This document shows, one piece after another, positions 1 to 64,000 of a stretch of DNA of 64,000 bases (its first letter is position 1; each line of letters opens with the position of its first letter). The position numbers and the translations under genes are program-made. The DNA lies in the NCBI GenBank assembly GCA_002719295.1, contig PBHC01000005.1, positions 1 through 64,000 on the forward strand. Reading direction: 5' to 3'. The notes beneath the pieces are model-generated. The model was given only the letters and a program-made list of their open reading frames with translations, searched no databases and was not told the DNA's origin. Origin of the DNA: Chloroflexota bacterium. Its GTDB lineage: Bacteria; Chloroflexota; Dehalococcoidia; Lucifugimonadales; Lucifugimonadaceae.

Positions 1-106
1 AGAAACAACTGAAGAAGCTACAGCAGAAACAACTGAAGAAGCTACAGCAGAAACAACTGAAGAAACTACAGCAGAAACAACTGAAAAAAAATCTGAAGAT
101 TCTTAA
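1..106 (+). CDS. 3' end of a truncated CDS with an acidic (ETTEEATA)n tail; product unknown
   Basis: Frame from position 2 reads ETTEEATAETTEEATAETTEETTAETTEKKSEDS with TAA at 104-106. Confidence 0.7.
   Translation, partial: ETTEEATAETTEEATAETTEETTAETTEKKSEDS
2..85 (+). repeat. Coding 24-bp tandem repeat, about 3.5 visible copies of GAAACAACTGAAGAAGCTACAGCA
   Basis: Seen directly; unit length is a multiple of 3; runs off the window edge. Confidence 0.9.
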
Positions 107-141
107 GTTTCTAGAAATTTTATCAACAGAAATTTGTTCTA

Positions 142-1314
142 ATGGCTAATGAAGATAACACACAATTATTTAAAAATTCTGAGGTAGAAGACTCCTTTGA
201 GCTTGGTAGAAGAAGTATTACCTCGAATAAAGGTAAATCAAGATTTGAGTTATTAGCTGATAATAAAAATAAATCTTTTATATTTAGACCTTTTTTTTAT
301 CTAGGATTTTCTGTATTTATATTTTTATTCTTAATTTTGGCTTTTTTCTATTCAGTGACATATATAATTCCACCAATGAAAGATGCAATTAAAGTTGGAG
401 ATGTTACCTATACAAGAGGGGATGTTGTTAAGTTTATAAGGTTTAACCAAAGAATAACGGAAGACTTAGGGATGGAGTTTGAAATAGGGAATTCTCTTTT
501 TGAAGCATTAAGGGTTATTTTAGAGGGAGAGTTGGCATATCAAGTAGCTCCCCGTTTTGGAATATCTGTAACTTCAGATGAGGTTGATAGAAGAATAGAA
601 GTTTTAATGGGATTTATTTCTGTGGAAAATTCAAAAGAATATAAAGCAAACGTAAGTGAATCTTATAGACAATTTTTAAATAAAACTGGATTATCTGATG
701 ATGAATATAAAAACTATATTAAGCGGACTATTTTTAGAGAAAAATTAAGAAACTTAGTTGCAAGAGATATGTCTCGAATTCAACCCCATGTAGAACTATA
801 TGAAATTATTTTTGAATCTCCAGATGTTTCTGTAATTAACTCTATTGAACGTAAACTTACTATGGGCTCATCCATAGAAAATATAGCATTAGAATTTTCA
901 GAAGATAAAGAAGTATTACGAACTAAGGGTAATATTGGATGGATGCCTCGTGGTGTCGATGAAAAAATAGATAGATTGGTTTACTTCAATGAAGGAAAAG
1001 AATCCATCCCTACTCCAAATACTTTTATAACAACTCCATATAAAAACTCTCAAGACAAAGTTTTTGCTTTTTACTATATAAATGATTTTTCTGATGCTAG
1101 AGAAATTGAAGAAAAATACTTTGAACAACTTGCGGATACGGAATTTGAAAATTTTATTAATTCATTCAATGAAGAATACAATTTATGGATGGATATTAAT
1201 AGTGATATTTATAACTGGATTAATACAAAAGTATTACTTGCTTCAAACTCAGAATTTTTAGATCTTGAAACTGAAGAAACAGAGCAAAATGTTTATCAAC
1301 CTCCATCTCAATAA
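142..1314 (+). CDS. Membrane-anchored PrsA/SurA-like foldase (SurA N-domain plus parvulin-like PPIase domain)
   Basis: N-terminal TM helix; 'AIKVGDVTYTRGD', 'FGISVTSDEVD' and 'IALEFSED...KGNIGWMPRG' resemble SurA_N/rotamase segments. Confidence 0.7.
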   Translation: MANEDNTQLFKNSEVEDSFELGRRSITSNKGKSRFELLADNKNKSFIFRPFFYLGFSVFIFLFLILAFFYSVTYIIPPMKDAIKVGDVTYTRGDVVKFIRFNQRITEDLGMEFEIGNSLFEALRVILEGELAYQVAPRFGISVTSDEVDRRIEVLMGFISVENSKEYKANVSESYRQFLNKTGLSDDEYKNYIKRTIFREKLRNLVARDMSRIQPHVELYEIIFESPDVSVINSIERKLTMGSSIENIALEFSEDKEVLRTKGNIGWMPRGVDEKIDRLVYFNEGKESIPTPNTFITTPYKNSQDKVFAFYYINDFSDAREIEEKYFEQLADTEFENFINSFNEEYNLWMDINSDIYNWINTKVLLASNSEFLDLETEETEQNVYQPPSQ

Positions 1315-1352
1315 AATAATATATACTTATATTATTCTTATATTATGAAGCT

Positions 1353-2435
1353 ATGAGCAACAGTTTATTTAATCATTATAAAAAATTTTTACCTATTACA
1401 TCTAAAACTCCAGAAGTGACTTTAGGAGAAGGATTTACCCCCTTAGTAAAATCAAACAATCTTTCAGAAAAATACAAATGCGAGATGTTTTTTAAATTAG
1501 AAGGATGTAACCCCTCTTCCTCTTTTAAAGATAGAGGAATGTTTATGGCTGTTTCAAAAGCCATCGAAAAAAATAAAACTAAAATCATATGTGCTTCTAC
1601 TGGAAATACATCTGCCTCTGCTGCAGCTTATGGAGCAAGATATAACCTTGAGACAATTGTGATTATTCCATCAGGGAAAATAGCTCTAGGGAAGCTATTG
1701 CAAGCAATGGCATATGGTGCAAAAGTTATATCAATAAATGGCAATTTTGATCAAGCATTAGATGCTGTTAGAGAGATATCTGATTCATTAAATTTAGAAA
1801 TTGTAAATTCTATAAACCCTTTTAGATTAGAAGGACAAATGACAGGTGCATTTGAGATAGTAGATGAACTTGGTTCAAGTCCTGATTTTCAGTTTATGCC
1901 TGTTGGTAATGCAGGAAATATTAGCTCATATTTTAAAGGTTATAAAATGTACAAGGCTGACAATAAAATCTTAGACTATCCAAGATTAATCGGAGTTCAA
2001 GCTGAAAACTCAGCTCCTTTGGTTGATAAAAAAATAATCAAATCTCCTCAAACAATTGCTAGTGCTATAAGAATTGGTAATCCTGCCAGCTCAACTCTTG
2101 CTAAAGAAGCTATTTCTCAAACCAAAGGTGAATTCTTAAAAGTATCAGATAAGAATATTATTGAAGCCCAGTCTTTACTTGCCAAAGAAGAAGGTATTTT
2201 TTGTGAACCCGCTTCTGCGTCATCTCTAGCAGGATTTTTAAAATATTCAGATTCAAATAGTGATTATATTGGGAAAAAAATAGCATTTATTTTAACCGGT
2301 AATGGGCTTAAGGATCCAGAGGTTGCTCAAAAATATTTAAAGTCAGAAATAATTAAGACTTCTTCTAAAATTGAAGATATATCTGATGCTATAATTTCGG
2401 GAAAGTCTAAAAGCTTTTTTAGTAGATTTTTTTAA
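1353..2435 (+). CDS. thrC: Threonine synthase
   Basis: TLGEGFTPL, NPSSSFKDRG (PLP lysine), CASTGNTSAS, MPVGNAGNI, LTGNGLKD. Confidence 0.95.
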   Translation: MSNSLFNHYKKFLPITSKTPEVTLGEGFTPLVKSNNLSEKYKCEMFFKLEGCNPSSSFKDRGMFMAVSKAIEKNKTKIICASTGNTSASAAAYGARYNLETIVIIPSGKIALGKLLQAMAYGAKVISINGNFDQALDAVREISDSLNLEIVNSINPFRLEGQMTGAFEIVDELGSSPDFQFMPVGNAGNISSYFKGYKMYKADNKILDYPRLIGVQAENSAPLVDKKIIKSPQTIASAIRIGNPASSTLAKEAISQTKGEFLKVSDKNIIEAQSLLAKEEGIFCEPASASSLAGFLKYSDSNSDYIGKKIAFILTGNGLKDPEVAQKYLKSEIIKTSSKIEDISDAIISGKSKSFFSRFF

Positions 2436-2447
2436 TGGAGAATATTC

Positions 2448-3392
2448 TTGAATAATATAAAATTAAATCAAACGTGGAATGATTTTGAGAGAACTTGTCT
2501 ACATAAATCTCCTTATGATTTACAAATCTGGAAAGAAATATGGCTAAATCATTTTTCAGAAGGATATGATTTTGCATACATAAAAAATTCTAATTTTTTC
2601 ATTCCTATAAAATATAGAAATTCTGAAGCAAGTATCATTGGTGATAAGGACATTGTTGACTACAACAATATCTTACATATGGAATATACAAGAAATGATT
2701 TTGAAGATCTAATAAATCAAATCTTTAATTTAGATATAAATAAATTGATTCTAAATTCTATATCTGATGATTCTCCAACCTTTAAATTTCTTACAAATGA
2801 AAAAATTCTAGATAATTATAGTATAAATTCTCAACATGAAGATGTTTCTCCTTACTTATCCTTACCAAATTCTTGGGACGAATATTTAGCACTTTTACCC
2901 AAAAAAAAGAGACATGAATTAAGAAGAAAAATTAGAAGGCTTGAACAAAATTCTGATTTCTCATCTGGAGACTTAAGCACATTGGAATATAAAGATGAGA
3001 TATTAGGAGAATTTTTTAGGCTCCATAAAATTAGTTCAGATGAAAAAAATCTATTTATGACTCCCAAAATGGAGCAATTTTTCACAGAATTAATTATTAA
3101 GATGTTAGAAGAAAACTCTCTAGCATATTCTTATTTAAAAATAGATAATAAAACAGCAGCTTGTTCTATTTCATTTTTACATCAAAATAGTAGATTTTTG
3201 TATAATTCAGGCTTTGATCCATCTTATAATAATTTTTCTTCTGGATTATTAAATCATGCATTTGCAATAAAAAGATCAATAGAGAATAAATTAACCGTGT
3301 TTGATTTCATGAGAGGAAATGAGAGATATAAGTACGATTTAGGTGCAGTAGACAAAATTCTCTATACTTTTGAAATCTCAAAAAATGACTAA
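2448..3392 (+). CDS. GNAT-family protein (CelD/BcsL-like, Acetyltransf_6 type)
   Basis: SWDEYLALL.KKKRHELRRKIRR, YNSGFDP, FDFMRGNERYKYDLGA; TTG start after GGAG. Confidence 0.8.
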   Translation: MNNIKLNQTWNDFERTCLHKSPYDLQIWKEIWLNHFSEGYDFAYIKNSNFFIPIKYRNSEASIIGDKDIVDYNNILHMEYTRNDFEDLINQIFNLDINKLILNSISDDSPTFKFLTNEKILDNYSINSQHEDVSPYLSLPNSWDEYLALLPKKKRHELRRKIRRLEQNSDFSSGDLSTLEYKDEILGEFFRLHKISSDEKNLFMTPKMEQFFTELIIKMLEENSLAYSYLKIDNKTAACSISFLHQNSRFLYNSGFDPSYNNFSSGLLNHAFAIKRSIENKLTVFDFMRGNERYKYDLGAVDKILYTFEISKND

Positions 3393-4515
3393 AATTTTTA
3401 CTATTGTATCTATCCACTCTTGTCCAGGCCAAAAAATAGGTCTAGGTAACTCAGGAGGTCTTAATATTTATGTCAAAAATCTTCTTGAATTTTTACTTAA
3501 AAAGCAACAAAAAGTTTTTTTAATTTCTAAGAAACATGAAAACTGTGATTTTGAAACTGATTATAAAGATTTTAAGTTGATTCATATTGATTTAAGTGAA
3601 AAAAACTTGTTTCTGAAAAACATATCAGATCAAACAGATGTATTGATTAGTAATTATTATACTTCCGGAAATTTTTCAAAAAAATATTTTAATAAAAAAA
3701 GTTTATTGAAAATTAATATATCTCATACTTTAGAATATTTGAAAAAAGTACATTATGAAAATTATAAAATCGATCAAAAAAGAATTGAAATAGAAAAATC
3801 TATTTTTAAATTTTTTGATTTTACATTATCTTTTTCTAAGGTTGAAAGAGATACATTGGTAAATAAATATTTACTTCCTGAAGAAAAAATAATAAATTCA
3901 ACTCCTGGTTTTGATAGAAAATATTTCTATCAAGATAAAGAAAATTCTAAAAATAGAACTGTAAAACTGAATTCTAATGAAAAATTAATTCTTTTTGTTG
4001 GGAGGAATGATTACTTAAAAGGGCTAGATATAGCAATAGATAGTATAAAGATTCTTTCAAGACAAAATGAATCTATAAGACTTGGAATAGTTGGAGGTGA
4101 TTTAGGCTCTGATAAACAAAAAGATTTAGAAAAAGATTTAAATGAAAAAAAAATTTCAGAAAAAATTTACTGGTTCGGCTCAGTTCCCCAAAATAAATTA
4201 AGGGACTACTATAAATCTTCTAGCTTAGTTATAATCCCTTCAAGATCTGAAACGTTTGGAATAGTATGCCTTGAGGCGCTATCTTCTGAAACACCAGTGA
4301 TAGTATCAAAAACCGGTAGAATGCAAGATTTTGTAAATCATATGAGGAATGGAATAGTGCTTGATATGTTGTCTAGCAGAGAACTTTCAAAAAATATTAT
4401 AAAGTTTTTTGAAAATATTGATAAATTTATTATTACTGAGAATGATCATAAAAAGTTAAAAAAATTCGAATGGCAAAATGTTTTAGAAGATTTGTATAAA
4501 AAAATCAGTATTTAA
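3385..4515 (+). CDS. GT4 glycosyltransferase, MshA-like
   Basis: N-terminal HSCP..IG.GNSGGLNIYV resembles MshA HTSP..PG.GDAGGMNVYV; LFVGR...KG and PSRSETFGIVCLEA GT4 motifs; ATG at 3385 preferred over TTG 3370. Confidence 0.7.
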   Translation: MTKIFTIVSIHSCPGQKIGLGNSGGLNIYVKNLLEFLLKKQQKVFLISKKHENCDFETDYKDFKLIHIDLSEKNLFLKNISDQTDVLISNYYTSGNFSKKYFNKKSLLKINISHTLEYLKKVHYENYKIDQKRIEIEKSIFKFFDFTLSFSKVERDTLVNKYLLPEEKIINSTPGFDRKYFYQDKENSKNRTVKLNSNEKLILFVGRNDYLKGLDIAIDSIKILSRQNESIRLGIVGGDLGSDKQKDLEKDLNEKKISEKIYWFGSVPQNKLRDYYKSSSLVIIPSRSETFGIVCLEALSSETPVIVSKTGRMQDFVNHMRNGIVLDMLSSRELSKNIIKFFENIDKFIITENDHKKLKKFEWQNVLEDLYKKISI

Positions 4516-5386
4516 TATTGAACCAATCAAGTTCACTGTATTTATTAAAACCTAAACTTTTATAGATTTTCTTTGCAGGTTCATTTTCATTATCAACTTC
4601 TAGATATATCAATTCACAATTATTTTTTATTAAATTATTTAATGAAGAAATTATTAATGGTTTTGCTATTCCTTTGCTTCTAAATTCTTTTTTTACTCCG
4701 CACATTGATAATCTCCCTTCATGATTTTCGAGATTTAATTGTGTCCAAGCATATCCTAACCATGTGTTCTTAATATTTTTAGAAATTTCAAAAAAAGAAT
4801 TGATTTTTCTTTTTTCTAAATTTTGTATTTCTAGTTTAAAATCATTCAAATTATTAGCTTCGTAACCATATTGGTCTGCAAAGCAGTCATTTTGAATTGT
4901 TACTAGTTCTTTATAATAATTTTTATAATTTACAGACTCAAATATAGATAAATCACTATTTATTTTTCCAAATGATTTGTTTCTTTTTAATTTCATAAAA
5001 TTATAAGTTCTTATGTAATCAAAAAAATATTTCTCCTTAATCTGATTTTTTTCAGAATTTCTGATCCCAATTTCTAGTTTGTTTGATTTTGTGAAATCCT
5101 TAATAGTATTGATATTATTCTTGATTTTTTTTAAGTCATAGGTCATAACTATAGATCTTTTTAATGAGTTTTCGTTTTTAATAAGAAAATAGTTTGTTAT
5201 TTTGTTATTCTCGTACTCAATTGCTAATCTATATTTTTTATCTTTTATTAACTCATCTATCTCTTTTTCAAAATTCTTTTTATCTTTTGAAAAATCTAAA
5301 AATCCATGGGTTGGTAATTTATAAAAAAAATTATAGAGTTCAGAAATTTCTGGATTTTTAATATCTTTGGTTTTTATAATTTCCAT
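4505..5386 (-). CDS. Tandem-GNAT acetyltransferase, MshD-like (N-terminal half divergent)
   Basis: C-terminal GNAT with GYAWTQ, GVKKEFRSKGIAK, LEVDNENEPAKKIYKSLGF; about 290 aa two-domain length. Confidence 0.6.
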   Translation of the reverse strand: MEIIKTKDIKNPEISELYNFFYKLPTHGFLDFSKDKKNFEKEIDELIKDKKYRLAIEYENNKITNYFLIKNENSLKRSIVMTYDLKKIKNNINTIKDFTKSNKLEIGIRNSEKNQIKEKYFFDYIRTYNFMKLKRNKSFGKINSDLSIFESVNYKNYYKELVTIQNDCFADQYGYEANNLNDFKLEIQNLEKRKINSFFEISKNIKNTWLGYAWTQLNLENHEGRLSMCGVKKEFRSKGIAKPLIISSLNNLIKNNCELIYLEVDNENEPAKKIYKSLGFNKYSELDWFNIKY

Positions 5387-5425
5387 AAAAAAAGGAGTTT
5401 AATAGCTATTTAGTCTATATAGTTA

Positions 5426-5431
5426 TATAAT
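5426..5431 (+). promoter_or_regulatory. Putative -10 box for the T-box/ilv-leu leader
   Basis: TATAAT just upstream of T-box stem I; the background is AT-rich so this is only moderately informative. Confidence 0.4.
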
Positions 5432-5439
5432 AGAAATCA

Positions 5440-5664
5440 ACACGATGAATAGGAGTAGTAGTTAATTATTTTTCTTAGAGAGTTGATGTTTGCTGAAAAT
5501 CAATAAGAATAATTAATGAACTCGCCTAGAAGTGGTTTCTCTGAAATCAAGTAAGTGAAAACGTATTTCTACGAAACAGGAAAAAGAAGTGGCATAAATT
5601 ATTATGCAATAAAGGTGGTACCGCGGGGTTATCTCGTCCTTATTGAAAGGGCGAGTTTTTTTTT
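5440..5664 (+). ncRNA. T-box riboswitch, transcription-attenuation type, probable Leu (CUC) specifier
   Basis: Stem I with AGUA, AGAGA bulge, GCUGAAA loop and GAA-CUC-G specifier loop (CUC 5521-5523); stem III GCAUAA/UUAUGC; T-box AAUAAAGGUGGUACCGCG 5608-5625; upstream of ilvB. Confidence 0.93.
5633..5664 (+). terminator. T-box attenuator intrinsic terminator
   Basis: CTCGTCCTT-loop-AAGGGCGAG followed by a T9 tract; 5' arm overlaps the antiterminator. Confidence 0.9.
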
Positions 5665-5670
5665 GTAAAT

Positions 5671-7377
5671 ATGGAGAAAAAAATGAAAGAAAATTTAATA
5701 AAAGGTAGTGAAATAGTATGTAAAGCTCTTATAAAAGAGGGAGTCGATACTGTTTTTGGGATACCAGGTGGAGCTATATTGCCTCTCTATGGAACCTTAA
5801 ATAAATTTCCTGAAATAAAGCATATTCTTACAAGGCATGAACAAGGTGCTTGTCATGCTGCAGATGGTTATTCAAGAACTACAGGTAGAGTAGGAGTTGC
5901 ATTTGCTACTTCTGGTCCAGGTGCTACAAATCTTATAACAGGTATGGCAACTGCAATGATGGATTCAGTTCCCCTTGTAGCAATAACAGGACAGGTTGGA
6001 AGGCCAGCAATAGGAACTGATGCTTTCCAAGAAACTGATATAACAGGAGCTACTTTACCAGTAACAAAACATAATTACTTAGTAATGAAAGCATCTGAAA
6101 TTGGTTCTGTTATTCATGAAGCATTTCATATAGCCAGAACAGGAAGGCCTGGTCCGGTACTAATTGATATTCCTAAAGATGTATTTGATGAGTTGGCTGA
6201 GTATGATTTTTCAAAAGATTCTAAAATAAATCTTCCAGGTTATAATCCTTATTTAAAAATTGATCAAAATCAAATAGAAAATTCAGTAAAGCTTATAAAT
6301 GAAGCTAAAAAACCTATTATTTTAGCAGGTCATGGAGTGATAATTTCTAAGGCTCAAAAGAAGCTACTTGATTTAGCTGAAAAAGCACAGATTCCTGTTG
6401 TGACAACATTATTGGGTATTTCTGCTTTTCCAGAGGATCATATTCTTTCTACAGGGTTTCCAGGAATGCACGGAATGGCATATGCTTCAATAGCTCTTGA
6501 TGAGGCAGATTTGATTATTGCTATAGGATCAAGGTTTGATGACAGAATTGTAGGTAATGCAAAAAGATTTGGGAAAAATTCAAAGAAGATTCATATTGAT
6601 ATTGACCCAGCAGAGATAAATAAAACTGTAAAAATAGATGCTCCTATTTTAGGGGATATTAATGAGGTTTTAGAATTACTAAATCCTAAGGTTGATTCTC
6701 AAACTCATACTGAATGGTTGAAAGAAGTAGAACATTTTAAATCTGAACATCCATCTTTAATGATCCCAGAATCTGAAAGTTTACTTGGACAACAAGTCAT
6801 TAAGACACTATCGGACCTTACTGATGGTAATGCTGTAGTATGCACAGGTGTTGGACAGCATCAAATGTGGGCTGCCCAGCATTATAATTTCAAAAAAAAT
6901 AGTATTTGGCTTTCTTCCGGAGGTTTAGGAACTATGGGGTATGAAATACCAAGTGCTATAGGAGCTCAAATTGGAGCTCCTGATAAGACAGTTTGGTCTA
7001 TTTGTGGAGATGGAGGATTTCAAATGACTGTAGGAGAATTAGCGACAGTGGCTGAGAATAATCTTCCAATTAAATATGCTATTTTGAATAATAACCATTT
7101 AGGTATGATTACTCAATGGCAAGATATGTTTTACAATGGACAAAATATGCATGAAACTTACACAGGGAATCCTGACTTTGTAAAGCTTGCAGAGGCTTAT
7201 GGTATTAAGGGAATTAGAGTAGAAAATCAAAATGATTTGGAAAAAGCAATAAATGAAGCTAATAATCATGATGGTCCAGTTGTTGTTGATTTTGTAATTG
7301 AAAAAGTAGATTATGTTTTCCCTATGATTCCTGCAGGCGGAAGTGTAGATCAGCTTATTGAGGAGGAAAAAAAATAA
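5671..7377 (+). CDS. ilvB: Acetolactate synthase large subunit (true start possibly ATG 5683 after GGAG)
   Basis: FGIPGGAI, RHEQGA, TSGPGATN, GSRFDDR, GDGGFQM TPP motif. Confidence 0.96.
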   Translation: MEKKMKENLIKGSEIVCKALIKEGVDTVFGIPGGAILPLYGTLNKFPEIKHILTRHEQGACHAADGYSRTTGRVGVAFATSGPGATNLITGMATAMMDSVPLVAITGQVGRPAIGTDAFQETDITGATLPVTKHNYLVMKASEIGSVIHEAFHIARTGRPGPVLIDIPKDVFDELAEYDFSKDSKINLPGYNPYLKIDQNQIENSVKLINEAKKPIILAGHGVIISKAQKKLLDLAEKAQIPVVTTLLGISAFPEDHILSTGFPGMHGMAYASIALDEADLIIAIGSRFDDRIVGNAKRFGKNSKKIHIDIDPAEINKTVKIDAPILGDINEVLELLNPKVDSQTHTEWLKEVEHFKSEHPSLMIPESESLLGQQVIKTLSDLTDGNAVVCTGVGQHQMWAAQHYNFKKNSIWLSSGGLGTMGYEIPSAIGAQIGAPDKTVWSICGDGGFQMTVGELATVAENNLPIKYAILNNNHLGMITQWQDMFYNGQNMHETYTGNPDFVKLAEAYGIKGIRVENQNDLEKAINEANNHDGPVVVDFVIEKVDYVFPMIPAGGSVDQLIEEEKK

Positions 7378-7956
7378 ATGACTGAAGGTATTCACAGAAG
7401 AACAATAGTAGCGCTTGTTCATGATAAACCTGGTGTTCTTGCGAGAATTTCAGGTCTTTTCAGAAGAAGAGGTGTAAATATTGAAAGTTTGGCTGTTGGC
7501 CATTCTGAGCAAAAGGCCTTTTCTAGAATGACTTTTGTTGTTGGCGGTGCAGAAAATTCAGTTAAGAACATTTCTTCCCAATTAAATAAACTTATAGATG
7601 TTGTTGAAGCTTCTGATATAAGTGAAAAAAATATTGTGTGGAGAGAGTTAGCACTTATAAAAGTTAAGTGTAATGAATCTCAAAGAGTAGAAATTTTAGA
7701 ATTATCTAAGGTATTCAGAGTAAATGTTGTTGATGTAGGAATTAATAACATTACTTTTGAGCTAGCTGGAGGTAAATCAAAAATAGATTCTTTTATTGAA
7801 CTATTAGACCAATTTGGCGTTATAGAAGTCATGAGGACAGGTAGAATAGCAACATTAAGAGGAGCTACAAAAATTGGCATAAATGATGGAGAGTTTGGTG
7901 AATCAGATAATTCAGATATTTATATAGCTGATAAAGATGCATCAGGCTCAGTATAA
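7378..7956 (+). CDS. ilvN: Acetolactate synthase regulatory subunit
   Basis: [26 protein letters not shown] motif; follows ilvB. Confidence 0.95.
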
Positions 7957-7976
7957 AAATAGAAAGAAGGAGAAAA

Positions 7977-8975
<999 letters not shown>

Positions 8976-8997
8976 TAATTATAAGAGAGCATATAGT

Positions 8998-10545
8998 ATG
9001 GTAGAAAAAAAACAGACAGATAAACTTATTGTATTTGATACAACCCTAAGAGACGGGGAACAATCAGCAGGAGCCTCTTTAACTTCACAGGATAAATTTA
9101 GAATTGCATCTCAGTTACAAAAACTAAATGTGGATGTAATTGAAGCTGGATTCGCAGCTAGTTCTCCTGGTGATTTTTCAGCTGTTAGGCAAATAGCTTT
9201 AGAAGTCGAAGGTCCAACTATTTGTACTTTAGCACGAGCAGTTAAAGGAGATATTCAATCAGCAATTGATTGTGTAAAAGATGGACTTAAACCAAGAATT
9301 CATACATTTTTATCCACTTCTGATATTCACTTGATGCATCAAATGAAAAAAGATAGAGAATCGATAATGTCTATGGCTATTGATGCTGTCAAACAAGCTA
9401 GAGATTCTGTTGATGATGTAGAATTTTCACCTATGGATGCTTCAAGGTCAGATCCAGAATATTTGTATGTGATGCTTGAAAAAGCTATTGATGCTGGTGC
9501 TACAACAGTAAATATTCCAGATACAGTAGGATATTCAAATCCAGAAGAATTTGGAAAATTGATTTCAGGTGTCTTTAATAATGTATCTAATATAGATAAA
9601 GCGATAGTGAGTGTTCATTGTCATAATGACTTAGGAATGGCTGTAGCAAATAGTTTGTCTGCACTAGAAAATGGAGCAAGGCAAATTGAAGGATGTGTTA
9701 ATGGCTTGGGTGAAAGAGCTGGTAACGCAGCTTTAGAAGAGGTTATAATGGCGGTTAAAACTAGGCCAGATCATTACAAAGTTTCAACAGATATAAATAC
9801 TTCTGAGATAGGACCTTCAAGTCGTCTTATTTCGAATATATTTGGATTCCCTATTCAATTTAACAAAGCTATAACTGGTCAGAATGCTTTTAGGCATTCA
9901 TCAGGTATTCATCAAGATGCATTTTTAAAAGAAAGAACAACCTTTGAAATTATGCATCCTGAAGAAGTAGGATGGAAAGGTGATGCAATTGTACTTACTA
10001 AAGTATCTGGTAGAGCTGGATTGAAATCAAGACTAGAATATTTGGGTTACAAAGTAAGTGATGAAGAATTGCTAGAAGTATTTAACAACTTTAAAAGCTT
10101 AGCTGATCAAAAAAGAGAAATAACCGATAAAGATTTAGAGTCATTAATGAGTGAATTTCACAGAGAGCTTGATACTACTGAAAACTTTAAGGTAATAGAT
10201 CTAGATGTTATTTGTGGTAACAAAAGAGATCCTGTTGCAAATATTACTTTAGAATTACCAGATGGAAAAATTGTAAAAAGTTCAAAGACAGGAACTGGAC
10301 CTGTGGATGCTGTTTGTAATTCTATAGATGATATAACTAAAATGGATGTAAGCCTCACTGAATTTTCTGTCTCTTCAGTAACAGAAGGAATAGATGCTTT
10401 AGGTGAGGTTACAATAAGAATTGAAAAAGATGAAACAATTTACACAGGTCAAGGATCTGACACAGATATAATACTTGCAAGCGCAAAAGCTTATGTTAAT
10501 GCAATAAACAGATATCTGATTATTGAATCTGTGAATTTATCATAA
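8998..10545 (+). CDS. leuA: 2-isopropylmalate synthase
   Basis: DTTLRDGEQ, HCHNDLG, GERAGN, HSSGIHQD, regulatory GTGPVDA domain. Confidence 0.95.
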   Translation: MVEKKQTDKLIVFDTTLRDGEQSAGASLTSQDKFRIASQLQKLNVDVIEAGFAASSPGDFSAVRQIALEVEGPTICTLARAVKGDIQSAIDCVKDGLKPRIHTFLSTSDIHLMHQMKKDRESIMSMAIDAVKQARDSVDDVEFSPMDASRSDPEYLYVMLEKAIDAGATTVNIPDTVGYSNPEEFGKLISGVFNNVSNIDKAIVSVHCHNDLGMAVANSLSALENGARQIEGCVNGLGERAGNAALEEVIMAVKTRPDHYKVSTDINTSEIGPSSRLISNIFGFPIQFNKAITGQNAFRHSSGIHQDAFLKERTTFEIMHPEEVGWKGDAIVLTKVSGRAGLKSRLEYLGYKVSDEELLEVFNNFKSLADQKREITDKDLESLMSEFHRELDTTENFKVIDLDVICGNKRDPVANITLELPDGKIVKSSKTGTGPVDAVCNSIDDITKMDVSLTEFSVSSVTEGIDALGEVTIRIEKDETIYTGQGSDTDIILASAKAYVNAINRYLIIESVNLS

Positions 10546-10583
10546 AAATAATAGAAATATAAGAGATTTAAGAGGAGAGTTAA

Positions 10584-11990
10584 ATGTCTAATAATCTAAC
10601 AATGTTTGAAAAGATTTGGCAAAAACATATAGTTGCTGAACCTAAGGATCAACCTGAGATTTTGTATATTGATCTGCATTTAGTTCACGAAGTAACATCC
10701 CCCCAAGCCTTTGAAAGTTTAAGAATTAATAATAGGAAAGTTCGTAGGCCTGAGCTTACTATTGCAACTGTTGATCATAATATTACAACTGACGATACTA
10801 GAACTGAAGAAATAAAGGATGAAATAGCAAGAAAACAAGTTGAAACTATACGAGAAAATTGTAAATCAAACGGAATAACTCTTTTCGATGTTTGGGATAA
10901 AGAGCAAGGTATTGTTCACGTTATTGGGCCTGAACAAGGATATACCCAACCCGGAATGACAATTGTTTGTGGAGATTCACATACATCAACTCATGGTGCA
11001 TTTGGAGCATTAGCTTTTGGAATCGGAACATCTGAGGTGGAACATGTTTTGGCCACTCAGACTTTAAGACAAAGAAAGCCTAAGACTATGAAGGTTGAAT
11101 TTACAGGCAGTTTGTCAAAAGGTGTTACAGCAAAAGATATGGTGCTAAAACTTATTGGACAAATAGGAACTGCAGGGGGTACAGGATATGTTATGGAGTA
11201 CACTGGAGAACCTATAAGGAATCTAAATATGGAAGGCCGAATGACTATATGTAATATGTCAATCGAGGGAGGAGCAAGAGCAGGGATGATTGCACCTGAT
11301 CAAACAACATTTGATTGGATGAAAGGAAGAAATAGGGTTCCTAAAGGAAATGACTGGGAAAAAGCAATTATCGAATGGGAGCAATTAAGATCTGATAAAG
11401 ATGCAGAATTTGACTCATATGTAGAGGTTAGTTGTGATGATTTGGAACCATTTGTTTCATGGGGTACTAATCCATCTCAGGTTTTACCTATTTCTGCAAA
11501 AATACCGTCTCCAGAAGACTTTGATATTTCTCTTGACTCTCAGTCTTGTGCAAATGCATTAGAGTATATGGGTCTAAAACCAGGAACTAAAATTGAGGAT
11601 ATTCAATTAGATAGAGTATTTATTGGATCATGTACAAATGCCAGAATAACTGATTTGAGAAATGCTGCTGAGATTATTGATGGGAAAAAAGTTAACGGTA
11701 ATGTAAGAGCTCAAGTAATGCCAGGATCGACATTAACTAAAATTCAGGCTGAAAAAGAAGGCTTAGATGAAATTTTTAAGTCAGCAGGTTTTGAATGGAG
11801 AGAATCTGGTTGTTCTATGTGCTTAGGTATGAACCCTGATATCATTGCTCCAGGAGAGAGATGTGCATCTACATCAAATAGAAACTTTGAAGGTAGACAA
11901 GGAAAAGGTGGAAGAACACATTTAGTAAGCCCTGAAATGGCAGCAGCAGCAGCTATTGAAGGTCACTTTGTTGATGTGAGAAACTGGTAG
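10584..11990 (+). CDS. leuC: 3-isopropylmalate dehydratase large subunit
   Basis: [41 protein letters not shown]. Confidence 0.97.
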
Positions 11991-12001
11991 GATGTTCTCT
12001 T

Positions 12002-13045
12002 TTGTCTAAAGAAAAACAAAAAAAATTTGGTAAACCTAAATCTTTTTCTAATTATTCAGATTCAAAAATTGATCCACTTCAAAAAACTAGTTTGCTATCT
12101 AGAATATTTGGGAATCAAAAAAAATTAGATGATGCTAGAAAAACTTTTTTTACAGCATATAAATTTGAATCGAATATAAATCCTCTGAGAATAATAACTT
12201 TATTACTTTTGCTTTCAGTTATTTTAGGACTAGGAATGTTTTTTATAGAAAGAAATAATGAAAGAATTTATAAAAGTTGGAAATATCAAGGCATTTCATC
12301 TATACCGCCTTCAAATATCTCTAATTTTGATCAAGTAATAGACTTTTCCAAAAAAGAACAATTATCTAATTGCGATTCTTGGGATCCGAACAAGTTACTT
12401 GAAGGAGAATGCGATAAACCTATATCCTATGTTAATGAGATGAATGAGACACAATCTAGGTCTCAAATTTTATATATTTTTCAATTTTTGCTAATGTTTT
12501 TGCTTTTTTTCCCTCTAGGAACTTTTTTTCATAGGTCCTTAAGAAATATAAAAACTTTGAGATACGAAACATCAGTATCTCCAGAAAAATCAATTGTTTG
12601 GATTTATTTTTCAGTTTTTTTGTATTTCTTGGCAGTTTTTATATCTAAGTTTATTTCCAAAGATTTTAATGTGTCTTTCTCTATTGTTTTTTTATCTTTC
12701 TTGTTTTTATCCTATAGATTGTATAAGACCTTTATTGAAATATATAAAGGCAGTTTGATAGAAAAATCAAATAGACTCTTTTTTATATTTACAAATAAAT
12801 TTAAGATATGGTTTATAAGTTATTTATCAATCTTATTTTTTAATCCTTCTATCATTACTAGATTTTGGGCATATGAGCTTAATAATATAGACGATTTAAT
12901 AACCGCTACAAAGTTAATGAATTACTCTTCAATAGTAATAATAATATTTTGTTTTTTTTCTATTGTTTTGGTAGCAGAAATATATAAATTACAAGAAATA
13001 AAAAATATTAAAGTTGGGTCTATTACTGTAGATCCTTTACAATAG
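12002..13045 (+). CDS. Multi-pass membrane protein, possibly DUF4328-like
   Basis: Several hydrophobic helices; FFHRSLRNIKTL...SPEKSIVW resembles the DUF4328 core from memory. Confidence 0.5.
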   Translation: MSKEKQKKFGKPKSFSNYSDSKIDPLQKTSLLSRIFGNQKKLDDARKTFFTAYKFESNINPLRIITLLLLLSVILGLGMFFIERNNERIYKSWKYQGISSIPPSNISNFDQVIDFSKKEQLSNCDSWDPNKLLEGECDKPISYVNEMNETQSRSQILYIFQFLLMFLLFFPLGTFFHRSLRNIKTLRYETSVSPEKSIVWIYFSVFLYFLAVFISKFISKDFNVSFSIVFLSFLFLSYRLYKTFIEIYKGSLIEKSNRLFFIFTNKFKIWFISYLSILFFNPSIITRFWAYELNNIDDLITATKLMNYSSIVIIIFCFFSIVLVAEIYKLQEIKNIKVGSITVDPLQ

Positions 13046-13060
13046 AGATAGGAGAAAATT

Positions 13061-13645
13061 ATGGAAAAATTTGTTGAACATACAGGTTTGGTAGCACCTT
13101 TAGATAGAGTTAATGTAGATACTGATCAGATCATTCCTAAACAATTTCTTAAGCGAATTGAAAGAACGGGATTTGGTAAATTCGCATTTTATGATTGGAG
13201 ATATTTGGAAGATGGCGTCCCAAACCCCGATTTTATTTTAAATGATCCAAAATTTGATGGAGCATCAATTCTAGTAACTGGTCCAAATTTTGGTTCAGGT
13301 TCTAGTAGAGAACATGCACCATGGGCACTTTCAGAGTATGGATTTAAAGTTATTATTTCTACAAGTTTTGCAGATATTTTTAGAAACAACTGTATGCAAA
13401 ACGGTATTATTACAGTCGTTTTATCAAGTGAAGAAGTGGATAAAATAATGACTAATGCTCATAGAATTCCAAGTTATAAATTAAGTGTTAATTTAGAAAA
13501 TCAAAGCTTGAAAGATAATTTAGATTTTTCAGCAGAATTTGAATTTGATCCTTTTAGAAAAGATTCAATTCTAAAAGGATTAGATGATATTGGTATAACT
13601 CTTCAGCACGAAACAGATATATCAAAATATGAGTCAAAAAAATAA
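13061..13645 (+). CDS. leuD: 3-isopropylmalate dehydratase small subunit
   Basis: NVDTDQIIPKQFL, NFGSGSSREHAPWAL, SFADIF. Confidence 0.97.
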   Translation: MEKFVEHTGLVAPLDRVNVDTDQIIPKQFLKRIERTGFGKFAFYDWRYLEDGVPNPDFILNDPKFDGASILVTGPNFGSGSSREHAPWALSEYGFKVIISTSFADIFRNNCMQNGIITVVLSSEEVDKIMTNAHRIPSYKLSVNLENQSLKDNLDFSAEFEFDPFRKDSILKGLDDIGITLQHETDISKYESKK

Positions 13646-13719
13646 AAAAATCTCATTAAATTCAAAATTCATATAATTATTGATAGAATAGAAGTTAGTG
13701 AAAAATTTTCGGAGGAATT

Positions 13720-14841
13720 ATGGAAGCAAGAGTTTGTGTTTTAGCTGGAGACGGAGTAGGAAAAGAAGTTACTACAGAATCTATGAAAGTCTTAGAGGCT
13801 ATCTGTAGAAAATTTGATCATAATTTTGAATTTATACATGCTTTGGTTGGTGGAGCTGCAATAGATAAATTCAATAACCCTCTTCCTCCAGAATCAATGA
13901 ACTTAGCATTAGGCTCAGATGCTATTCTTTTTGGAGCTGTAGGAGGCCCTAAATGGGATAATCCAAGCGCTGATGTTAGGCCAGAAGATGCAATCCTAGC
14001 ATTAAGAAAAAGACTAGGTTTATACGCAAATATGAGACCAGTTAAAGTTTATCCAGAACTCCTTCATTCAAGCCCTCTTAAGCCAGAATATCTTGAAAAT
14101 GTAGATTTTGTTATTGTTAGAGAATTAACAGGTGGTTTATATTTTGGTAGACCAAAAAGAAGAAGCGCCAGTACAAGAGGTAGAAGAGCTGTTGATACAT
14201 TGGCTTATTCAGAGAAAGAAATTGCAAGAGTTGTTAGAGTGGCGTTTGAACTTGCTAAATCAAGGAGAAAAAGATTACATTCACTTGATAAAATGAATGT
14301 TCTTGAAACTGGAAGGTTATGGAGAGAAATAGCAAACGAGGTATCAAGAGATTATCCTGAAGTAGAATTGATTCATATGTTGGCTGACAACGCTGCTATG
14401 AAAATTATTACTAATCCTTCAGAATTTGATGTGATTGTTGCAGAAAATAGTATTGGAGACATCCTTTCAGATGAAGCCTCAGTAATAACAGGATCGATGG
14501 GAATGCTTCCATCTGCTAGTTTAGCATCCTCACCTCCTCCTCCTGGAAAAAGAAGAGGAAGAAGAGGTAGACCTGCTCTTTATGAACCAATTCATGGTTC
14601 TGCCCCTGACATAGCAGGACATAATGTTGCTAACCCTGTTGCTTCATTTTTATCTGCAGCATTAATGTTGAGATGGTCTTTTGGACTTCATGAAGAAGCA
14701 GACGAAATTGAATTAGCTATTAATAAAATAATTACAGAGGGATATAGGACTGTAGATATTGCTGGAGAGCAAGATCACAAGCTGTCAACTAGTCAAATGG
14801 GTGATTTAGTTGCAGGAATTATTTCAAGCGGACCTAAATAA
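13720..14841 (+). CDS. leuB: 3-isopropylmalate dehydrogenase
   Basis: GDGVGKEV, GAVGGPKWD, VRELTGGLYFG, GDILSDEAS, EPIHGSAPDIAG. Confidence 0.93.
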   Translation: MEARVCVLAGDGVGKEVTTESMKVLEAICRKFDHNFEFIHALVGGAAIDKFNNPLPPESMNLALGSDAILFGAVGGPKWDNPSADVRPEDAILALRKRLGLYANMRPVKVYPELLHSSPLKPEYLENVDFVIVRELTGGLYFGRPKRRSASTRGRRAVDTLAYSEKEIARVVRVAFELAKSRRKRLHSLDKMNVLETGRLWREIANEVSRDYPEVELIHMLADNAAMKIITNPSEFDVIVAENSIGDILSDEASVITGSMGMLPSASLASSPPPPGKRRGRRGRPALYEPIHGSAPDIAGHNVANPVASFLSAALMLRWSFGLHEEADEIELAINKIITEGYRTVDIAGEQDHKLSTSQMGDLVAGIISSGPK

Positions 14842-14845
14842 AAAT

Positions 14846-17170
14846 ATGCTAAATCCTAAAGATTTTTTGCCTGATCTAAATTCTACTTTCAATTCGAAGG
14901 TAATTAGTGAAGACGTTGAGATTTACAGAGATGAATGGGGAATCCCTCATATATCTGCAAAAAACGAAAGTGATTTGTTTTTTGCACAAGGATTTACAAT
15001 TGCTCAAGATAGATTATTTCAGATGGATTTGGATCGATTGAGATGTCTTGGAAGATCTTCAGAATATTTAGGTAAAAAAGCGATAGCTAACGATAAGTTA
15101 AATCTAAAACGAGACTTTGAAAGAGTTGCAAAATCAGATTTAAAAAAAGCATCTAATAGTGCAAAAAATATGATTGATTCTTTTACAAAAGGAGTAAACT
15201 TTTATATTTCTGAAACATCTGTATTACCAATAGAATATAATCTTTTAGGAAAAAAGCCTGATAAATGGGAAGACTGGCATTCAATATTAATTTATAAAAT
15301 CAGAAATGCTGCTGAGGGGTCCTTTAATGGTAAGCTTTTTTATTCACAGCTATCTAATGAAATAGGTGCAGAAAAAGCAGCTAAATTAATACCTGGATAC
15401 TTCCCTGGAGCACTATTAACCTTACCTCCTGGAAGTACTTACTCTGGTCAGGTTAAAAATGCTATAGAAGAATTATCTGAAGCTGCTGAAAATTTTAAAT
15501 CTATAGGAGCAATTGATGGAGAATCTAATGGATGGTCAATATCTGGAGAAAAATCTTATTCTGGATTTCCACTAGTTGGAGGTGATTCTCATAGAACTTT
15601 AGATACTCCTAATGTTTACTATCAAGTACATTTGAAATGTGATACTTTTGAAGGCATGGGACATACTATTCCTGGATACCCTGGTTTTATGCATTTTTCA
15701 CATAATAAAAACGTTGCTTGGGGAATGACTCATGGAGGGGCTGATACTCAAGATATATTTATTGAAAAATTAAGATATTCAGAAAATAAAATTCAGCAAT
15801 TTTATAACAATGAATGGATTGATACTGAGTTTTTCAAGAAAGAAATTTTTCCAAGAAATGAGAAAAAAATAGAAATAGATGTAATTAAAACCACAAATGG
15901 AAATGTCATTTATGGGGATCCAAGCGATCAATATGTACTTTCACTTTGTGACCCTGGAGGTTTAGATGAAGGTACTCATTGGATTGATTCAGCGTACGAA
16001 GCGATGAAATCAAAATCTGCTGATGATTTAGAAAAAGCTTTTGATAAATGGACTGATAGGACTAATAATTACCCATATGCAGATACCAACAAGAACTTTG
16101 GTTACAAATTTGCTGGTGCAGTTCCTGTAAGAGACAAGCAACATGAATGGGGGATAGCAAAAGGATGGGATGATAAATATTTAGTAAATAAAGAGATCCC
16201 AAGAGATGAATTGCCTAAATCAAGAAATCCTATAGAGGGATGGGTAGTAACTTGTAATCAACAAGTTGTAGATCATGATTATCCATATTTTATGTCTATT
16301 GCTTTTGCTCCTGAATATAGAGCGAAAGTACTAGCTAAATATATAGAAAATAATTCTAAAAATCTCAAAATTGAAAATATGCTTGAAATGCATAATCAAA
16401 AATTTTCAATTCCTGCAGAGAAAATCGTTTTATATTTCAAAGATTTAAAATTATCAGAAGATTCTTTATCAAAAACAGAAAAAGAAGCAATTGATCTACT
16501 TTTTAGTTGGGATTTTCTAATGGATAAGGATAGTTTAGCAGCATCTATATATACAGTCACTAAAGAAAAAATAATTGAAGAAATAATAAAAATTAATTAC
16601 GGAAACCTTGCAGAAGAGACTATAAAATGGAAAAATTATGGTGCTGTTTCTCATGTGAGAAGATTTTTAGTTCCTTTGATAAATGATCATATTGGAAATA
16701 ATGAAAGTTTCTTATTAAATAAAAGTGAAAATTGGCAAAACATAGTAATAAATTCTTTCAAAAAGGCAATTGATTTTTTGAAATCAAAATTTGGAGAAGA
16801 TATAAAAGGATGGAAATGGGGTAATCTTCATCAAACAAACCACCAACATCCATTAAGTTCTGTTTTTGAAAATTATCGTCATATTTTAAATCCTAAAAAA
16901 GCTTCTGCCAGTGGAGATGAAGCTACTCCTTTAGCTGGATCTTACGATAAAAATTATAATGTAGTAGCTGCGTCGGTTAATAGATATGCTCATGATCCAA
17001 GTAATTGGGAAAATAGTAGATGGATAGTTCCATTAGGTTCTTCCGGAAATCCTGGCTCTGAAAATTATTTTGATCAGTTAGATCTTTGGGCTAATGGAGA
17101 TACCATACCTCAATTATGGAATTGGGATGAAATAAATAAATTTAAAAAACAGACAATTAAAAAACTCTAG
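14846..17170 (+). CDS. Penicillin acylase family (Ntn hydrolase, peptidase S45)
   Basis: RDEWGIPHI, FFAQG..AQDRLFQMD, nucleophile segment GE-SNGW, GSSGNPGS..Y.DQ; ATG 14846 preferred. Confidence 0.9.
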   Translation: MLNPKDFLPDLNSTFNSKVISEDVEIYRDEWGIPHISAKNESDLFFAQGFTIAQDRLFQMDLDRLRCLGRSSEYLGKKAIANDKLNLKRDFERVAKSDLKKASNSAKNMIDSFTKGVNFYISETSVLPIEYNLLGKKPDKWEDWHSILIYKIRNAAEGSFNGKLFYSQLSNEIGAEKAAKLIPGYFPGALLTLPPGSTYSGQVKNAIEELSEAAENFKSIGAIDGESNGWSISGEKSYSGFPLVGGDSHRTLDTPNVYYQVHLKCDTFEGMGHTIPGYPGFMHFSHNKNVAWGMTHGGADTQDIFIEKLRYSENKIQQFYNNEWIDTEFFKKEIFPRNEKKIEIDVIKTTNGNVIYGDPSDQYVLSLCDPGGLDEGTHWIDSAYEAMKSKSADDLEKAFDKWTDRTNNYPYADTNKNFGYKFAGAVPVRDKQHEWGIAKGWDDKYLVNKEIPRDELPKSRNPIEGWVVTCNQQVVDHDYPYFMSIAFAPEYRAKVLAKYIENNSKNLKIENMLEMHNQKFSIPAEKIVLYFKDLKLSEDSLSKTEKEAIDLLFSWDFLMDKDSLAASIYTVTKEKIIEEIIKINYGNLAEETIKWKNYGAVSHVRRFLVPLINDHIGNNESFLLNKSENWQNIVINSFKKAIDFLKSKFGEDIKGWKWGNLHQTNHQHPLSSVFENYRHILNPKKASASGDEATPLAGSYDKNYNVVAASVNRYAHDPSNWENSRWIVPLGSSGNPGSENYFDQLDLWANGDTIPQLWNWDEINKFKKQTIKKL

Positions 17171-18342
17171 TCTAAATTACCAAAATCTCTTTTTATATTA
17201 TTTTCCTTAAATGTAAGTTCTTCTTCTTTAATTGATGTTCCTAACCCTGGTAGATTATTTAATTCAATATAGCTGTTTTCTACTACTGGATGATTATTAG
17301 TTATTTTTTTTGAAAATTCCTCTACATGTACCATATATTCATAAATTATAAAATTATTTATTACAGATGAGACATTTAAGGCAGCTGAGGCTCCTACTCC
17401 AGTGGAATTCCAACCATGAGGAGAAACTCCTATAGAAAAAGTTTCAGCCATAGAAGCAATTAATGTCAATTCTAGAATTCCTCCCGTGTTACAAATATCT
17501 GGATTAATAATATCTACAGCTCGGTTTTTACAAACATCCTTAAACATATTTCTTGAATATAAAGCTTCACCGGTTACTATAGGTACAGTAGTTATATCTT
17601 TTACCTCTTTTATTCCGTCTAAATTTTCTGAAATACATGGTTCTTCGATCCAAAAAGGGTTATATTTTTCAATCTCTTTAGTGAAAATTTGTGCTTTAGA
17701 AACGGATAATCTTCTATGAACTTCTATTAAAATATCAATTTCAGGGCCAACTGATTCTCTAACAACCCCTACTCTTTTTGAAGCTTCAAATAGAATATCA
17801 TTTTCTGGCCAGTCTTCCCATGGTCCAGTAAAAGGATCAAATTTTAATGCTTTGAAACCTCTTCTATTTACCATATCTAATGCATTTTTAGATAAATCTT
17901 CTTCTTCTAAACTTGTGGCCCATCCATTAGCATAAACTTTTATTTTTTCTCTTATTTTTCCACCAAGCAAATTGTATACAGGTTGTTCGTAATATTTCCC
18001 TACAATATCCCACATTGCAATCTCTATCCCACTAACTGCACACCAAAAATCCATAGATGGTCTTTTATTTGAAAAATCCCTTTGAGCACCTAAAATAAAG
18101 TTTCTTATATTTAATGGATCATAATCAATAAGATATTTCTTCATTTTTTCTACATGAGAAGTAATTTGTGTATCTCTATCAGATTGTGAGTAGCACTCAC
18201 CCCAACCTGTAATACCAATATCAGTTTCTATTTTTACAAAAATTAGATTTTTCCCGAAAAATTTTATTGATTTAGAAAAACTTTCATCAACACTAATTTC
18301 ACCTGGATTTGTGATAAATATTTCTAAATTAGTTATTTTCAT
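17167..18342 (-). CDS. Mandelate racemase/galactonate dehydratase-like enolase-superfamily enzyme
   Basis: SGIEIAMWDIVGK, KxK-like ALKFDP, IEVHRR, WIEEP, TGE, NPDI, PH. Confidence 0.9.
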   Translation of the reverse strand: MKITNLEIFITNPGEISVDESFSKSIKFFGKNLIFVKIETDIGITGWGECYSQSDRDTQITSHVEKMKKYLIDYDPLNIRNFILGAQRDFSNKRPSMDFWCAVSGIEIAMWDIVGKYYEQPVYNLLGGKIREKIKVYANGWATSLEEEDLSKNALDMVNRRGFKALKFDPFTGPWEDWPENDILFEASKRVGVVRESVGPEIDILIEVHRRLSVSKAQIFTKEIEKYNPFWIEEPCISENLDGIKEVKDITTVPIVTGEALYSRNMFKDVCKNRAVDIINPDICNTGGILELTLIASMAETFSIGVSPHGWNSTGVGASAALNVSSVINNFIIYEYMVHVEEFSKKITNNHPVVENSYIELNNLPGLGTSIKEEELTFKENNIKRDFGNLD

Positions 18343-18357
18343 TTTTATTCTCTTCTC

Positions 18358-19119
18358 CTAATTAAATTGAACTTCAATATTTCCTATTTTCTCTATATCT
18401 ATTTTTATTCTGTCATTTTTTTTCACCCAATAAGTTTGTACTATAGACCCTAGGGTAATGAGGTCTCCTGGTTTAGGATAATTATTATTACTAAAATTAA
18501 AATCTAAAAACCATTTCAAAGCGTTTATGGGGTCTTCTAAAATATCAGATCCTTTCCCTTCTCCTATAATTTTATTATTTAATGACATGTAACCTTTAAT
18601 TTCTCTAAGATTATTTATTGATCCTATTTCAATACCATGTCCATAAACAACTGAAGAAGCAAAAAAGTCATCAGCTATTAAAATTGATGTTTCTTCTTTT
18701 GTATAATCTAGCCATCTGTCATCTACTATTTCAATTGAAGGAACAACTCTATCAATAATTTTTTCAATATTTTGATTCATATTTATATCAAAATCTTTAG
18801 ATAGAATTACAGCTATTTCACACTCAACTCCGGGTCTGATAAATTCACTAAAATTTAATTTTGTGGTTCCTTTATATATATTTTTTTTCATTACTCTACC
18901 TAAGCAAGGCGAAGGTATATTTAGGTATTCTTGCATAACCTTACTTGTACATCCTATTTTCCATGCTGTAAAATCTTCGACTTTAGAATAATGATCATAT
19001 ATTTCATTTTGAATAGAATAACCATCTGAAATACTTAAATTTCTTTTTTCTTTTTCTGTTATTTTTATTTTTTGGTTATTTTGTCTGAAATTGATAATGC
19101 TTTTAGAAATATTGTTCAT
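18358..19119 (-). CDS. 2-keto-4-pentenoate hydratase-like (FAH superfamily)
   Basis: WKIGCTS, VECEIA, EIVDDR, IADD, PGDLITLGS. Confidence 0.85.
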   Translation of the reverse strand: MNNISKSIINFRQNNQKIKITEKEKRNLSISDGYSIQNEIYDHYSKVEDFTAWKIGCTSKVMQEYLNIPSPCLGRVMKKNIYKGTTKLNFSEFIRPGVECEIAVILSKDFDINMNQNIEKIIDRVVPSIEIVDDRWLDYTKEETSILIADDFFASSVVYGHGIEIGSINNLREIKGYMSLNNKIIGEGKGSDILEDPINALKWFLDFNFSNNNYPKPGDLITLGSIVQTYWVKKNDRIKIDIEKIGNIEVQFN

Positions 19120-19143
19120 AAAAAAATAATTTATACTGTAATT

Positions 19144-19593
19144 ATGAAAATAATAATACCAAGACTTATAATATCAAAGCTTATAGAACACTCATTAATT
19201 GAAGATCCAAAAGAATGTTGTGGATATTTGATGGGTAAAGAAAATGAAGTAGAGAGTATTTTTAACTGTAAAAATATCCATGAAAGTCCCGTAAAGAGAT
19301 ATTCTGTTGACCCTTTAGATCAAATTTCTGCTGAAAAGTATGCTGATGAGAATAAATTAGATGTTATTGCTATTTACCATTCTCACACTCTTTCTCAGGC
19401 TTATCCTTCGCCAACAGATGTTTCAAACGCTGTAGAATCTGGATGGACTCAACCTATCTATGTACTAATTTCTCTTGTGGAAAAAACAAGACCAATAATT
19501 AGAGCTTTCAATATATCAGAAGATAAATCAGTTGAAGAGGTTATAATAGAGCATGATGGTGAAGCATATATTAGCCCTACAGAGAATTCTTAA
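19144..19593 (+). CDS. JAB/MPN (M67) metallopeptidase, Mec-like
   Basis: JAMM motif: PKECCG...YHSH...AYPSPTD; ATG 19144 preferred. Confidence 0.88.
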   Translation: MKIIIPRLIISKLIEHSLIEDPKECCGYLMGKENEVESIFNCKNIHESPVKRYSVDPLDQISAEKYADENKLDVIAIYHSHTLSQAYPSPTDVSNAVESGWTQPIYVLISLVEKTRPIIRAFNISEDKSVEEVIIEHDGEAYISPTENS

Positions 19594-21199
19594 TCAAAAA
19601 CCACTCTATTGAATCTGATAAAGCCAGCCAACTAGCTTCTATTATGTTGGATGAAGCTCCAACTGTAGTCCAAACATCTTTATCATCGGATGATTCTATT
19701 ATCACTCTAACAACTGCTCCAGTACCAGTTCCTTCTTCCACAACTCTTACTATATAATCTGTAAGTCTTATTTTGTGAATTTCTGGGAAAGTATCAATTA
19801 GACCCTTTCTTGTTGCTTTGTCTAGTGCATCAACTGGTCCATTTCCTTCTGCAGCAGTGTGAACAATTTTGTTCTTGGTTTTTATTTTTATAGTAGCTTC
19901 AGATAGCATTGGATGTTCCTGATCATTTTTTCTCCAGCCTGTTCCTAGTGATCCTCTTCGTTTATTTTCAATAATAACCATGAAGTCTACCAACTCAAAT
20001 TTAGCTTCATAGTTCGGTAAATTTCTGTGAATAAGTAAATCCAAGGAAGACCCTGCAAGTTCATATGCATAACCGGTCGATTCTTTTTCTTTAATTATTT
20101 TTATGATTTTTTCTGCATCACTATTATCTAAAATTTTTTCAAGCCCTAAATTTTCAATTCTTGTCATAACACTTTTTTTACCTGAAAGCTCAGAAATAGA
20201 TATTGATGACTCATTACCTACATCTGTTGGCTCTATATGCTGAAATGATTGCGGATCAATTAAATAACCAGCTGCATGCATACCACCTTTATGAGTAAAA
20301 GCATTTTTCCCAACGAAAGGCTGGAAAGGAAAGGGGCGTTTATTCGCAACTTCAGAAACGAAATTTGAAACATTAGTTAATTGGTTTAAATTTTCATCAT
20401 TTAATAATGTTTTTTTATTCATTTTTAAATTTAAATTAGCTATAACACTTATCAAATTAGCATTTCCAGTTCGTTCTCCATATCCATTAATGCATCCTTG
20501 TACTTGGAAAATACCAGCTTCAACTGCAGAAATTGTAGATGCAACAGCAGTATCAGTATCATTATGTGTATGTATTCCAAATAATTTTTCTTGTTTAAAT
20601 TCATTAAGAATTACTTTTGTGATTTGATATATTTCGCTTGGTAAAGTCCCTCCGTTTGTATCGCATAGAATTATCCTTTTGGCACCAGCATTTATTGCTG
20701 TTTTTAGGCACAAAAGGGAATATTCAGGATTATCCTTATAGCCATCAAAAAAATGTTCAGCATCAAAAAATACTTCTTTATTGTTTTTTTTCAGATATTC
20801 AATTGAATCTGCAATCATATTGATGTTTTCTTCTAAAGAAGTTTTGATGATTTTTTCAGTTTGATATGCACTCGATTTTCCGACTATTGTTACAAATTCT
20901 GTATTAGCGGATAAAATTGCTTTTATAAATGGATCATTTTCAACTTTTGAACTTGGCTTTCTTGTCTGACCGAAAGATACTATTTTTGAGTTTTTTAATT
21001 TTATATTTTTTATTCTTCTAAAATACTCTTCATCTTTTGGATTTGAACCTGCAAATCCACCCTCAATAAAATCAACTCCCAGGTCATCTAATTTTTTAGT
21101 TATGAGTATTTTTTCTTCTAAGGAAAGATTAATTCCACTCTGTTGCGTTCCATCACGAAGAGTAGTGTCATAAATTTCAATTTTTTGTTGTTTTTCCAT
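19577..21199 (-). CDS. cimA: Citramalate synthase
   Basis: YDTTLRDGTQ, GSNPKD, DAEHFFDGY, CDTNGG, HKGGMH, GNGPVDALD. Confidence 0.92.
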   Translation of the reverse strand: MEKQQKIEIYDTTLRDGTQQSGINLSLEEKILITKKLDDLGVDFIEGGFAGSNPKDEEYFRRIKNIKLKNSKIVSFGQTRKPSSKVENDPFIKAILSANTEFVTIVGKSSAYQTEKIIKTSLEENINMIADSIEYLKKNNKEVFFDAEHFFDGYKDNPEYSLLCLKTAINAGAKRIILCDTNGGTLPSEIYQITKVILNEFKQEKLFGIHTHNDTDTAVASTISAVEAGIFQVQGCINGYGERTGNANLISVIANLNLKMNKKTLLNDENLNQLTNVSNFVSEVANKRPFPFQPFVGKNAFTHKGGMHAAGYLIDPQSFQHIEPTDVGNESSISISELSGKKSVMTRIENLGLEKILDNSDAEKIIKIIKEKESTGYAYELAGSSLDLLIHRNLPNYEAKFELVDFMVIIENKRRGSLGTGWRKNDQEHPMLSEATIKIKTKNKIVHTAAEGNGPVDALDKATRKGLIDTFPEIHKIRLTDYIVRVVEEGTGTGAVVRVIIESSDDKDVWTTVGASSNIIEASWLALSDSIEWFLIKNSL

Positions 21200-21304
21200 C
21201 TTGAGCTATAGTTTTTTTTTTCTATCAATTCTAATATATCTATTATTTAGTGAATAATCTAATATAAATTAGTTAAAATAATAATTAAAACTTTAGAGAA
21301 TATT

Positions 21305-21802
21305 TTGAAAGATAAAGATAAATATTTAAATTTTGGAGAATGTTTAAGCCTTGTACCAAAGACTTTTGGTAAACCAGGGAAAAGAACTTTTTCTATTGAA
21401 ATTCAATGTACTGATAATAAATTTAATTTATGGGTAGAAAAAGAGCAATTGGCATTAATTTCTCAAAATATTACAAAATATAAATCTTTTACTCAATCAG
21501 AAAATCTAAATAGTTCTGAAAATGATGAATTCAAAAATTATAAAATGATTGATTTTGCACTTGAATTTATTGAATCTTCAAATAGTTTTGATTTTTATTT
21601 CGTTGGTGTGGATGATGATGATAAAGGAATAGCTGCCACTTTCTCTTATCAAAATAAATTTGCTCAATCTTTTGCAGACAAAAGCCTAAAAATAATCTCT
21701 CAAGGCAGACCTATTTGTTCTCTTTGCTCAAATCCAATTAATCAAGACGGTCATTTTTGCATAAAGTTAAATGGGCATATTGAGAATATAAAAATTGTGT
21801 AA
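21305..21802 (+). CDS. DUF3090-like protein
   Basis: GKPGKRTF, VEKEQL, GRPICSLCSNPI..DGHFC..LNGH; adjacent to an SCO1664-like gene. Confidence 0.75.
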   Translation: MKDKDKYLNFGECLSLVPKTFGKPGKRTFSIEIQCTDNKFNLWVEKEQLALISQNITKYKSFTQSENLNSSENDEFKNYKMIDFALEFIESSNSFDFYFVGVDDDDKGIAATFSYQNKFAQSFADKSLKIISQGRPICSLCSNPINQDGHFCIKLNGHIENIKIV

Positions 21803-22511
21803 TTTAGATATAGAAAAGAAATTGTTTGATTTTTCTGTAAAATCTATAAGAGAAATTAAAAATGGTTCAAATAAAGTTTTTTTATGTGAATTGTTGGGTG
21901 ATAATGATGAAAAAATGTTATCGATTTATAAACCTATTAGAGGGGAAAGACCTCTTAGAGACTTTTTTGTAGGGAATTTATCATCAAGAGAACTTGCAGC
22001 ATATGAAATATCAAAGTTTTTAGGTTGGCCTAACCTCCCTCCTCTTGTAATTAAAGAAGGGCCTTTTGGAGAGGGAAGCTTTCAAAAATTTATAGATCAT
22101 GATCCTAAAAATAACTATTTTAATCTATTTAAGGATTTTCATGAACAACTGAAGTTAGTAATGATTTTTGATTCAATAATTTTGAATACTGACAGGAAAG
22201 CAGGGTCTATTATTTTAGACGACAAAAATAAAATTTGGGCAATTGATCAAGCATTAACATTTAATCCTTTTACTAGGCTAAGAACAGTGATGTTTGAGTA
22301 TAACAAGATGGAAATTCCTGAAAGGATACTTTCAGAGATAAAACTTTTGATTCAAGACCTTGAAAATCAAAAAGAACTTTTTATGAAATTATCAAAGTTG
22401 ATATCTGAAGAAGAAGTTGAGAGTTTAATTGAAAGGTCAAAATTAATACATAGAAAAAAAATAATTCCAGAACTAGATCCTTACGTCAATGTCCCTTATC
22501 CTTTGATTTAG
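21795..22511 (+). CDS. SCO1664-family protein (PI3/PI4-kinase-like fold)
   Basis: GSN, IYKPIRGERPLRDF, RELAAY, GPFGEGS, NTDRKAG, WAIDQALTF. Confidence 0.82.
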   Translation: MCNLDIEKKLFDFSVKSIREIKNGSNKVFLCELLGDNDEKMLSIYKPIRGERPLRDFFVGNLSSRELAAYEISKFLGWPNLPPLVIKEGPFGEGSFQKFIDHDPKNNYFNLFKDFHEQLKLVMIFDSIILNTDRKAGSIILDDKNKIWAIDQALTFNPFTRLRTVMFEYNKMEIPERILSEIKLLIQDLENQKELFMKLSKLISEEEVESLIERSKLIHRKKIIPELDPYVNVPYPLI

Positions 22512-22514
22512 AAT

Positions 22515-23426
22515 TCATCGTAAGAATAAGTACTTTTTGAACCTTCTAATTATATTTTTATTTTGTCTCCCATTTGGTTTAGTGTTTTTTAGTATGAAGG
22601 TTTCTATTTCTTTATTAGAGGCAAAGAATTTTCCTCTCCATTTTTTTAATTTTTCAAGATCATAAAATCCATTTGCAAAATATTTTTTCCATGGGTTAAT
22701 ATCTTCCCAAATATTTTTATTCATATTTCCAAAAAATATGCTTTTTTTAGATTCCTTTATCAATATCCAAGCTGCTGCAAAATCCCAGCAAAAAGCATAT
22801 CCTGATAATGCCAATTGAGCATTTCCGTTGGCTACTAATGCTATTTCTGCGGCTGCAGATCCAAGGTTTCTTAATTCTCCTGATTTTTTGTAAAATTCAT
22901 TTTTTATCACATAAGATAAGTTAAAATATGTTGGTGCAAAGGAAAGAATGCCAGGTACCGGATATCCTTGAAGTTTTTGTGTGTTCTTTTGTGAAAAATT
23001 TGATGTTATACCTTTTCCTTTAAATGCATATATCACTGAATTTTTATCCCATGGTAATCCAACAGCTCCACCTATAATCTCATCTTTATACATAATTGCT
23101 ATAGATACACAAAAAAAAGGAATCTGATTAATAAAATTCTTTGTACCATCTATAGGGTCAATAATCCATAAAAAATTTGATTTTACTTTTTTTTCTTCTT
23201 CTCCTTCCTCACCTAATATTGCGTGATTTGGAAAACTTGATTTAATTTTATTTACGATTAAATTTTGAGAATTTAAGTCTATTTGTGTGACTGGGTTGTC
23301 TCCTACTACATCATTCTTATCCTCAATATTAAATACTTCTTTTGATGATTCTCTAATAAGATTTAATGAGTCTTCTACGCATTCAAGTAGAGTATTTTTT
23401 ATTTGGGTCTCTAATTTTTTATCCAT
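22515..23426 (-). CDS. Inositol monophosphatase family protein
   Basis: VTQID, GEE, WIIDPIDGTKNF, GSAA, WDFAAA. Confidence 0.9.
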   Translation of the reverse strand: MDKKLETQIKNTLLECVEDSLNLIRESSKEVFNIEDKNDVVGDNPVTQIDLNSQNLIVNKIKSSFPNHAILGEEGEEEKKVKSNFLWIIDPIDGTKNFINQIPFFCVSIAIMYKDEIIGGAVGLPWDKNSVIYAFKGKGITSNFSQKNTQKLQGYPVPGILSFAPTYFNLSYVIKNEFYKKSGELRNLGSAAAEIALVANGNAQLALSGYAFCWDFAAAWILIKESKKSIFFGNMNKNIWEDINPWKKYFANGFYDLEKLKKWRGKFFASNKEIETFILKNTKPNGRQNKNIIRRFKKYLFLR

Positions 23427-23495
23427 AATGTATATATTACTAGTATATTCTTTATAATGATAAATGATAAAAGTCTAATTTTTTAAGAGGAAATT

Positions 23496-24074
23496 TTGTT
23501 TAAGTTATTTCAGAAAAATAATTTTCTAGAGGATTTGTGGAAAAATTTTCAAATACTTTTGAGTTTGAATTCCCAAGAAAATAATCATTTAAAAATATCA
23601 AGTAAATCAGGACTTCTGGTATCAACTCATAATAATAATGAATTTACAAAAAATATTAGGATTAATATTAAGGGTATTTTGAATGAAGGAGATTCATCTA
23701 CAGAAACTAATGTTGAAGTAGTTGAAGATAGTTCTGATATGCATTGGTTGATTTTAGAAGATAAAAATATTTATGATTTGATGTCCTCTTGCTACACGAC
23801 TTTGAATGCTCTTCACTCCAAAGGTTCTCTTCCAAATATTTTAGCCTTAGTAATAAAACTTGAATATTTCATTCAAGAAAATGAAAAATCAATAGTTAAT
23901 TTGATTTATAGAACAGATACAAAAAGTTTTTATCCATTTATACCGATTTCCCAAAATCCGAAATCTAGAAATAAAGATTTAGAGAATAAATTAGCTCAAT
24001 TCTTGAGAAAAAATAAATTAAAAATTGAAAGCTCAACAAAAAGTTGGTTGGGAGTTTGGGGCATTCCATTTTGA
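23496..24074 (+). CDS. PspAB-like (PspA-associated) protein
   Basis: C-terminal FYPFIP....RN..LE..L....L.IE.....W.GVWGIP pattern recalled from the PspAB family. Confidence 0.6.
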   Translation: MFKLFQKNNFLEDLWKNFQILLSLNSQENNHLKISSKSGLLVSTHNNNEFTKNIRINIKGILNEGDSSTETNVEVVEDSSDMHWLILEDKNIYDLMSSCYTTLNALHSKGSLPNILALVIKLEYFIQENEKSIVNLIYRTDTKSFYPFIPISQNPKSRNKDLENKLAQFLRKNKLKIESSTKSWLGVWGIPF

Positions 24075-24613
24075 AAATCGCGATAATTGAAGATTCTGGA
24101 AATATTTTTTCTGAAAAAATAAAAAATATTTATAATGAAGATTTAGAATTTGTTTACGAATCAAAAGATGATTTTAAAGGATTAATTATCGTTTCAAGAA
24201 AATTAAACTTTGATCAAAAAAATATAATTCATAAATCTAATATTTTAAATTTACCTATTATTGGTATTCAAGATGGATTTGATGCTTTGAATTTATTTTT
24301 TGGAGGGAATCAAAGTGTTGAAACTAAAGATTCTGCTTCTCAAATTTTCCTTAGTCCAGGAGCCAAACTTTCTCATATCGTAGGAGGATCTGGATGGGTA
24401 AAAGGGGATTTAGAGTTAATAAAAACAATTTATAGTAAAGATTTATCTGAAACTTTTTTTTCATCAATAATTTCAGATAAAGGTGAAATATTAGGATTTG
24501 AAAAACCAGGCGAAAAATGGCAATTTGGATTAAGGTTTGATATTTTATCTCAAGAAATTCCAAGAGGTTTTGAAAATATTCTGAATGTTTTTTTGGATAA
24601 ATGTAGCGAATAA
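24071..24613 (+). CDS. Degenerate class I glutamine amidotransferase (peptidase C26/PuuD-like) homologue lacking catalytic Cys and His
   Basis: LPIIGIQDGFDALNLFFGG aligns with P.LGICRG.Q.LNV.FGG; WQFGLRFDI aligns with GVQ(F/W)HPE; TTG 24071 overlaps the upstream TGA. Confidence 0.55.
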   Translation: MKIAIIEDSGNIFSEKIKNIYNEDLEFVYESKDDFKGLIIVSRKLNFDQKNIIHKSNILNLPIIGIQDGFDALNLFFGGNQSVETKDSASQIFLSPGAKLSHIVGGSGWVKGDLELIKTIYSKDLSETFFSSIISDKGEILGFEKPGEKWQFGLRFDILSQEIPRGFENILNVFLDKCSE

Positions 24614-24630
24614 ATAAAATTAAATCTACT

Positions 24631-24677
24631 AACTATATTCTCGCGCGCTTGCGCGCGCGCGTGGGAAACTATAGTTT
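24631..24677. repeat. GC-rich inverted repeat with alternating (CG)n tract upstream of gyrA
   Basis: AACTATA-TTCTCGCGCGC-TTGCGCGC-GCGCGTGGGAA-AC-TATAGTT; overlapping palindrome AAACTATAGTTT at 24666-24677. Confidence 0.85.
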
Positions 24678-24704
24678 ATATATATACAAATAACTGAGGT
24701 ATAT

Positions 24705-27299
24705 ATGGTTTCTGACAGCTTAGGTGACATCCGAGATGTAAACATACAAGATGAGATGAAAAGTTCATATTTGGACTATGCTATGAGTGTAATAGTTTCA
24801 AGAGCCCTTCCGGACGTAAGAGATGGCTTGAAGCCAGTTCAAAGAAGAGTTCTTTATGCAATGCATGATCAGGGTATGAGGCCTGGTTCTTCATATAAAA
24901 AAAGCGCACGATTGGTTGGAGAAGTATTAGGTAAATATCATCCACATGGAGACAGTTCTGTTTATGCTGCTCAGGTAAGAATGGCTCAGCCTTTTTCAAT
25001 GAGGTATACATTGGTTGATGGGCAAGGAAACTACGGTAGTGTTGATGGTGATCCTGCTGCTGCTATGAGATATACCGAATGCAAACTTTCTCCTATAACA
25101 GAATCTTTATTGGGGGATATTGAAAAAGACACAGTTGATTGGGTGGATAATTTTGATCAATCATTAAAAGAGCCCTCAGTTTTGCCTGCTATTATGCCAA
25201 ATTTGTTGGTTAATGGAGCTTCAGGTATTGCTGTTGGTATGGCAACTAATATCGCTCCTCATAATTTAAGTGAAATATGTGATGGGATTGCAATGGTCAT
25301 AGATGACCCTCAGGCAAACGTAGATGATCTTATGAAAGTTGTAAAAGGTCCAGATTTTCCAACTGGAGCTGAAATTTGGGGTTTATCAGGAATTAGAGAT
25401 GCATTTGCAACTGGAAGAGGAAGAATTATGGTTCAGGCAAAGCACATGATAGAAGATGTAAAAAAACAAGATAGGCAAAGGCTTGTTTTTACTGAAATTC
25501 CATATCAAGTAAATAAAGCGTCTTTGATAATGAAGATAGCAGAAATGATAAAGACCAAAAAATTAGAAGGTGTATCAGAAGTAAGGGATGAATCAGATAG
25601 AAAAGGAATGAGGGTAGTCCTAGAGTTGAGAAGGGGAGCTTCTTCTAGCTTGATTTTGAATAATCTATATAAACAAACCCAGCTCAGATCTTCTTTTTCA
25701 GTAAATATGATAGCTCTTGTAGATGGAACTCCTCAAATTTTAAATCTAAAGCAAACTATTAACCATTATGTTGCTTTTAGAGAAGAGGTTATTAGAAGAA
25801 GAGCTGAATATGATCTTAGAAGAGCTAAGGCTAGGTTGCATGTTCTAGAAGGTTTGAGAATTGCTATTCAGAATCTTGATAGGGTAATTGAATTGATAAG
25901 AGCATCAGAAGATGTTGAAGCTGCAAGAAACTCATTGATGACAGAATTTGATTTAACAGAAATACAATCTCAGGCAATTTTAGATATGCAGCTAAGAAGG
26001 CTTGCTGCACTAGAAATAGAAAAAATTGAAAACGAATATAAAGAATTAACAGAAACAGTTGCAGATTTAGAAGATTTGCTGTCAAACCAATCTAGGATAT
26101 TAAGTGTTATAAAAACAGAAACCCTTCAATTGAAAAGAAAATATGGAGAAGACAGAAGAACTCTTATCAATGAAACAGATTTAAGAGAGTGGAAAAGAGA
26201 AGATATGGAGCCTCACCAAGAAGTAGTTATTACTTTGTCTAAAGGGGGTTATGTAAAAAGGATTCTGTCAAGCACTTACAGGGCGCAACATAGAGGTGGA
26301 AAAGGTGTTAAAGGTCAAAGAATGACAAAAGATGGTGATATAGTTCCGTATATACAAGTTGCTGATACTCATGATACCTTATTGTTTTTTACTGATAAAG
26401 GTAGAGTTTTTTCTCTAAGAGTTTTTGAATTGTCTGCAGATCAATCAAGAACATCAAGAGGTACTCCAATAGCAAATATAATTAATCTTGGCCCTAGTGA
26501 AAAAGTTACTGCTATGATGACTGTTTCAAGTTTACTAGAGAATACTTATCTTATTATGGTAACTAAAACTGGAAAAGTTAAGAGGATGCATTTGCCTCTA
26601 CTTAGAAATATGAATAAAGCGGGCTTAAATACATTTAAGTTAGGAAAAGATGAATTAGTTTCTGTGACATTAGCAGATGAGAATGAGGATGTAGTCATAG
26701 TAACGAGAGAAGGCCTTTCAATAAGATTCCCTTCTTCTCAAATTAGGCCTACTCAAAGAGGAGCAGGTGGAATTAGAGGGATTAGGATGAAGACTTCACA
26801 AGATGTAGTTGTTTATAGTGATGTAGTAAATGATGATGGATACTTATTGATTGTTGGTAGAAGAGGTAAAGGCAAGTTAAGTGCATTTAGGCATTATAGA
26901 TCACAAAATAGGGGAGGATCAGGACTATTAACTTTGAAAGTGACTTCCAATACAGGTAAAGTTGCAGCAGCAGCTATTGTAAGCGAGGAATTAGTAGAAG
27001 ATTCTGAAGGTAAGCTATTTTTGCTAACTGATAAAGCTCAAGTTTTGAGAACTAGATTAGGAGAAATCAGAAGAACAGGTAGAGTAGCTCAGGGAGTAAA
27101 GATAGTTGATCCGGGGCCTGGTGATGCAATTAGTGGAATTCGAGTTTTAGAAGACAGGAGAAAAGCAAGAGAAGAAGTTGACTTGGAAGAACTGGCTAAA
27201 AATACAGAAAACACTGAAGAATTAGAAAACACTGAAGAAACAGAAAACACCGAGGAAACAGAAAACACTGAAGAAACAGAAAACACTGAAGAAAAATAA
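24705..27299 (+). CDS. gyrA: DNA gyrase subunit A
   Basis: [29 protein letters not shown] (catalytic Tyr), GyrA-box QHRGGKG, beta-pinwheel repeats, acidic tail. Confidence 0.96.
27207..27296 (+). repeat. Five 18-bp tandem copies encoding (ENTEET)n in the GyrA tail
   Basis: GAAAACACTGAAGAAACA unit with minor variants. Confidence 0.92.
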
Positions 27300-27761
27300 A
27301 TGATTGATGAGATGGATTTTAGAAAATCTTGGAGTTTTTTCCCAACAGGGGTTTCTGTTTTAGCTGTAAAAAATCAAAATGATATTATTCATGGAATGAC
27401 AGCTAGTTCAGTGATGAGTATTTCTTTAGATCCTCCAATAATAATGGTTTCAGTTGGAATTGAGAGATCTATACTTAAAAACCTTGAAACTAGTGAGTTT
27501 ATTTCAGTATCTTTACTTTCTAAGGATCAATCAGATATTGCAAATTATTTTTCAAAGGCACATAGTTCTGATAACGATTTTTTTTACCATAAAAAAGATG
27601 TTTTTTACATAAAAGATAGTCTTTGTTACTTTATGTGTAAAAAAAATAATTCTATAAAAATAGGTGATCATTTTGTATATTTTCTTGAGGTTAAGAAATT
27701 AGAATTTAAAGATAAGCCTCCTTTGGTATGGTACAAAGGTAAATTTGAAAATAGCTTATGA
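27300..27761 (+). CDS. Flavin reductase family protein
   Basis: FPTGVSV, HGMTASS..SISLDPP, GDH, PLVWYKGKF. Confidence 0.9.
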   Translation: MIDEMDFRKSWSFFPTGVSVLAVKNQNDIIHGMTASSVMSISLDPPIIMVSVGIERSILKNLETSEFISVSLLSKDQSDIANYFSKAHSSDNDFFYHKKDVFYIKDSLCYFMCKKNNSIKIGDHFVYFLEVKKLEFKDKPPLVWYKGKFENSL

Positions 27762-29101
27762 AAATTGCATGTCTATCTCTTGCTCCACTTTACGGAGAAT
27801 TTGTACTTGGTGGTTCTCAAAAAGTATTAAATGACATTATTTTAGGGTTAAGAAAAAACAATACAAATGTAAGAGTTTTTTCTCCAATTGATTCAAATAT
27901 TTCTGAGAATATATTTATAGGAGATGTCAAGATAGAGAAAATATTGAATCTTTCAGGTAATTTTCCTTCTCCTTTTGAGGTCCCATTGTTCGAACTACAA
28001 GAATTAAGTAGAACATTATCAAGGATTTCTGAATGGGCAGATAGAATATATCTTCATGGTGATGGATGGTTTTTGCGAGATTATTTTTTAGGGAATAAAA
28101 TTATAAGTGGAATTCATGATTTAGTTTATCAAGAGTCCTTATCTTCAGTATTTTCTTTTATTTCTAATAAAATCATTGTTCCTTCAAAATATTTATTGAA
28201 TACAATTCACTCTTCTATAGATAGGAAAAAATTTGAATCTAATAATTATTCAATTATTCCAAATTCAATTTCTACATTTAATAATAGTAATTTTAAGAAA
28301 CCATTGGATGAAAATTTAATTCTTTTATTTCCTCACAGACCAGATCCTAGAAAAGGTTTCAATATAGCTATCCAGATTGCAAATGAGTTTGCAAAAACAA
28401 AAAATTGGAAAAAAGTTATTTTAAAGTCATCTAGATTTAATGAATCTTTAAATAAGGACAAAAAAAATTCAGATTTTAAAAATGAAGATTCTTATAAAGA
28501 ATTTATTTCTAATAATGGTCAATTGATTCTTAATGATTGGATCCCATTTGAAAAAATGGGAGAATTTTACTCTTCTGGAGACTTAACTTTATGCCCTGGT
28601 GACTTTATTGAATCTTTTGGTTTGGTGCCTCTTGAATCAGTTGTTAATGGTACTCCTGCTATTTGTAGTTCTGTTGGTGCCTTTAGAGATCTAAGAAATA
28701 TTCCTGGTATTGAAATAGTTCCTCATGGAGATATAAGAACATTTGTTAAAAAAGGAATTGAAATAATAAATAATAAAGATCATGTTTCTGAGGGGCAAAC
28801 TTATATATTAAATGAATTCTCACAAGAAAAAATGATTGATTCTTATATAGAAAATTTTTCTCAACCAGATTCTAAAGAAAACCATGACTTTAAATACGTG
28901 CAATCTGAGTTAAAGAATTTATATCTTGCCCCTTGGTGTTCATTAGAAAACAATATGATTTATCATGATTATTTAGGATGGATGTCCGAAACCAAGGACA
29001 AAATAAAATTGAAAAATTCAGAAAAAATACATGTTGATAGTAATATTATTGACTATTCAATAAATAAAAGAATTTTAATCCCTACTTATATTGATGAATA
29101 A
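27758..29101 (+). CDS. GT4 glycosyltransferase
   Basis: GGSQ, PHRPDPRKG, ESFGLVPLES. Confidence 0.8.
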   Translation: MKIACLSLAPLYGEFVLGGSQKVLNDIILGLRKNNTNVRVFSPIDSNISENIFIGDVKIEKILNLSGNFPSPFEVPLFELQELSRTLSRISEWADRIYLHGDGWFLRDYFLGNKIISGIHDLVYQESLSSVFSFISNKIIVPSKYLLNTIHSSIDRKKFESNNYSIIPNSISTFNNSNFKKPLDENLILLFPHRPDPRKGFNIAIQIANEFAKTKNWKKVILKSSRFNESLNKDKKNSDFKNEDSYKEFISNNGQLILNDWIPFEKMGEFYSSGDLTLCPGDFIESFGLVPLESVVNGTPAICSSVGAFRDLRNIPGIEIVPHGDIRTFVKKGIEIINNKDHVSEGQTYILNEFSQEKMIDSYIENFSQPDSKENHDFKYVQSELKNLYLAPWCSLENNMIYHDYLGWMSETKDKIKLKNSEKIHVDSNIIDYSINKRILIPTYIDE

Positions 29102-29167
29102 AGCAAAGAAAATTTTACTTTTTTTGTGTACAATTAAGTTTTGTACTTCCTTTGATAAGGTGAAATT

Positions 29168-29512
29168 ATGGACTATGCAATTATAAAAACTGGTGGAAAA
29201 CAATATAGAGTTAGAGAAGGAGATTCTCTAACAGTAGAAAAGCTTGAAGGAAATTCCGGTGATAGCGTGCTTTTTGAGGATGTTTTAATGACTTCCTTAA
29301 AAGGAAAAATAAATATAGGAGAGCCTATAGTTAAAGGGGCTGTCGTAAAAGCAAAAATAGAAGAACAATCAAAAGCAAAAAAAGTTATTTCACTTAGATA
29401 TAAAAACAAAACAAGGCATAGAGTTAAAACTGGACACAGACAACAAATTACAAATGTAGTTATAGAAAGTATTTCAATCAAGAAGGCAAGGAGTAAATCT
29501 AGTGGCACATAA
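29168..29512 (+). CDS. rplU: 50S ribosomal protein L21
   Basis: [17 protein letters not shown]. Confidence 0.97.
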
Positions 29513-29771
29513 AAAAGGTGGAGGAACTAGTAGAAACGGCAGAGATAGTGCCGGAAAAAGATTAGGTGTAAAAACCTTTGGTGGTAAATTTGTTACAGCT
29601 GGATCAATTATAGTAAGACAGCGAGGAACTAAGTTTTTACCTGGAGAGAACGTAGGACTTGGAAGGGATCATACTTTATTTTCAAAAATTGATGGGATTG
29701 TTTCTTTTGATTGGGCATCCAAAGGTAAAAGACGATTAAATGTTTATACCGATGAAAAGGTGAAAAATTGA
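29502..29771 (+). CDS. rpmA: 50S ribosomal protein L27
   Basis: [23 protein letters not shown] start after AGGAG. Confidence 0.98.
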
Positions 29772-29971
29772 AGAAAGATACTCATCCAAACATATATGAA
29801 ACAGAAGTTATTTGTGCATGTGGATCTGTTGCGTGGAAAACTCTGTCTACCAGAGAAAAAATTTCTGTAGAAATATGCAGTAGTTGTCATCCTGCTTGGA
29901 CTGGTGAACAAAGAATAGTTGACACCGAAGGTAGAGTTGATCGAATGAAGAGAAGATATAATCTTCAATAA
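29768..29971 (+). CDS. rpmE: 50S ribosomal protein L31, Zn-binding type
   Basis: HP.Y, CACG, CSSCHP.WTG, DTEGRV. Confidence 0.95.
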
Positions 29972-29982
29972 TCTCATAAGCA

Positions 29983-30870
29983 ATGAAAAAGCATTTTTAT
30001 GGTGGACAAGCTGTTATTGAAGGGGTAATGATACGGGGAATTAAAAACTGTGTTGTTGCGGTCCGAAATAAGAATCAAGATATAATTATAAATCAAATTA
30101 AATTACCTTCATTTACAAATTCATCTTTTAAAAAAATCCCATTTGTAAGAGGGCTACTTATTCTAGTAGAAATGATGGTTATTGGATTCAGAGCTCTTTC
30201 TAAATCTTCTGAAATAGTTGAACAAAATGAAGATAATGATCTTTCTAATTTAGAGAAGTTTTTTTCATATCTTTTTAGTACTTTTTTTCTATTATTTGTA
30301 CTTTCTATTTTTTTATTATTACCTTTATTTTTATCGGATAGAATCGTCTTTGTTGAAGATAATTTTGTAATTAATAATATTATTGAAGGTTTAGTTAGAT
30401 TAGTATTTTTTATTGGATATGTTTACCTTATTGGTTTAAATAAAGATATTAAAAGAGTTTTTGCATATCATGGGGCAGAGCACAAAACAATTGCAGCTTA
30501 CGAAGATAATCAAGAATTAAATTCCAATAGTATAGTTAAAATTCAAAAATATAACAAAGAACATCCTCGGTGTGGAACAAGTTTTATTATGACGGTAATT
30601 TTAGTTTCAATAATACTTCATGTTTTTATACCGCGAGAACCTATTTTTCTTTTATATTCTTCTAGATTATTTTTGTTCCCAATTATAGCTGGTATATCAT
30701 ATGAATTGATAAGATTTTCAAGCGTTACATCGGAAAATTATCTTTCTAGATTACTTTCTTATCCGAATATACTAATGCAAAAATTGACTACAGCAGAGCC
30801 AGATGAGGATATGGTTGAGGTTGCAATCGCTGCAATAAATGAGTCAATAAGGCTAGATGATTCTGATTAA
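29983..30870 (+). CDS. DUF1385 membrane protein
   Basis: GGQAVIEGVM, YHGAEHK, HPRCGTSF, LTTAEP. Confidence 0.9.
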   Translation: MKKHFYGGQAVIEGVMIRGIKNCVVAVRNKNQDIIINQIKLPSFTNSSFKKIPFVRGLLILVEMMVIGFRALSKSSEIVEQNEDNDLSNLEKFFSYLFSTFFLLFVLSIFLLLPLFLSDRIVFVEDNFVINNIIEGLVRLVFFIGYVYLIGLNKDIKRVFAYHGAEHKTIAAYEDNQELNSNSIVKIQKYNKEHPRCGTSFIMTVILVSIILHVFIPREPIFLLYSSRLFLFPIIAGISYELIRFSSVTSENYLSRLLSYPNILMQKLTTAEPDEDMVEVAIAAINESIRLDDSD

Positions 30871-30872
30871 AA

Positions 30873-31484
30873 TTATTTTTTGTGTCGATTAGATAATTCA
30901 TCTACAACTTCATCAAAAGATATTTCTTCATTAGCTAACAGTACTAAAAGATGATACATTAAGTCTGCAGACTCATAAACTAAATCACTTCTTTTTTCGG
31001 CTAGAGAAGCTATTATAACTTCTGAAGCTTCCTCTCCTAGTTTTTTACTGATTTTCTTTATTCCTTCATCGAAAAGTTCTGTAGTGTATGAATTTTTAGG
31101 TTTTTCAATTTTTCTTGTTTGAATTAATTTTTCCAAGTATTCTATGCTGAAATCATTATTTTCAGAATCTTCTATAGATTTATCAAAACAAGACTCTTTT
31201 AAGGTGTGACAAGTTGGACCTGCAGGTTTAGCAAAAATAAGAATTGAATCGTTGTCACAATCTAGTTTTATTTGATCTACCTCTAAGTAATTTTTACTAG
31301 ATTCGCCTTTCTCCCAAAGCTTTTTTCTTGTTCGGGAATAAAACCATACTTTTTTTGTTTCTAGAGTTTTATCATATGATTCTTGGTTCATCCACCCCAA
31401 CATTAATACCTTTTTTGATGAAGAATTTTGGATGATTGCAGGAAGTAAATTATTTTTTTTAAAATCAGGATTCATATCATTCAT
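30873..31484 (-). CDS. hisIE: Bifunctional phosphoribosyl-AMP cyclohydrolase / phosphoribosyl-ATP pyrophosphatase
   Basis: WEKGESS, DCDND, GPTCH...SCF, KLGEEASE, ADLMYH. Confidence 0.95.
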   Translation of the reverse strand: MNDMNPDFKKNNLLPAIIQNSSSKKVLMLGWMNQESYDKTLETKKVWFYSRTRKKLWEKGESSKNYLEVDQIKLDCDNDSILIFAKPAGPTCHTLKESCFDKSIEDSENNDFSIEYLEKLIQTRKIEKPKNSYTTELFDEGIKKISKKLGEEASEVIIASLAEKRSDLVYESADLMYHLLVLLANEEISFDEVVDELSNRHKK

Positions 31485-32196
31485 TGATTAAAATTTCATA
31501 AAGTTGAATTAAGTTTGAAATTCTAATCATATTTTTTTCTTCTTTTATTTCATTATATACTGATCGATCTATTAGAAATGGTATCATTCCAACTGAACTA
31601 GAACCTAAAACATCATCATACTCTTTATCCCCAACATACCAACAATCTTTAGGGTCTAAATTATTTTCCTTTATGAATTTCAAAAAAATTCTTGGATCAG
31701 GTTTATATAATTTTGCAGATTCAGATGACAATATATAATCAAAATCAAATTCTATTTTACTTAAAACAGGATTTAAAAAATCATTATCTGCATTTGAAAT
31801 TACTCCTAATTTGCAATGATTAGAAAGTTTATTTAAGTAATCAGAACTATCTTTATATGGTTTATTTTTTCCCATATTAATTACGCATTTATTTGCTAAA
31901 ATCTTAGGGTCGCCTTTAAGCTTTAGTCTAGATAATACTTTTTCAAAACAATCTGCCCATGCTTCTTCATAGGTTTTAAAATCTGGATTTAGATTTAAAT
32001 CCTCTAGGTTTGTTCTGACTTTTCTAAATAATACTTCATCACTTTTCCAAGTATCCCAAAGTATTTTAGGATCTACATTCCAATCATTCTCTTTAACAAA
32101 AAGCTTAAATAAATCTATCCAGCTTGTTCTATCGTTTTCAACAATTGTTTCAAAGCAATCAAATATAATTATTGATGGAGTATCTTTTTTTATCAT
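31477..32196 (-). CDS. HAD-superfamily hydrolase
   Basis: FDCFETIV (motif I variant), [16 protein letters not shown]...DV. Confidence 0.85.
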
Positions 32197-32948
32197 AATC
32201 TCACCTGAATTTTATTATTATTTAGAAAATCTTTTGCTTGTTTTATAGAAAATTCTCCATAATGAAAAATACTTGCTGCTAAAACAGCATCCGCATTTCC
32301 AACAGATAAAGCTTCAACTAAATGTTCTAATTTACCTGCTCCTCCGGAAGCAATTAAAGGGATTGAAATTTTTTCATTGATTTTAGATAAAAGCTCTAAA
32401 TCATATCCATCATAAGATCCATCTCTATCCATGCTGGTTAATAATACTTCTCCAGCCCCATTTTCTTCTACAATTTGTACCCATTCCATTACATCTATAT
32501 CCGTAATATTTCTTCCTCCATGTGTAAAAACAATCCATTTATCACCTATTTTTTTTACATCTATAGCACTAACTACACACTGAGATCCAAATTCATTAGA
32601 ACATTCTGTAATTAATTTTGGATTACTTATAGCTGATGAATTAATGGAAACCTTATCAGCGCCAGCCTCTAGCATTATTTTCATATCTTTTATTGCTCTT
32701 ATCCCTCCACCAACAGTAAGAGGTATAAAAACTTGAGAAGAAACTTTTCTTACAACATCTATAAGTGTTTTTCTATCTTCGTGTGTTGCAGTTATATCAA
32801 GAAATACTAGCTCATCCGCACCTTCTTTATTATAAAATTCTGCTAATTCTGAAGGATCACCTGCATCTCTTATATTAACAAAATTTGTTCCTTTTACAAC
32901 TCTCCCACCATCTATATCCAAACAAGGTATTATTCTTTTACTTAGCAT
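32193..32948 (-). CDS. hisF: Imidazole glycerol phosphate synthase cyclase subunit
   Basis: [38 protein letters not shown]. Confidence 0.97.
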
Positions 32949-32954
32949 AGTTTT

Positions 32955-33662
32955 TTATTGATTTAGTAGCTTATTAAGGTCAATTTTACCAGTATAAATC
33001 GACATACCTAAAATGGCTCCATCAATTCCTAGGTTTTTTAATTTTGAAATATCATTTATATCTGAAATGCCTCCAGCTATATACAATTCTGATTCACAAA
33101 TTTTTCTTAAATCTGAAATATACTTAAAATTAGGGTGCGTTAAAGTCCCATCTTTTTCAATGTCAGTATAAATAAAGTTTTTACAACCGTTATCTTGCAA
33201 TTCAATTACAAGGTCTTTTACATCAATTCCTGCATCTTGCAACCAACCTTTTGTTTTCACTTTTCCATTTAATGCGTCAATACTTACAATTATCTGAGAA
33301 TTATATTTTTTTATTGCCTCTAATACGTCTGATTTATTTTCTAAAGCAGCAGTTCCAAAAATGATTTTACTTACTCCTAGGTTTAAAAAAGATTCAGCTT
33401 TTTCAAAAGTCCTAATTCCTCCTCCAACTTGAATCTTTAGGTTTGTGTTATTGATTATTTTTGTTATGTTATCTTTGACTGTAGAAATTCCATCTTTAGC
33501 ACCATCTAAGTCAATTATATGAACATATTTACTTCCAATATCTTCAAAATTTTTAGCGACTTTATATGGGTCCTCATTAAATACTACTTCGTTATCATAA
33601 TCACCTTTTATTAATCGGACACATTTGCCATTTCTGATATCAATTGCTGGAAATATTTTCAT
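32955..33662 (-). CDS. hisA: ProFAR isomerase
   Basis: FPAIDIRNGKCVRL, HIIDLDGA, QVGGGIR, TDIEKDGT. Confidence 0.95.
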   Translation of the reverse strand: MKIFPAIDIRNGKCVRLIKGDYDNEVVFNEDPYKVAKNFEDIGSKYVHIIDLDGAKDGISTVKDNITKIINNTNLKIQVGGGIRTFEKAESFLNLGVSKIIFGTAALENKSDVLEAIKKYNSQIIVSIDALNGKVKTKGWLQDAGIDVKDLVIELQDNGCKNFIYTDIEKDGTLTHPNFKYISDLRKICESELYIAGGISDINDISKLKNLGIDGAILGMSIYTGKIDLNKLLNQ

Positions 33663-33663
33663 T

Positions 33664-34296
33664 CTAATTCTTTCTTGTTAAATTGATAAAATTTTCATAA
33701 ATTTTTAAACCTCTATTTGAGCTTTTTTCTGGGTGAAATTGTACAGCATATAAATTATTTTTTTCAATAGAAGCTACTATTTCATTAGAATAGTTGGTTT
33801 TTCCTGAAATTATGTTTGGATCATTTGGTATACATTGAAATGAATGCACAAAGTAAAAATCACTTTTATTTTCAATATTTGAAAAAAGATTAGAATTTTT
33901 TGAATTTTCTACTTGATTCCATCCCATATGTGGGATTTTATATTTATTTTTTTTCTTATCAAACTCAGGGATTTTGATAACTTTACCTTCAATAATACCT
34001 AATCCTGGCAAGCTGCCTTCTTCAGAACTATCAAATAATATCTGCATACCAACGCATATGCATAAAATAGGCCTTCCTAGTCCATAAAATTCTAATATAG
34101 TTTCATCTAGTTTAGATTTATATATATTCTTTAAAACAGTGTCTGTGGAACTAACTCCCGGGATAATTAGTGCTTTACTTTTCAAAACCTGATCTCTTGA
34201 AGAAGTTATAACATTATCTCTCTCAAATAAATCTACTGCTTTTTTTACACTATGAAAATTTGCTGATTTTGTGTCAAGGATTGAAATATTTGGCAT
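33664..34296 (-). CDS. hisH: Imidazole glycerol phosphate synthase amidotransferase subunit
   Basis: IPGV, ICVGMQ, PHMGWN, YFVHS, QFHPEKS. Confidence 0.95.
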   Translation of the reverse strand: MPNISILDTKSANFHSVKKAVDLFERDNVITSSRDQVLKSKALIIPGVSSTDTVLKNIYKSKLDETILEFYGLGRPILCICVGMQILFDSSEEGSLPGLGIIEGKVIKIPEFDKKKNKYKIPHMGWNQVENSKNSNLFSNIENKSDFYFVHSFQCIPNDPNIISGKTNYSNEIVASIEKNNLYAVQFHPEKSSNRGLKIYENFINLTRKN

Positions 34297-34299
34297 TAA

Positions 34300-34860
34300 T
34301 TATTCCGTAGCTTTAATATATTCATTATCTTTGTCTATGTATCTTGCTAGTATAAAGAGTAAATCGCTTAGCCTATTTAGAAGAATAAGGTTTAATTCAT
34401 TATTGAGTAGATTATTTCCTTTAACTTTCACGCATAACCGTTCAGCTTTTCTACAAATTGTTCTTGAAATATCAATATAAGAGGAGGTTTGACTTGATCC
34501 AGGTAGAACAAAAAAATTAATTTCAGGTGTATTTTTTTGAAAATAATCTATACTGTCTTCAACTTCTTTGATCATATCTTCAGATATATATCGATACTTC
34601 TTTTTCATCTCAGCATATTTATTTTTAGGACAAGCAATTTCACTTGAAATAATAAATAATTTTCTTTGAATATCCAGTATTGAATTTTCGACTTCTTGTT
34701 GGTTTTTATCATTTAGAATTGCCTTTGCTACTCCTAAGTTGGACATACATTCGTCAATAGCACCATAGCATTCAACCCTGATATCATTTTTTGAAACCTT
34801 TTCACCAAAAAGTAAAAAAGTTTCTCCTTTATCACCATTTCTTGTATATAATTTAGCCAA
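34300..34860 (-). CDS. PduO-type ATP:cob(I)alamin adenosyltransferase
   Basis: LYTRNGDKGET, YGAIDE, FVLPG, RTICRKAER, LNRLSDLLF. Confidence 0.9.
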   Translation of the reverse strand: MAKLYTRNGDKGETFLLFGEKVSKNDIRVECYGAIDECMSNLGVAKAILNDKNQQEVENSILDIQRKLFIISSEIACPKNKYAEMKKKYRYISEDMIKEVEDSIDYFQKNTPEINFFVLPGSSQTSSYIDISRTICRKAERLCVKVKGNNLLNNELNLILLNRLSDLLFILARYIDKDNEYIKATE

Positions 34861-34960
34861 TTCTTTTATTTTTTATTAATTATTTATATAATAAATAGTA
34901 CATTTAAATTTCAAATAAATTATAAATTATTTATATATAAAAGCATTTCTTAAAAACAAA

Positions 34961-35308
34961 ATGGAAACAAACATACCAATCAATACAATAAAAATTTCTG
35001 AAAAAGCTTGTGAAAAAGTGAAGGAATTTGCCCATAATGAATCAAGAGATAAATTTGGATTGAAAGTTGCAGTTAAGGGTGGCGGTTGCTCTGGTTTGCA
35101 GTATGTTTTGGAAATTGTAGAAGGCCCTGATGATTCAGATAAAGTTATTTCTCAAAATGGCCTTGAAGTTTACATACCTAAAAAAGCATATGTTTACTTG
35201 GCTGGAACTTATTTAGATTATTCAGATGGATTAAATGGAAAGGGCTTTGAATTCAAGAATCCAAACGCAACATCTTCTTGTGGTTGTGGAGATTCTTTTT
35301 CTGTATAG
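34961..35308 (+). CDS. A-type Fe-S carrier (HesB/IscA/ErpA family)
   Basis: GGGCSG, NPNATSSCGCGDSF. Confidence 0.95.
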   Translation: METNIPINTIKISEKACEKVKEFAHNESRDKFGLKVAVKGGGCSGLQYVLEIVEGPDDSDKVISQNGLEVYIPKKAYVYLAGTYLDYSDGLNGKGFEFKNPNATSSCGCGDSFSV

Positions 35309-36133
35309 ATGAAATATATAAATATTGATAAGTATAATTCTTCAATTTTTATTGACCAAAATTATAATTCCTTTTCTATGATTGGTGATGATGCTATTTC
35401 TTTTTTAGATAGGATGTCTACAAATAATATTTTTAAAATCAATTCTTCCCGAACCGCTATTACAGATAACAAAGGTTCAATAATAGATATATTAACCTAT
35501 AAAGTGATTAATGAAAAAAAAATAATTTTTGTTTCAGACATCAAAACAGATAGGTCTATCGAATATATGAAAAAATATATAATTATTGATGATGTAGAGA
35601 TAAAACATAATGGTAATTTAAATAAGATTGTAATTTATTCTAAAAAATCAGAAAATTCTATAGATTTAGAAAACTTTAGTTTAATTAGTACGTATGAATA
35701 TAAAGAATTTATGAGATATGAACTGTTTTCATCTGATGATGAGTTTAAAAAATTTAATAAAACTGATTATAAACAGATATCAATTGACGAAAAAAATACC
35801 TTAGATATTCAAATGAGATATATAGGTATTAAAGAATCAATGATTAAGGCTAACCCTCTTGAGTTAGGACTTTTAGATATAATTTCTTTTGATAAGGGTT
35901 GCTATGTAGGACAAGAAGTTATTGCGAGACTTCATAACTATAAAAAAGTAAGTAGGGAACTGGTTCCTTTTTCTACAAAGTCTGAGTTGGAAATCAATTC
36001 AAAAATTATTATAGATTCAAAAAATATAGGTAATGTTTTAAGTATTCATAAGAAAGCTGATGGATTTTTAGGTCTTTCTTTAATTAAGAAAAGGTTTTCT
36101 TATTTACTAACTGAAGAAATTATAAAAATTTAG
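35309..36133 (+). CDS. YgfZ/GcvT-like folate-binding Fe-S maintenance protein
   Basis: KGCYVGQEVIARL signature; follows an A-type carrier. Confidence 0.85.
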   Translation: MKYINIDKYNSSIFIDQNYNSFSMIGDDAISFLDRMSTNNIFKINSSRTAITDNKGSIIDILTYKVINEKKIIFVSDIKTDRSIEYMKKYIIIDDVEIKHNGNLNKIVIYSKKSENSIDLENFSLISTYEYKEFMRYELFSSDDEFKKFNKTDYKQISIDEKNTLDIQMRYIGIKESMIKANPLELGLLDIISFDKGCYVGQEVIARLHNYKKVSRELVPFSTKSELEINSKIIIDSKNIGNVLSIHKKADGFLGLSLIKKRFSYLLTEEIIKI

Positions 36134-36882
36134 CTGAGTAATAAAGTATCTCCTCCATCAACTAATATATTTTGTCCTATTATCATTTCTGACTCTTCAT
36201 TACATAACATAACTGCAGCTTTGGCTATATGTTCTGTTAAAAGTTTTTTTTGAGTAGGATTTTTTCTTTCTAGTATTTTGCTTATATCAGATTGATTAGG
36301 AAAATGCTTTATGGCATCTGTTTCTAACATAGTTGCTGAAATAGAGTTTACTGTTATGTCTTTTTTTGCTAAATCAAAAGCCATGTATCTTGTGATGGAT
36401 TCTAATGCTGCTTTTGAAACCCCTATAGAAAAATAATTTTTTAGTACCTTAGAAGATCCTGGTGAAGATATATTAATTATTCTAGAATTTTTATTCATAA
36501 TATCTGATAGGTTTTTTGATAAGATCCATGGCCCTTTTGCATTTATTTGCATTGTCCAATCCCAATGTTTTTCAGTAGTTTCTAATGAATTTTTCATTAC
36601 TCCTGATGCTGCATTATTTATTAAGAAATCAAGTTTAATATTTAATTTTTTTATTTCATTACTAAATCTGTTGATATCCTCATTAGAGTTTAGATTTAGC
36701 TTTTTAGATATAACATCTACACCAAATTTTTCTAGTTCTTTTATTGATTTTTTAGCTTCAGTAGAGCTTCTTACATACGTAAAAATGATATTAGCGCCTC
36801 TTTTTGCGAACTCATAACATATTTTTTTCCCTAATCCTCTAGAGCCACCTGTCAGAAGTAAGGTTTTATTTTTAAAAATCAT
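36130..36882 (-). CDS. SDR, FabL-like enoyl-ACP reductase
   Basis: TGGSRGLG, NNAASGV, HWDWTMQINA, Y..IGVSKAALESITRY resemble Bacillus FabL. Confidence 0.75.
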   Translation of the reverse strand: MIFKNKTLLLTGGSRGLGKKICYEFAKRGANIIFTYVRSSTEAKKSIKELEKFGVDVISKKLNLNSNEDINRFSNEIKKLNIKLDFLINNAASGVMKNSLETTEKHWDWTMQINAKGPWILSKNLSDIMNKNSRIINISSPGSSKVLKNYFSIGVSKAALESITRYMAFDLAKKDITVNSISATMLETDAIKHFPNQSDISKILERKNPTQKKLLTEHIAKAAVMLCNEESEMIIGQNILVDGGDTLLLS

Positions 36883-37622
36883 ATTGCCATTCCACCATCT
36901 ACTCTAATTATTTCTCCAGTGATATATCTTGCTTCTTCTTTGGATAAAAAAGCAGCTATAGGAGCAATCTCATCAGGTTCTCCAAATCTTTGCATTGGAA
37001 TCCATGACATAACTTCATTTTTAACTTTTTCTGAGAGTACATCTGTAGTTGCGGTTGAAACATATCCAGGAGCGATTACATTAACAGTGATATTTCTAGT
37101 TGCAACTTCCTTTGCAATTGATTTTGTGAAGGAATGTATACCTGCTTTTGATGCAGAATAATTTGATTGCCCTATATTTCCTCTTATTCCTACTACAGAA
37201 GAAATATTTATTACTCTTCCCCATCTATTTTTTATCATGTTGTTTATACATAATTTTGTGCAATAAAAAGTTCCTTTAAGATTGGTATCTATTACTCTAT
37301 CAAAGTCTTCTAGCTTCATTCTCATTAGTAAAGAGTCCGATATAATACCAGCATTGTTATATAAAATTTCAATGTTTCCTAACTTTTGTTCTACAGCCTT
37401 TATCATATCTTCTACTTCATTTATTTTTGATACATTTCCTTTGACTATAATTCCTTCAGATCCTAGTGATTCAATTTCTTTGAGGACGTTTTCAGCATCT
37501 TCTTTATGAGAGTTGTAGTTTATTGCTACTTTATGTCCAGATTCAGCTAGTCTTAGTGCAATTGCTCTTCCAATGCCTCTTGATGCACCTGTTATTAATG
37601 CCACTCTTGGTATATCTTCCAT
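36879..37622 (-). CDS. fabG: 3-oxoacyl-ACP reductase
   Basis: TGASRGIG, NNAGI, GN.GQSNYSASKAG, VDGGM; next to plsX. Confidence 0.88.
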   Translation of the reverse strand: MEDIPRVALITGASRGIGRAIALRLAESGHKVAINYNSHKEDAENVLKEIESLGSEGIIVKGNVSKINEVEDMIKAVEQKLGNIEILYNNAGIISDSLLMRMKLEDFDRVIDTNLKGTFYCTKLCINNMIKNRWGRVINISSVVGIRGNIGQSNYSASKAGIHSFTKSIAKEVATRNITVNVIAPGYVSTATTDVLSEKVKNEVMSWIPMQRFGEPDEIAPIAAFLSKEEARYITGEIIRVDGGMAI

Positions 37623-37625
37623 AAC

Positions 37626-38624
37626 TTAATCCTTAATTTCTGATCTAATTTTTTTAATTGCTTTTTGTTGTTTTTCAACCCAATCATTTTCTATAGTTAG
37701 CTTTGCAGTATTAATTGCGTTTACTATTGTTGAAACTTTTGATGATCCATGACCTATGATTGCAATTCCATTTATTCCAAAAATTGGGCCCCCTCCATAT
37801 GATTCGGATAAGACATTTGTTTTATTTAATATTTCATCTGATATTTCCTTATTTCCAGTTTTATCTAAAATTTCTTTAGAAATTTTTCTTCCTAAGCTTT
37901 CTGTAGTTTTTAAAAGAATATTTCCAACAAATCCATCGCATATAACTACATCTACTTTTTGTTCAAAGAGATCTTCTGGTTCTATGTTTCCAACAAAATT
38001 CAATGAACTTTTTGATAGTAATTGAAACGTTTCTTTGACTAGTAAATTTCCTTTTCCTTCTTCTGAGCCTACTGACAATAAAGCAATTTTTGGGTTTTCT
38101 TTATTGAACATCAATTGTGATACTTGATCACCTATTGCAGCAAAATCTGCTAATTGGGGAGCCTTTGTGTCAACATTTGATCCTAAATCTAAAAGAACCA
38201 TTTCAGGTGAATAACCAATAATTGGACCACCTATAGAACCTCTTTCGATTCCTTCCATAGTTCCAAATAAAATAGAAGCTGCTGCCAATGTTGCACCAGA
38301 AGATCCCATGCTTACAACTCCATCTGCATAGCCTTTTTTTACTAAACCTGCGGAAATAAAGATCGATGCTTTAGGTTTATTTCTGTATGCACTTACAGGA
38401 CTTTCTCCCTCATTAACTACACCTTCAGATGGAATCACTTTCATTTTTTCTGTTATTTCTTTTGGAAATTTAGAAAGTTCCTTCCCAACTTCGTCAGGAT
38501 CACCCACTAAAATTACTTTTATTCCAAAATCTTTTATAGCACTTATTGCTGCTGGTACAGTTACTTGCGGGCCATAATCTCCACCCATAGCATCTAATGC
38601 AATAACTCCTTCAAATTTCTCCAT
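37626..38624 (-). CDS. plsX: Phosphate acyltransferase
   Basis: IALDAMGGD, LDLGSN, GSEEGKG, CDGFVGN, GHGSS. Confidence 0.93.
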   Translation of the reverse strand: MEKFEGVIALDAMGGDYGPQVTVPAAISAIKDFGIKVILVGDPDEVGKELSKFPKEITEKMKVIPSEGVVNEGESPVSAYRNKPKASIFISAGLVKKGYADGVVSMGSSGATLAAASILFGTMEGIERGSIGGPIIGYSPEMVLLDLGSNVDTKAPQLADFAAIGDQVSQLMFNKENPKIALLSVGSEEGKGNLLVKETFQLLSKSSLNFVGNIEPEDLFEQKVDVVICDGFVGNILLKTTESLGRKISKEILDKTGNKEISDEILNKTNVLSESYGGGPIFGINGIAIIGHGSSKVSTIVNAINTAKLTIENDWVEKQQKAIKKIRSEIKD

Positions 38625-38635
38625 GTTTTAATCTC

Positions 38636-39004
38636 CTATTTGAATAACAATGAAGCAGAAACAGCTTCATCACCATTATCTTTTTTACAAATAATATTAA
38701 TTTTTTCATTCGATTTTTCTTCTAAGTAAATTTTTATCTTTTCTTCAGAATATACCGGATTTTTTAATCTTGCTTCAAAAATAGTGTTTTGAAGCATTTT
38801 TTCCGAATAAACTTCATATAAATGCTCCATAATCAATGATAAAGTAAGCATCCCATGAGCTATCCTAGACTTGAATATTGACTTTGATGCAAATTCTTCA
38901 TCAATATGTATGGGATTAAAATCCTTTGATGCTTTTGCATAATCGTCAATCATTTGCTGAGTTATTTTTATTTCTAAATAATCTGAAATTTTATTCTCCT
39001 TCAT
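38636..39004 (-). CDS. MaoC-like hotdog dehydratase (HadB-like, catalytic)
   Basis: YAKASKDFNPIH.D hydratase-2 motif, IAHGML. Confidence 0.85.
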   Translation of the reverse strand: MKENKISDYLEIKITQQMIDDYAKASKDFNPIHIDEEFASKSIFKSRIAHGMLTLSLIMEHLYEVYSEKMLQNTIFEARLKNPVYSEEKIKIYLEEKSNEKINIICKKDNGDEAVSASLLFK

Positions 39005-39374
39005 CTGTTATTAAGATTGTACTTATTGATTCTCCTAATTTATTTTTGGACTCATCAGAATAAGTAATCTTAATTTTTATAAAAATATTATTTCTTCTTT
39101 CTGTTTTAGATTCTATTTTAGGAATAGCATATATTTTTTGATTTTCATTAAACTGGTGTTCCCAATGAATTGATTGATTTAAATGGATAGCCCCTTCTTC
39201 TAGTTCCACATCAGCTAGGAGTTTTCCAAAAGACATAGAAACTATTGCAAATGGAGTATGACTATTTATGTCTCTATTAGTTACAGCTTTAGAGTATAGA
39301 CTTGATATTTTTTTATCTAGCAAAATTTCGTATGGTCCAAATTTATGCCCAGATTCAAAAGAATTAAAACCCAT
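38991..39374 (-). CDS. MaoC-like non-catalytic hotdog partner (HadA-like)
   Basis: GAIHLNQSI segment typical of MaoC_dehydrat_N; overlaps the MaoC gene. Confidence 0.6.
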   Translation of the reverse strand: MGFNSFESGHKFGPYEILLDKKISSLYSKAVTNRDINSHTPFAIVSMSFGKLLADVELEEGAIHLNQSIHWEHQFNENQKIYAIPKIESKTERRNNIFIKIKITYSDESKNKLGESISTILITDEGE

Positions 39375-39950
39375 TTATTTTTTTTCCTCTTCTAAAAGTC
39401 TAGAAATATATTTATCCAAAGATTTCATATCTAATGGTCCGTTTATTTTAAATGCAAAGCTTCCATCGCTTTTTACAAAAAATTTTTCTGGAACAGCTAT
39501 TACTCCAAAGTTTACGGCAGTGAATCCCTCTTTATCAATCAATATTTCATACTGAATATCATTATTTTGAATAAAATTCTCAATACTATTTTTGTCATCC
39601 CATATTGCAATGCCTACAAATTCTACTCCTCTAAAATTCCATTCCTTGTATCCATCAGCTAAAACTCCAGCCTCTTTGATGCATGGTCCACACCATGATG
39701 ACCAAAAGTCTATTACAACAGGTTTCCCTTTGAAATCTTCTAAATTTACTGTCTCTCCTTTTAAGTTTTTTAATGCAAATTTTGTTCCTTCGGGTGCAGA
39801 GATTCCAACTTCTCCCATAATAGTATTTACCCCTCTGTTTATTTTTGGAGCTTTTTCGCTTAAAGTTCCAAGAATCAAAAATACAAAAAACAATAAGAAA
39901 AATAAAATAGTTATTGATATTGAGATGTTTCTAATATTTAGTTTATACAT
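39375..39950 (-). CDS. TlpA/ResA/CcmG thiol-disulfide oxidoreductase
   Basis: N-terminal TM; DFWSSWCGPC; VPEKFF. Confidence 0.9.
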   Translation of the reverse strand: MYKLNIRNISISITILFFLLFFVFLILGTLSEKAPKINRGVNTIMGEVGISAPEGTKFALKNLKGETVNLEDFKGKPVVIDFWSSWCGPCIKEAGVLADGYKEWNFRGVEFVGIAIWDDKNSIENFIQNNDIQYEILIDKEGFTAVNFGVIAVPEKFFVKSDGSFAFKINGPLDMKSLDKYISRLLEEEKK

Positions 39951-40704
39951 TTTTATTTCTTTTATTTTTTATATATCTGAGGCCAAAAAAAGCAACTATT
40001 ATATTCAACATAACTATTATTACAATTAAGTTAATTATTTGAAAATTTAAGGAATTCGAAAGTTTCTTTAAGAAACTAGATGGGATATTGACCATTTCAA
40101 GATTTAAGTATTCTCCATTTGAATATTTTTTACCTATGTATTCATCAAATTGTTTAGATGAAATTTGAATTTTTTTATCAAATGAAATTTTTTCTCCTTT
40201 TATTATTCCGGATCCTTCGGGAATAATAATTTTGAAAGATTCAGTACCGTGTGGAAAATGTAAAGGAAAATTAAATTGAGAAGATTTGTATTTTACATAA
40301 TAGCTAAAAATCAGATTAAAGTTTCCAGAAGGTATTTCTGAGGTAAGAGCAAATCCTTGAGGCATCTCTATTAAGTTTCCACTTGGTAAATCTGTCTCTA
40401 CATACAGATCATAAAAACCTTCAGGTAAGCTAAATCTTATAAAATTCATACCAGTCTTTGCGACTTCTGAAAAATTTGGAACAAAAGTATTCTGATTTTC
40501 ATTGGTAATTTTGACAGCTGTAATTATTGATAGAGACTGATCATTTTGGTCAACTGACAAAATAGACATATTATATTCACTTAATAGAATATCTTCTATT
40601 TTAACTTCAGATTCTGCGTTTAATAGATTACCTGAAGTAAAAAATATAAATAAAATTACATAAAGAATTGGAATTGAAATTTTACTTAATATTTTATTTT
40701 TCAT
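39943..40704 (-). CDS. Hypothetical exported/membrane protein in the ccm cluster
   Basis: 253-aa ORF with N-terminal signal/TM and C-terminal TM. Confidence 0.65.
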   Translation of the reverse strand: MKNKILSKISIPILYVILFIFFTSGNLLNAESEVKIEDILLSEYNMSILSVDQNDQSLSIITAVKITNENQNTFVPNFSEVAKTGMNFIRFSLPEGFYDLYVETDLPSGNLIEMPQGFALTSEIPSGNFNLIFSYYVKYKSSQFNFPLHFPHGTESFKIIIPEGSGIIKGEKISFDKKIQISSKQFDEYIGKKYSNGEYLNLEMVNIPSSFLKKLSNSLNFQIINLIVIIVMLNIIVAFFGLRYIKNKRNKNV

Positions 40705-40788
40705 TTTTATCTATAAATGGCTTTAATATTAAAACAGTAGATAGAATAGTTATGATTAAAAAAATTACTGAGAGTATTATTTCCATAA

Positions 40789-42735
40789 TTAATCTTTCCT
40801 TTGTCTAGATGGCCAAAGTGTAATAACTGTGCCTATTAATAGTATAGGACCTGAAGCCCAAATCCACCATGCTAAAGGGTTAACTGCTATTCTCACTGTC
40901 ATATTAGTTTCATCTATAAAATCTTTTGGAATGATGTATAAGTCTTCTATTGGATTACTCAATATGCCAGACCTAACACTTATCTGATTATAGTTGGGGT
41001 AATATGAATGCATTGCTTCTATTTTTCCAATAAATTTTTTATGCTCATCATAAATTGAAAACTTAGCTTTTGTAACAGAATTTCCATTTGTTAATTCTTG
41101 GTCTATATTTTCAAAATATATATTGTAGTTCTTAAAAGCTATTTCTTCTGAAATACTAATATTTGTATCAACTCTTTGGTCATAAAATTTTGTCCCAACT
41201 ACACCAAAAGCTAAAGCTAAAATAGCAAGATGAACTATGTAACCACCATTTCTTCCCCTGTTTGAAATTATCGTTTTAATGAATGCAGTCAATGGGTTCA
41301 TTGAGTTAGTCATTCTTGATCGGGTGCCTCCTATCCACTCCTTAAATATAATGGTTAGAACAAAGAATATTGAGCATAAAGAAATAATAGGAAAGAATTT
41401 ATTTATTCCTATTATTATTAAATAAATGAAAAATATTAATGTAAGTATTATAGATGGCAAAATTCTGGATATTGTTGCTTTGAAGCTAGTTTTTCTCCAA
41501 GATAGAATTGGTCCTATTCCCATTAATAGAATAATCGCTAATAAAATAGGTCCTGCTGTTTTGTTAAAATATGGGGCAGAAACACTTATCTCTGTTCCTG
41601 TAAATAGTATAGATACAACAGGAAATAAAACTCCCCATAATATAATTAAAGAGGTAAGAACAAGTAGTACATTATTTAATAAAAATGACGATTCTCTTGA
41701 TAAATAAGATTCAATTTTATTTTTACTTTCTTTAATATTTTTGTACTTGTAAATAATAGTAAAAAGACTGTATGAAGTCATCACTATCATGAATCCTAGA
41801 AATAAGAAACCTAGGGTCGAAGCTGCAAATGAATGTACTGAAACGACAGGTCCACCACGATTTATAAAAGTTCCTAATAATGCTAGAACGAATGTTAATG
41901 AAACAAGAATAATATTCCACAGTCTAAACATCCCTCTTCGTTCTTCTACCATTATTGAATGAATTAAAGCTGTTAATACCAGCCAAGGCATTAGACCTAC
42001 ATTTTCTATAGGATCCCAACTCCAATAACCTCCCCATCCAAGAATAGTATAAGCCCACCATGCTCCTATTAATAATCCTGCACCTAATAATGCCCAAGAA
42101 ATTAAACTCCATATTCTCAATAATCCAAACCAATTATTTTCTTTTTTAGAATCAAACAAAGCTCCTTGTGAAATAACAAAAGGGATTGATATTGATGCCA
42201 ATCCTGACATAAGTAATGGAGGGTGGATATACATACCAGGGTGTCTCAAAAGAGGATTTATTCCTTTCCCATCTGTGTGATTTAATTGAGAAACTTCAAA
42301 AGGATTTGCAAAAAAAAGTAATACAAAAATATAAAAGGAACTTATTAAGGAAAGAATTCCACACGAATAAGCTAAACTTGGTTTTATTTTTTTTGAAGAA
42401 AAAAATAACAAAAAACCACTTAGAATAGCGTGAACCAACAAAATATATAATAAAGAGCCTGCATTTCCAGCATAAAAAGCAACAAAAGTTAAAGCCCTAT
42501 TCATGTCTAAACTTGAATGATTAAATACATAAATATTAGAGAAGTCATTTGATAAAAATAGTGATATCAGTGAAATACAAGATATAAAAATCATTATTAT
42601 TGAAAGGTAATAACTTCTTGTTGCACTTTTTATTGTAATTTTATGTTCTTTGTAGAATCCTAAGAAAAACAGAATAGATGAATATAGAGATAGTATAAAT
42701 CCTAGTATAAGAATGTAGAATCCAAAAGTATTCAT
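40789..42735 (-). CDS. ccmF: Cytochrome c heme lyase CcmF/NrfE
   Basis: GINPLL, IHPP, WAY..LGWGGYWSWDPIEN, SVHSFA. Confidence 0.95.
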   Translation of the reverse strand: MNTFGFYILILGFILSLYSSILFFLGFYKEHKITIKSATRSYYLSIIMIFISCISLISLFLSNDFSNIYVFNHSSLDMNRALTFVAFYAGNAGSLLYILLVHAILSGFLLFFSSKKIKPSLAYSCGILSLISSFYIFVLLFFANPFEVSQLNHTDGKGINPLLRHPGMYIHPPLLMSGLASISIPFVISQGALFDSKKENNWFGLLRIWSLISWALLGAGLLIGAWWAYTILGWGGYWSWDPIENVGLMPWLVLTALIHSIMVEERRGMFRLWNIILVSLTFVLALLGTFINRGGPVVSVHSFAASTLGFLFLGFMIVMTSYSLFTIIYKYKNIKESKNKIESYLSRESSFLLNNVLLVLTSLIILWGVLFPVVSILFTGTEISVSAPYFNKTAGPILLAIILLMGIGPILSWRKTSFKATISRILPSIILTLIFFIYLIIIGINKFFPIISLCSIFFVLTIIFKEWIGGTRSRMTNSMNPLTAFIKTIISNRGRNGGYIVHLAILALAFGVVGTKFYDQRVDTNISISEEIAFKNYNIYFENIDQELTNGNSVTKAKFSIYDEHKKFIGKIEAMHSYYPNYNQISVRSGILSNPIEDLYIIPKDFIDETNMTVRIAVNPLAWWIWASGPILLIGTVITLWPSRQRKD

Positions 42736-43121
42736 TTGATTTTATCTCTTTTTATATATAAACCTAAAACCACAATTGAAAGTAGTACAGCAATAGCGGG
42801 AATTATATAAGCAATTGAGTTAAAACCAGTCATTTTAGGATAAGCTAGTACAGATTCTCCATATCTATTAATAAAATAAGTCTTAATCTGTTCTTCAGTG
42901 TACCCTTCTTCTATTTTCTTCTTTATTGTATCTTTCATATTGTTTGCAATTAATGATTGAGATTGGTCTAGTGTTTGACCGTCACAAACAGGGCACATTA
43001 TTTCTTTTTCTAATTTTATGTATAGACTATCTTCCGAATTATTTTGGGATGCAAAACATGCATTAATAGAAAAAACAAATATTATAACTAAGCCTATTTT
43101 AGGTAGATTATTGTAAATCAT
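42732..43121 (-). CDS. ccmH: Cytochrome c biogenesis protein CcmH
   Basis: IMCPVCDGQTL..S, F..RYGE.VL..P. Confidence 0.9.
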   Translation of the reverse strand: MIYNNLPKIGLVIIFVFSINACFASQNNSEDSLYIKLEKEIMCPVCDGQTLDQSQSLIANNMKDTIKKKIEEGYTEEQIKTYFINRYGESVLAYPKMTGFNSIAYIIPAIAVLLSIVVLGLYIKRDKIK

Positions 43122-43626
43122 CCCATATGTAATTTACGATTGCTTTAATTTCGTCTTCAGTAAGCATATTTTCGTAAGCTGGCATAAGGCCTGCTCCACC
43201 TTTTATAAATACTACAGCATTGTCCTTAGATAGTTGAGAAGTTAATAAATTAGCTGGATTTTTATGCTTTTCACCAGTAACTTTATACCAATAATTTTCT
43301 TCATCTGTAATTTTACTAGCAGCAGGTCCATTTCCATCAGCATTATCACCGTGACAAAATGCACAGTTTACAGTATATAAGTATGACCCATCATAGTCTT
43401 CAGATGAGTCTAAGTTCATATCTAAATTTTTATCACTTCCAACTTCAGAGAATGTTACACTGTCTGGATGTGCAGGTACTCTAGGAGGTTCTTGATATTT
43501 ATTAGATTGGTTGTAATGCATTTCACTGAAAATTTCTACGGGATAAGTGTTATTTTGCTGAACACAAGAAGTCAACATTACTACTAATAACGATAAAAGA
43601 ATTATTATTTTTTTATTTATCTTCAT
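43108..43626 (-). CDS. actE: ACIII monoheme lipoprotein cytochrome c, ActE-like
   Basis: Lipobox LTSC, EMHYNQS, CAFCH, distal MP. Confidence 0.78.
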   Translation of the reverse strand: MKINKKIIILLSLLVVMLTSCVQQNNTYPVEIFSEMHYNQSNKYQEPPRVPAHPDSVTFSEVGSDKNLDMNLDSSEDYDGSYLYTVNCAFCHGDNADGNGPAASKITDEENYWYKVTGEKHKNPANLLTSQLSKDNAVVFIKGGAGLMPAYENMLTEDEIKAIVNYIWDDLQ

Positions 43627-43644
43627 ATTATTAATTTTACTAGT

Positions 43645-44145
43645 TTAACCCTCTTTTATTTCTTCAGAACCAGATTTTTCTAATATTTTTTTAGCTTTAC
43701 TAAAATCAGAATCCTCTACAGAAATTACTACACCTATATACCCTTCAGTAATCCTAGGATCATAAACTCCTGGAGCTATGTTTGGCAATCTTGATTCAAA
43801 GATTATTCCTATTACACTAAAAATCACAGCTGATAACATAGTCATTTCATACATAATGATTAACATTGCAAAAATAGAAAGAATAGGTTTTCCTCCAGTG
43901 ATTAATGGATATGCTAATTGTGTTGCAGTGGTTAAAAATAGAGATAAACTGAATCCTATAATTGCACCAAATGCTGGAAACCTAAATAACCTATGCTGGG
44001 GGACATGCTCACCAAATGCTCCTTCAGGATAAGGCGTTCCTGTTAGAACATCAAATGTCCCAACTTCAAAGCCTCCTTCTTTTAGTCCATCCATGGCGTT
44101 TGCGGCATCATTTGGATCTATATATAAACCTAATAAGCTTTTCAT
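43645..44145 (-). CDS. actD: ACIII subunit ActD (DUF3341)
   Basis: TPYP, YPLITGGKP, YEMTML, YDPRIT; two TM helices. Confidence 0.85.
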   Translation of the reverse strand: MKSLLGLYIDPNDAANAMDGLKEGGFEVGTFDVLTGTPYPEGAFGEHVPQHRLFRFPAFGAIIGFSLSLFLTTATQLAYPLITGGKPILSIFAMLIIMYEMTMLSAVIFSVIGIIFESRLPNIAPGVYDPRITEGYIGVVISVEDSDFSKAKKILEKSGSEEIKEG

Positions 44146-44149
44146 TTTT

Positions 44150-45541
44150 TTACTCCTCTTCCTCTCTAAATATAGTAGGAACTGTTGCGCGACCTATTTT
44201 TATATCGTCGCTAAAAACTTCACTTTCTTTTTGTTCAAATAAAGGAACTAATGGGAAAATCCTAGAAAAAATTAACATTAATAAAGTAACCCAACAAAAT
44301 GACCAAAAAAGTACGTACCATTCAAACCAGCTCGGTGAGTATGCTTCCCATGTAAATACAAAAGGGGTCCTTCTAGCTAGGCCTGGAACAATGATCAAAA
44401 ATCTTTCAAGCCACATTCCTATATTTACTAATATTGAACTCCAAAACATTAATGCAATATTTGTTCTTATTCTTTTAAAAATCCACATTGGAACAGGCAA
44501 AATATATCCCGTTAGCAAGAAGGTTAAGAATAGCATATTCCATGGATACTGAAATATTTGCATTTCTCTAAGAGCTATTTCAGGTGCATCTAATCCATAT
44601 AAAGCAAATAAAAGTTCTAAAAATGTGAATCCTAACCAAGCAGTTGCAACCACAGTTAGTAATCTTGCAAGTGCATCAAAATGCTCAGGTCTAATAAATT
44701 CATTCCATCCCCACCCCCATCTCATTAATGCCATCATAGTAACTACTGCTGATACACCAGAGTGGACAGCTCCTATAACAAAATAAGGAGCAAAAATTGT
44801 TGAATGCCACCCTTCTACTGCAGTTGTAACTGCAAAGTCCCACGAAACAATTGAATGAACTGATACGAAAATTGGGAGCATTAATGCTGACAATAGAATT
44901 CCTCCAACAACTTGCATTTTCCATTGTCTAGGATTTCCTCTCCAACCTAATGCTAAAATTGTGTAGAATCCTTTTCTAAATCCTGTAGTTCTATCTCTCA
45001 ATACAGCTAAATCAGGAAGAAGTGCTACAAATAAGAAAAGTGTTGAACCTGTTAAATATGTTGATATTGCTATTGGGTCCATAAATAAAGGTGATCTTAT
45101 GTTAGGCCATATCCCTCTAGATGCGTCATATGGAATTAACCAGTAAACAATTCTCCATGTTCTTCCTGCGTGAATAAGAGGGAAAACTAGAGCAGTAGCC
45201 AAGGAAAATATAGTTAATATTTCCGCAGCTCTTGTTACGGGCCTTCTCCATTCTGCTTGAGTTAGCCTAAGTATAGCGGAAATCATAATTCCTGCATGAG
45301 ATATACCCACCCAAAAAACAAATGTAGTAATGTATAGGCCCCAATAAATTGGTCTATTAAGACCTGTAACTCCAAGTCCATACTTTATTTGAATTCCAAA
45401 AAGTACAAATCCAATAATTACAAAGAATCCTAACACTGATACAAGATATGGCCACCATCTAGGTGTTTGTAAAGTTCCGTTTAAAAGTACAGAGTTTGTA
45501 TACTCTTGACTTAATCTATTTTCATTATCTCTTTGCTGCAT
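44150..45541 (-). CDS. actC: ACIII quinol-binding subunit ActC (NrfD/PsrC family)
   Basis: WG.YITTFVFWVGISHAG, RAAE, HAGR.W, SVHSIVSWDFA, WHSTIFAPYF, MWLERF. Confidence 0.9.
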   Translation of the reverse strand: MQQRDNENRLSQEYTNSVLLNGTLQTPRWWPYLVSVLGFFVIIGFVLFGIQIKYGLGVTGLNRPIYWGLYITTFVFWVGISHAGIMISAILRLTQAEWRRPVTRAAEILTIFSLATALVFPLIHAGRTWRIVYWLIPYDASRGIWPNIRSPLFMDPIAISTYLTGSTLFLFVALLPDLAVLRDRTTGFRKGFYTILALGWRGNPRQWKMQVVGGILLSALMLPIFVSVHSIVSWDFAVTTAVEGWHSTIFAPYFVIGAVHSGVSAVVTMMALMRWGWGWNEFIRPEHFDALARLLTVVATAWLGFTFLELLFALYGLDAPEIALREMQIFQYPWNMLFLTFLLTGYILPVPMWIFKRIRTNIALMFWSSILVNIGMWLERFLIIVPGLARRTPFVFTWEAYSPSWFEWYVLFWSFCWVTLLMLIFSRIFPLVPLFEQKESEVFSDDIKIGRATVPTIFREEEE

Positions 45542-45553
45542 AATTCTCCTCTA

Positions 45554-46939
45554 TTAATCTGGCTTTGCAACCCTAACACCATGAGCTTTTATATACTTCA
45601 CGGGCTTAGCCAATAAATTAAACTGTTGAATCTCCCACACTCCTATAAAAGGTACTACCCTTGAGATGATTATCACAATAAGAAATACAGAACTCACAGC
45701 CCCTACTAAAACTAATATATCCCATATGTCTGGAAATAAAGTTTTAGGTATTACTTTCAACCATTTATCATGGATAAGTGAGGGGTCAACAGACCAAGCT
45801 GGAACATATAATCTTATTCTTTCAAAAAATACTCCTAAAATAGCTAATATTGCACCGTAAAAAGGGCCATTTACAGAGTTTCTCACTTTGTTCCATATCA
45901 ACCACCACCATGGAAAAATAAAACTAAATAGCATGCCTAATATAAATACATACATCATAGGTCCTCTAATTAATAAATCTAACCATGCTGTATCTGACAT
46001 TGATTTACCATACCAGAAAACAATAAATGCTGAGTAGAAAAAGTATATCCACATTAGACTTGCGGCAAACATTAGTCTACCCAAAGCCCAAAATTGATTT
46101 ATTGTAATGTAATTTTCGTAACCAAAATATTTTCTAACAATCCATGCAACTATAATTACAGAAGCAATCCCCCCTTGTATACCTCCCATGGCATGAGCCA
46201 TTGGATAAATTGCATCTCTCCAACCAGGAACCATACTTAAACTAAGATCGATTGAAATTAATGTATGGACAAAAATTAATGTAAAGAAATAAAATGTACT
46301 CATCATTCCAATTCTCATTCTAAGAGTACTCCACTGTACAGTTGATCCAATAAATCCTCTAGCTAAAAATTTTGCTATTTTTTGTTTTGCTCCGTTTGAG
46401 TTGTCTCTTATAGTAGCAAAATCAGGTAAAGCAGAAGAATATAATAAAGCAAGTCCAACTATTGCTAACATTATTAAACTTAATGTATCCCAAAAGTGAG
46501 GACTATAATTTGGAGCTTCAAACCAAATAGATCTCCTTCTAGCACCATCAACCATAAGAGGAGGTAGTACCCAAAGTAAAGGAATCATTATTATAATATT
46601 AATAATTCCAACCGCTCCAATAATATGAGCGATTCTTGATATGGGTCTGGCCCAATTGGCTTTTGCTATCAATGGCGCAACCGCTACCATTGGAGCACCT
46701 GAAGTTGTACTCAATATAAATGCTAAAACTGCAGCAATATACCCCCATTGTGTTTGATCATCGCTTTCTAAAAATAATTTACCTAAAAGTCCAACTATTC
46801 CTAAAATACTTAATAGTGTAAGAACCCAAATACTTTTCTTTATAAACTTTCCACCTCTATTTGTACTAGAGATAAGCTCATCCTTTACTACTTTTGGATC
46901 ACTAGGAGGCCAATGGAAATGTTCTTCGTTAGTGCTCAT
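45554..46939 (-). CDS. Second, divergent NrfD-family membrane subunit (ActF-like)
   Basis: About 10 TM helices; NWARPISRIAH, VHTLISID, PGWRDAIYP, FFERI are degenerate versions of ActC motifs; start uncertain (46939 or 46960). Confidence 0.7.
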   Translation of the reverse strand: MSTNEEHFHWPPSDPKVVKDELISSTNRGGKFIKKSIWVLTLLSILGIVGLLGKLFLESDDQTQWGYIAAVLAFILSTTSGAPMVAVAPLIAKANWARPISRIAHIIGAVGIINIIIMIPLLWVLPPLMVDGARRRSIWFEAPNYSPHFWDTLSLIMLAIVGLALLYSSALPDFATIRDNSNGAKQKIAKFLARGFIGSTVQWSTLRMRIGMMSTFYFFTLIFVHTLISIDLSLSMVPGWRDAIYPMAHAMGGIQGGIASVIIVAWIVRKYFGYENYITINQFWALGRLMFAASLMWIYFFYSAFIVFWYGKSMSDTAWLDLLIRGPMMYVFILGMLFSFIFPWWWLIWNKVRNSVNGPFYGAILAILGVFFERIRLYVPAWSVDPSLIHDKWLKVIPKTLFPDIWDILVLVGAVSSVFLIVIIISRVVPFIGVWEIQQFNLLAKPVKYIKAHGVRVAKPD

Positions 46940-47666
46940 TGGTTTTAGCTTTCTCTCCAAAATTTTTATCTTTATATGGGTCTACAGTTGCCAAATATAC
47001 TACATTGGGATTTGTATTCAATTGAGGCATTAGAGAATATTTTCTGTCACTTTTTGCTAATATTGAAACTTCGCTTTCAGGATCATTTAGATCGCCAAAA
47101 GTTATCGCCCCTGTAGTACATGCTTCTTGACATGCTGTTTTTATTTCTCCATCTTGCAATTGATCTCCAGATTTCCTTGTACCTCTCTTAATCCTTTGCA
47201 TGCACATGCTACATTTTTCCATTATTCCTCTACTTCTAATAGTAACGTCTGGATTAAGATGGTTTCTAATTTCTTCTGGCCATGTAGGTTCCCAATAGTT
47301 GAACATTCTAACAATATATGGGCAACCATTTGCACAATATCTTGTTCCAACACATCTGTTATATACTTGGACATTTAATCCCTCATTATTATGATAGGTG
47401 GCATAAACGGGACAAACAGGTTCACATGGAGCATTTTCACAATGCTGACACATTATAGGAATAAATCTTGCTTTTACATTAGGGAATTCTCCTTCCCAGT
47501 ATCTTTCAATCCTGATCCAAGACATTACTCTTCCTCGTTCAAATTTATTTTGATCGTTTAGCGGAATATTATTTTCGACTTGACAAGCTGTAACGCATCC
47601 ACTGCAACCATTACATTTGTCGGTATCAATTACCATTCCCCAACTTCTATCTTTTTCAGCTACCAT
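46929..47666 (-). CDS. ACIII Fe-S subunit (ActB2/QrcC-like)
   Basis: CNGCSGCVTAC, CQHCENAPCEPVC, CVGTRYCANGC ([3Fe-4S]-type), RGIMEKCSMC...CQEAC. Confidence 0.9.
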   Translation of the reverse strand: MVAEKDRSWGMVIDTDKCNGCSGCVTACQVENNIPLNDQNKFERGRVMSWIRIERYWEGEFPNVKARFIPIMCQHCENAPCEPVCPVYATYHNNEGLNVQVYNRCVGTRYCANGCPYIVRMFNYWEPTWPEEIRNHLNPDVTIRSRGIMEKCSMCMQRIKRGTRKSGDQLQDGEIKTACQEACTTGAITFGDLNDPESEVSILAKSDRKYSLMPQLNTNPNVVYLATVDPYKDKNFGEKAKTNEH

Positions 47667-47684
47667 AATTATTCCTCTTTTGTT

Positions 47685-50051
47685 CTAATGAGAACTTTTT
47701 TCTTTATTTTCAGGCTTTTCTTCACCATGATCATCTCCATGTCCATCACCATGATCATCTCCATGTCCATGACTCTCTCTAAAATTTATAGATTCTTGAT
47801 ATTTATGATGATTCTCTTCCTCTGCTTCATGAGCTGTTTGCCCAGGTTTAACAACCAATACAGGAATCCCGGGTTCAACTGGGTATGCAGTTACATCACC
47901 TTCGAATTTAGGCATTGTTTTATTACCACCGGCTCTTTTTAATGACACTTTGGTTGATGCCCATGCAAAAGACCCAGATTTTTCATCTGTTAATCCAGAT
48001 AAAATCTTCAATACGTTTGATCCTCTATTCTCAGAATACCTTCCACCTTTTTCTGTCCCTTGTCCTGTAGGAACGCAAAGGGTTCCGGGTTGTACTGCAG
48101 GATGAGGATAGGCAAGGCATTTTATTTCTCCTGAATCAGATTTCAGATAAATAATATCACCTTCTTTAATTCCCATTTCTTCTGCCTGATGAGCATTTAT
48201 TTCTACCCATGTTTCCCATGCAGCAGTAGTTATACCGTCATAAGCTTCTTGAGCTAGAGGAACATTTGCATATTTCCCATCTCCCAAATTATTTGTGAAT
48301 GGAATCAAATGAAATTCTTCTCCATAATTTGTATCTGAGTTTGAAAACATATTTTTATTTTCAAATTCAAAAGCATTTTTTAATCTGATTTTTTTCTGAT
48401 CAGCTGTAATAGATTTATTCCAATATCCACCTCTTTGTTGAACACCGTTCATAAAAGAATTTTTATCATTTGCAATAATTGAACCAGAACTATTTGATTC
48501 TTTATATTCATTATCAAATATTTTCTTAACTAAAGACTTATTAGATCCACTTATTGATGGCTCTATATCAAGCAAAGTATCAACATAACTTATAGCTCCT
48601 GAAGCACCAGGCCCTTCTTTAACCACAACTGGTTGTTGTAGAGAAACAGTCATGTATCCAGGAAGAGGATTTGGAATTTCTGATCCCCATTCTTCAAAAA
48701 AAGTTGTATCTGGTACAACAATATCTGAAGCTTCTAATGTTTCATTCATCATGTTCCCAAAAGATATAACAGTTTCAACATTTTTCAGAGCCCCTAAAAC
48801 GTCTAGAGAATTTGGCATTGAGTAAGCCAAATCTACTCCTTTGATTATTACGGTATCAACGTATCCTGCTCTCCATTGAGCTAATTCTTCCTGCCACTGC
48901 TCGAGATTATTTGATTGATTGGAACCACCTATGTATTCTTTTTCAACTTCAGGGTTTATTATTATTCCGCCAGTTTTACCTACAGATCCAAGGAGGATAT
49001 TTAGAGAATATACTATATAAGTATTGAACTTTCCATTTGTGTATGCTGAAGTAGACCCACCTGCAAAAACTATACTATTTCCTTTAGAAATTTTGTGTGC
49101 AACTTCTATGATTTTTTCTTTAGAAACACCTGTTCTTTTTTCAACATCTTCTGGGTTGTATCCAAATTCGACTCTACCGTTAGGAAGTTTATTAAGAAAA
49201 TCATTGATTTGGTTGTCTGGAACAAGTTTTTCTTTGATTATTACATTTGCTATAGCTAGGGCTATATCTGCTTCTGTACCTGGATAAGGAGACATCCATA
49301 AGTCAGAATTTGCAGAAGTTAAAGAAAATCTAGGTTCTACGTGTCCAAAGAAGCCTCTATTACCTGAACGTAATTCACCGAAAGCAGTCCCAAATTGGGC
49401 AGGTGAAATCCAATTTTCTATCCAATCTGCACCAAAAGATAAAACGTTATCTGCATGAGCTATATCAAAATGCGGAATTTCATTCGTTTCAAATAGTTCA
49501 TATAATGCTTCGTGAAGGTTTGTTTGGTCTAAAGCTTCATAAGTTAGATATCTACCGCCTCTGCTTTCAGCAAATTTTTGAGAAATCCACCCTTCTGAAC
49601 TTCTAGAAGGGTTAGTAACTACTACAATCTTTTTTCCTTTAGCTGTTGCTTCTTTAATATATTTGTCCATTTCATCAACATTTGTATTTGCAAGGATCCC
49701 ATCTTTAGATCTTCTTAATTTTGGTTTATGCAATCTGTCAGGGTTGTAGTGAAGCTGAAGTGCAAAATCTAAGTTAGATCGTGCTCCTCCTCTGTTTACA
49801 GGATGGTCAGGGTTTCCTTTTAGTTTTTTTATTCTACCTTCAAGAATTCTAACTAAAACTCCATCTCCTGAAGCTCCTTCAGACCATGAAGTTGCATACC
49901 AAGAATCAATTCCTCTTACGAGATCTTCAGGCATATCGACAGGACTTTGAACAATTAGTTCCTTTTCAGGAATTGAACATGCAGCAAAAATTACAGCACC
50001 AGCTGCAGATTTTCCACTTAGTGATAAAAATTCTCTCCTGTTTATTTTCAT
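47685..50051 (-). CDS. ACIII molybdopterin-oxidoreductase-like subunit (ActB1/QrcB-like), Tat-exported, probably a lipoprotein
   Basis: NRREFL Tat motif then FAAC; KLKGNPDHPVN; molydopterin-binding-like C-terminal domain; no N-terminal Fe-S cysteines. Confidence 0.85.
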   Translation of the reverse strand: MKINRREFLSLSGKSAAGAVIFAACSIPEKELIVQSPVDMPEDLVRGIDSWYATSWSEGASGDGVLVRILEGRIKKLKGNPDHPVNRGGARSNLDFALQLHYNPDRLHKPKLRRSKDGILANTNVDEMDKYIKEATAKGKKIVVVTNPSRSSEGWISQKFAESRGGRYLTYEALDQTNLHEALYELFETNEIPHFDIAHADNVLSFGADWIENWISPAQFGTAFGELRSGNRGFFGHVEPRFSLTSANSDLWMSPYPGTEADIALAIANVIIKEKLVPDNQINDFLNKLPNGRVEFGYNPEDVEKRTGVSKEKIIEVAHKISKGNSIVFAGGSTSAYTNGKFNTYIVYSLNILLGSVGKTGGIIINPEVEKEYIGGSNQSNNLEQWQEELAQWRAGYVDTVIIKGVDLAYSMPNSLDVLGALKNVETVISFGNMMNETLEASDIVVPDTTFFEEWGSEIPNPLPGYMTVSLQQPVVVKEGPGASGAISYVDTLLDIEPSISGSNKSLVKKIFDNEYKESNSSGSIIANDKNSFMNGVQQRGGYWNKSITADQKKIRLKNAFEFENKNMFSNSDTNYGEEFHLIPFTNNLGDGKYANVPLAQEAYDGITTAAWETWVEINAHQAEEMGIKEGDIIYLKSDSGEIKCLAYPHPAVQPGTLCVPTGQGTEKGGRYSENRGSNVLKILSGLTDEKSGSFAWASTKVSLKRAGGNKTMPKFEGDVTAYPVEPGIPVLVVKPGQTAHEAEEENHHKYQESINFRESHGHGDDHGDGHGDDHGEEKPENKEKSSH
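47722..47769 (-). repeat. Two 24-bp tandem copies encoding a His/Gly/Asp-rich tail
   Basis: TCACCATGATCATCTCCATGTCCA x2 on the plus strand. Confidence 0.85.
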
Positions 50052-50081
50052 AATTTCCTCAAAATATTTCTCTTCTTAGTA

Positions 50082-50816
50082 CTAATGATGGCAAGCTGCA
50101 CAATCAGTAGGTCCTCCATTTTTTCTATGGCAATTAACACATTGCCCCATCTTTAAAGGTTCTACCTGGTAGACCTTTTCCATGCTAGCCACATCACCAT
50201 GACAAGTTGAACATACCTGAGATGCAGGCACACTCTCTTTTCCTTCTAAATCTAGACGTTCTGGGACATTCCCAATTGCGGAAGGATGGTTAGTTAAATA
50301 ATTAATGTGTGCTGAGTGTACAAATCTTACATGATCAGGAAGCCTATGAACCCTTCGCCAGTTAATAGGGGATGCCATTTCTGAATCAACAACAACTTGT
50401 TTATCTTCAGCATTTTCAAAAATACCTGAAGCTTCTCTTAGTTTTTTTAAATCTTCACTTTCGTAACTTCCAACTGCTCTATGACAACTTGCACATAATT
50501 CCACTGCAGGGACATGAGCTGAAGATGCTTTAGCAACTGTTCTATGGCAAAAAGTACAATCCATGCCTAATCCACCTTCAGATACTGGAGCTGCATGTTT
50601 TGTATGAGGAAAATTAATAGGCTGATCAAATGTTTGTTCAAATCCAAGAACAGGTAGTGGCTGTCCTAGCCATGCGTTGAAAAGTCCTGCTAACAAAATT
50701 GAAAATATTGCAAGTGTGGTTAGCCCACCTAATCCTACTAAAGGAATAAGAACTTTTACCCATAGTGGAGTGGTTCTGTCTAATTCTTTTATTCTATTTA
50801 TAATTTTTTTTATAAT
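50082..50816 (-). CDS. actA: ACIII pentaheme cytochrome c ActA; 5' end extended to a probable non-canonical start
   Basis: Five CxxCH (CTFCH, CASCH, CSTCH, CVNCH, CAACH), QPINFPH..H, W.RVHRLPDHVRF.H..H; frame stays open upstream of TTG 50696 through a TM helix. Confidence 0.85.
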   Translation of the reverse strand: MIKKIINRIKELDRTTPLWVKVLIPLVGLGGLTTLAIFSILLAGLFNAWLGQPLPVLGFEQTFDQPINFPHTKHAAPVSEGGLGMDCTFCHRTVAKASSAHVPAVELCASCHRAVGSYESEDLKKLREASGIFENAEDKQVVVDSEMASPINWRRVHRLPDHVRFVHSAHINYLTNHPSAIGNVPERLDLEGKESVPASQVCSTCHGDVASMEKVYQVEPLKMGQCVNCHRKNGGPTDCAACHH

Positions 50817-50831
50817 TTTTTTTCTCCAATA

Positions 50832-51125
50832 TTATTGCCAGAATCTTGGATAAATTCTTTCTAGCACTGGATATATATTGAAAAAAGCCAACAGGAAGAA
50901 TGTAATAATTGATGCTAATCCGATAAATCCAATAATATAAAGTATTGGTCTAAGTTTATTAAACTTATTGCTTATAGTTTTTGAATCTACAGCAGATGGG
51001 ATAATTGCATGTGCTACTAATAAAATAGGACCAGTTAAAATAGCTGATACTAGTGCTAACGTTAAGAACGTTATTGTTCTAGCTATTTCGCTCCACTCTC
51101 CAGCTGTGGGTGCAAACGGATCCAA
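50832..51125 (-). CDS. Small two-TM protein, first gene of the ACIII operon
   Basis: TTG start after AGGAGG; two hydrophobic helices. Confidence 0.75.
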   Translation of the reverse strand: MDPFAPTAGEWSEIARTITFLTLALVSAILTGPILLVAHAIIPSAVDSKTISNKFNKLRPILYIIGFIGLASIITFFLLAFFNIYPVLERIYPRFWQ

Positions 51126-51284
51126 AGTAATAGCCCTCCTGATGTTTTTTCTGAATTACATTAATCTTAGATCATTCTACTATTTTTTTCTTTAAAAGGG
51201 ACCTTATTTTTATGCAAATATTTTAATTTAATTGCAATATTCTTTTAAAGGATTTTAAATTTATATATTTTTGAAAGGGATGTT

Positions 51285-52280
51285 TTGATTAATAAAGACA
51301 AATTGATATGGATTTATGAGACTATGTGTAGGATAAGACTTTTTGAAGAATCTATGCTTGAACAAACTTATAAAGGCAATTCTATGGGAGTCACTCATCC
51401 TTCAGATGGACAGGAAGCTGTTCCCACTGGAATATGTGCTCATTTAACAGAAAAAGACTGGATAGGGTCTACTCATAGAGGACATGGGCATTGCATTGCA
51501 AAAGGACTTGAAACAGATAAAATGATGGCAGAAATCATGGGGAAATATACGGGAAACTGCAAAGGCAAAGGCGGATCTATGCATATAGCTGATTTTTCTA
51601 AAGGAATGCTTGGAGCAAATGCTATAGTAGGAGCTTCTATTCCTTTAGCAGTCGGAGCTGCATTAACTGCTAAATATCAAGGAAAAGAAAAAGATTCTAT
51701 AGGTGTTGCATTTTTCGGTGACGGAGCCTCCTCTCAAGGAGTCTTGCATGAATCTATGAATTTAGCTTCTATTTGGAAATTACCTGTTATTTTTGCTTGC
51801 GAAAATAACCAATATGCAGAAGCTACACCTTCTTGGTATGCAGTTTCAGTTGAAGACATAGCTGATAGAGCAGCATCATATAACATTCCAGGTGTAATTG
51901 TTGATGGAATGGATGTTTTTCAAGTATATGAAGCAGCTGAAGAAGCCGTGTCTAGAGCTAGAAAAGGTTTAGGACCTACTCTTTTAGAGTTGAAAACATA
52001 TAGATACCATGGCCATTTTCATGCCGATCAGCCTGAAAAATATAGAACAGAAGCTGAAGAAAAAGTTTGGAAAAATAAAGATTGTATTAAAAGCTTTGAA
52101 AAAAAAGTCCTTGATCAAAAATTAATGACTAAAACAGAATTGAATACATTGAAAAAAAATATAGAAAAAGAAATAGAAAATGCAGTTGAGTTTGGACTTT
52201 CAAGTCCACTCCCACCCACTGAGACATTATACGAAGATGTATACGTAAATTATTCAAATGACTTAAAAGGATTAAGATAA
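51285..52280 (+). CDS. TPP-dependent dehydrogenase E1 alpha (AcoA/PdhA-like)
   Basis: STHRGHGH, GKGGSMH, FFGDGA...ENNQYA, TYRYHGH. Confidence 0.92.
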   Translation: MINKDKLIWIYETMCRIRLFEESMLEQTYKGNSMGVTHPSDGQEAVPTGICAHLTEKDWIGSTHRGHGHCIAKGLETDKMMAEIMGKYTGNCKGKGGSMHIADFSKGMLGANAIVGASIPLAVGAALTAKYQGKEKDSIGVAFFGDGASSQGVLHESMNLASIWKLPVIFACENNQYAEATPSWYAVSVEDIADRAASYNIPGVIVDGMDVFQVYEAAEEAVSRARKGLGPTLLELKTYRYHGHFHADQPEKYRTEAEEKVWKNKDCIKSFEKKVLDQKLMTKTELNTLKKNIEKEIENAVEFGLSSPLPPTETLYEDVYVNYSNDLKGLR

Positions 52281-52299
52281 TACTATTCAAGAGGAAATT

Positions 52300-53361
52300 A
52301 TGACTATAAATAACCTAAATGGATTAGGTCCTGGATTTGATGTAAAGGGATCTGAAATGAGATACAGAGATGCTTTTAATAACACGCTGAGATCAGAGCT
52401 TGAACATGATGAAAATGTGCTTATAATTGGAGAGGATATTTCAGGAGGATTTGATAAAAAAACTAAAGAGCCATTAGATGCTTGGGGCGGACCATTTGCT
52501 GCTACAAAAGGTCTTGTTCAAGATTTTGGTGTAGAAAGAATAATGGATGCTCCAATTTCTGAAGCTGGGTTTGTAGGGGCAGCTATAGGAGCTGCTTTGA
52601 CTGGTTTAAGACCAGTAGTAGATCTAATGTATTTTGATTTTACTACTGTAGCATTTGACCAATTGTTATCAAATGCTGCTAAGAGTAGATATATGTTTGG
52701 AGGGCAAACTAAAGTCCCTCTTACTCTTTTTGCAAGATCTGGGGGGGGTACTGGACATGCAGCTCAACACTCTAGCGCTTTTTATTCAATCTTAGCCCAT
52801 ATTCCTGGATTAAAAGTCGTTACTCCTTCAGACCCTTATTCAGTCAAAGGATTACTATCTGCAGCTATAAGGGATGATGATCCCGTATTTGTTGTAAATG
52901 ATAAAAAATTGATTAATATGACAGGATTTGTACCAGATGAAGATTATCAAATAGATCTAGGAAAAGGAAGGTACACTAAAGAAGGAAGCGATATAACTTT
53001 AGTTGGAATGAGCTATACTTCTATTGTTTGTAAAGAAGCTTCAGAAAAATTAGAAAAAATAGGTGTAAATGCAGAGGTTATAGATCTTTTATCTTTATCT
53101 CCATTAGATGAACAAATTGTTATTGATTCTGTAAAGAAAACCAATAGGATCGTAATAGTTGATGAAGATAATCCAAGGGCAAGTATTGCTAGTGAAATTG
53201 CTGCGGTTGTATCAGATAAGGCTTTTGATTATTTAGATGCTCCAGTCAAAAGAGTAACAGCTCCTCACACGCCAGTTCCATATAGTAAAGGCTTGGAAGA
53301 TGAATTCATGCCAGATAGTAATGATGTTTTTGAAACTGTCAAAAAATTATTAGATATTTGA
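52300..53361 (+). CDS. TPP-dependent dehydrogenase E1 beta (AcoB/PdhB-like)
   Basis: GEDI, DAPISEAG, AAQHS, LDAPVKRV. Confidence 0.92.
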   Translation: MTINNLNGLGPGFDVKGSEMRYRDAFNNTLRSELEHDENVLIIGEDISGGFDKKTKEPLDAWGGPFAATKGLVQDFGVERIMDAPISEAGFVGAAIGAALTGLRPVVDLMYFDFTTVAFDQLLSNAAKSRYMFGGQTKVPLTLFARSGGGTGHAAQHSSAFYSILAHIPGLKVVTPSDPYSVKGLLSAAIRDDDPVFVVNDKKLINMTGFVPDEDYQIDLGKGRYTKEGSDITLVGMSYTSIVCKEASEKLEKIGVNAEVIDLLSLSPLDEQIVIDSVKKTNRIVIVDEDNPRASIASEIAAVVSDKAFDYLDAPVKRVTAPHTPVPYSKGLEDEFMPDSNDVFETVKKLLDI

Positions 53362-53700
53362 TTTTTTTATTTCTTCAATTAGTTCTTTTTTGGAATCACA
53401 AATAACAGCTTTGTCATTAATCGCGTAAGATAACAAACTGTTGTAAGGAAAGATTCCACTTTCATGTCCATCTGACCATAATGGTTGCAATGCATATTTT
53501 CCTACTATAAGATAATCAACTACTATTATGTCGTCTGGGACTTCAGTTACTTTCAATAGCTTTTTACCAGTTAATTCTTCCACACAATTAGCGCAGGCAC
53601 ATTGAAGTCTAAGATACTTATACGGATATATGCAAGAAATATCCTTTTGCCAAATAATTTCTAAGCCATCACTTAATCTATTTACAGCTTTTGGTTCCAT
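53350..53700 (-). CDS. DUF971 / GBBH N-terminal-like protein
   Basis: LRLQCACANC, VGKYAL..WSDGHESGIF. Confidence 0.85.
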   Translation of the reverse strand: MEPKAVNRLSDGLEIIWQKDISCIYPYKYLRLQCACANCVEELTGKKLLKVTEVPDDIIVVDYLIVGKYALQPLWSDGHESGIFPYNSLLSYAINDKAVICDSKKELIEEIKKSNI

Positions 53701-53800
53701 AAAATAATATGTTTCTAATATGATTTTCTAACATTTGAAATAATGTTACTGAAATTCTAAAAAAAAATTATACATAAAAAAATACATAATAGGTGAAAAA

Positions 53801-54862
53801 ATGAGCGATACTATAAAAGTTGGAATTGTTGGGGCTGGTGGAAATACTGTTTTGAAACATATCCCTCTTCTTCAAAAAATAGATGGAGTTGAAATTGTTT
53901 CTGTGGCTAATAGATCAATTAAGTCATCTAGTGCAGTAGCTTCACAATTTGAGATTAAGAATTATTATGATAATTGGCATGAAGTGGTATATGATAATGG
54001 GCTTGATGCAGTTGTAATTGGTACTTGGCCATATATGCACAAAAAACTTACTATTGAAGCTTTGCAATCTGGAAAACATGTATTATGCGAAGCTAGAATG
54101 TGTATGAACGCAGAAGAAGCTATGGAAATGTATGATTGCGCTCAAACATATTCTAATTTAGTTGCACAAATTGTTCCAGCGCCACACACCTTACCGATAG
54201 ATAAGACAATTATTAGGCTTATTTCATCAGGATATATAGGCGATTTAGTAAATCTTCGTGGAATGGTTACTGCAGGAAATGACTTTCCTAAAGAGAATCA
54301 AGAATTTCATTGGAGAAATAATAGAGACTTATCAGGAAACAATATAATGCAAATGGGTATTTGGTATGAAGCCATTATGAGATGGCTAGGTCCTGCAAAA
54401 TCTATCACAGCAAATGCTCAAACAATTATGAATCCTAGAGTAGATTATGATGGAAACTATGCTTACACTGATGTCCCTGATCATCTTGACGTACTTTGTG
54501 AAATGGTTAGTGGAGGAACAGCTAATTTACAATTTACTATGGTTTCAGGAATGGCTCCTGAGTCTGAAATGTGGATACATGGTACTAGAGGAACATTAGT
54601 AGTAAAAACTGAGACAACTGATGATCCTGGAGCTCCTGCATTAAAACTCTATGGTGCAGAACAAGGGCAAAAAAGATTAGAAGAAATAGAAGTTCCTAAT
54701 GAAGAGAAAGGTGCTTGGAGAGTAGAAGAAGAGTTTATAAATGCAATCAGAGGTGAAGAAATCATTACCCATACTAACTTTACAGATGGCGTAAAGTATA
54801 TGAAATTTACAGATGCTATTTTTGACTCGTATTCTACTGGACAAAAAATCTACTTAACCTAA
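53801..54862 (+). CDS. Gfo/Idh/MocA-family oxidoreductase
   Basis: VGIVGAG, DAVVIGTWPYMH, GKHVLCEARM. Confidence 0.9.
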   Translation: MSDTIKVGIVGAGGNTVLKHIPLLQKIDGVEIVSVANRSIKSSSAVASQFEIKNYYDNWHEVVYDNGLDAVVIGTWPYMHKKLTIEALQSGKHVLCEARMCMNAEEAMEMYDCAQTYSNLVAQIVPAPHTLPIDKTIIRLISSGYIGDLVNLRGMVTAGNDFPKENQEFHWRNNRDLSGNNIMQMGIWYEAIMRWLGPAKSITANAQTIMNPRVDYDGNYAYTDVPDHLDVLCEMVSGGTANLQFTMVSGMAPESEMWIHGTRGTLVVKTETTDDPGAPALKLYGAEQGQKRLEEIEVPNEEKGAWRVEEEFINAIRGEEIITHTNFTDGVKYMKFTDAIFDSYSTGQKIYLT

Positions 54863-54863
54863 T

Positions 54864-55628
54864 ATGAACAAAATTGACTTAAATGCTGATATCGGAGAAT
54901 CTTTTGGTTCATACAAGCTTGGCTATGATGAAGAGATAGTAAAATATATTTCATCTGCAAACATAGCTACTGGATTTCATGCAGGAGATCATAATTGGAT
55001 AAAAAAGACTGTTGATTTATCAAAAAAATACAATGTAGCTATAGGTGCTCATCCATCTTATCCTGATTTAGCAGGTTTTGGAAGAAGAGAAATGTCTATG
55101 TCTTCTGATGAAATAGAAAACTTAATTAAATATCAGGTTGGTGCTCTTATTGGATTTGTTGGCATAGAAAATATTGAACACGTAAAACCTCATGGGGCTT
55201 TGTATAATAAGGCAGTAAATGATTCAGTTACTGCAAAAGCTATAATCAATGCAATTAAATCTATTAGCGATAAACTTATACATGTTGTTTTGGCAGGATC
55301 GTTATGGGAAAAAATAGCATTAGATTCAGGAGTTAAGGTTTCTAGAGAGACTTTTGCTGATAGAGAATTTATGTCAGATGGAACTCTATGTCCTAGATCA
55401 ATTGATGGATCTGTAATAGAAGACTCAGAAAAAATAGTAAATAGAACGCTTAAGATGATTAAAGATAAAGAAGTTGATACTTTTGAAGGGGATAAGATTA
55501 AGATTGATTTCGATTCAATTTGTTTACATGGTGACACTGAAGGGGCAGTAGAAATTGCTAGAAGTATAAATAATTCATTTCAAAAAAACAATATAATCAT
55601 TACTTCTATGTCGAATGTTATTTTATGA
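54864..55628 (+). CDS. pxpA: 5-oxoprolinase subunit A (LamB/YcsF)
   Basis: DLNADIGES, SANIA.GFHAGD, GAHPSYPD..GFGRR, HVKPHGALYN, ICLHGD. Confidence 0.92.
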   Translation: MNKIDLNADIGESFGSYKLGYDEEIVKYISSANIATGFHAGDHNWIKKTVDLSKKYNVAIGAHPSYPDLAGFGRREMSMSSDEIENLIKYQVGALIGFVGIENIEHVKPHGALYNKAVNDSVTAKAIINAIKSISDKLIHVVLAGSLWEKIALDSGVKVSRETFADREFMSDGTLCPRSIDGSVIEDSEKIVNRTLKMIKDKEVDTFEGDKIKIDFDSICLHGDTEGAVEIARSINNSFQKNNIIITSMSNVIL

Positions 55629-56293
55629 AAAATTTTTTTGTTATAAATTTTCATGGTGACTCAACTTTAGTGATTAAACTTGGTGAAGAAATTGATATAA
55701 AAACTAATCAAATGCTTCATGAGATCGTTCATCTTCTAGAAATAGATTTAAAATTCAACGATTATATTGAAGATATTTACCCAACTTTTAATAGCATAAT
55801 TATTGATTATGATAATTTATTAATCGATTTTGAAAATTTAAAATCTCTGATTAATAAAAAGCTGTTATCTTTTATAAAAAAATATAAAACAGATTCTGAC
55901 GAGAAAAAAATTATAGAAGTTCCAGTAAAGTACGGAAGTGAAAATGGTCCTGACTTAAGTATGATGTCTGACAAACTTAAAATTTCTGAAGAAAAGATCA
56001 TAGAAATTCATACTTCTAGTTTATACAGAATATTTATGATAGGATTCATGCCAGGTTTTCCCTATTTAGGAGGACTAAGTAAAAAAATATCATTTCCAAG
56101 GCTTTCTACTCCTAGGATTTCTGTTCCAGCAGGCTCTGTTGGTATTGCAGGGATTCAAACAGGAATTTATCCTTTTGCATCACCAGGTGGTTGGAATATT
56201 ATTGGAAAAACTGAAAAAAAATTATTTGACATAAATTTAAATCCTCCAGCATTACTAGAGGCAGGAACAAATTTGAGATTTGTAAAAATATGA
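55625..56293 (+). CDS. pxpB: 5-oxoprolinase subunit B (KipI / CT_C_D domain)
   Basis: PVKYG...GPDL, IGFMPGFPYL, PR..PR..VPAGSVGIAG.QTGIYP..SPGGW.IIG. Confidence 0.9.
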   Translation: MKNFFVINFHGDSTLVIKLGEEIDIKTNQMLHEIVHLLEIDLKFNDYIEDIYPTFNSIIIDYDNLLIDFENLKSLINKKLLSFIKKYKTDSDEKKIIEVPVKYGSENGPDLSMMSDKLKISEEKIIEIHTSSLYRIFMIGFMPGFPYLGGLSKKISFPRLSTPRISVPAGSVGIAGIQTGIYPFASPGGWNIIGKTEKKLFDINLNPPALLEAGTNLRFVKI

Positions 56294-57330
56294 TAAAAGT
56301 TATAAATTCTGGAATACTTTCTAGCTTTCAAGATAAAGGTAGATATGGACAAAAAAAATTTGGGGTGTCTAAATCAGGATCTCTAGATTCTTTTTCTTTC
56401 GAGTTAGCTAATAGATTGACAGGGAATGACATTGACGAACCATGCATTGAAACTTTAGGAGGTTTTTCATGTGTTTTTTATATAGAATCTATAGTTTCAA
56501 TTACAGGGCCAATTGAGTTTTTTTCTGTAAATAATAGCTTCATTTATAAAACCAATTCTTCTATAAAGTTAAAATCTGGTGATAAATTAGATATTCCAAT
56601 TCCTCAAAAAGGGAATATTTTTTATTTATCAGTATCAGGGGGATTCAAAATTGATAAAATTTTAGATTCTTACTCATATCATCAACCTTCAAATATAACT
56701 AATAATTTTAAGATTTCCTCAGGTGATGAAATAGAATTAAATCCAACAAAACAACAAAATTTATTCGTTTCAGAAACCTCTTTTTTCGAAAAAAGAATAT
56801 TTAATAATGAAAAAATTAAGATTATTTATAATGAAGAATCTAGGTCTGACAAAATTAAAAACTTATTCGAAAATAATGAATTTACAATTTCTGATCAATT
56901 TAGCCGACAAGGGATTAGATTAATTGGAAATCCAATAAGTATATTTAAGGATCAAAATGAGATTTCTTCAGAAGTTTCTCCTGGTACAGTTCAACTTCCT
57001 CCAGATGGTCAACCGATTATATTATTAAATGATTCTCAAACTACTGGAGGGTATAAAAAAATAGGAGTTATCCCTAGGTTTGAATTGTCAAAATTATCTC
57101 AAAAACCGATTTCCTCTAGAATAAAATTTTCAGAGATTTCATTAAGTGATTCTATAAATGAATTTCGTGAAATGAGAACGGAATTTGATAATATCAATAT
57201 TTATAATTACATAAACAGAGTACTTGAAATAAATGGTAGATTGATTTCCGTTCAAATTTTAGAAAATAATAGTATAATGTCGATATCTGATAATGAGCAA
57301 TTTGACATAATCGAGGAAAATTTTGAATAA
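56290..57330 (+). CDS. pxpC: 5-oxoprolinase subunit C (KipA / CT_A_B domain) with C-terminal extension
   Basis: QDKGRYG...GV..SG.LD, ANRLTGN, SRQGIRL, GTVQLPPDGQPIILL.D.QTTGGY. Confidence 0.88.
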   Translation: MIKVINSGILSSFQDKGRYGQKKFGVSKSGSLDSFSFELANRLTGNDIDEPCIETLGGFSCVFYIESIVSITGPIEFFSVNNSFIYKTNSSIKLKSGDKLDIPIPQKGNIFYLSVSGGFKIDKILDSYSYHQPSNITNNFKISSGDEIELNPTKQQNLFVSETSFFEKRIFNNEKIKIIYNEESRSDKIKNLFENNEFTISDQFSRQGIRLIGNPISIFKDQNEISSEVSPGTVQLPPDGQPIILLNDSQTTGGYKKIGVIPRFELSKLSQKPISSRIKFSEISLSDSINEFREMRTEFDNINIYNYINRVLEINGRLISVQILENNSIMSISDNEQFDIIEENFE

Positions 57331-57700
57331 TTCTATATTAGATGGATTTAATTTATTTTGGATAGGTACAAGCGTAGTATTTTTAGTTTTAATAGTACTT
57401 TTGATATCAATAAAAATTCTAACTTTTTTTGAAAAAGAGTTTTTTCAAAAAGAATTAAAGAAAAGAAAGATTATTAATCATGAAAATGAAGATAATTTAA
57501 TAGATGTAGCTGCTGCCATTGCAGTTTCATTATTTAAAAAGAGTAAAATCCGAACTAATGAAATTGCTGCTGCTGTTGCTGTTTCAATGTATGAAAATAG
57601 CAAAAGTAAAACTATTATGAGTAATATAAATTCGTTCCAATCATCATGGATTACTATTAATAGATCAAGAATGATGAATAGAAAATCTAGAAGGATATAA
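57323..57700 (+). CDS. OadG/MmdD-like gamma/delta subunit of a Na+-translocating decarboxylase
   Basis: N-terminal TM G.SVVFLVLIVL, IAAAIA motifs, C-terminal S.W...R. Confidence 0.75.
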   Translation: MNNSILDGFNLFWIGTSVVFLVLIVLLISIKILTFFEKEFFQKELKKRKIINHENEDNLIDVAAAIAVSLFKKSKIRTNEIAAAVAVSMYENSKSKTIMSNINSFQSSWITINRSRMMNRKSRRI

Positions 57701-57701
57701 A

Positions 57702-58163
57702 TTGAGTAAATATAAATTAAATATTAATGGCCAACATTTCGATGTAGAAATCTTATCTGAAAATAATAGTTCTTATGAGGTGATGGTCAATGGTGAGATT
57801 CTGATGGTAAACAAAGATGTTGATTCACAAATTCCTATTTCAAAACCTACTATACCTCAACTTCCCAAAACAAAACCTTTGCAAACTTCTACTCCAAATT
57901 CTGAAAAAAAACAAGAATCTAAGATTGAATCCTTAGACTCTAAGGTAGAGGGGAATTCAATTAAGGCACTAATGCCAGGTAAAGTTTTAAAAGTTTTAGT
58001 TTCAGAAGGAGAAAGCGTTGAATCTGGGACTCCATTATTAGTTATTGAATCAATGAAAATGGAAAATATCATCTCTTCCACTAAATCCGGAAAGGTAAGT
58101 GCCGTTCATGTAAAAATTGATGATAATGTTCAGTATGATCAACCTTTAGTTGAAATAAATTAA
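57702..58163 (+). CDS. Biotin carboxyl carrier protein (MmdC/GcdC-like)
   Basis: N-terminal KLNING..FDVEI, Pro-rich linker, ALMPGKV, ESMKMEN biotin-lysine motif. Confidence 0.92.
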   Translation: MSKYKLNINGQHFDVEILSENNSSYEVMVNGEILMVNKDVDSQIPISKPTIPQLPKTKPLQTSTPNSEKKQESKIESLDSKVEGNSIKALMPGKVLKVLVSEGESVESGTPLLVIESMKMENIISSTKSGKVSAVHVKIDDNVQYDQPLVEIN

Positions 58164-58180
58164 ATCTTGAGAAAATATTT

Positions 58181-59380
58181 ATGATTGATTACATAGAACC
58201 ATTAATTGAAGGAATCAATGATTTAATTTCTAACCCCAAAATGATAATAATGTGGATTATTTCAGCTTTTCTTTATTATGTAGGTATTTATAAAAAGAAA
58301 GAACCTTTATTGTTGGTACCTATATCAACCGGAATTTTACTAGCAAATCTTCCTATGGGAGAATTGATTAGAATTGGAGGGAATGGAGAACCAGATGGGT
58401 TTCTAAGGATTTTTCAAAATATTGGTATGACAAATGATCTTCTTCCGTTATTAATATTTTTAGGGATGGGAGCTTTGACTGATTTTGAACCAGTTCTATC
58501 TAACCCTAAAACTTTACTTTTGGGTGCAGCTGCTCAAGTTGGAGTATTTGCAGCTTTGTTAGGAGCTTTATTTATAAGCCTAACTCCATTTTTTGATTTT
58601 GGTCTTCTAGAGGCGGCTTCTATAGGTATTATAGGGGGAGCTGATGGTCCTACTACAATATTCATTTCAACAAGAATGAGAGAATTGGGCAATTCTTTAC
58701 CTTTATATAATATGAGTGATATTGTGGGTGCAACTGCAGTTGCGGCATATTCTTATATGGCTTTAGTTCCTATAATTCAGCCTCCATTAATTAGACTTTT
58801 TACAACAAAAAATGAACGTAGAATTAGAATGGATTATTCAGAAAAGAAGATTTCTAAGAGAACTAAAATAATTTTTCCAATACTGACTATTTTAATAGTT
58901 AGTATTTTGGTTCCAGATGCATCTCCTCTTATTTCAATTATGATGTTTGGTAATATTTTGAGAGAATCAGGAGTTGTTGATAGATTGGCAAAAACTGCTC
59001 AAAATGAGTTAATGAATGTAGTTATAATTTTACTAGGATTATCAGTTGGTGCAACAATGCCTGCAAGTGTATTTTTGAAAGTAGAAACAATATCCATTTT
59101 TATTCTTGGATTAATCTCTTTTGTATTTGCTACTATTTCTGGGATTTTACTTGCAAAAGTGATGAACTTGTTCTTAAGTAAACCTATAAATCCAATGATT
59201 GGAGCTGCAGGAGTTTCCGCAGTACCTATGGCAGCAAGAGTAGTTCAAAATGAAGCATTTAAAGAAGATCCAAATAACTATATTCTGATGCATGCAATGG
59301 GTCCTAATATAGCAGGTGTTATTGGAACAGCTACAGTGGCTGGTGTTCTTTTAGCAGTTGTTCCACAATTGGTGGCATAA
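58181..59380 (+). CDS. Na+-translocating decarboxylase beta subunit (OadB/MmdB/GcdB family)
   Basis: EPLLLVPI, GALTDF, GAAAQ.G, IGIIGGADGPT, AAYSYMALVPIIQPP, GVSAVPMAARV, HAMGPN.AGVIG. Confidence 0.95.
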   Translation: MIDYIEPLIEGINDLISNPKMIIMWIISAFLYYVGIYKKKEPLLLVPISTGILLANLPMGELIRIGGNGEPDGFLRIFQNIGMTNDLLPLLIFLGMGALTDFEPVLSNPKTLLLGAAAQVGVFAALLGALFISLTPFFDFGLLEAASIGIIGGADGPTTIFISTRMRELGNSLPLYNMSDIVGATAVAAYSYMALVPIIQPPLIRLFTTKNERRIRMDYSEKKISKRTKIIFPILTILIVSILVPDASPLISIMMFGNILRESGVVDRLAKTAQNELMNVVIILLGLSVGATMPASVFLKVETISIFILGLISFVFATISGILLAKVMNLFLSKPINPMIGAAGVSAVPMAARVVQNEAFKEDPNNYILMHAMGPNIAGVIGTATVAGVLLAVVPQLVA

Positions 59381-59383
59381 ATA

Positions 59384-60139
59384 ATGGAGTACTCTTTATA
59401 TATTTATTTGATCTTATCTATTATTTGTTTATTAATTGGCTTCTTAGGAGGGTTTTTAGGAATAGCGTTAGGAGCAGTAAGATTGCCTATAATAATTATT
59501 TTAGGGATTGAACCTATTATTGCAGCATCTACAAATTTGCTTGCTGTTATCTTTGGTTCATTTGCCGGTTTAATACCCGCTATAAAACAAAACAGAGTTC
59601 CTATAAAAGCATCTATTAGAATTGCTATACCATCAATGATTGCCGCATTCTTAGGTGGGTATTTTGCATTTCAAATCCCTGAATTATATCTATTAATAAT
59701 TATGATTTTTTGTCTTGTTGTATCAGGCTTAGTCATGACTTTTTACAAAATAAGTGAGTTTGAAGATAAGCCTTCAAACAAAAATTCTTTATATGAAGTT
59801 ACTGTGGGTATTCTTATATCTTATTTCGGAGGTACTGTAGGCTTGGCTTTAGGAGTTCTAAGAGTTCCTGCTTTTGTATATTTCTTAAGGATGAATATTA
59901 AGAAAGCTGGTGGTATAAACCTATTTTTGTCTATTTTAGTAGGTATTTCAGCTTATGCAGGACATTCGTTTTCAGGAGGATTTGATTATTTTCTAGTATT
60001 AACTATTGTTTTTCCTACAATAATTGGGATGTATTGTGGATCAAGATTTGTAAAAATTGCTAATGATAATCAGTTACGTAAAATTTTAGGAATTACTTTG
60101 TTGGTACTATCCCTAGTTTTATTAATTAGAGAGCTTTAG
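59384..60139 (+). CDS. TSUP (TauE/SafE) family membrane protein
   Basis: Two repeats GFLGGFLGIALG..R.P and GGTVGLALG..R.P; about 8 TM helices. Confidence 0.8.
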   Translation: MEYSLYIYLILSIICLLIGFLGGFLGIALGAVRLPIIIILGIEPIIAASTNLLAVIFGSFAGLIPAIKQNRVPIKASIRIAIPSMIAAFLGGYFAFQIPELYLLIIMIFCLVVSGLVMTFYKISEFEDKPSNKNSLYEVTVGILISYFGGTVGLALGVLRVPAFVYFLRMNIKKAGGINLFLSILVGISAYAGHSFSGGFDYFLVLTIVFPTIIGMYCGSRFVKIANDNQLRKILGITLLVLSLVLLIREL

Positions 60140-60165
60140 GCAGAATCTATTTGACCCTGCCTAAA
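60135..60165 (-). terminator. Hairpin between the convergent TSUP gene and sodN
   Basis: Minus strand UAGGCAGGGUC-AAAUA-GAUUCUGCCUA with two G-U pairs; no clean U tail. Confidence 0.55.
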
Positions 60166-60172
60166 AAAATAA

Positions 60173-60598
60173 TTATTTTTTAGTTTCCCAAAAAATATCC
60201 CCTATTTCTTCTAATGCTGCTTTAAACTCTTTAGCTTTTCCAAGGTCTACATTAACTTTTACAAAAGATCCTAGCTTACATGCATTCCAAACTTTTTCAT
60301 GTAAATCAGGGTATTTTTCTAAATGTTCTGGTTTGAAATAATCAGTCCATATAACCAAAATGTCATCTTTTGCTTTTTTTGCGTGCTCTTCTTTTGCAGC
60401 AACATATCTAGCCATTGAATTACCTAGACTTGCAGATGGTCCTTTTGAATAATCTAGTTCTTCAAGCAATTCCGTCATTCTGATCACTGTTTGAGCCGCC
60501 TGTAGTGCATCATGTGGATCATAAATTCCACACGGGATATCACAGTGACTAGTTGCTTCATGTACATTGAATACTTTTTCAAAAATATTATTTAACAT
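60173..60598 (-). CDS. sodN: Nickel superoxide dismutase precursor
   Basis: Ni-hook HCDIPCGIYDP after a short leader; KEEHA, WTDYFK, IFWETK. Confidence 0.96.
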   Translation of the reverse strand: MLNNIFEKVFNVHEATSHCDIPCGIYDPHDALQAAQTVIRMTELLEELDYSKGPSASLGNSMARYVAAKEEHAKKAKDDILVIWTDYFKPEHLEKYPDLHEKVWNACKLGSFVKVNVDLGKAKEFKAALEEIGDIFWETKK

Positions 60599-60645
60599 TT
60601 TTTCTCCTTGTTTAATTTTTTTCTTGTGGTTGTAGAATATATATT

Positions 60646-61110
60646 ATGATAAATTTACGAAGTTTGATAATACCTTTTGTTAAAAATTTATTGAATATAC
60701 TATTTTTTCCAAAAAACTACATGATTTTCAAAATAACTGAAATGAATAGTAATAGTATGGAACCAAATTTTCATGAAGGTTCCTATTATTTGGTAAAAAA
60801 AATATCTGATTTTTCCTCAATAAAAAGATTCGATGTAATTATTTATTTTTGCAAAATCCACTCATTAAATCATATAAAAAGAGTAGTTGGGCTACCCAAT
60901 GAAACATTAAATGTGTATGACAATTCAATTTTTGTTAATACCAAAAAAATCGATAATATTTCTATTCCTGATTCAATAAACATTGAATGTAAAATTAGAT
61001 CAATTGAATATTTTTTATTGTCAGATAATATATTTTTATTAGGAAAATCTTGCGATTCAATAAAGAATGGCCCAATAAAAAAAGAAAATATTATAGGTTC
61101 AATTATTTAA
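60646..61110 (+). CDS. sodX: S26 peptidase, probable Ni-SOD maturation protease (start may be ATG 60721)
   Basis: SMEP (Ser), IKRV (Lys), DN...CDS...GP; divergent from sodN. Confidence 0.65.
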   Translation: MINLRSLIIPFVKNLLNILFFPKNYMIFKITEMNSNSMEPNFHEGSYYLVKKISDFSSIKRFDVIIYFCKIHSLNHIKRVVGLPNETLNVYDNSIFVNTKKIDNISIPDSINIECKIRSIEYFLLSDNIFLLGKSCDSIKNGPIKKENIIGSII

Positions 61111-62389
61111 AATAATTGTTAATTAGTTTTTTCGAAGACAATGCTGCTGTTTCCATAGTGTTTGGTAAACTATTTATAGTCCAATCTCCTACATAATATA
61201 GATTTCTACTTTTATGATTCAGATTGATTTTTTTTGTAGATATTTGTGTTGCCTTTGGAGATCTTATTACAAGAGACCTTATGTTTTTTATGTTTTCAGA
61301 AATATTCAATTCTTTTCTTAATATTTTTTCATATTCTTGAATTAATTTTTGATTAGTAACCTTTAATAGATTCCCAACTGCACTTAGAGAAATTACGATT
61401 CTATATTCTTTATTTGATTTTCTAAATTTATTATCAGAAAATACCCATTCTAATTTTGAATTAGTAAAACTAATAAAATCTTCGTTGGTTACCTTTTTAT
61501 CAAACCAAAAATAGATATTGATTATTCCATCAGTTCTTAAATTATTATTTTGGGTCTTATTATTTGTGGGTGAATCGAAACTTTTTATCCCCCCAATAGT
61601 AGTCGCTATTATGACTTTGTCATACACATAATTTTTATTTTTGCTCATTAATGAATATTTTTTTTGAGAATATTTTATATTTTCTATTTTTTCTCCTAGA
61701 TATAAGTTTGATTCATTTTTCTTTATGTAATTTTCAAAATTTTTATTTAGAATTTTGCTAAAAGGTTTTTTGAAATAACAAATTCCTATATTTTTTTTAT
61801 AATTGAAAATCATAATCTGAAATAAATTTATCGCATGATTCATTGTTATTTCGTTAAGTTTAGAATTAAAAGCCGGAACACAAATTATTTCCCAAAACTT
61901 TTTTATCATGTCATTATTTTGACCATTTTTTTCTAACCATGATTTGAAGGAAGTTTTAGAATTATAATCTTTTGATTTTGATAATTTATATAAACCTAAA
62001 ATTATCTTTAATCTTTCATTGAATTTTAAGTTTTTGTAGTTTAAAACAGAAAAAATTAAATTTAGTGGATATAAAGGAATGCTTGATTTAATATAGTGAG
62101 TTTTTGAGTTATCTTGAACTGGAATATTAATTTTCTTTTTTATAGATAAATATTGCTTAACATTTAGTTTTTCTAGGACTTCTAGAAAATTTTTATATGA
62201 AGGTAAAAATATGTGCTGTCCTATGTCTACAGTAATATTTTTGTTTTTTATAGATCCAGCTCTCCCCCCTAAAGTTTTTTTTGTTTCAAAAATATCTACT
62301 TTATAACCTTTTTCAATAAGAAATACTGATGCAGCTATTCCTGAAATTCCTCCCCCAATTATTGCTATTTTTTGATTTTTGTTTTTCAA
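61103..62389 (-). CDS. hpnE: Hydroxysqualene dehydroxylase-like FAD oxidoreductase
   Basis: IIGGGISG, LGGRAGS, DIGQHI, GDWT...P.TMETA; adjacent to hpnC. Confidence 0.75.
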   Translation of the reverse strand: MKNKNQKIAIIGGGISGIAASVFLIEKGYKVDIFETKKTLGGRAGSIKNKNITVDIGQHIFLPSYKNFLEVLEKLNVKQYLSIKKKINIPVQDNSKTHYIKSSIPLYPLNLIFSVLNYKNLKFNERLKIILGLYKLSKSKDYNSKTSFKSWLEKNGQNNDMIKKFWEIICVPAFNSKLNEITMNHAINLFQIMIFNYKKNIGICYFKKPFSKILNKNFENYIKKNESNLYLGEKIENIKYSQKKYSLMSKNKNYVYDKVIIATTIGGIKSFDSPTNNKTQNNNLRTDGIINIYFWFDKKVTNEDFISFTNSKLEWVFSDNKFRKSNKEYRIVISLSAVGNLLKVTNQKLIQEYEKILRKELNISENIKNIRSLVIRSPKATQISTKKINLNHKSRNLYYVGDWTINSLPNTMETAALSSKKLINNYFK

Positions 62390-63294
62390 TTTTTGTGTAA
62401 ATAAGATTTTAAAATAGATTTGATTATTATAATGATTTTTTCCAATGAATTAGTTTTAGGTTTTTTTAAAAGTATATTTGATTTATTTTTACTAATTTTT
62501 TTTAATATACTTTCACCAGAACTTATAAAAATTTGTATTATAGTCGCATCTTTCTTTTTAAGGTAGGATGTAAGATTTTTCCCATCCTGATATAACGTTT
62601 TATTTATATTAACTAGTTCAGTAATTAGATTTTCAAATTGTTCCTTGTACGTATCATTATCTAAAATCTTTTTGTTATTCAGTTTTGATAGATCAACTTT
62701 GTGTTTTTTTAAAAATTCACCTGGGATATAAGTCCTCCCTTTACTTAAATCTATTTGTATATCTTGAATGAAATTAGTAATTTGAAGTGCTGTGCAAATA
62801 TTATTAGAAAGATTTACTAGGTTTTTATCTCTATATCCCATAATATTTAATACAATCTCTCCAACAGGATTGGCAGAATGTTCACAATAATAATAAAGTT
62901 CCTCTAATGAATTATAATTATGTTTTGTTTGATCTATAGAATTTGCTTTTATTAATTTTTCAAATGGTAGTTTAGGTAAATTGTATTTTTTTATTGTTTT
63001 TTGTAGAGCTATAAAAACTGGATTTGTAGCACTGTTTTTATAAGCAAGGTCTAATTCTTTTTGCCAAATTTCTAATCCATCAAAAATGCTTTCTTTAGAA
63101 AGTTCATCTCCTATAAAATCAATTCCTCTAGAAAAAGCATATATACTTGCAAAGTCATCCATAAGATTTTTTTTAATAAAAAACATATAAATAGGAAAAT
63201 TTTCATAATTCCTATTTATGATTTCATAGCATGTCTTTATAGATTCTTTGTAATTTAATTTTTTACCAGATTGAAGGAAAATTAAATTTTTCAT
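62386..63294 (-). CDS. hpnC: Squalene/phytoene synthase family, HpnC-like
   Basis: YENFP, IYAFSR..D..GDE, YC..SANPVG, ICTALQ.TNF.QD; ATG 63294 follows the upstream stop. Confidence 0.8.
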   Translation of the reverse strand: MKNLIFLQSGKKLNYKESIKTCYEIINRNYENFPIYMFFIKKNLMDDFASIYAFSRGIDFIGDELSKESIFDGLEIWQKELDLAYKNSATNPVFIALQKTIKKYNLPKLPFEKLIKANSIDQTKHNYNSLEELYYYCEHSANPVGEIVLNIMGYRDKNLVNLSNNICTALQITNFIQDIQIDLSKGRTYIPGEFLKKHKVDLSKLNNKKILDNDTYKEQFENLITELVNINKTLYQDGKNLTSYLKKKDATIIQIFISSGESILKKISKNKSNILLKKPKTNSLEKIIIIIKSILKSYLHKN

Positions 63295-63295
63295 A

Positions 63296-64000
63296 TTATC
63301 TGATTTTTGAAAACTCATAGAATAATTTTTTTTCAAATATTTCATTTTTGATTTTTTTTGTTTTTATTTTATGAAAATATAATTCTCTTAAGAATTCATT
63401 AAACTTATTCCAAATTGTAGGATTTAAGTTGTTTGTGATTGGAAAGCTTGAATTAATTATTCTGATTATTGATATGTTAAGTGAGTTTTTTATCATAAAT
63501 TCATTTAATCTTGAAGAATAGCTATCTATGAAAATTCCATTTAGATTATCATTTATCCATTTTTTAGCATTTGATCTATGATGTATATTATGAGCATTTT
63601 CTAATTCAATGCCTGAGCCTACATAATGTTCAAATGTTAATTTTTCTAGAATATCGCAAATTGATTTATTTAATTCTTCAGAAGTATCGAACCATCTGTC
63701 TTCTCTGGGCACAGACCAATTGATTGGTTTAGAATTCATGCTTATAGTTTCTTTTGCTACAATAATACTTCCATTTTCTATATGCTTTATAGTTTGGAGG
63801 GCGAAATCTAAAGAAATAATATTTTTTGGCTTTAAATCATCTATTGTTTTTTTTAAATCAATAAAATCATCATTTTTTTCTATGGAGTAAAAATAAAAAT
63901 TATTGTTTATGGCTTTCTTTTTGAAGTATTTATTACTAATTATTAAGTTCATTATTTTGTACGATGCATTAAGAAAAAGTTTGTATCTAAAAGCATACTT
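63296..64000 (-). CDS. Divergent nucleoside-phosphorylase-fold protein (HpnG-like); 5' end uncertain
   Basis: PKNIISLDFA...GSIIVA, FIDSYS and IIRIINS weakly resemble PNP_UDP_1 motifs; frame is open to the window edge (first ATG 63952). Confidence 0.4.
   Translation of the reverse strand, partial: KYAFRYKLFLNASYKIMNLIISNKYFKKKAINNNFYFYSIEKNDDFIDLKKTIDDLKPKNIISLDFALQTIKHIENGSIIVAKETISMNSKPINWSVPREDRWFDTSEELNKSICDILEKLTFEHYVGSGIELENAHNIHHRSNAKKWINDNLNGIFIDSYSSRLNEFMIKNSLNISIIRIINSSFPITNNLNPTIWNKFNEFLRELYFHKIKTKKIKNEIFEKKLFYEFSKIR

Follow-up and report, generated by a model that had tools for sequence, protein, structure and literature searches.

A pxpABC operon joined to an OadB-type pump module in marine Chloroflexota: a candidate Na+-driven biotin-loading system

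Na+-pumping decarboxylases have been known since 1984 to run in reverse in vitro, and carboxyl transfer of the urea carboxylase type is chemically reversible. The reversibility of the pumps is cited in PMC7274780, which describes the roles of the β-subunit residues D203, S382, N412 and Y229/R389. The 5-oxoprolinase PxpABC is presented in two reviews (PMC8453981 and PMC13274462) as ATP-dependent, with PxpBC hydrolysing ATP; opening of 5-oxoproline is uphill by 8.3 kJ/mol. A cryo-EM study (PMC13012033) describes a PxpC homologue that binds carrier-bound biotin 'positioned to participate in a carboxylation reaction'. Its authors read this binding as regulation, report that they found no urea carboxylase activity, and describe mycobacterial homologues that sequester biotin and reduce the activity of propionyl-CoA carboxylase.

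Here we analysed a 64,000-nt stretch of DNA (the window; contig PBHC01000005.1, positions 1 to 64,000, forward strand) from a member of the Lucifugimonadaceae (GCA_002719295.1), in which a preliminary description had placed eight same-strand genes with overlaps or gaps of at most 17 bp. Open reading frames, gap lengths, Pfam and NCBIfam all bear out this layout: the genes fill 53801..60139 on the + strand, successive gaps are +1, −4, −4, −8, +1, +17 and +3 bp, and NCBIfam agrees with the Pfam assignments. The features are as follows.

53801..54862, +, Gfo/Idh/MocA oxidoreductase, accessory (PF01408)
54864..55628, +, pxpA (LamB/YcsF family), putative ring-opening hydrolase, core (PF03746, LamB_YcsF, E 2.7e-91; NF003814 over cut-off)
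55625..56293, +, pxpB, carboxyltransferase subdomains C and D, core (PF02682, CT_C_D, E 7e-63; TIGR00370 over cut-off)
56290..57330, +, pxpC, carboxyltransferase subdomains A and B with a C-terminal extension, core (PF02626, CT_A_B, E 1.5e-52)
57199..57330, +, putative PxpC docking module, about residues 304-346, four predicted strands (hhalign to the carrier N terminus)
57323..57700, +, γ/δ anchor of OadG/MmdD type, core (PF04277, OAD_gamma, 26 bits, cut-off 27)
57702..58163, +, biotin carboxyl carrier with four-stranded N-terminal anchor and MKM motif, core (PF00364, Biotin_lipoyl, E 7.5e-18)
58181..59380, +, OadB-type Na+-translocating carboxybiotin (de)carboxylase β, core (PF03977, OAD_beta, E 1e-140; TIGR01109 over cut-off)
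59384..60139, +, TSUP/TauE transporter, accessory (PF01925)

The three pxp genes are all present and clustered. PxpA (PDB homologues 1V6T and 1XW8) and PxpB (homologues KipI, YbgJ and MSMEG_0436) exceed their NCBIfam cut-offs, and PxpC (homologues YbgK, MSMEG_0435 and urea carboxylase) falls below both of its own (205.9 versus 230.2, and 167.7 versus 500). Pfam detects no ATP-binding family in PxpA, PxpB or PxpC. The urea carboxylase set of biotin carboxylase, carboxyltransferase and carrier does not occur together here (TIGR02712, 84.7 bits versus 1303.85). The Gfo/Idh/MocA and TSUP genes were each found in 16 of 19 Lucifugimonadaceae loci and in 0 of 20 loci from other families, a restricted linkage that rules them out as core parts. 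A promoter scan gave no signal (38 sites, 36.8 expected). In four marine metatranscriptomes of one study, contigs span parts of gfo, pxpA and oadB and none spans pxpC; such contigs tell nothing about expression level or shared transcripts. The window also encodes an alternative complex III and a Ni-SOD, from which the host looks aerobic.

The pump subunits appear intact. When aligned to 6IVA, OadB keeps the D203, Y229, S382/R389 and N412 motifs and with them its Na+-site residues; the strict motifs occur in 41–43 of 45 sequences, and the source OadB has all of them. The γ protein, whose PF04277 score is just below threshold, consists of a membrane helix followed by a cytoplasmic docking tail with an Ala-rich helix and a conserved Trp motif, a pattern conserved in 14 full-length alignment rows; it matches 6IVA_B in the PDB (E 0.006), and its Ala-rich helix is doubled in the source genome and in G007. 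The carrier is the only MKM carrier found by a motif scan of all open reading frames in the source genome, which also has a biotin ligase, and its profile best matches residues 469-615 of a two-subunit pyruvate carboxylase β among PDB entries.

A physical connection between PxpC and this module is suggested by their termini. The C-terminal PxpC module is homologous to the N-terminal anchor of the carrier (hhalign 95%, E 2.9e-8, 42 columns), whereas 20 control windows from the PxpC core reached at most 1.4%; an AlphaFold model gives the module four strands, and E. coli YbgK stops at 310 aa. Of 50 informative Lucifugimonadales loci, 48 have the tail. In one family of another order all five fetched PxpC proteins are tailed and 11/11 genomes have OadB; in another family outside the order three of three PxpC proteins are tail-less and 0/3 genomes have OadB. 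In relatives without OadB the tailed PxpC still adjoins the carrier, and an ATP-dependent carboxylase is present. PxpC–carrier fusions were seen in 11 of the 23 long representatives scanned, among 150 listed, and a pxpB-pxpC-carrier-carboxylase cluster in 2 of 80 metagenome loci; a protein atlas queried with the PxpC tail returned uninformative scores (0.77 or lower). The γ tail in turn resembles the tail of the relatives' ATP-dependent biotin carboxylases (hhalign 97%, a profile-versus-profile likeness with carboxylases picked by eye), and 11 of the 22 biotin carboxylases viewed carry such a helix-plus-Trp tail; a single pairwise BLASTP gave no match. Genome G021 has a biotin carboxylase directly 5′ of the carrier, followed by TSUP, and four others (G013, G019, G036 and G042) have a membrane-less γ peptide between pxpC and the carrier.

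Linkage of pxp and oadB extends well past the source genome and is far beyond chance. The two genes lie within 5 kb in 104 of the 115 genomes that have both and apart in the other 11; 78/83 Lucifugimonadaceae genomes have pxpB and oadB on the same strand at this distance and 26/32 genomes of other families have them on opposite strands, counts in which related genomes are not independent. The OadB proteins of the two layouts do not form one clade (AU p 0.007, from quick trees with a grouping chosen after the first tree was viewed). No pxp gene lay near oadB at 20 other Chloroflexota loci outside the order, nor at 80 loci of other genomes among the matches listed, a gut-dominated sample; a Fusobacterium vincentii record has the genes 190 kb apart, and 4 of the 80 metagenome pxpC loci include oadB, each in the Lucifugimonadaceae layout. 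Given the two layouts, the docking module, the PxpC–carrier fusions and the cryo-EM structure of a PxpC homologue (PMC13012033), PxpBC very probably works with the carrier and pump, as had been proposed, and physical coupling of the two is, on homology, likely.

The preliminary description had further held that the operon lacks both an α subunit and a biotin carboxylase, and that PxpBC is the missing carboxyltransferase. Profile searches with PF01039, PF02436 and PF02785 indeed found nothing in the window, and no dedicated OadA, MmdA, GcdA or Mad carboxyltransferase sits in the cluster; nor did the whole source genome (81% complete) give a PF02785 match. For the α subunit the statement fails genome-wide: PF02436 and PF01039 each have a single match, on other contigs. 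The first (C1:20539-22062) is a carboxyltransferase of OadA/PycB type that has no biotin domain, the second (C8:45081-46637) is of PccB/MmdA type, and both score below the oadA and mmdA cut-offs. A canonical α subunit elsewhere in the genome, which the preliminary description would have counted against its reading, is present in part. A PF01039 enzyme occurs in 151/151 genomes and the OadA type in 57/151 (12/12 in the source genus), which argues against PxpBC as the missing α and makes the carrier better read as a shared hub. In other families pccB adjoins an OadA–carrier fusion; the source genome has all three gene kinds of a transcarboxylase (12S, 5S and 1.3S), unlinked. Malonate decarboxylase was rejected as a partner (α subunit over cut-off in 0/151 genomes, a weak control without a clear positive).

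OadB and biotin carboxylase are largely complementary. Across the 151 genomes, 97 have OadB only, 26 the carboxylase only, 22 both and 6 neither, the 22 being a counterpoint to replacement; among 60 genomes of 60 different families the counts are 27, 21, 9 and 3 (Fisher p 3e-6). The absences are scored on assembled metagenomes. No PF02785 match was found in 70 of the 83 Lucifugimonadaceae genomes with OadB, 48 of this family have OadB with neither OadA nor carboxylase, and 46 combine OadB and a strong AccA match with no biotin carboxylase, OadA or mutase. Ten of twelve single-contig genomes of the family likewise lack carboxylase and OadA, and a second carboxylase family, PF00289, was found in 0 of 5 genomes. 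fabD lies near accDA in 4/5 genomes, and AccDA has drifted from the canonical motifs, most in G007. The absence of AccDA and fabD from the source genome was not accepted as true: four flanking G007 genes, ftsK among them, are missing as well, so we read it as an assembly gap. Because most genomes with OadB have no biotin carboxylase, the physiological direction of the pump is probably reversed.

We propose, with a probability of roughly 0.5, that OadB and γ run in reverse as a Na+-driven biotin carboxylase, which would feed fatty-acid synthesis and a docked PxpBC that N-carboxylates a lactam for PxpA; the earlier suggestion that a Na+ gradient takes the place of ATP in biotin carboxylation thus becomes the preferred reading. 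Among its parts, N-carboxylation by PxpBC seems reasonably probable, and reverse running as the main role of the pump has slightly better than even odds. The oadG-carrier-oadB module would be a biotin-loading station substituting for ATP-dependent AccC. By homology, and modelled on the BT-like domain of two-subunit pyruvate carboxylase, two four-stranded sheets, contributed by the carrier N terminus and the PxpC tail respectively, would enclose the Ala-rich helix of γ. Na+ influx through OadB would drive CO2 onto carrier biotin, opposite to the textbook pump, and the carboxybiotin would then serve several carboxyltransferases: fused AccDA, making malonyl-CoA for fatty acids; PccB, and OadA/PycB where present; and docked PxpBC, which would act on 5-oxoproline or a similar lactam and carboxylate its ring nitrogen in the way that urea carboxylase treats urea. 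PxpA would open the activated ring and the carbamate would lose CO2, which would let the uphill hydrolysis proceed without ATP. The gradient would be maintained by a Na+-type pyrophosphatase (present in 5/5 genomes), with antiporters in some genomes; a search of G000 and G007 gave no CPA-type antiporter. The thermodynamics of reverse running are marginal and tight: with the potentials assumed, the product/substrate ratio at equilibrium ranges from 2e-5 to ~3, and mid values at 20-200 μM CO2 give ~1e-3 to 4e-2. In the source genus and in families with pccB beside an OadA–carrier fusion, transcarboxylation from oxaloacetate could supply carboxybiotin. A bolder version, to which we give slightly less than even odds, would make the sodium-motive force the only route for CO2 onto biotin, OadB an AccC equivalent through the shared docking tail, and PxpABC generally biotin-dependent, its reported ATP need coming from the host's biotin carboxylase.

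Transcarboxylation known from oxaloacetate to acetyl-CoA (PMC8085960) suggests another arrangement, in which a donor, oxaloacetate or a carboxy-acyl-CoA, loads the shared carrier through the OadA- or PccB/MmdA-type enzyme; the carboxybiotin supplies AccDA and PxpBC, and what is left over is discharged by OadB with Na+ export. This has no energy problem and is consistent with the donor enzymes of the source genome, with the transcarboxylase-like pccB-peptide-oadA cluster of other families, with a mutase in 45/60 of their genomes and with similarity between the OadA tail and one hairpin of the docking profile (E 8e-6 when two sequences were searched; genome-wide not significant). We nevertheless consider it rather unlikely: it leaves the mutual replacement of carboxylase and OadB unexplained, and in Lucifugimonadaceae the mutase matches in only 2/90 genomes and a 5S-type carboxyltransferase in only 21/90, so that with these numbers, with malonate decarboxylase α over cut-off in none of the 151 genomes (weak control) and with the 48 genomes counted above, no donor route can be seen in most of the family.

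If instead PxpA acted on a cyclic amide to give an N-carboxylated product, PxpBC could pass the carboxyl group of that product to biotin, given the reversibility of urea-carboxylase-type transfer, and OadB would export Na+. The operon layout, docking module and intact OadB suit such a forward pump, and it could also feed AccDA, a carboxyl source for the 46 donor-less genomes. It is improbable all the same. Na+ export driven by lactam breakdown, as first suggested, is impossible with 5-oxoproline at +8.3 kJ/mol and needs a high-potential donor, of which we know none. The tailed PxpC beside a carrier and an ATP carboxylase in OadB-less relatives fits PxpBC as acceptor, and the ATP synthase c subunit lacks Na+-binding residues, judged by the binding motif, so that exported Na+ would not directly drive ATP synthesis. 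A slightly smaller chance goes to PxpBC only regulating or parking the carrier, with PxpABC an ordinary ATP-dependent oxoprolinase, as described for it (PMC8453981, PMC13274462), and the pump serving other carboxyltransferases; the biotin-sequestering mycobacterial homologues (PMC13012033) agree with this, but covalent PxpC–carrier fusions and pxpB-pxpC-carrier-carboxylase clusters are hard to square with mere regulation, and Pfam sees no ATP-binding family in the Pxp proteins. That unrelated genes were simply inherited as a block, a chance neighbourhood, is very improbable: synteny is common to kin, 11 two-gene genomes are unlinked and the loci outside the order have no pxp nearby, yet two layouts go with two OadB lineages, and at the protein level the docking module follows OadB, including in genomes that keep the genes separate.

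If the pump is reversed, a Na+ gradient would pay for fatty-acid building and lactam breakdown in many marine Chloroflexota, and the OadB module may supply malonyl-CoA in this widespread group. Such a system would save energy in cells that grow slowly, and could serve engineers as a carboxylation module that needs no ATP. It also makes testable how PxpABC, in which no ATP site can be recognised, powers 5-oxoproline opening, the prediction being that the oxoprolinase needs holo-carrier and is blocked by avidin. Were the forward pump true instead, it would add a fifth substrate class to the Na+ pump family. In the literature searched, with subscription journals mostly outside its scope, we found neither the pxp-oadB linkage nor an earlier case of OadB replacing the biotin carboxylase AccC in a living cell.

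Several described systems resemble the locus in part. With the 5-oxoprolinase PxpABC (B. subtilis, E. coli YbgJKL, C. glutamicum) it shares three subunits, gene order and intact frames, but that enzyme is stand-alone and ATP-dependent, whereas here PxpABC is tied to a carrier and pump and PxpC has gained a docking extension of 45–65 residues. Urea carboxylase/amidolyase has the carboxyltransferase fold of PxpBC (3VA7) and the logic proposed here, N-carboxylation followed by hydrolysis; in contrast, the present locus has separate subunits, no biotin carboxylase domain, a LamB-type hydrolase instead of allophanate hydrolase, and no urea-site loop insertion (PxpC aligned to 3VA7/5I8I is gapped there). 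Two-subunit pyruvate carboxylase (5KS8; PMC5059739) has a BT-like domain, the region to which the best PDB match of the carrier profile extends, with an Ala-rich helix enclosed by two four-stranded sheets that belong to separate chains; here the helix would come from the membrane γ subunit and not from biotin carboxylase, and each sheet from a different protein. MSMEG_0435-0436 on the mycobacterial acyl-CoA carboxylase (9YX5) likewise are PxpC/PxpB homologues that engage carrier-bound biotin, although the carrier there is part of an ATP carboxylase, the 294-aa PxpC homologue is tail-less, and regulation was proposed. Finally, the Na+ biotin decarboxylases (Oad, Mmd, Gcd, Mad) share the OadB-type β subunit with conserved Na+-site residues and the membrane-anchored γ/δ, and GcdC, like the carrier here, is a separate protein with N-terminal anchor, linker and MKM domain (PMC7145394); those pumps were described from anaerobic growth, whereas this host looks aerobic, and its operon has PxpABC in the place of a canonical α subunit.

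The eight genes of the operon (Gfo/Idh/MocA, pxpA, pxpB, pxpC, the oadG-like gamma gene, an MKM biotin carrier, oadB and TSUP; 53801–60139, + strand) lie on one strand with intergenic gaps of −8 to +17 bp. Pfam and NCBIfam searches confirmed the gene names and the tight same-strand array given in the preliminary description, with gamma, an OadG/MmdD-type membrane anchor, scoring slightly below its own Pfam cut-off. Alignment and motif comparison revealed that the Na+-site motifs seen in the Salmonella structure 6IVA are conserved in OadB. The cluster had been described as a new decarboxylating pump coupled to PxpBC. We retain the coupling and favour the Na+-gradient option, but replace the decarboxylating pump by a Na+-driven biotin carboxylase hub with docked PxpABC, the best explanation, to which we give a probability of about one half.

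The source genome (1.27 Mb, 81%-complete) belongs to a group that we take to be the one labelled SAR202. Close homologues of its PxpC carry the names Dehalococcoidia or Chloroflexi in public records, and the stretch is present in marine metatranscriptome runs. Because the window holds an alternative complex III and a nickel superoxide dismutase, its content points to an aerobic respirer. The regions around the operon are:
Window 43645–50696: gene cluster for alternative complex III, two of its genes being NrfD-like; the molybdopterin-type subunit carries a histidine-rich tail
Window 51285–53700: dehydrogenase E1 alpha/beta pair without adjoining E2, plus a protein with a GBBH-like N terminus
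Window 60173–63345: nickel superoxide dismutase and its S26 peptidase, followed by genes for squalene/phytoene synthase and a flavin oxidoreductase
The E1 and GBBH-like region, upstream of the operon, is kept across the family Lucifugimonadaceae. In many family loci oadB and TSUP are separated by a DHDPS-family gene, and methylcitrate-cycle genes come after it (L114:9286–10179, L119:118–5581); methylmalonyl-CoA mutase is nearly absent from the family.

The neighbourhood survey proposed in the preliminary description covered 151 genomes, comprising the source genome, 90 family genomes and one representative genome per family for 60 further families of the order Lucifugimonadales, and it found pxpB–oadB linkage in many of them. 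OadB was present in 119 and PxpB in 127 of the 151. Within the family, 78 of the 83 genomes with both genes have them less than 5 kb apart on the same strand; in four of the remaining five they lie on different contigs, at least one pair being split by a contig end. In other families, 26/32 genomes with both have pxpB and oadB less than 5 kb apart on opposite strands, and this layout was divergent in 23/23 cases examined, with pxpABC running one way and oadG–oadB(–carrier) the other. The pairing arose twice, or outlived a replacement of OadB, because OadB from the two layouts does not form one clade (AU p 0.007; quick tree of 29 rows). Gfo and TSUP accompany it only in Lucifugimonadaceae, and outside the order none of 100 oadB loci showed the linkage. 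The pxp–oadB linkage is selected. Several Dehalococcoidia carry oadB without a nearby carboxyltransferase gene (stretches L169, L170 and L231–L240), and these may be further stand-alone biotin-loading pumps.

OadB and the ATP-dependent biotin carboxylase (AccC type) are largely mutually exclusive: among the 151 genomes, 97 have OadB only, 26 carboxylase only, 22 both and 6 neither, five of these six being 61–84% complete. The 60 one-per-family genomes divide 27/21/9/3 in the same order (Fisher p 3e-6, kin not being fully independent). Thirteen family genomes have both, and in 9 of these the carboxylases are large multi-domain ones (two checked). Eleven of 22 carboxylases viewed end in a gamma-type helix-plus-Trp tail, and profiles of gamma tails and of these eye-chosen carboxylase tails matched at 97% (E 1e-11); a single pairwise BLASTP found no such likeness. 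In one relative (G021) a carboxylase lies immediately upstream of carrier and TSUP, 5 kb from pxpC, and four others (G013, G019, G036 and G042) lack OadB but retain, between pxpC and the carrier, a gamma peptide without its membrane part. The pattern reads as two interchangeable carboxybiotin suppliers using one socket. Some anaerobes, too, have OadB and no biotin carboxylase (a Thermotoga control and a Fusobacterium record); forward donors exist there, so the exclusion pattern alone is no proof of reversal.

In 48 family genomes, including 10 of the 12 single-contig ones, OadB was present and neither carboxylase nor OadA was found; AccA matches strongly in 47 of these, and from 46 methylmalonyl-CoA mutase is absent too. 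In five genomes a search for a second carboxylase family found nothing, and the pxp-linked carrier was the only short biotin/lipoyl match; eight of ten matches inspected (of 23) were lipoyl domains. Fused accDA lies 5–7 kb from fabD in 4/5 genomes, with no accB or accC within the accDA/fabD stretches examined. Such cells require malonyl-CoA and have no other visible biotin-loading route, a demand that fits the reversed direction. The fused AccDA (L220:4861–6519 and other accDA loci) has a changed motif in its AccA half, with drift greatest in the genus of the source genome, a point against the Na+-driven hub. Na+ ligands are missing from the ATP synthase c subunit, as judged by the binding motif. 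In 5/5 genomes a pyrophosphatase bears the residues A12.46, G12.49 and E6.53, the Na+-type signature tabulated in PMC10897367.

Compared with E. coli YbgK, the PxpC of the window has roughly 45 additional residues. Its C-terminal extension has four predicted strands and is homologous to the N-terminal anchor of the carrier (hhalign 95%, E 2.9e-8; 20 control windows from the PxpC core gave at most 1.4%). Of 50 informative PxpC proteins in the order, 48 have it; one of the two tail-less ones belongs to a genome without OadB, the other to an additional pxp cluster that contains a carboxylase. The tail also tracks OadB in two families from other orders, even with the genes apart: tailed 5/5 with OadB in 11/11 genomes, and tail-less 3/3 with OadB in 0/3. 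The best PDB match of the carrier profile is the beta chain of a two-subunit pyruvate carboxylase (residues 469–615), for which PMC5059739 describes two four-stranded sheets from separate chains wrapping an Ala-rich helix; the alignment places an Ala-rich helix of comparable kind in gamma, whose tail, in Oad, binds the alpha subunit according to PMC7274780. Such protein features suggest binding, and PxpBC is thus probably coupled to the carrier/pump module. The Ala-rich helix is present twice in gamma of the window (57323–57700) and of the relative G007, which could give room for two partners. At L031:6813–7367, a Chloroflexi gamma combines helix, four-stranded docking module and Trp motif in a single chain. 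In a PxpC group including Fusobacterium records, 117/119 proteins (P0168–P0286) have a single docking hairpin; an F. vincentii record (L386) has OadB and a tail-less PxpC, with no biotin carboxylase found. This 2.1-Mb record is filed as a plasmid and looks like a chromosome. Natural fusions with a carrier, of several kinds and some with an AccB-type carrier, make up 11 of 23 long PxpC representatives scanned, from 150 listed, and they bear on the PxpABC mechanism in general:
P0010, P0014, P0020, P0024, P0036, P0038, P0051, P0063, P0069, P0075, P0100: PxpC–biotin carrier fusions

The preliminary description held that the pump lacks an alpha subunit. This stands for the window, but a search of the whole genome revealed OadA/PycB-type and PccB/MmdA-type carboxyltransferases on other contigs, so canonical partners for the pump do exist:
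Contig C1, 20539–22062 (L112:9540–11063, − strand): orphan OadA/PycB-type carboxyltransferase, 507 aa, ending in one docking-type hairpin
Contig C8, 45081–48983 (L111:10082–13984): pccB, then a 455-aa ORF, then malate dehydrogenase
Biotin carboxylase gave no match across this 81%-complete genome, which encodes a biotin ligase and a single MKM carrier. The orphan enzyme has no biotin domain. The carrier looks shared between several carboxyltransferases. The 455-aa ORF has no Pfam or NCBIfam match, and its slot in relatives holds an isocitrate-dehydrogenase-like gene. In other families pccB and an OadA–carrier fusion stand in line and form a transcarboxylase-like cluster (L224:4051–7719 of relative G111; L173–L184), with a short gamma-tail-like peptide between the two seen in G111; the orphan enzyme differs in type from these fusions. 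Oxaloacetate could be the carboxyl donor in the genus of the source genome and in other families, because the OadA-type enzyme is kept in 12/12 genomes of the genus and the pccB–oadA cluster in those families. Yet the orphan enzyme occurs in only 21/90 family genomes, and the 48 with OadB and neither OadA nor carboxylase argue against this donor for most of the family. PccB could also be fed by another route, such as reductive carboxylation of enoyl-CoA.

Na+-pumping decarboxylases were reportedly found to be reversible in a 1984 paper. In the Na+-driven hub, each chemical step of which we infer, OadB would run in reverse, with inward Na+ driving CO2 fixation on carrier biotin, and carboxybiotin would serve AccDA, PccB, OadA/PycB where present, and docked PxpBC. 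PxpBC would carboxylate the lactam nitrogen, as the related urea carboxylase does with urea; PxpA would then hydrolyse the product and CO2 would be released. This N-carboxylation route would pay the 8.3 kJ/mol by which oxoproline opening is uphill, as calculated from the Keq of 0.035 given in PMC13274462. Reverse running would reach an equilibrium product/substrate ratio of 2e-5 to about 3 under assumed potentials and CO2 levels, a thin energy margin that makes downstream pull necessary. Two reviews (PMC8453981, PMC13274462) term PxpABC ATP-dependent, which counts against this reading. In a cryo-EM report (PMC13012033) a mycobacterial homologue of PxpC binds the biotin of a carrier in a position suited to carboxyl transfer, which speaks for the coupling; its authors favour regulation as the meaning of biotin binding by PxpBC homologues.

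No description of the pxp–pump combination was found in the literature searched. All parts of the operon come from known families, and it is their combination that differs: relative to a classical Na+-pumping decarboxylase, the operon here lacks a dedicated alpha subunit in the cluster, and relative to urea carboxylase it has no biotin carboxylase.
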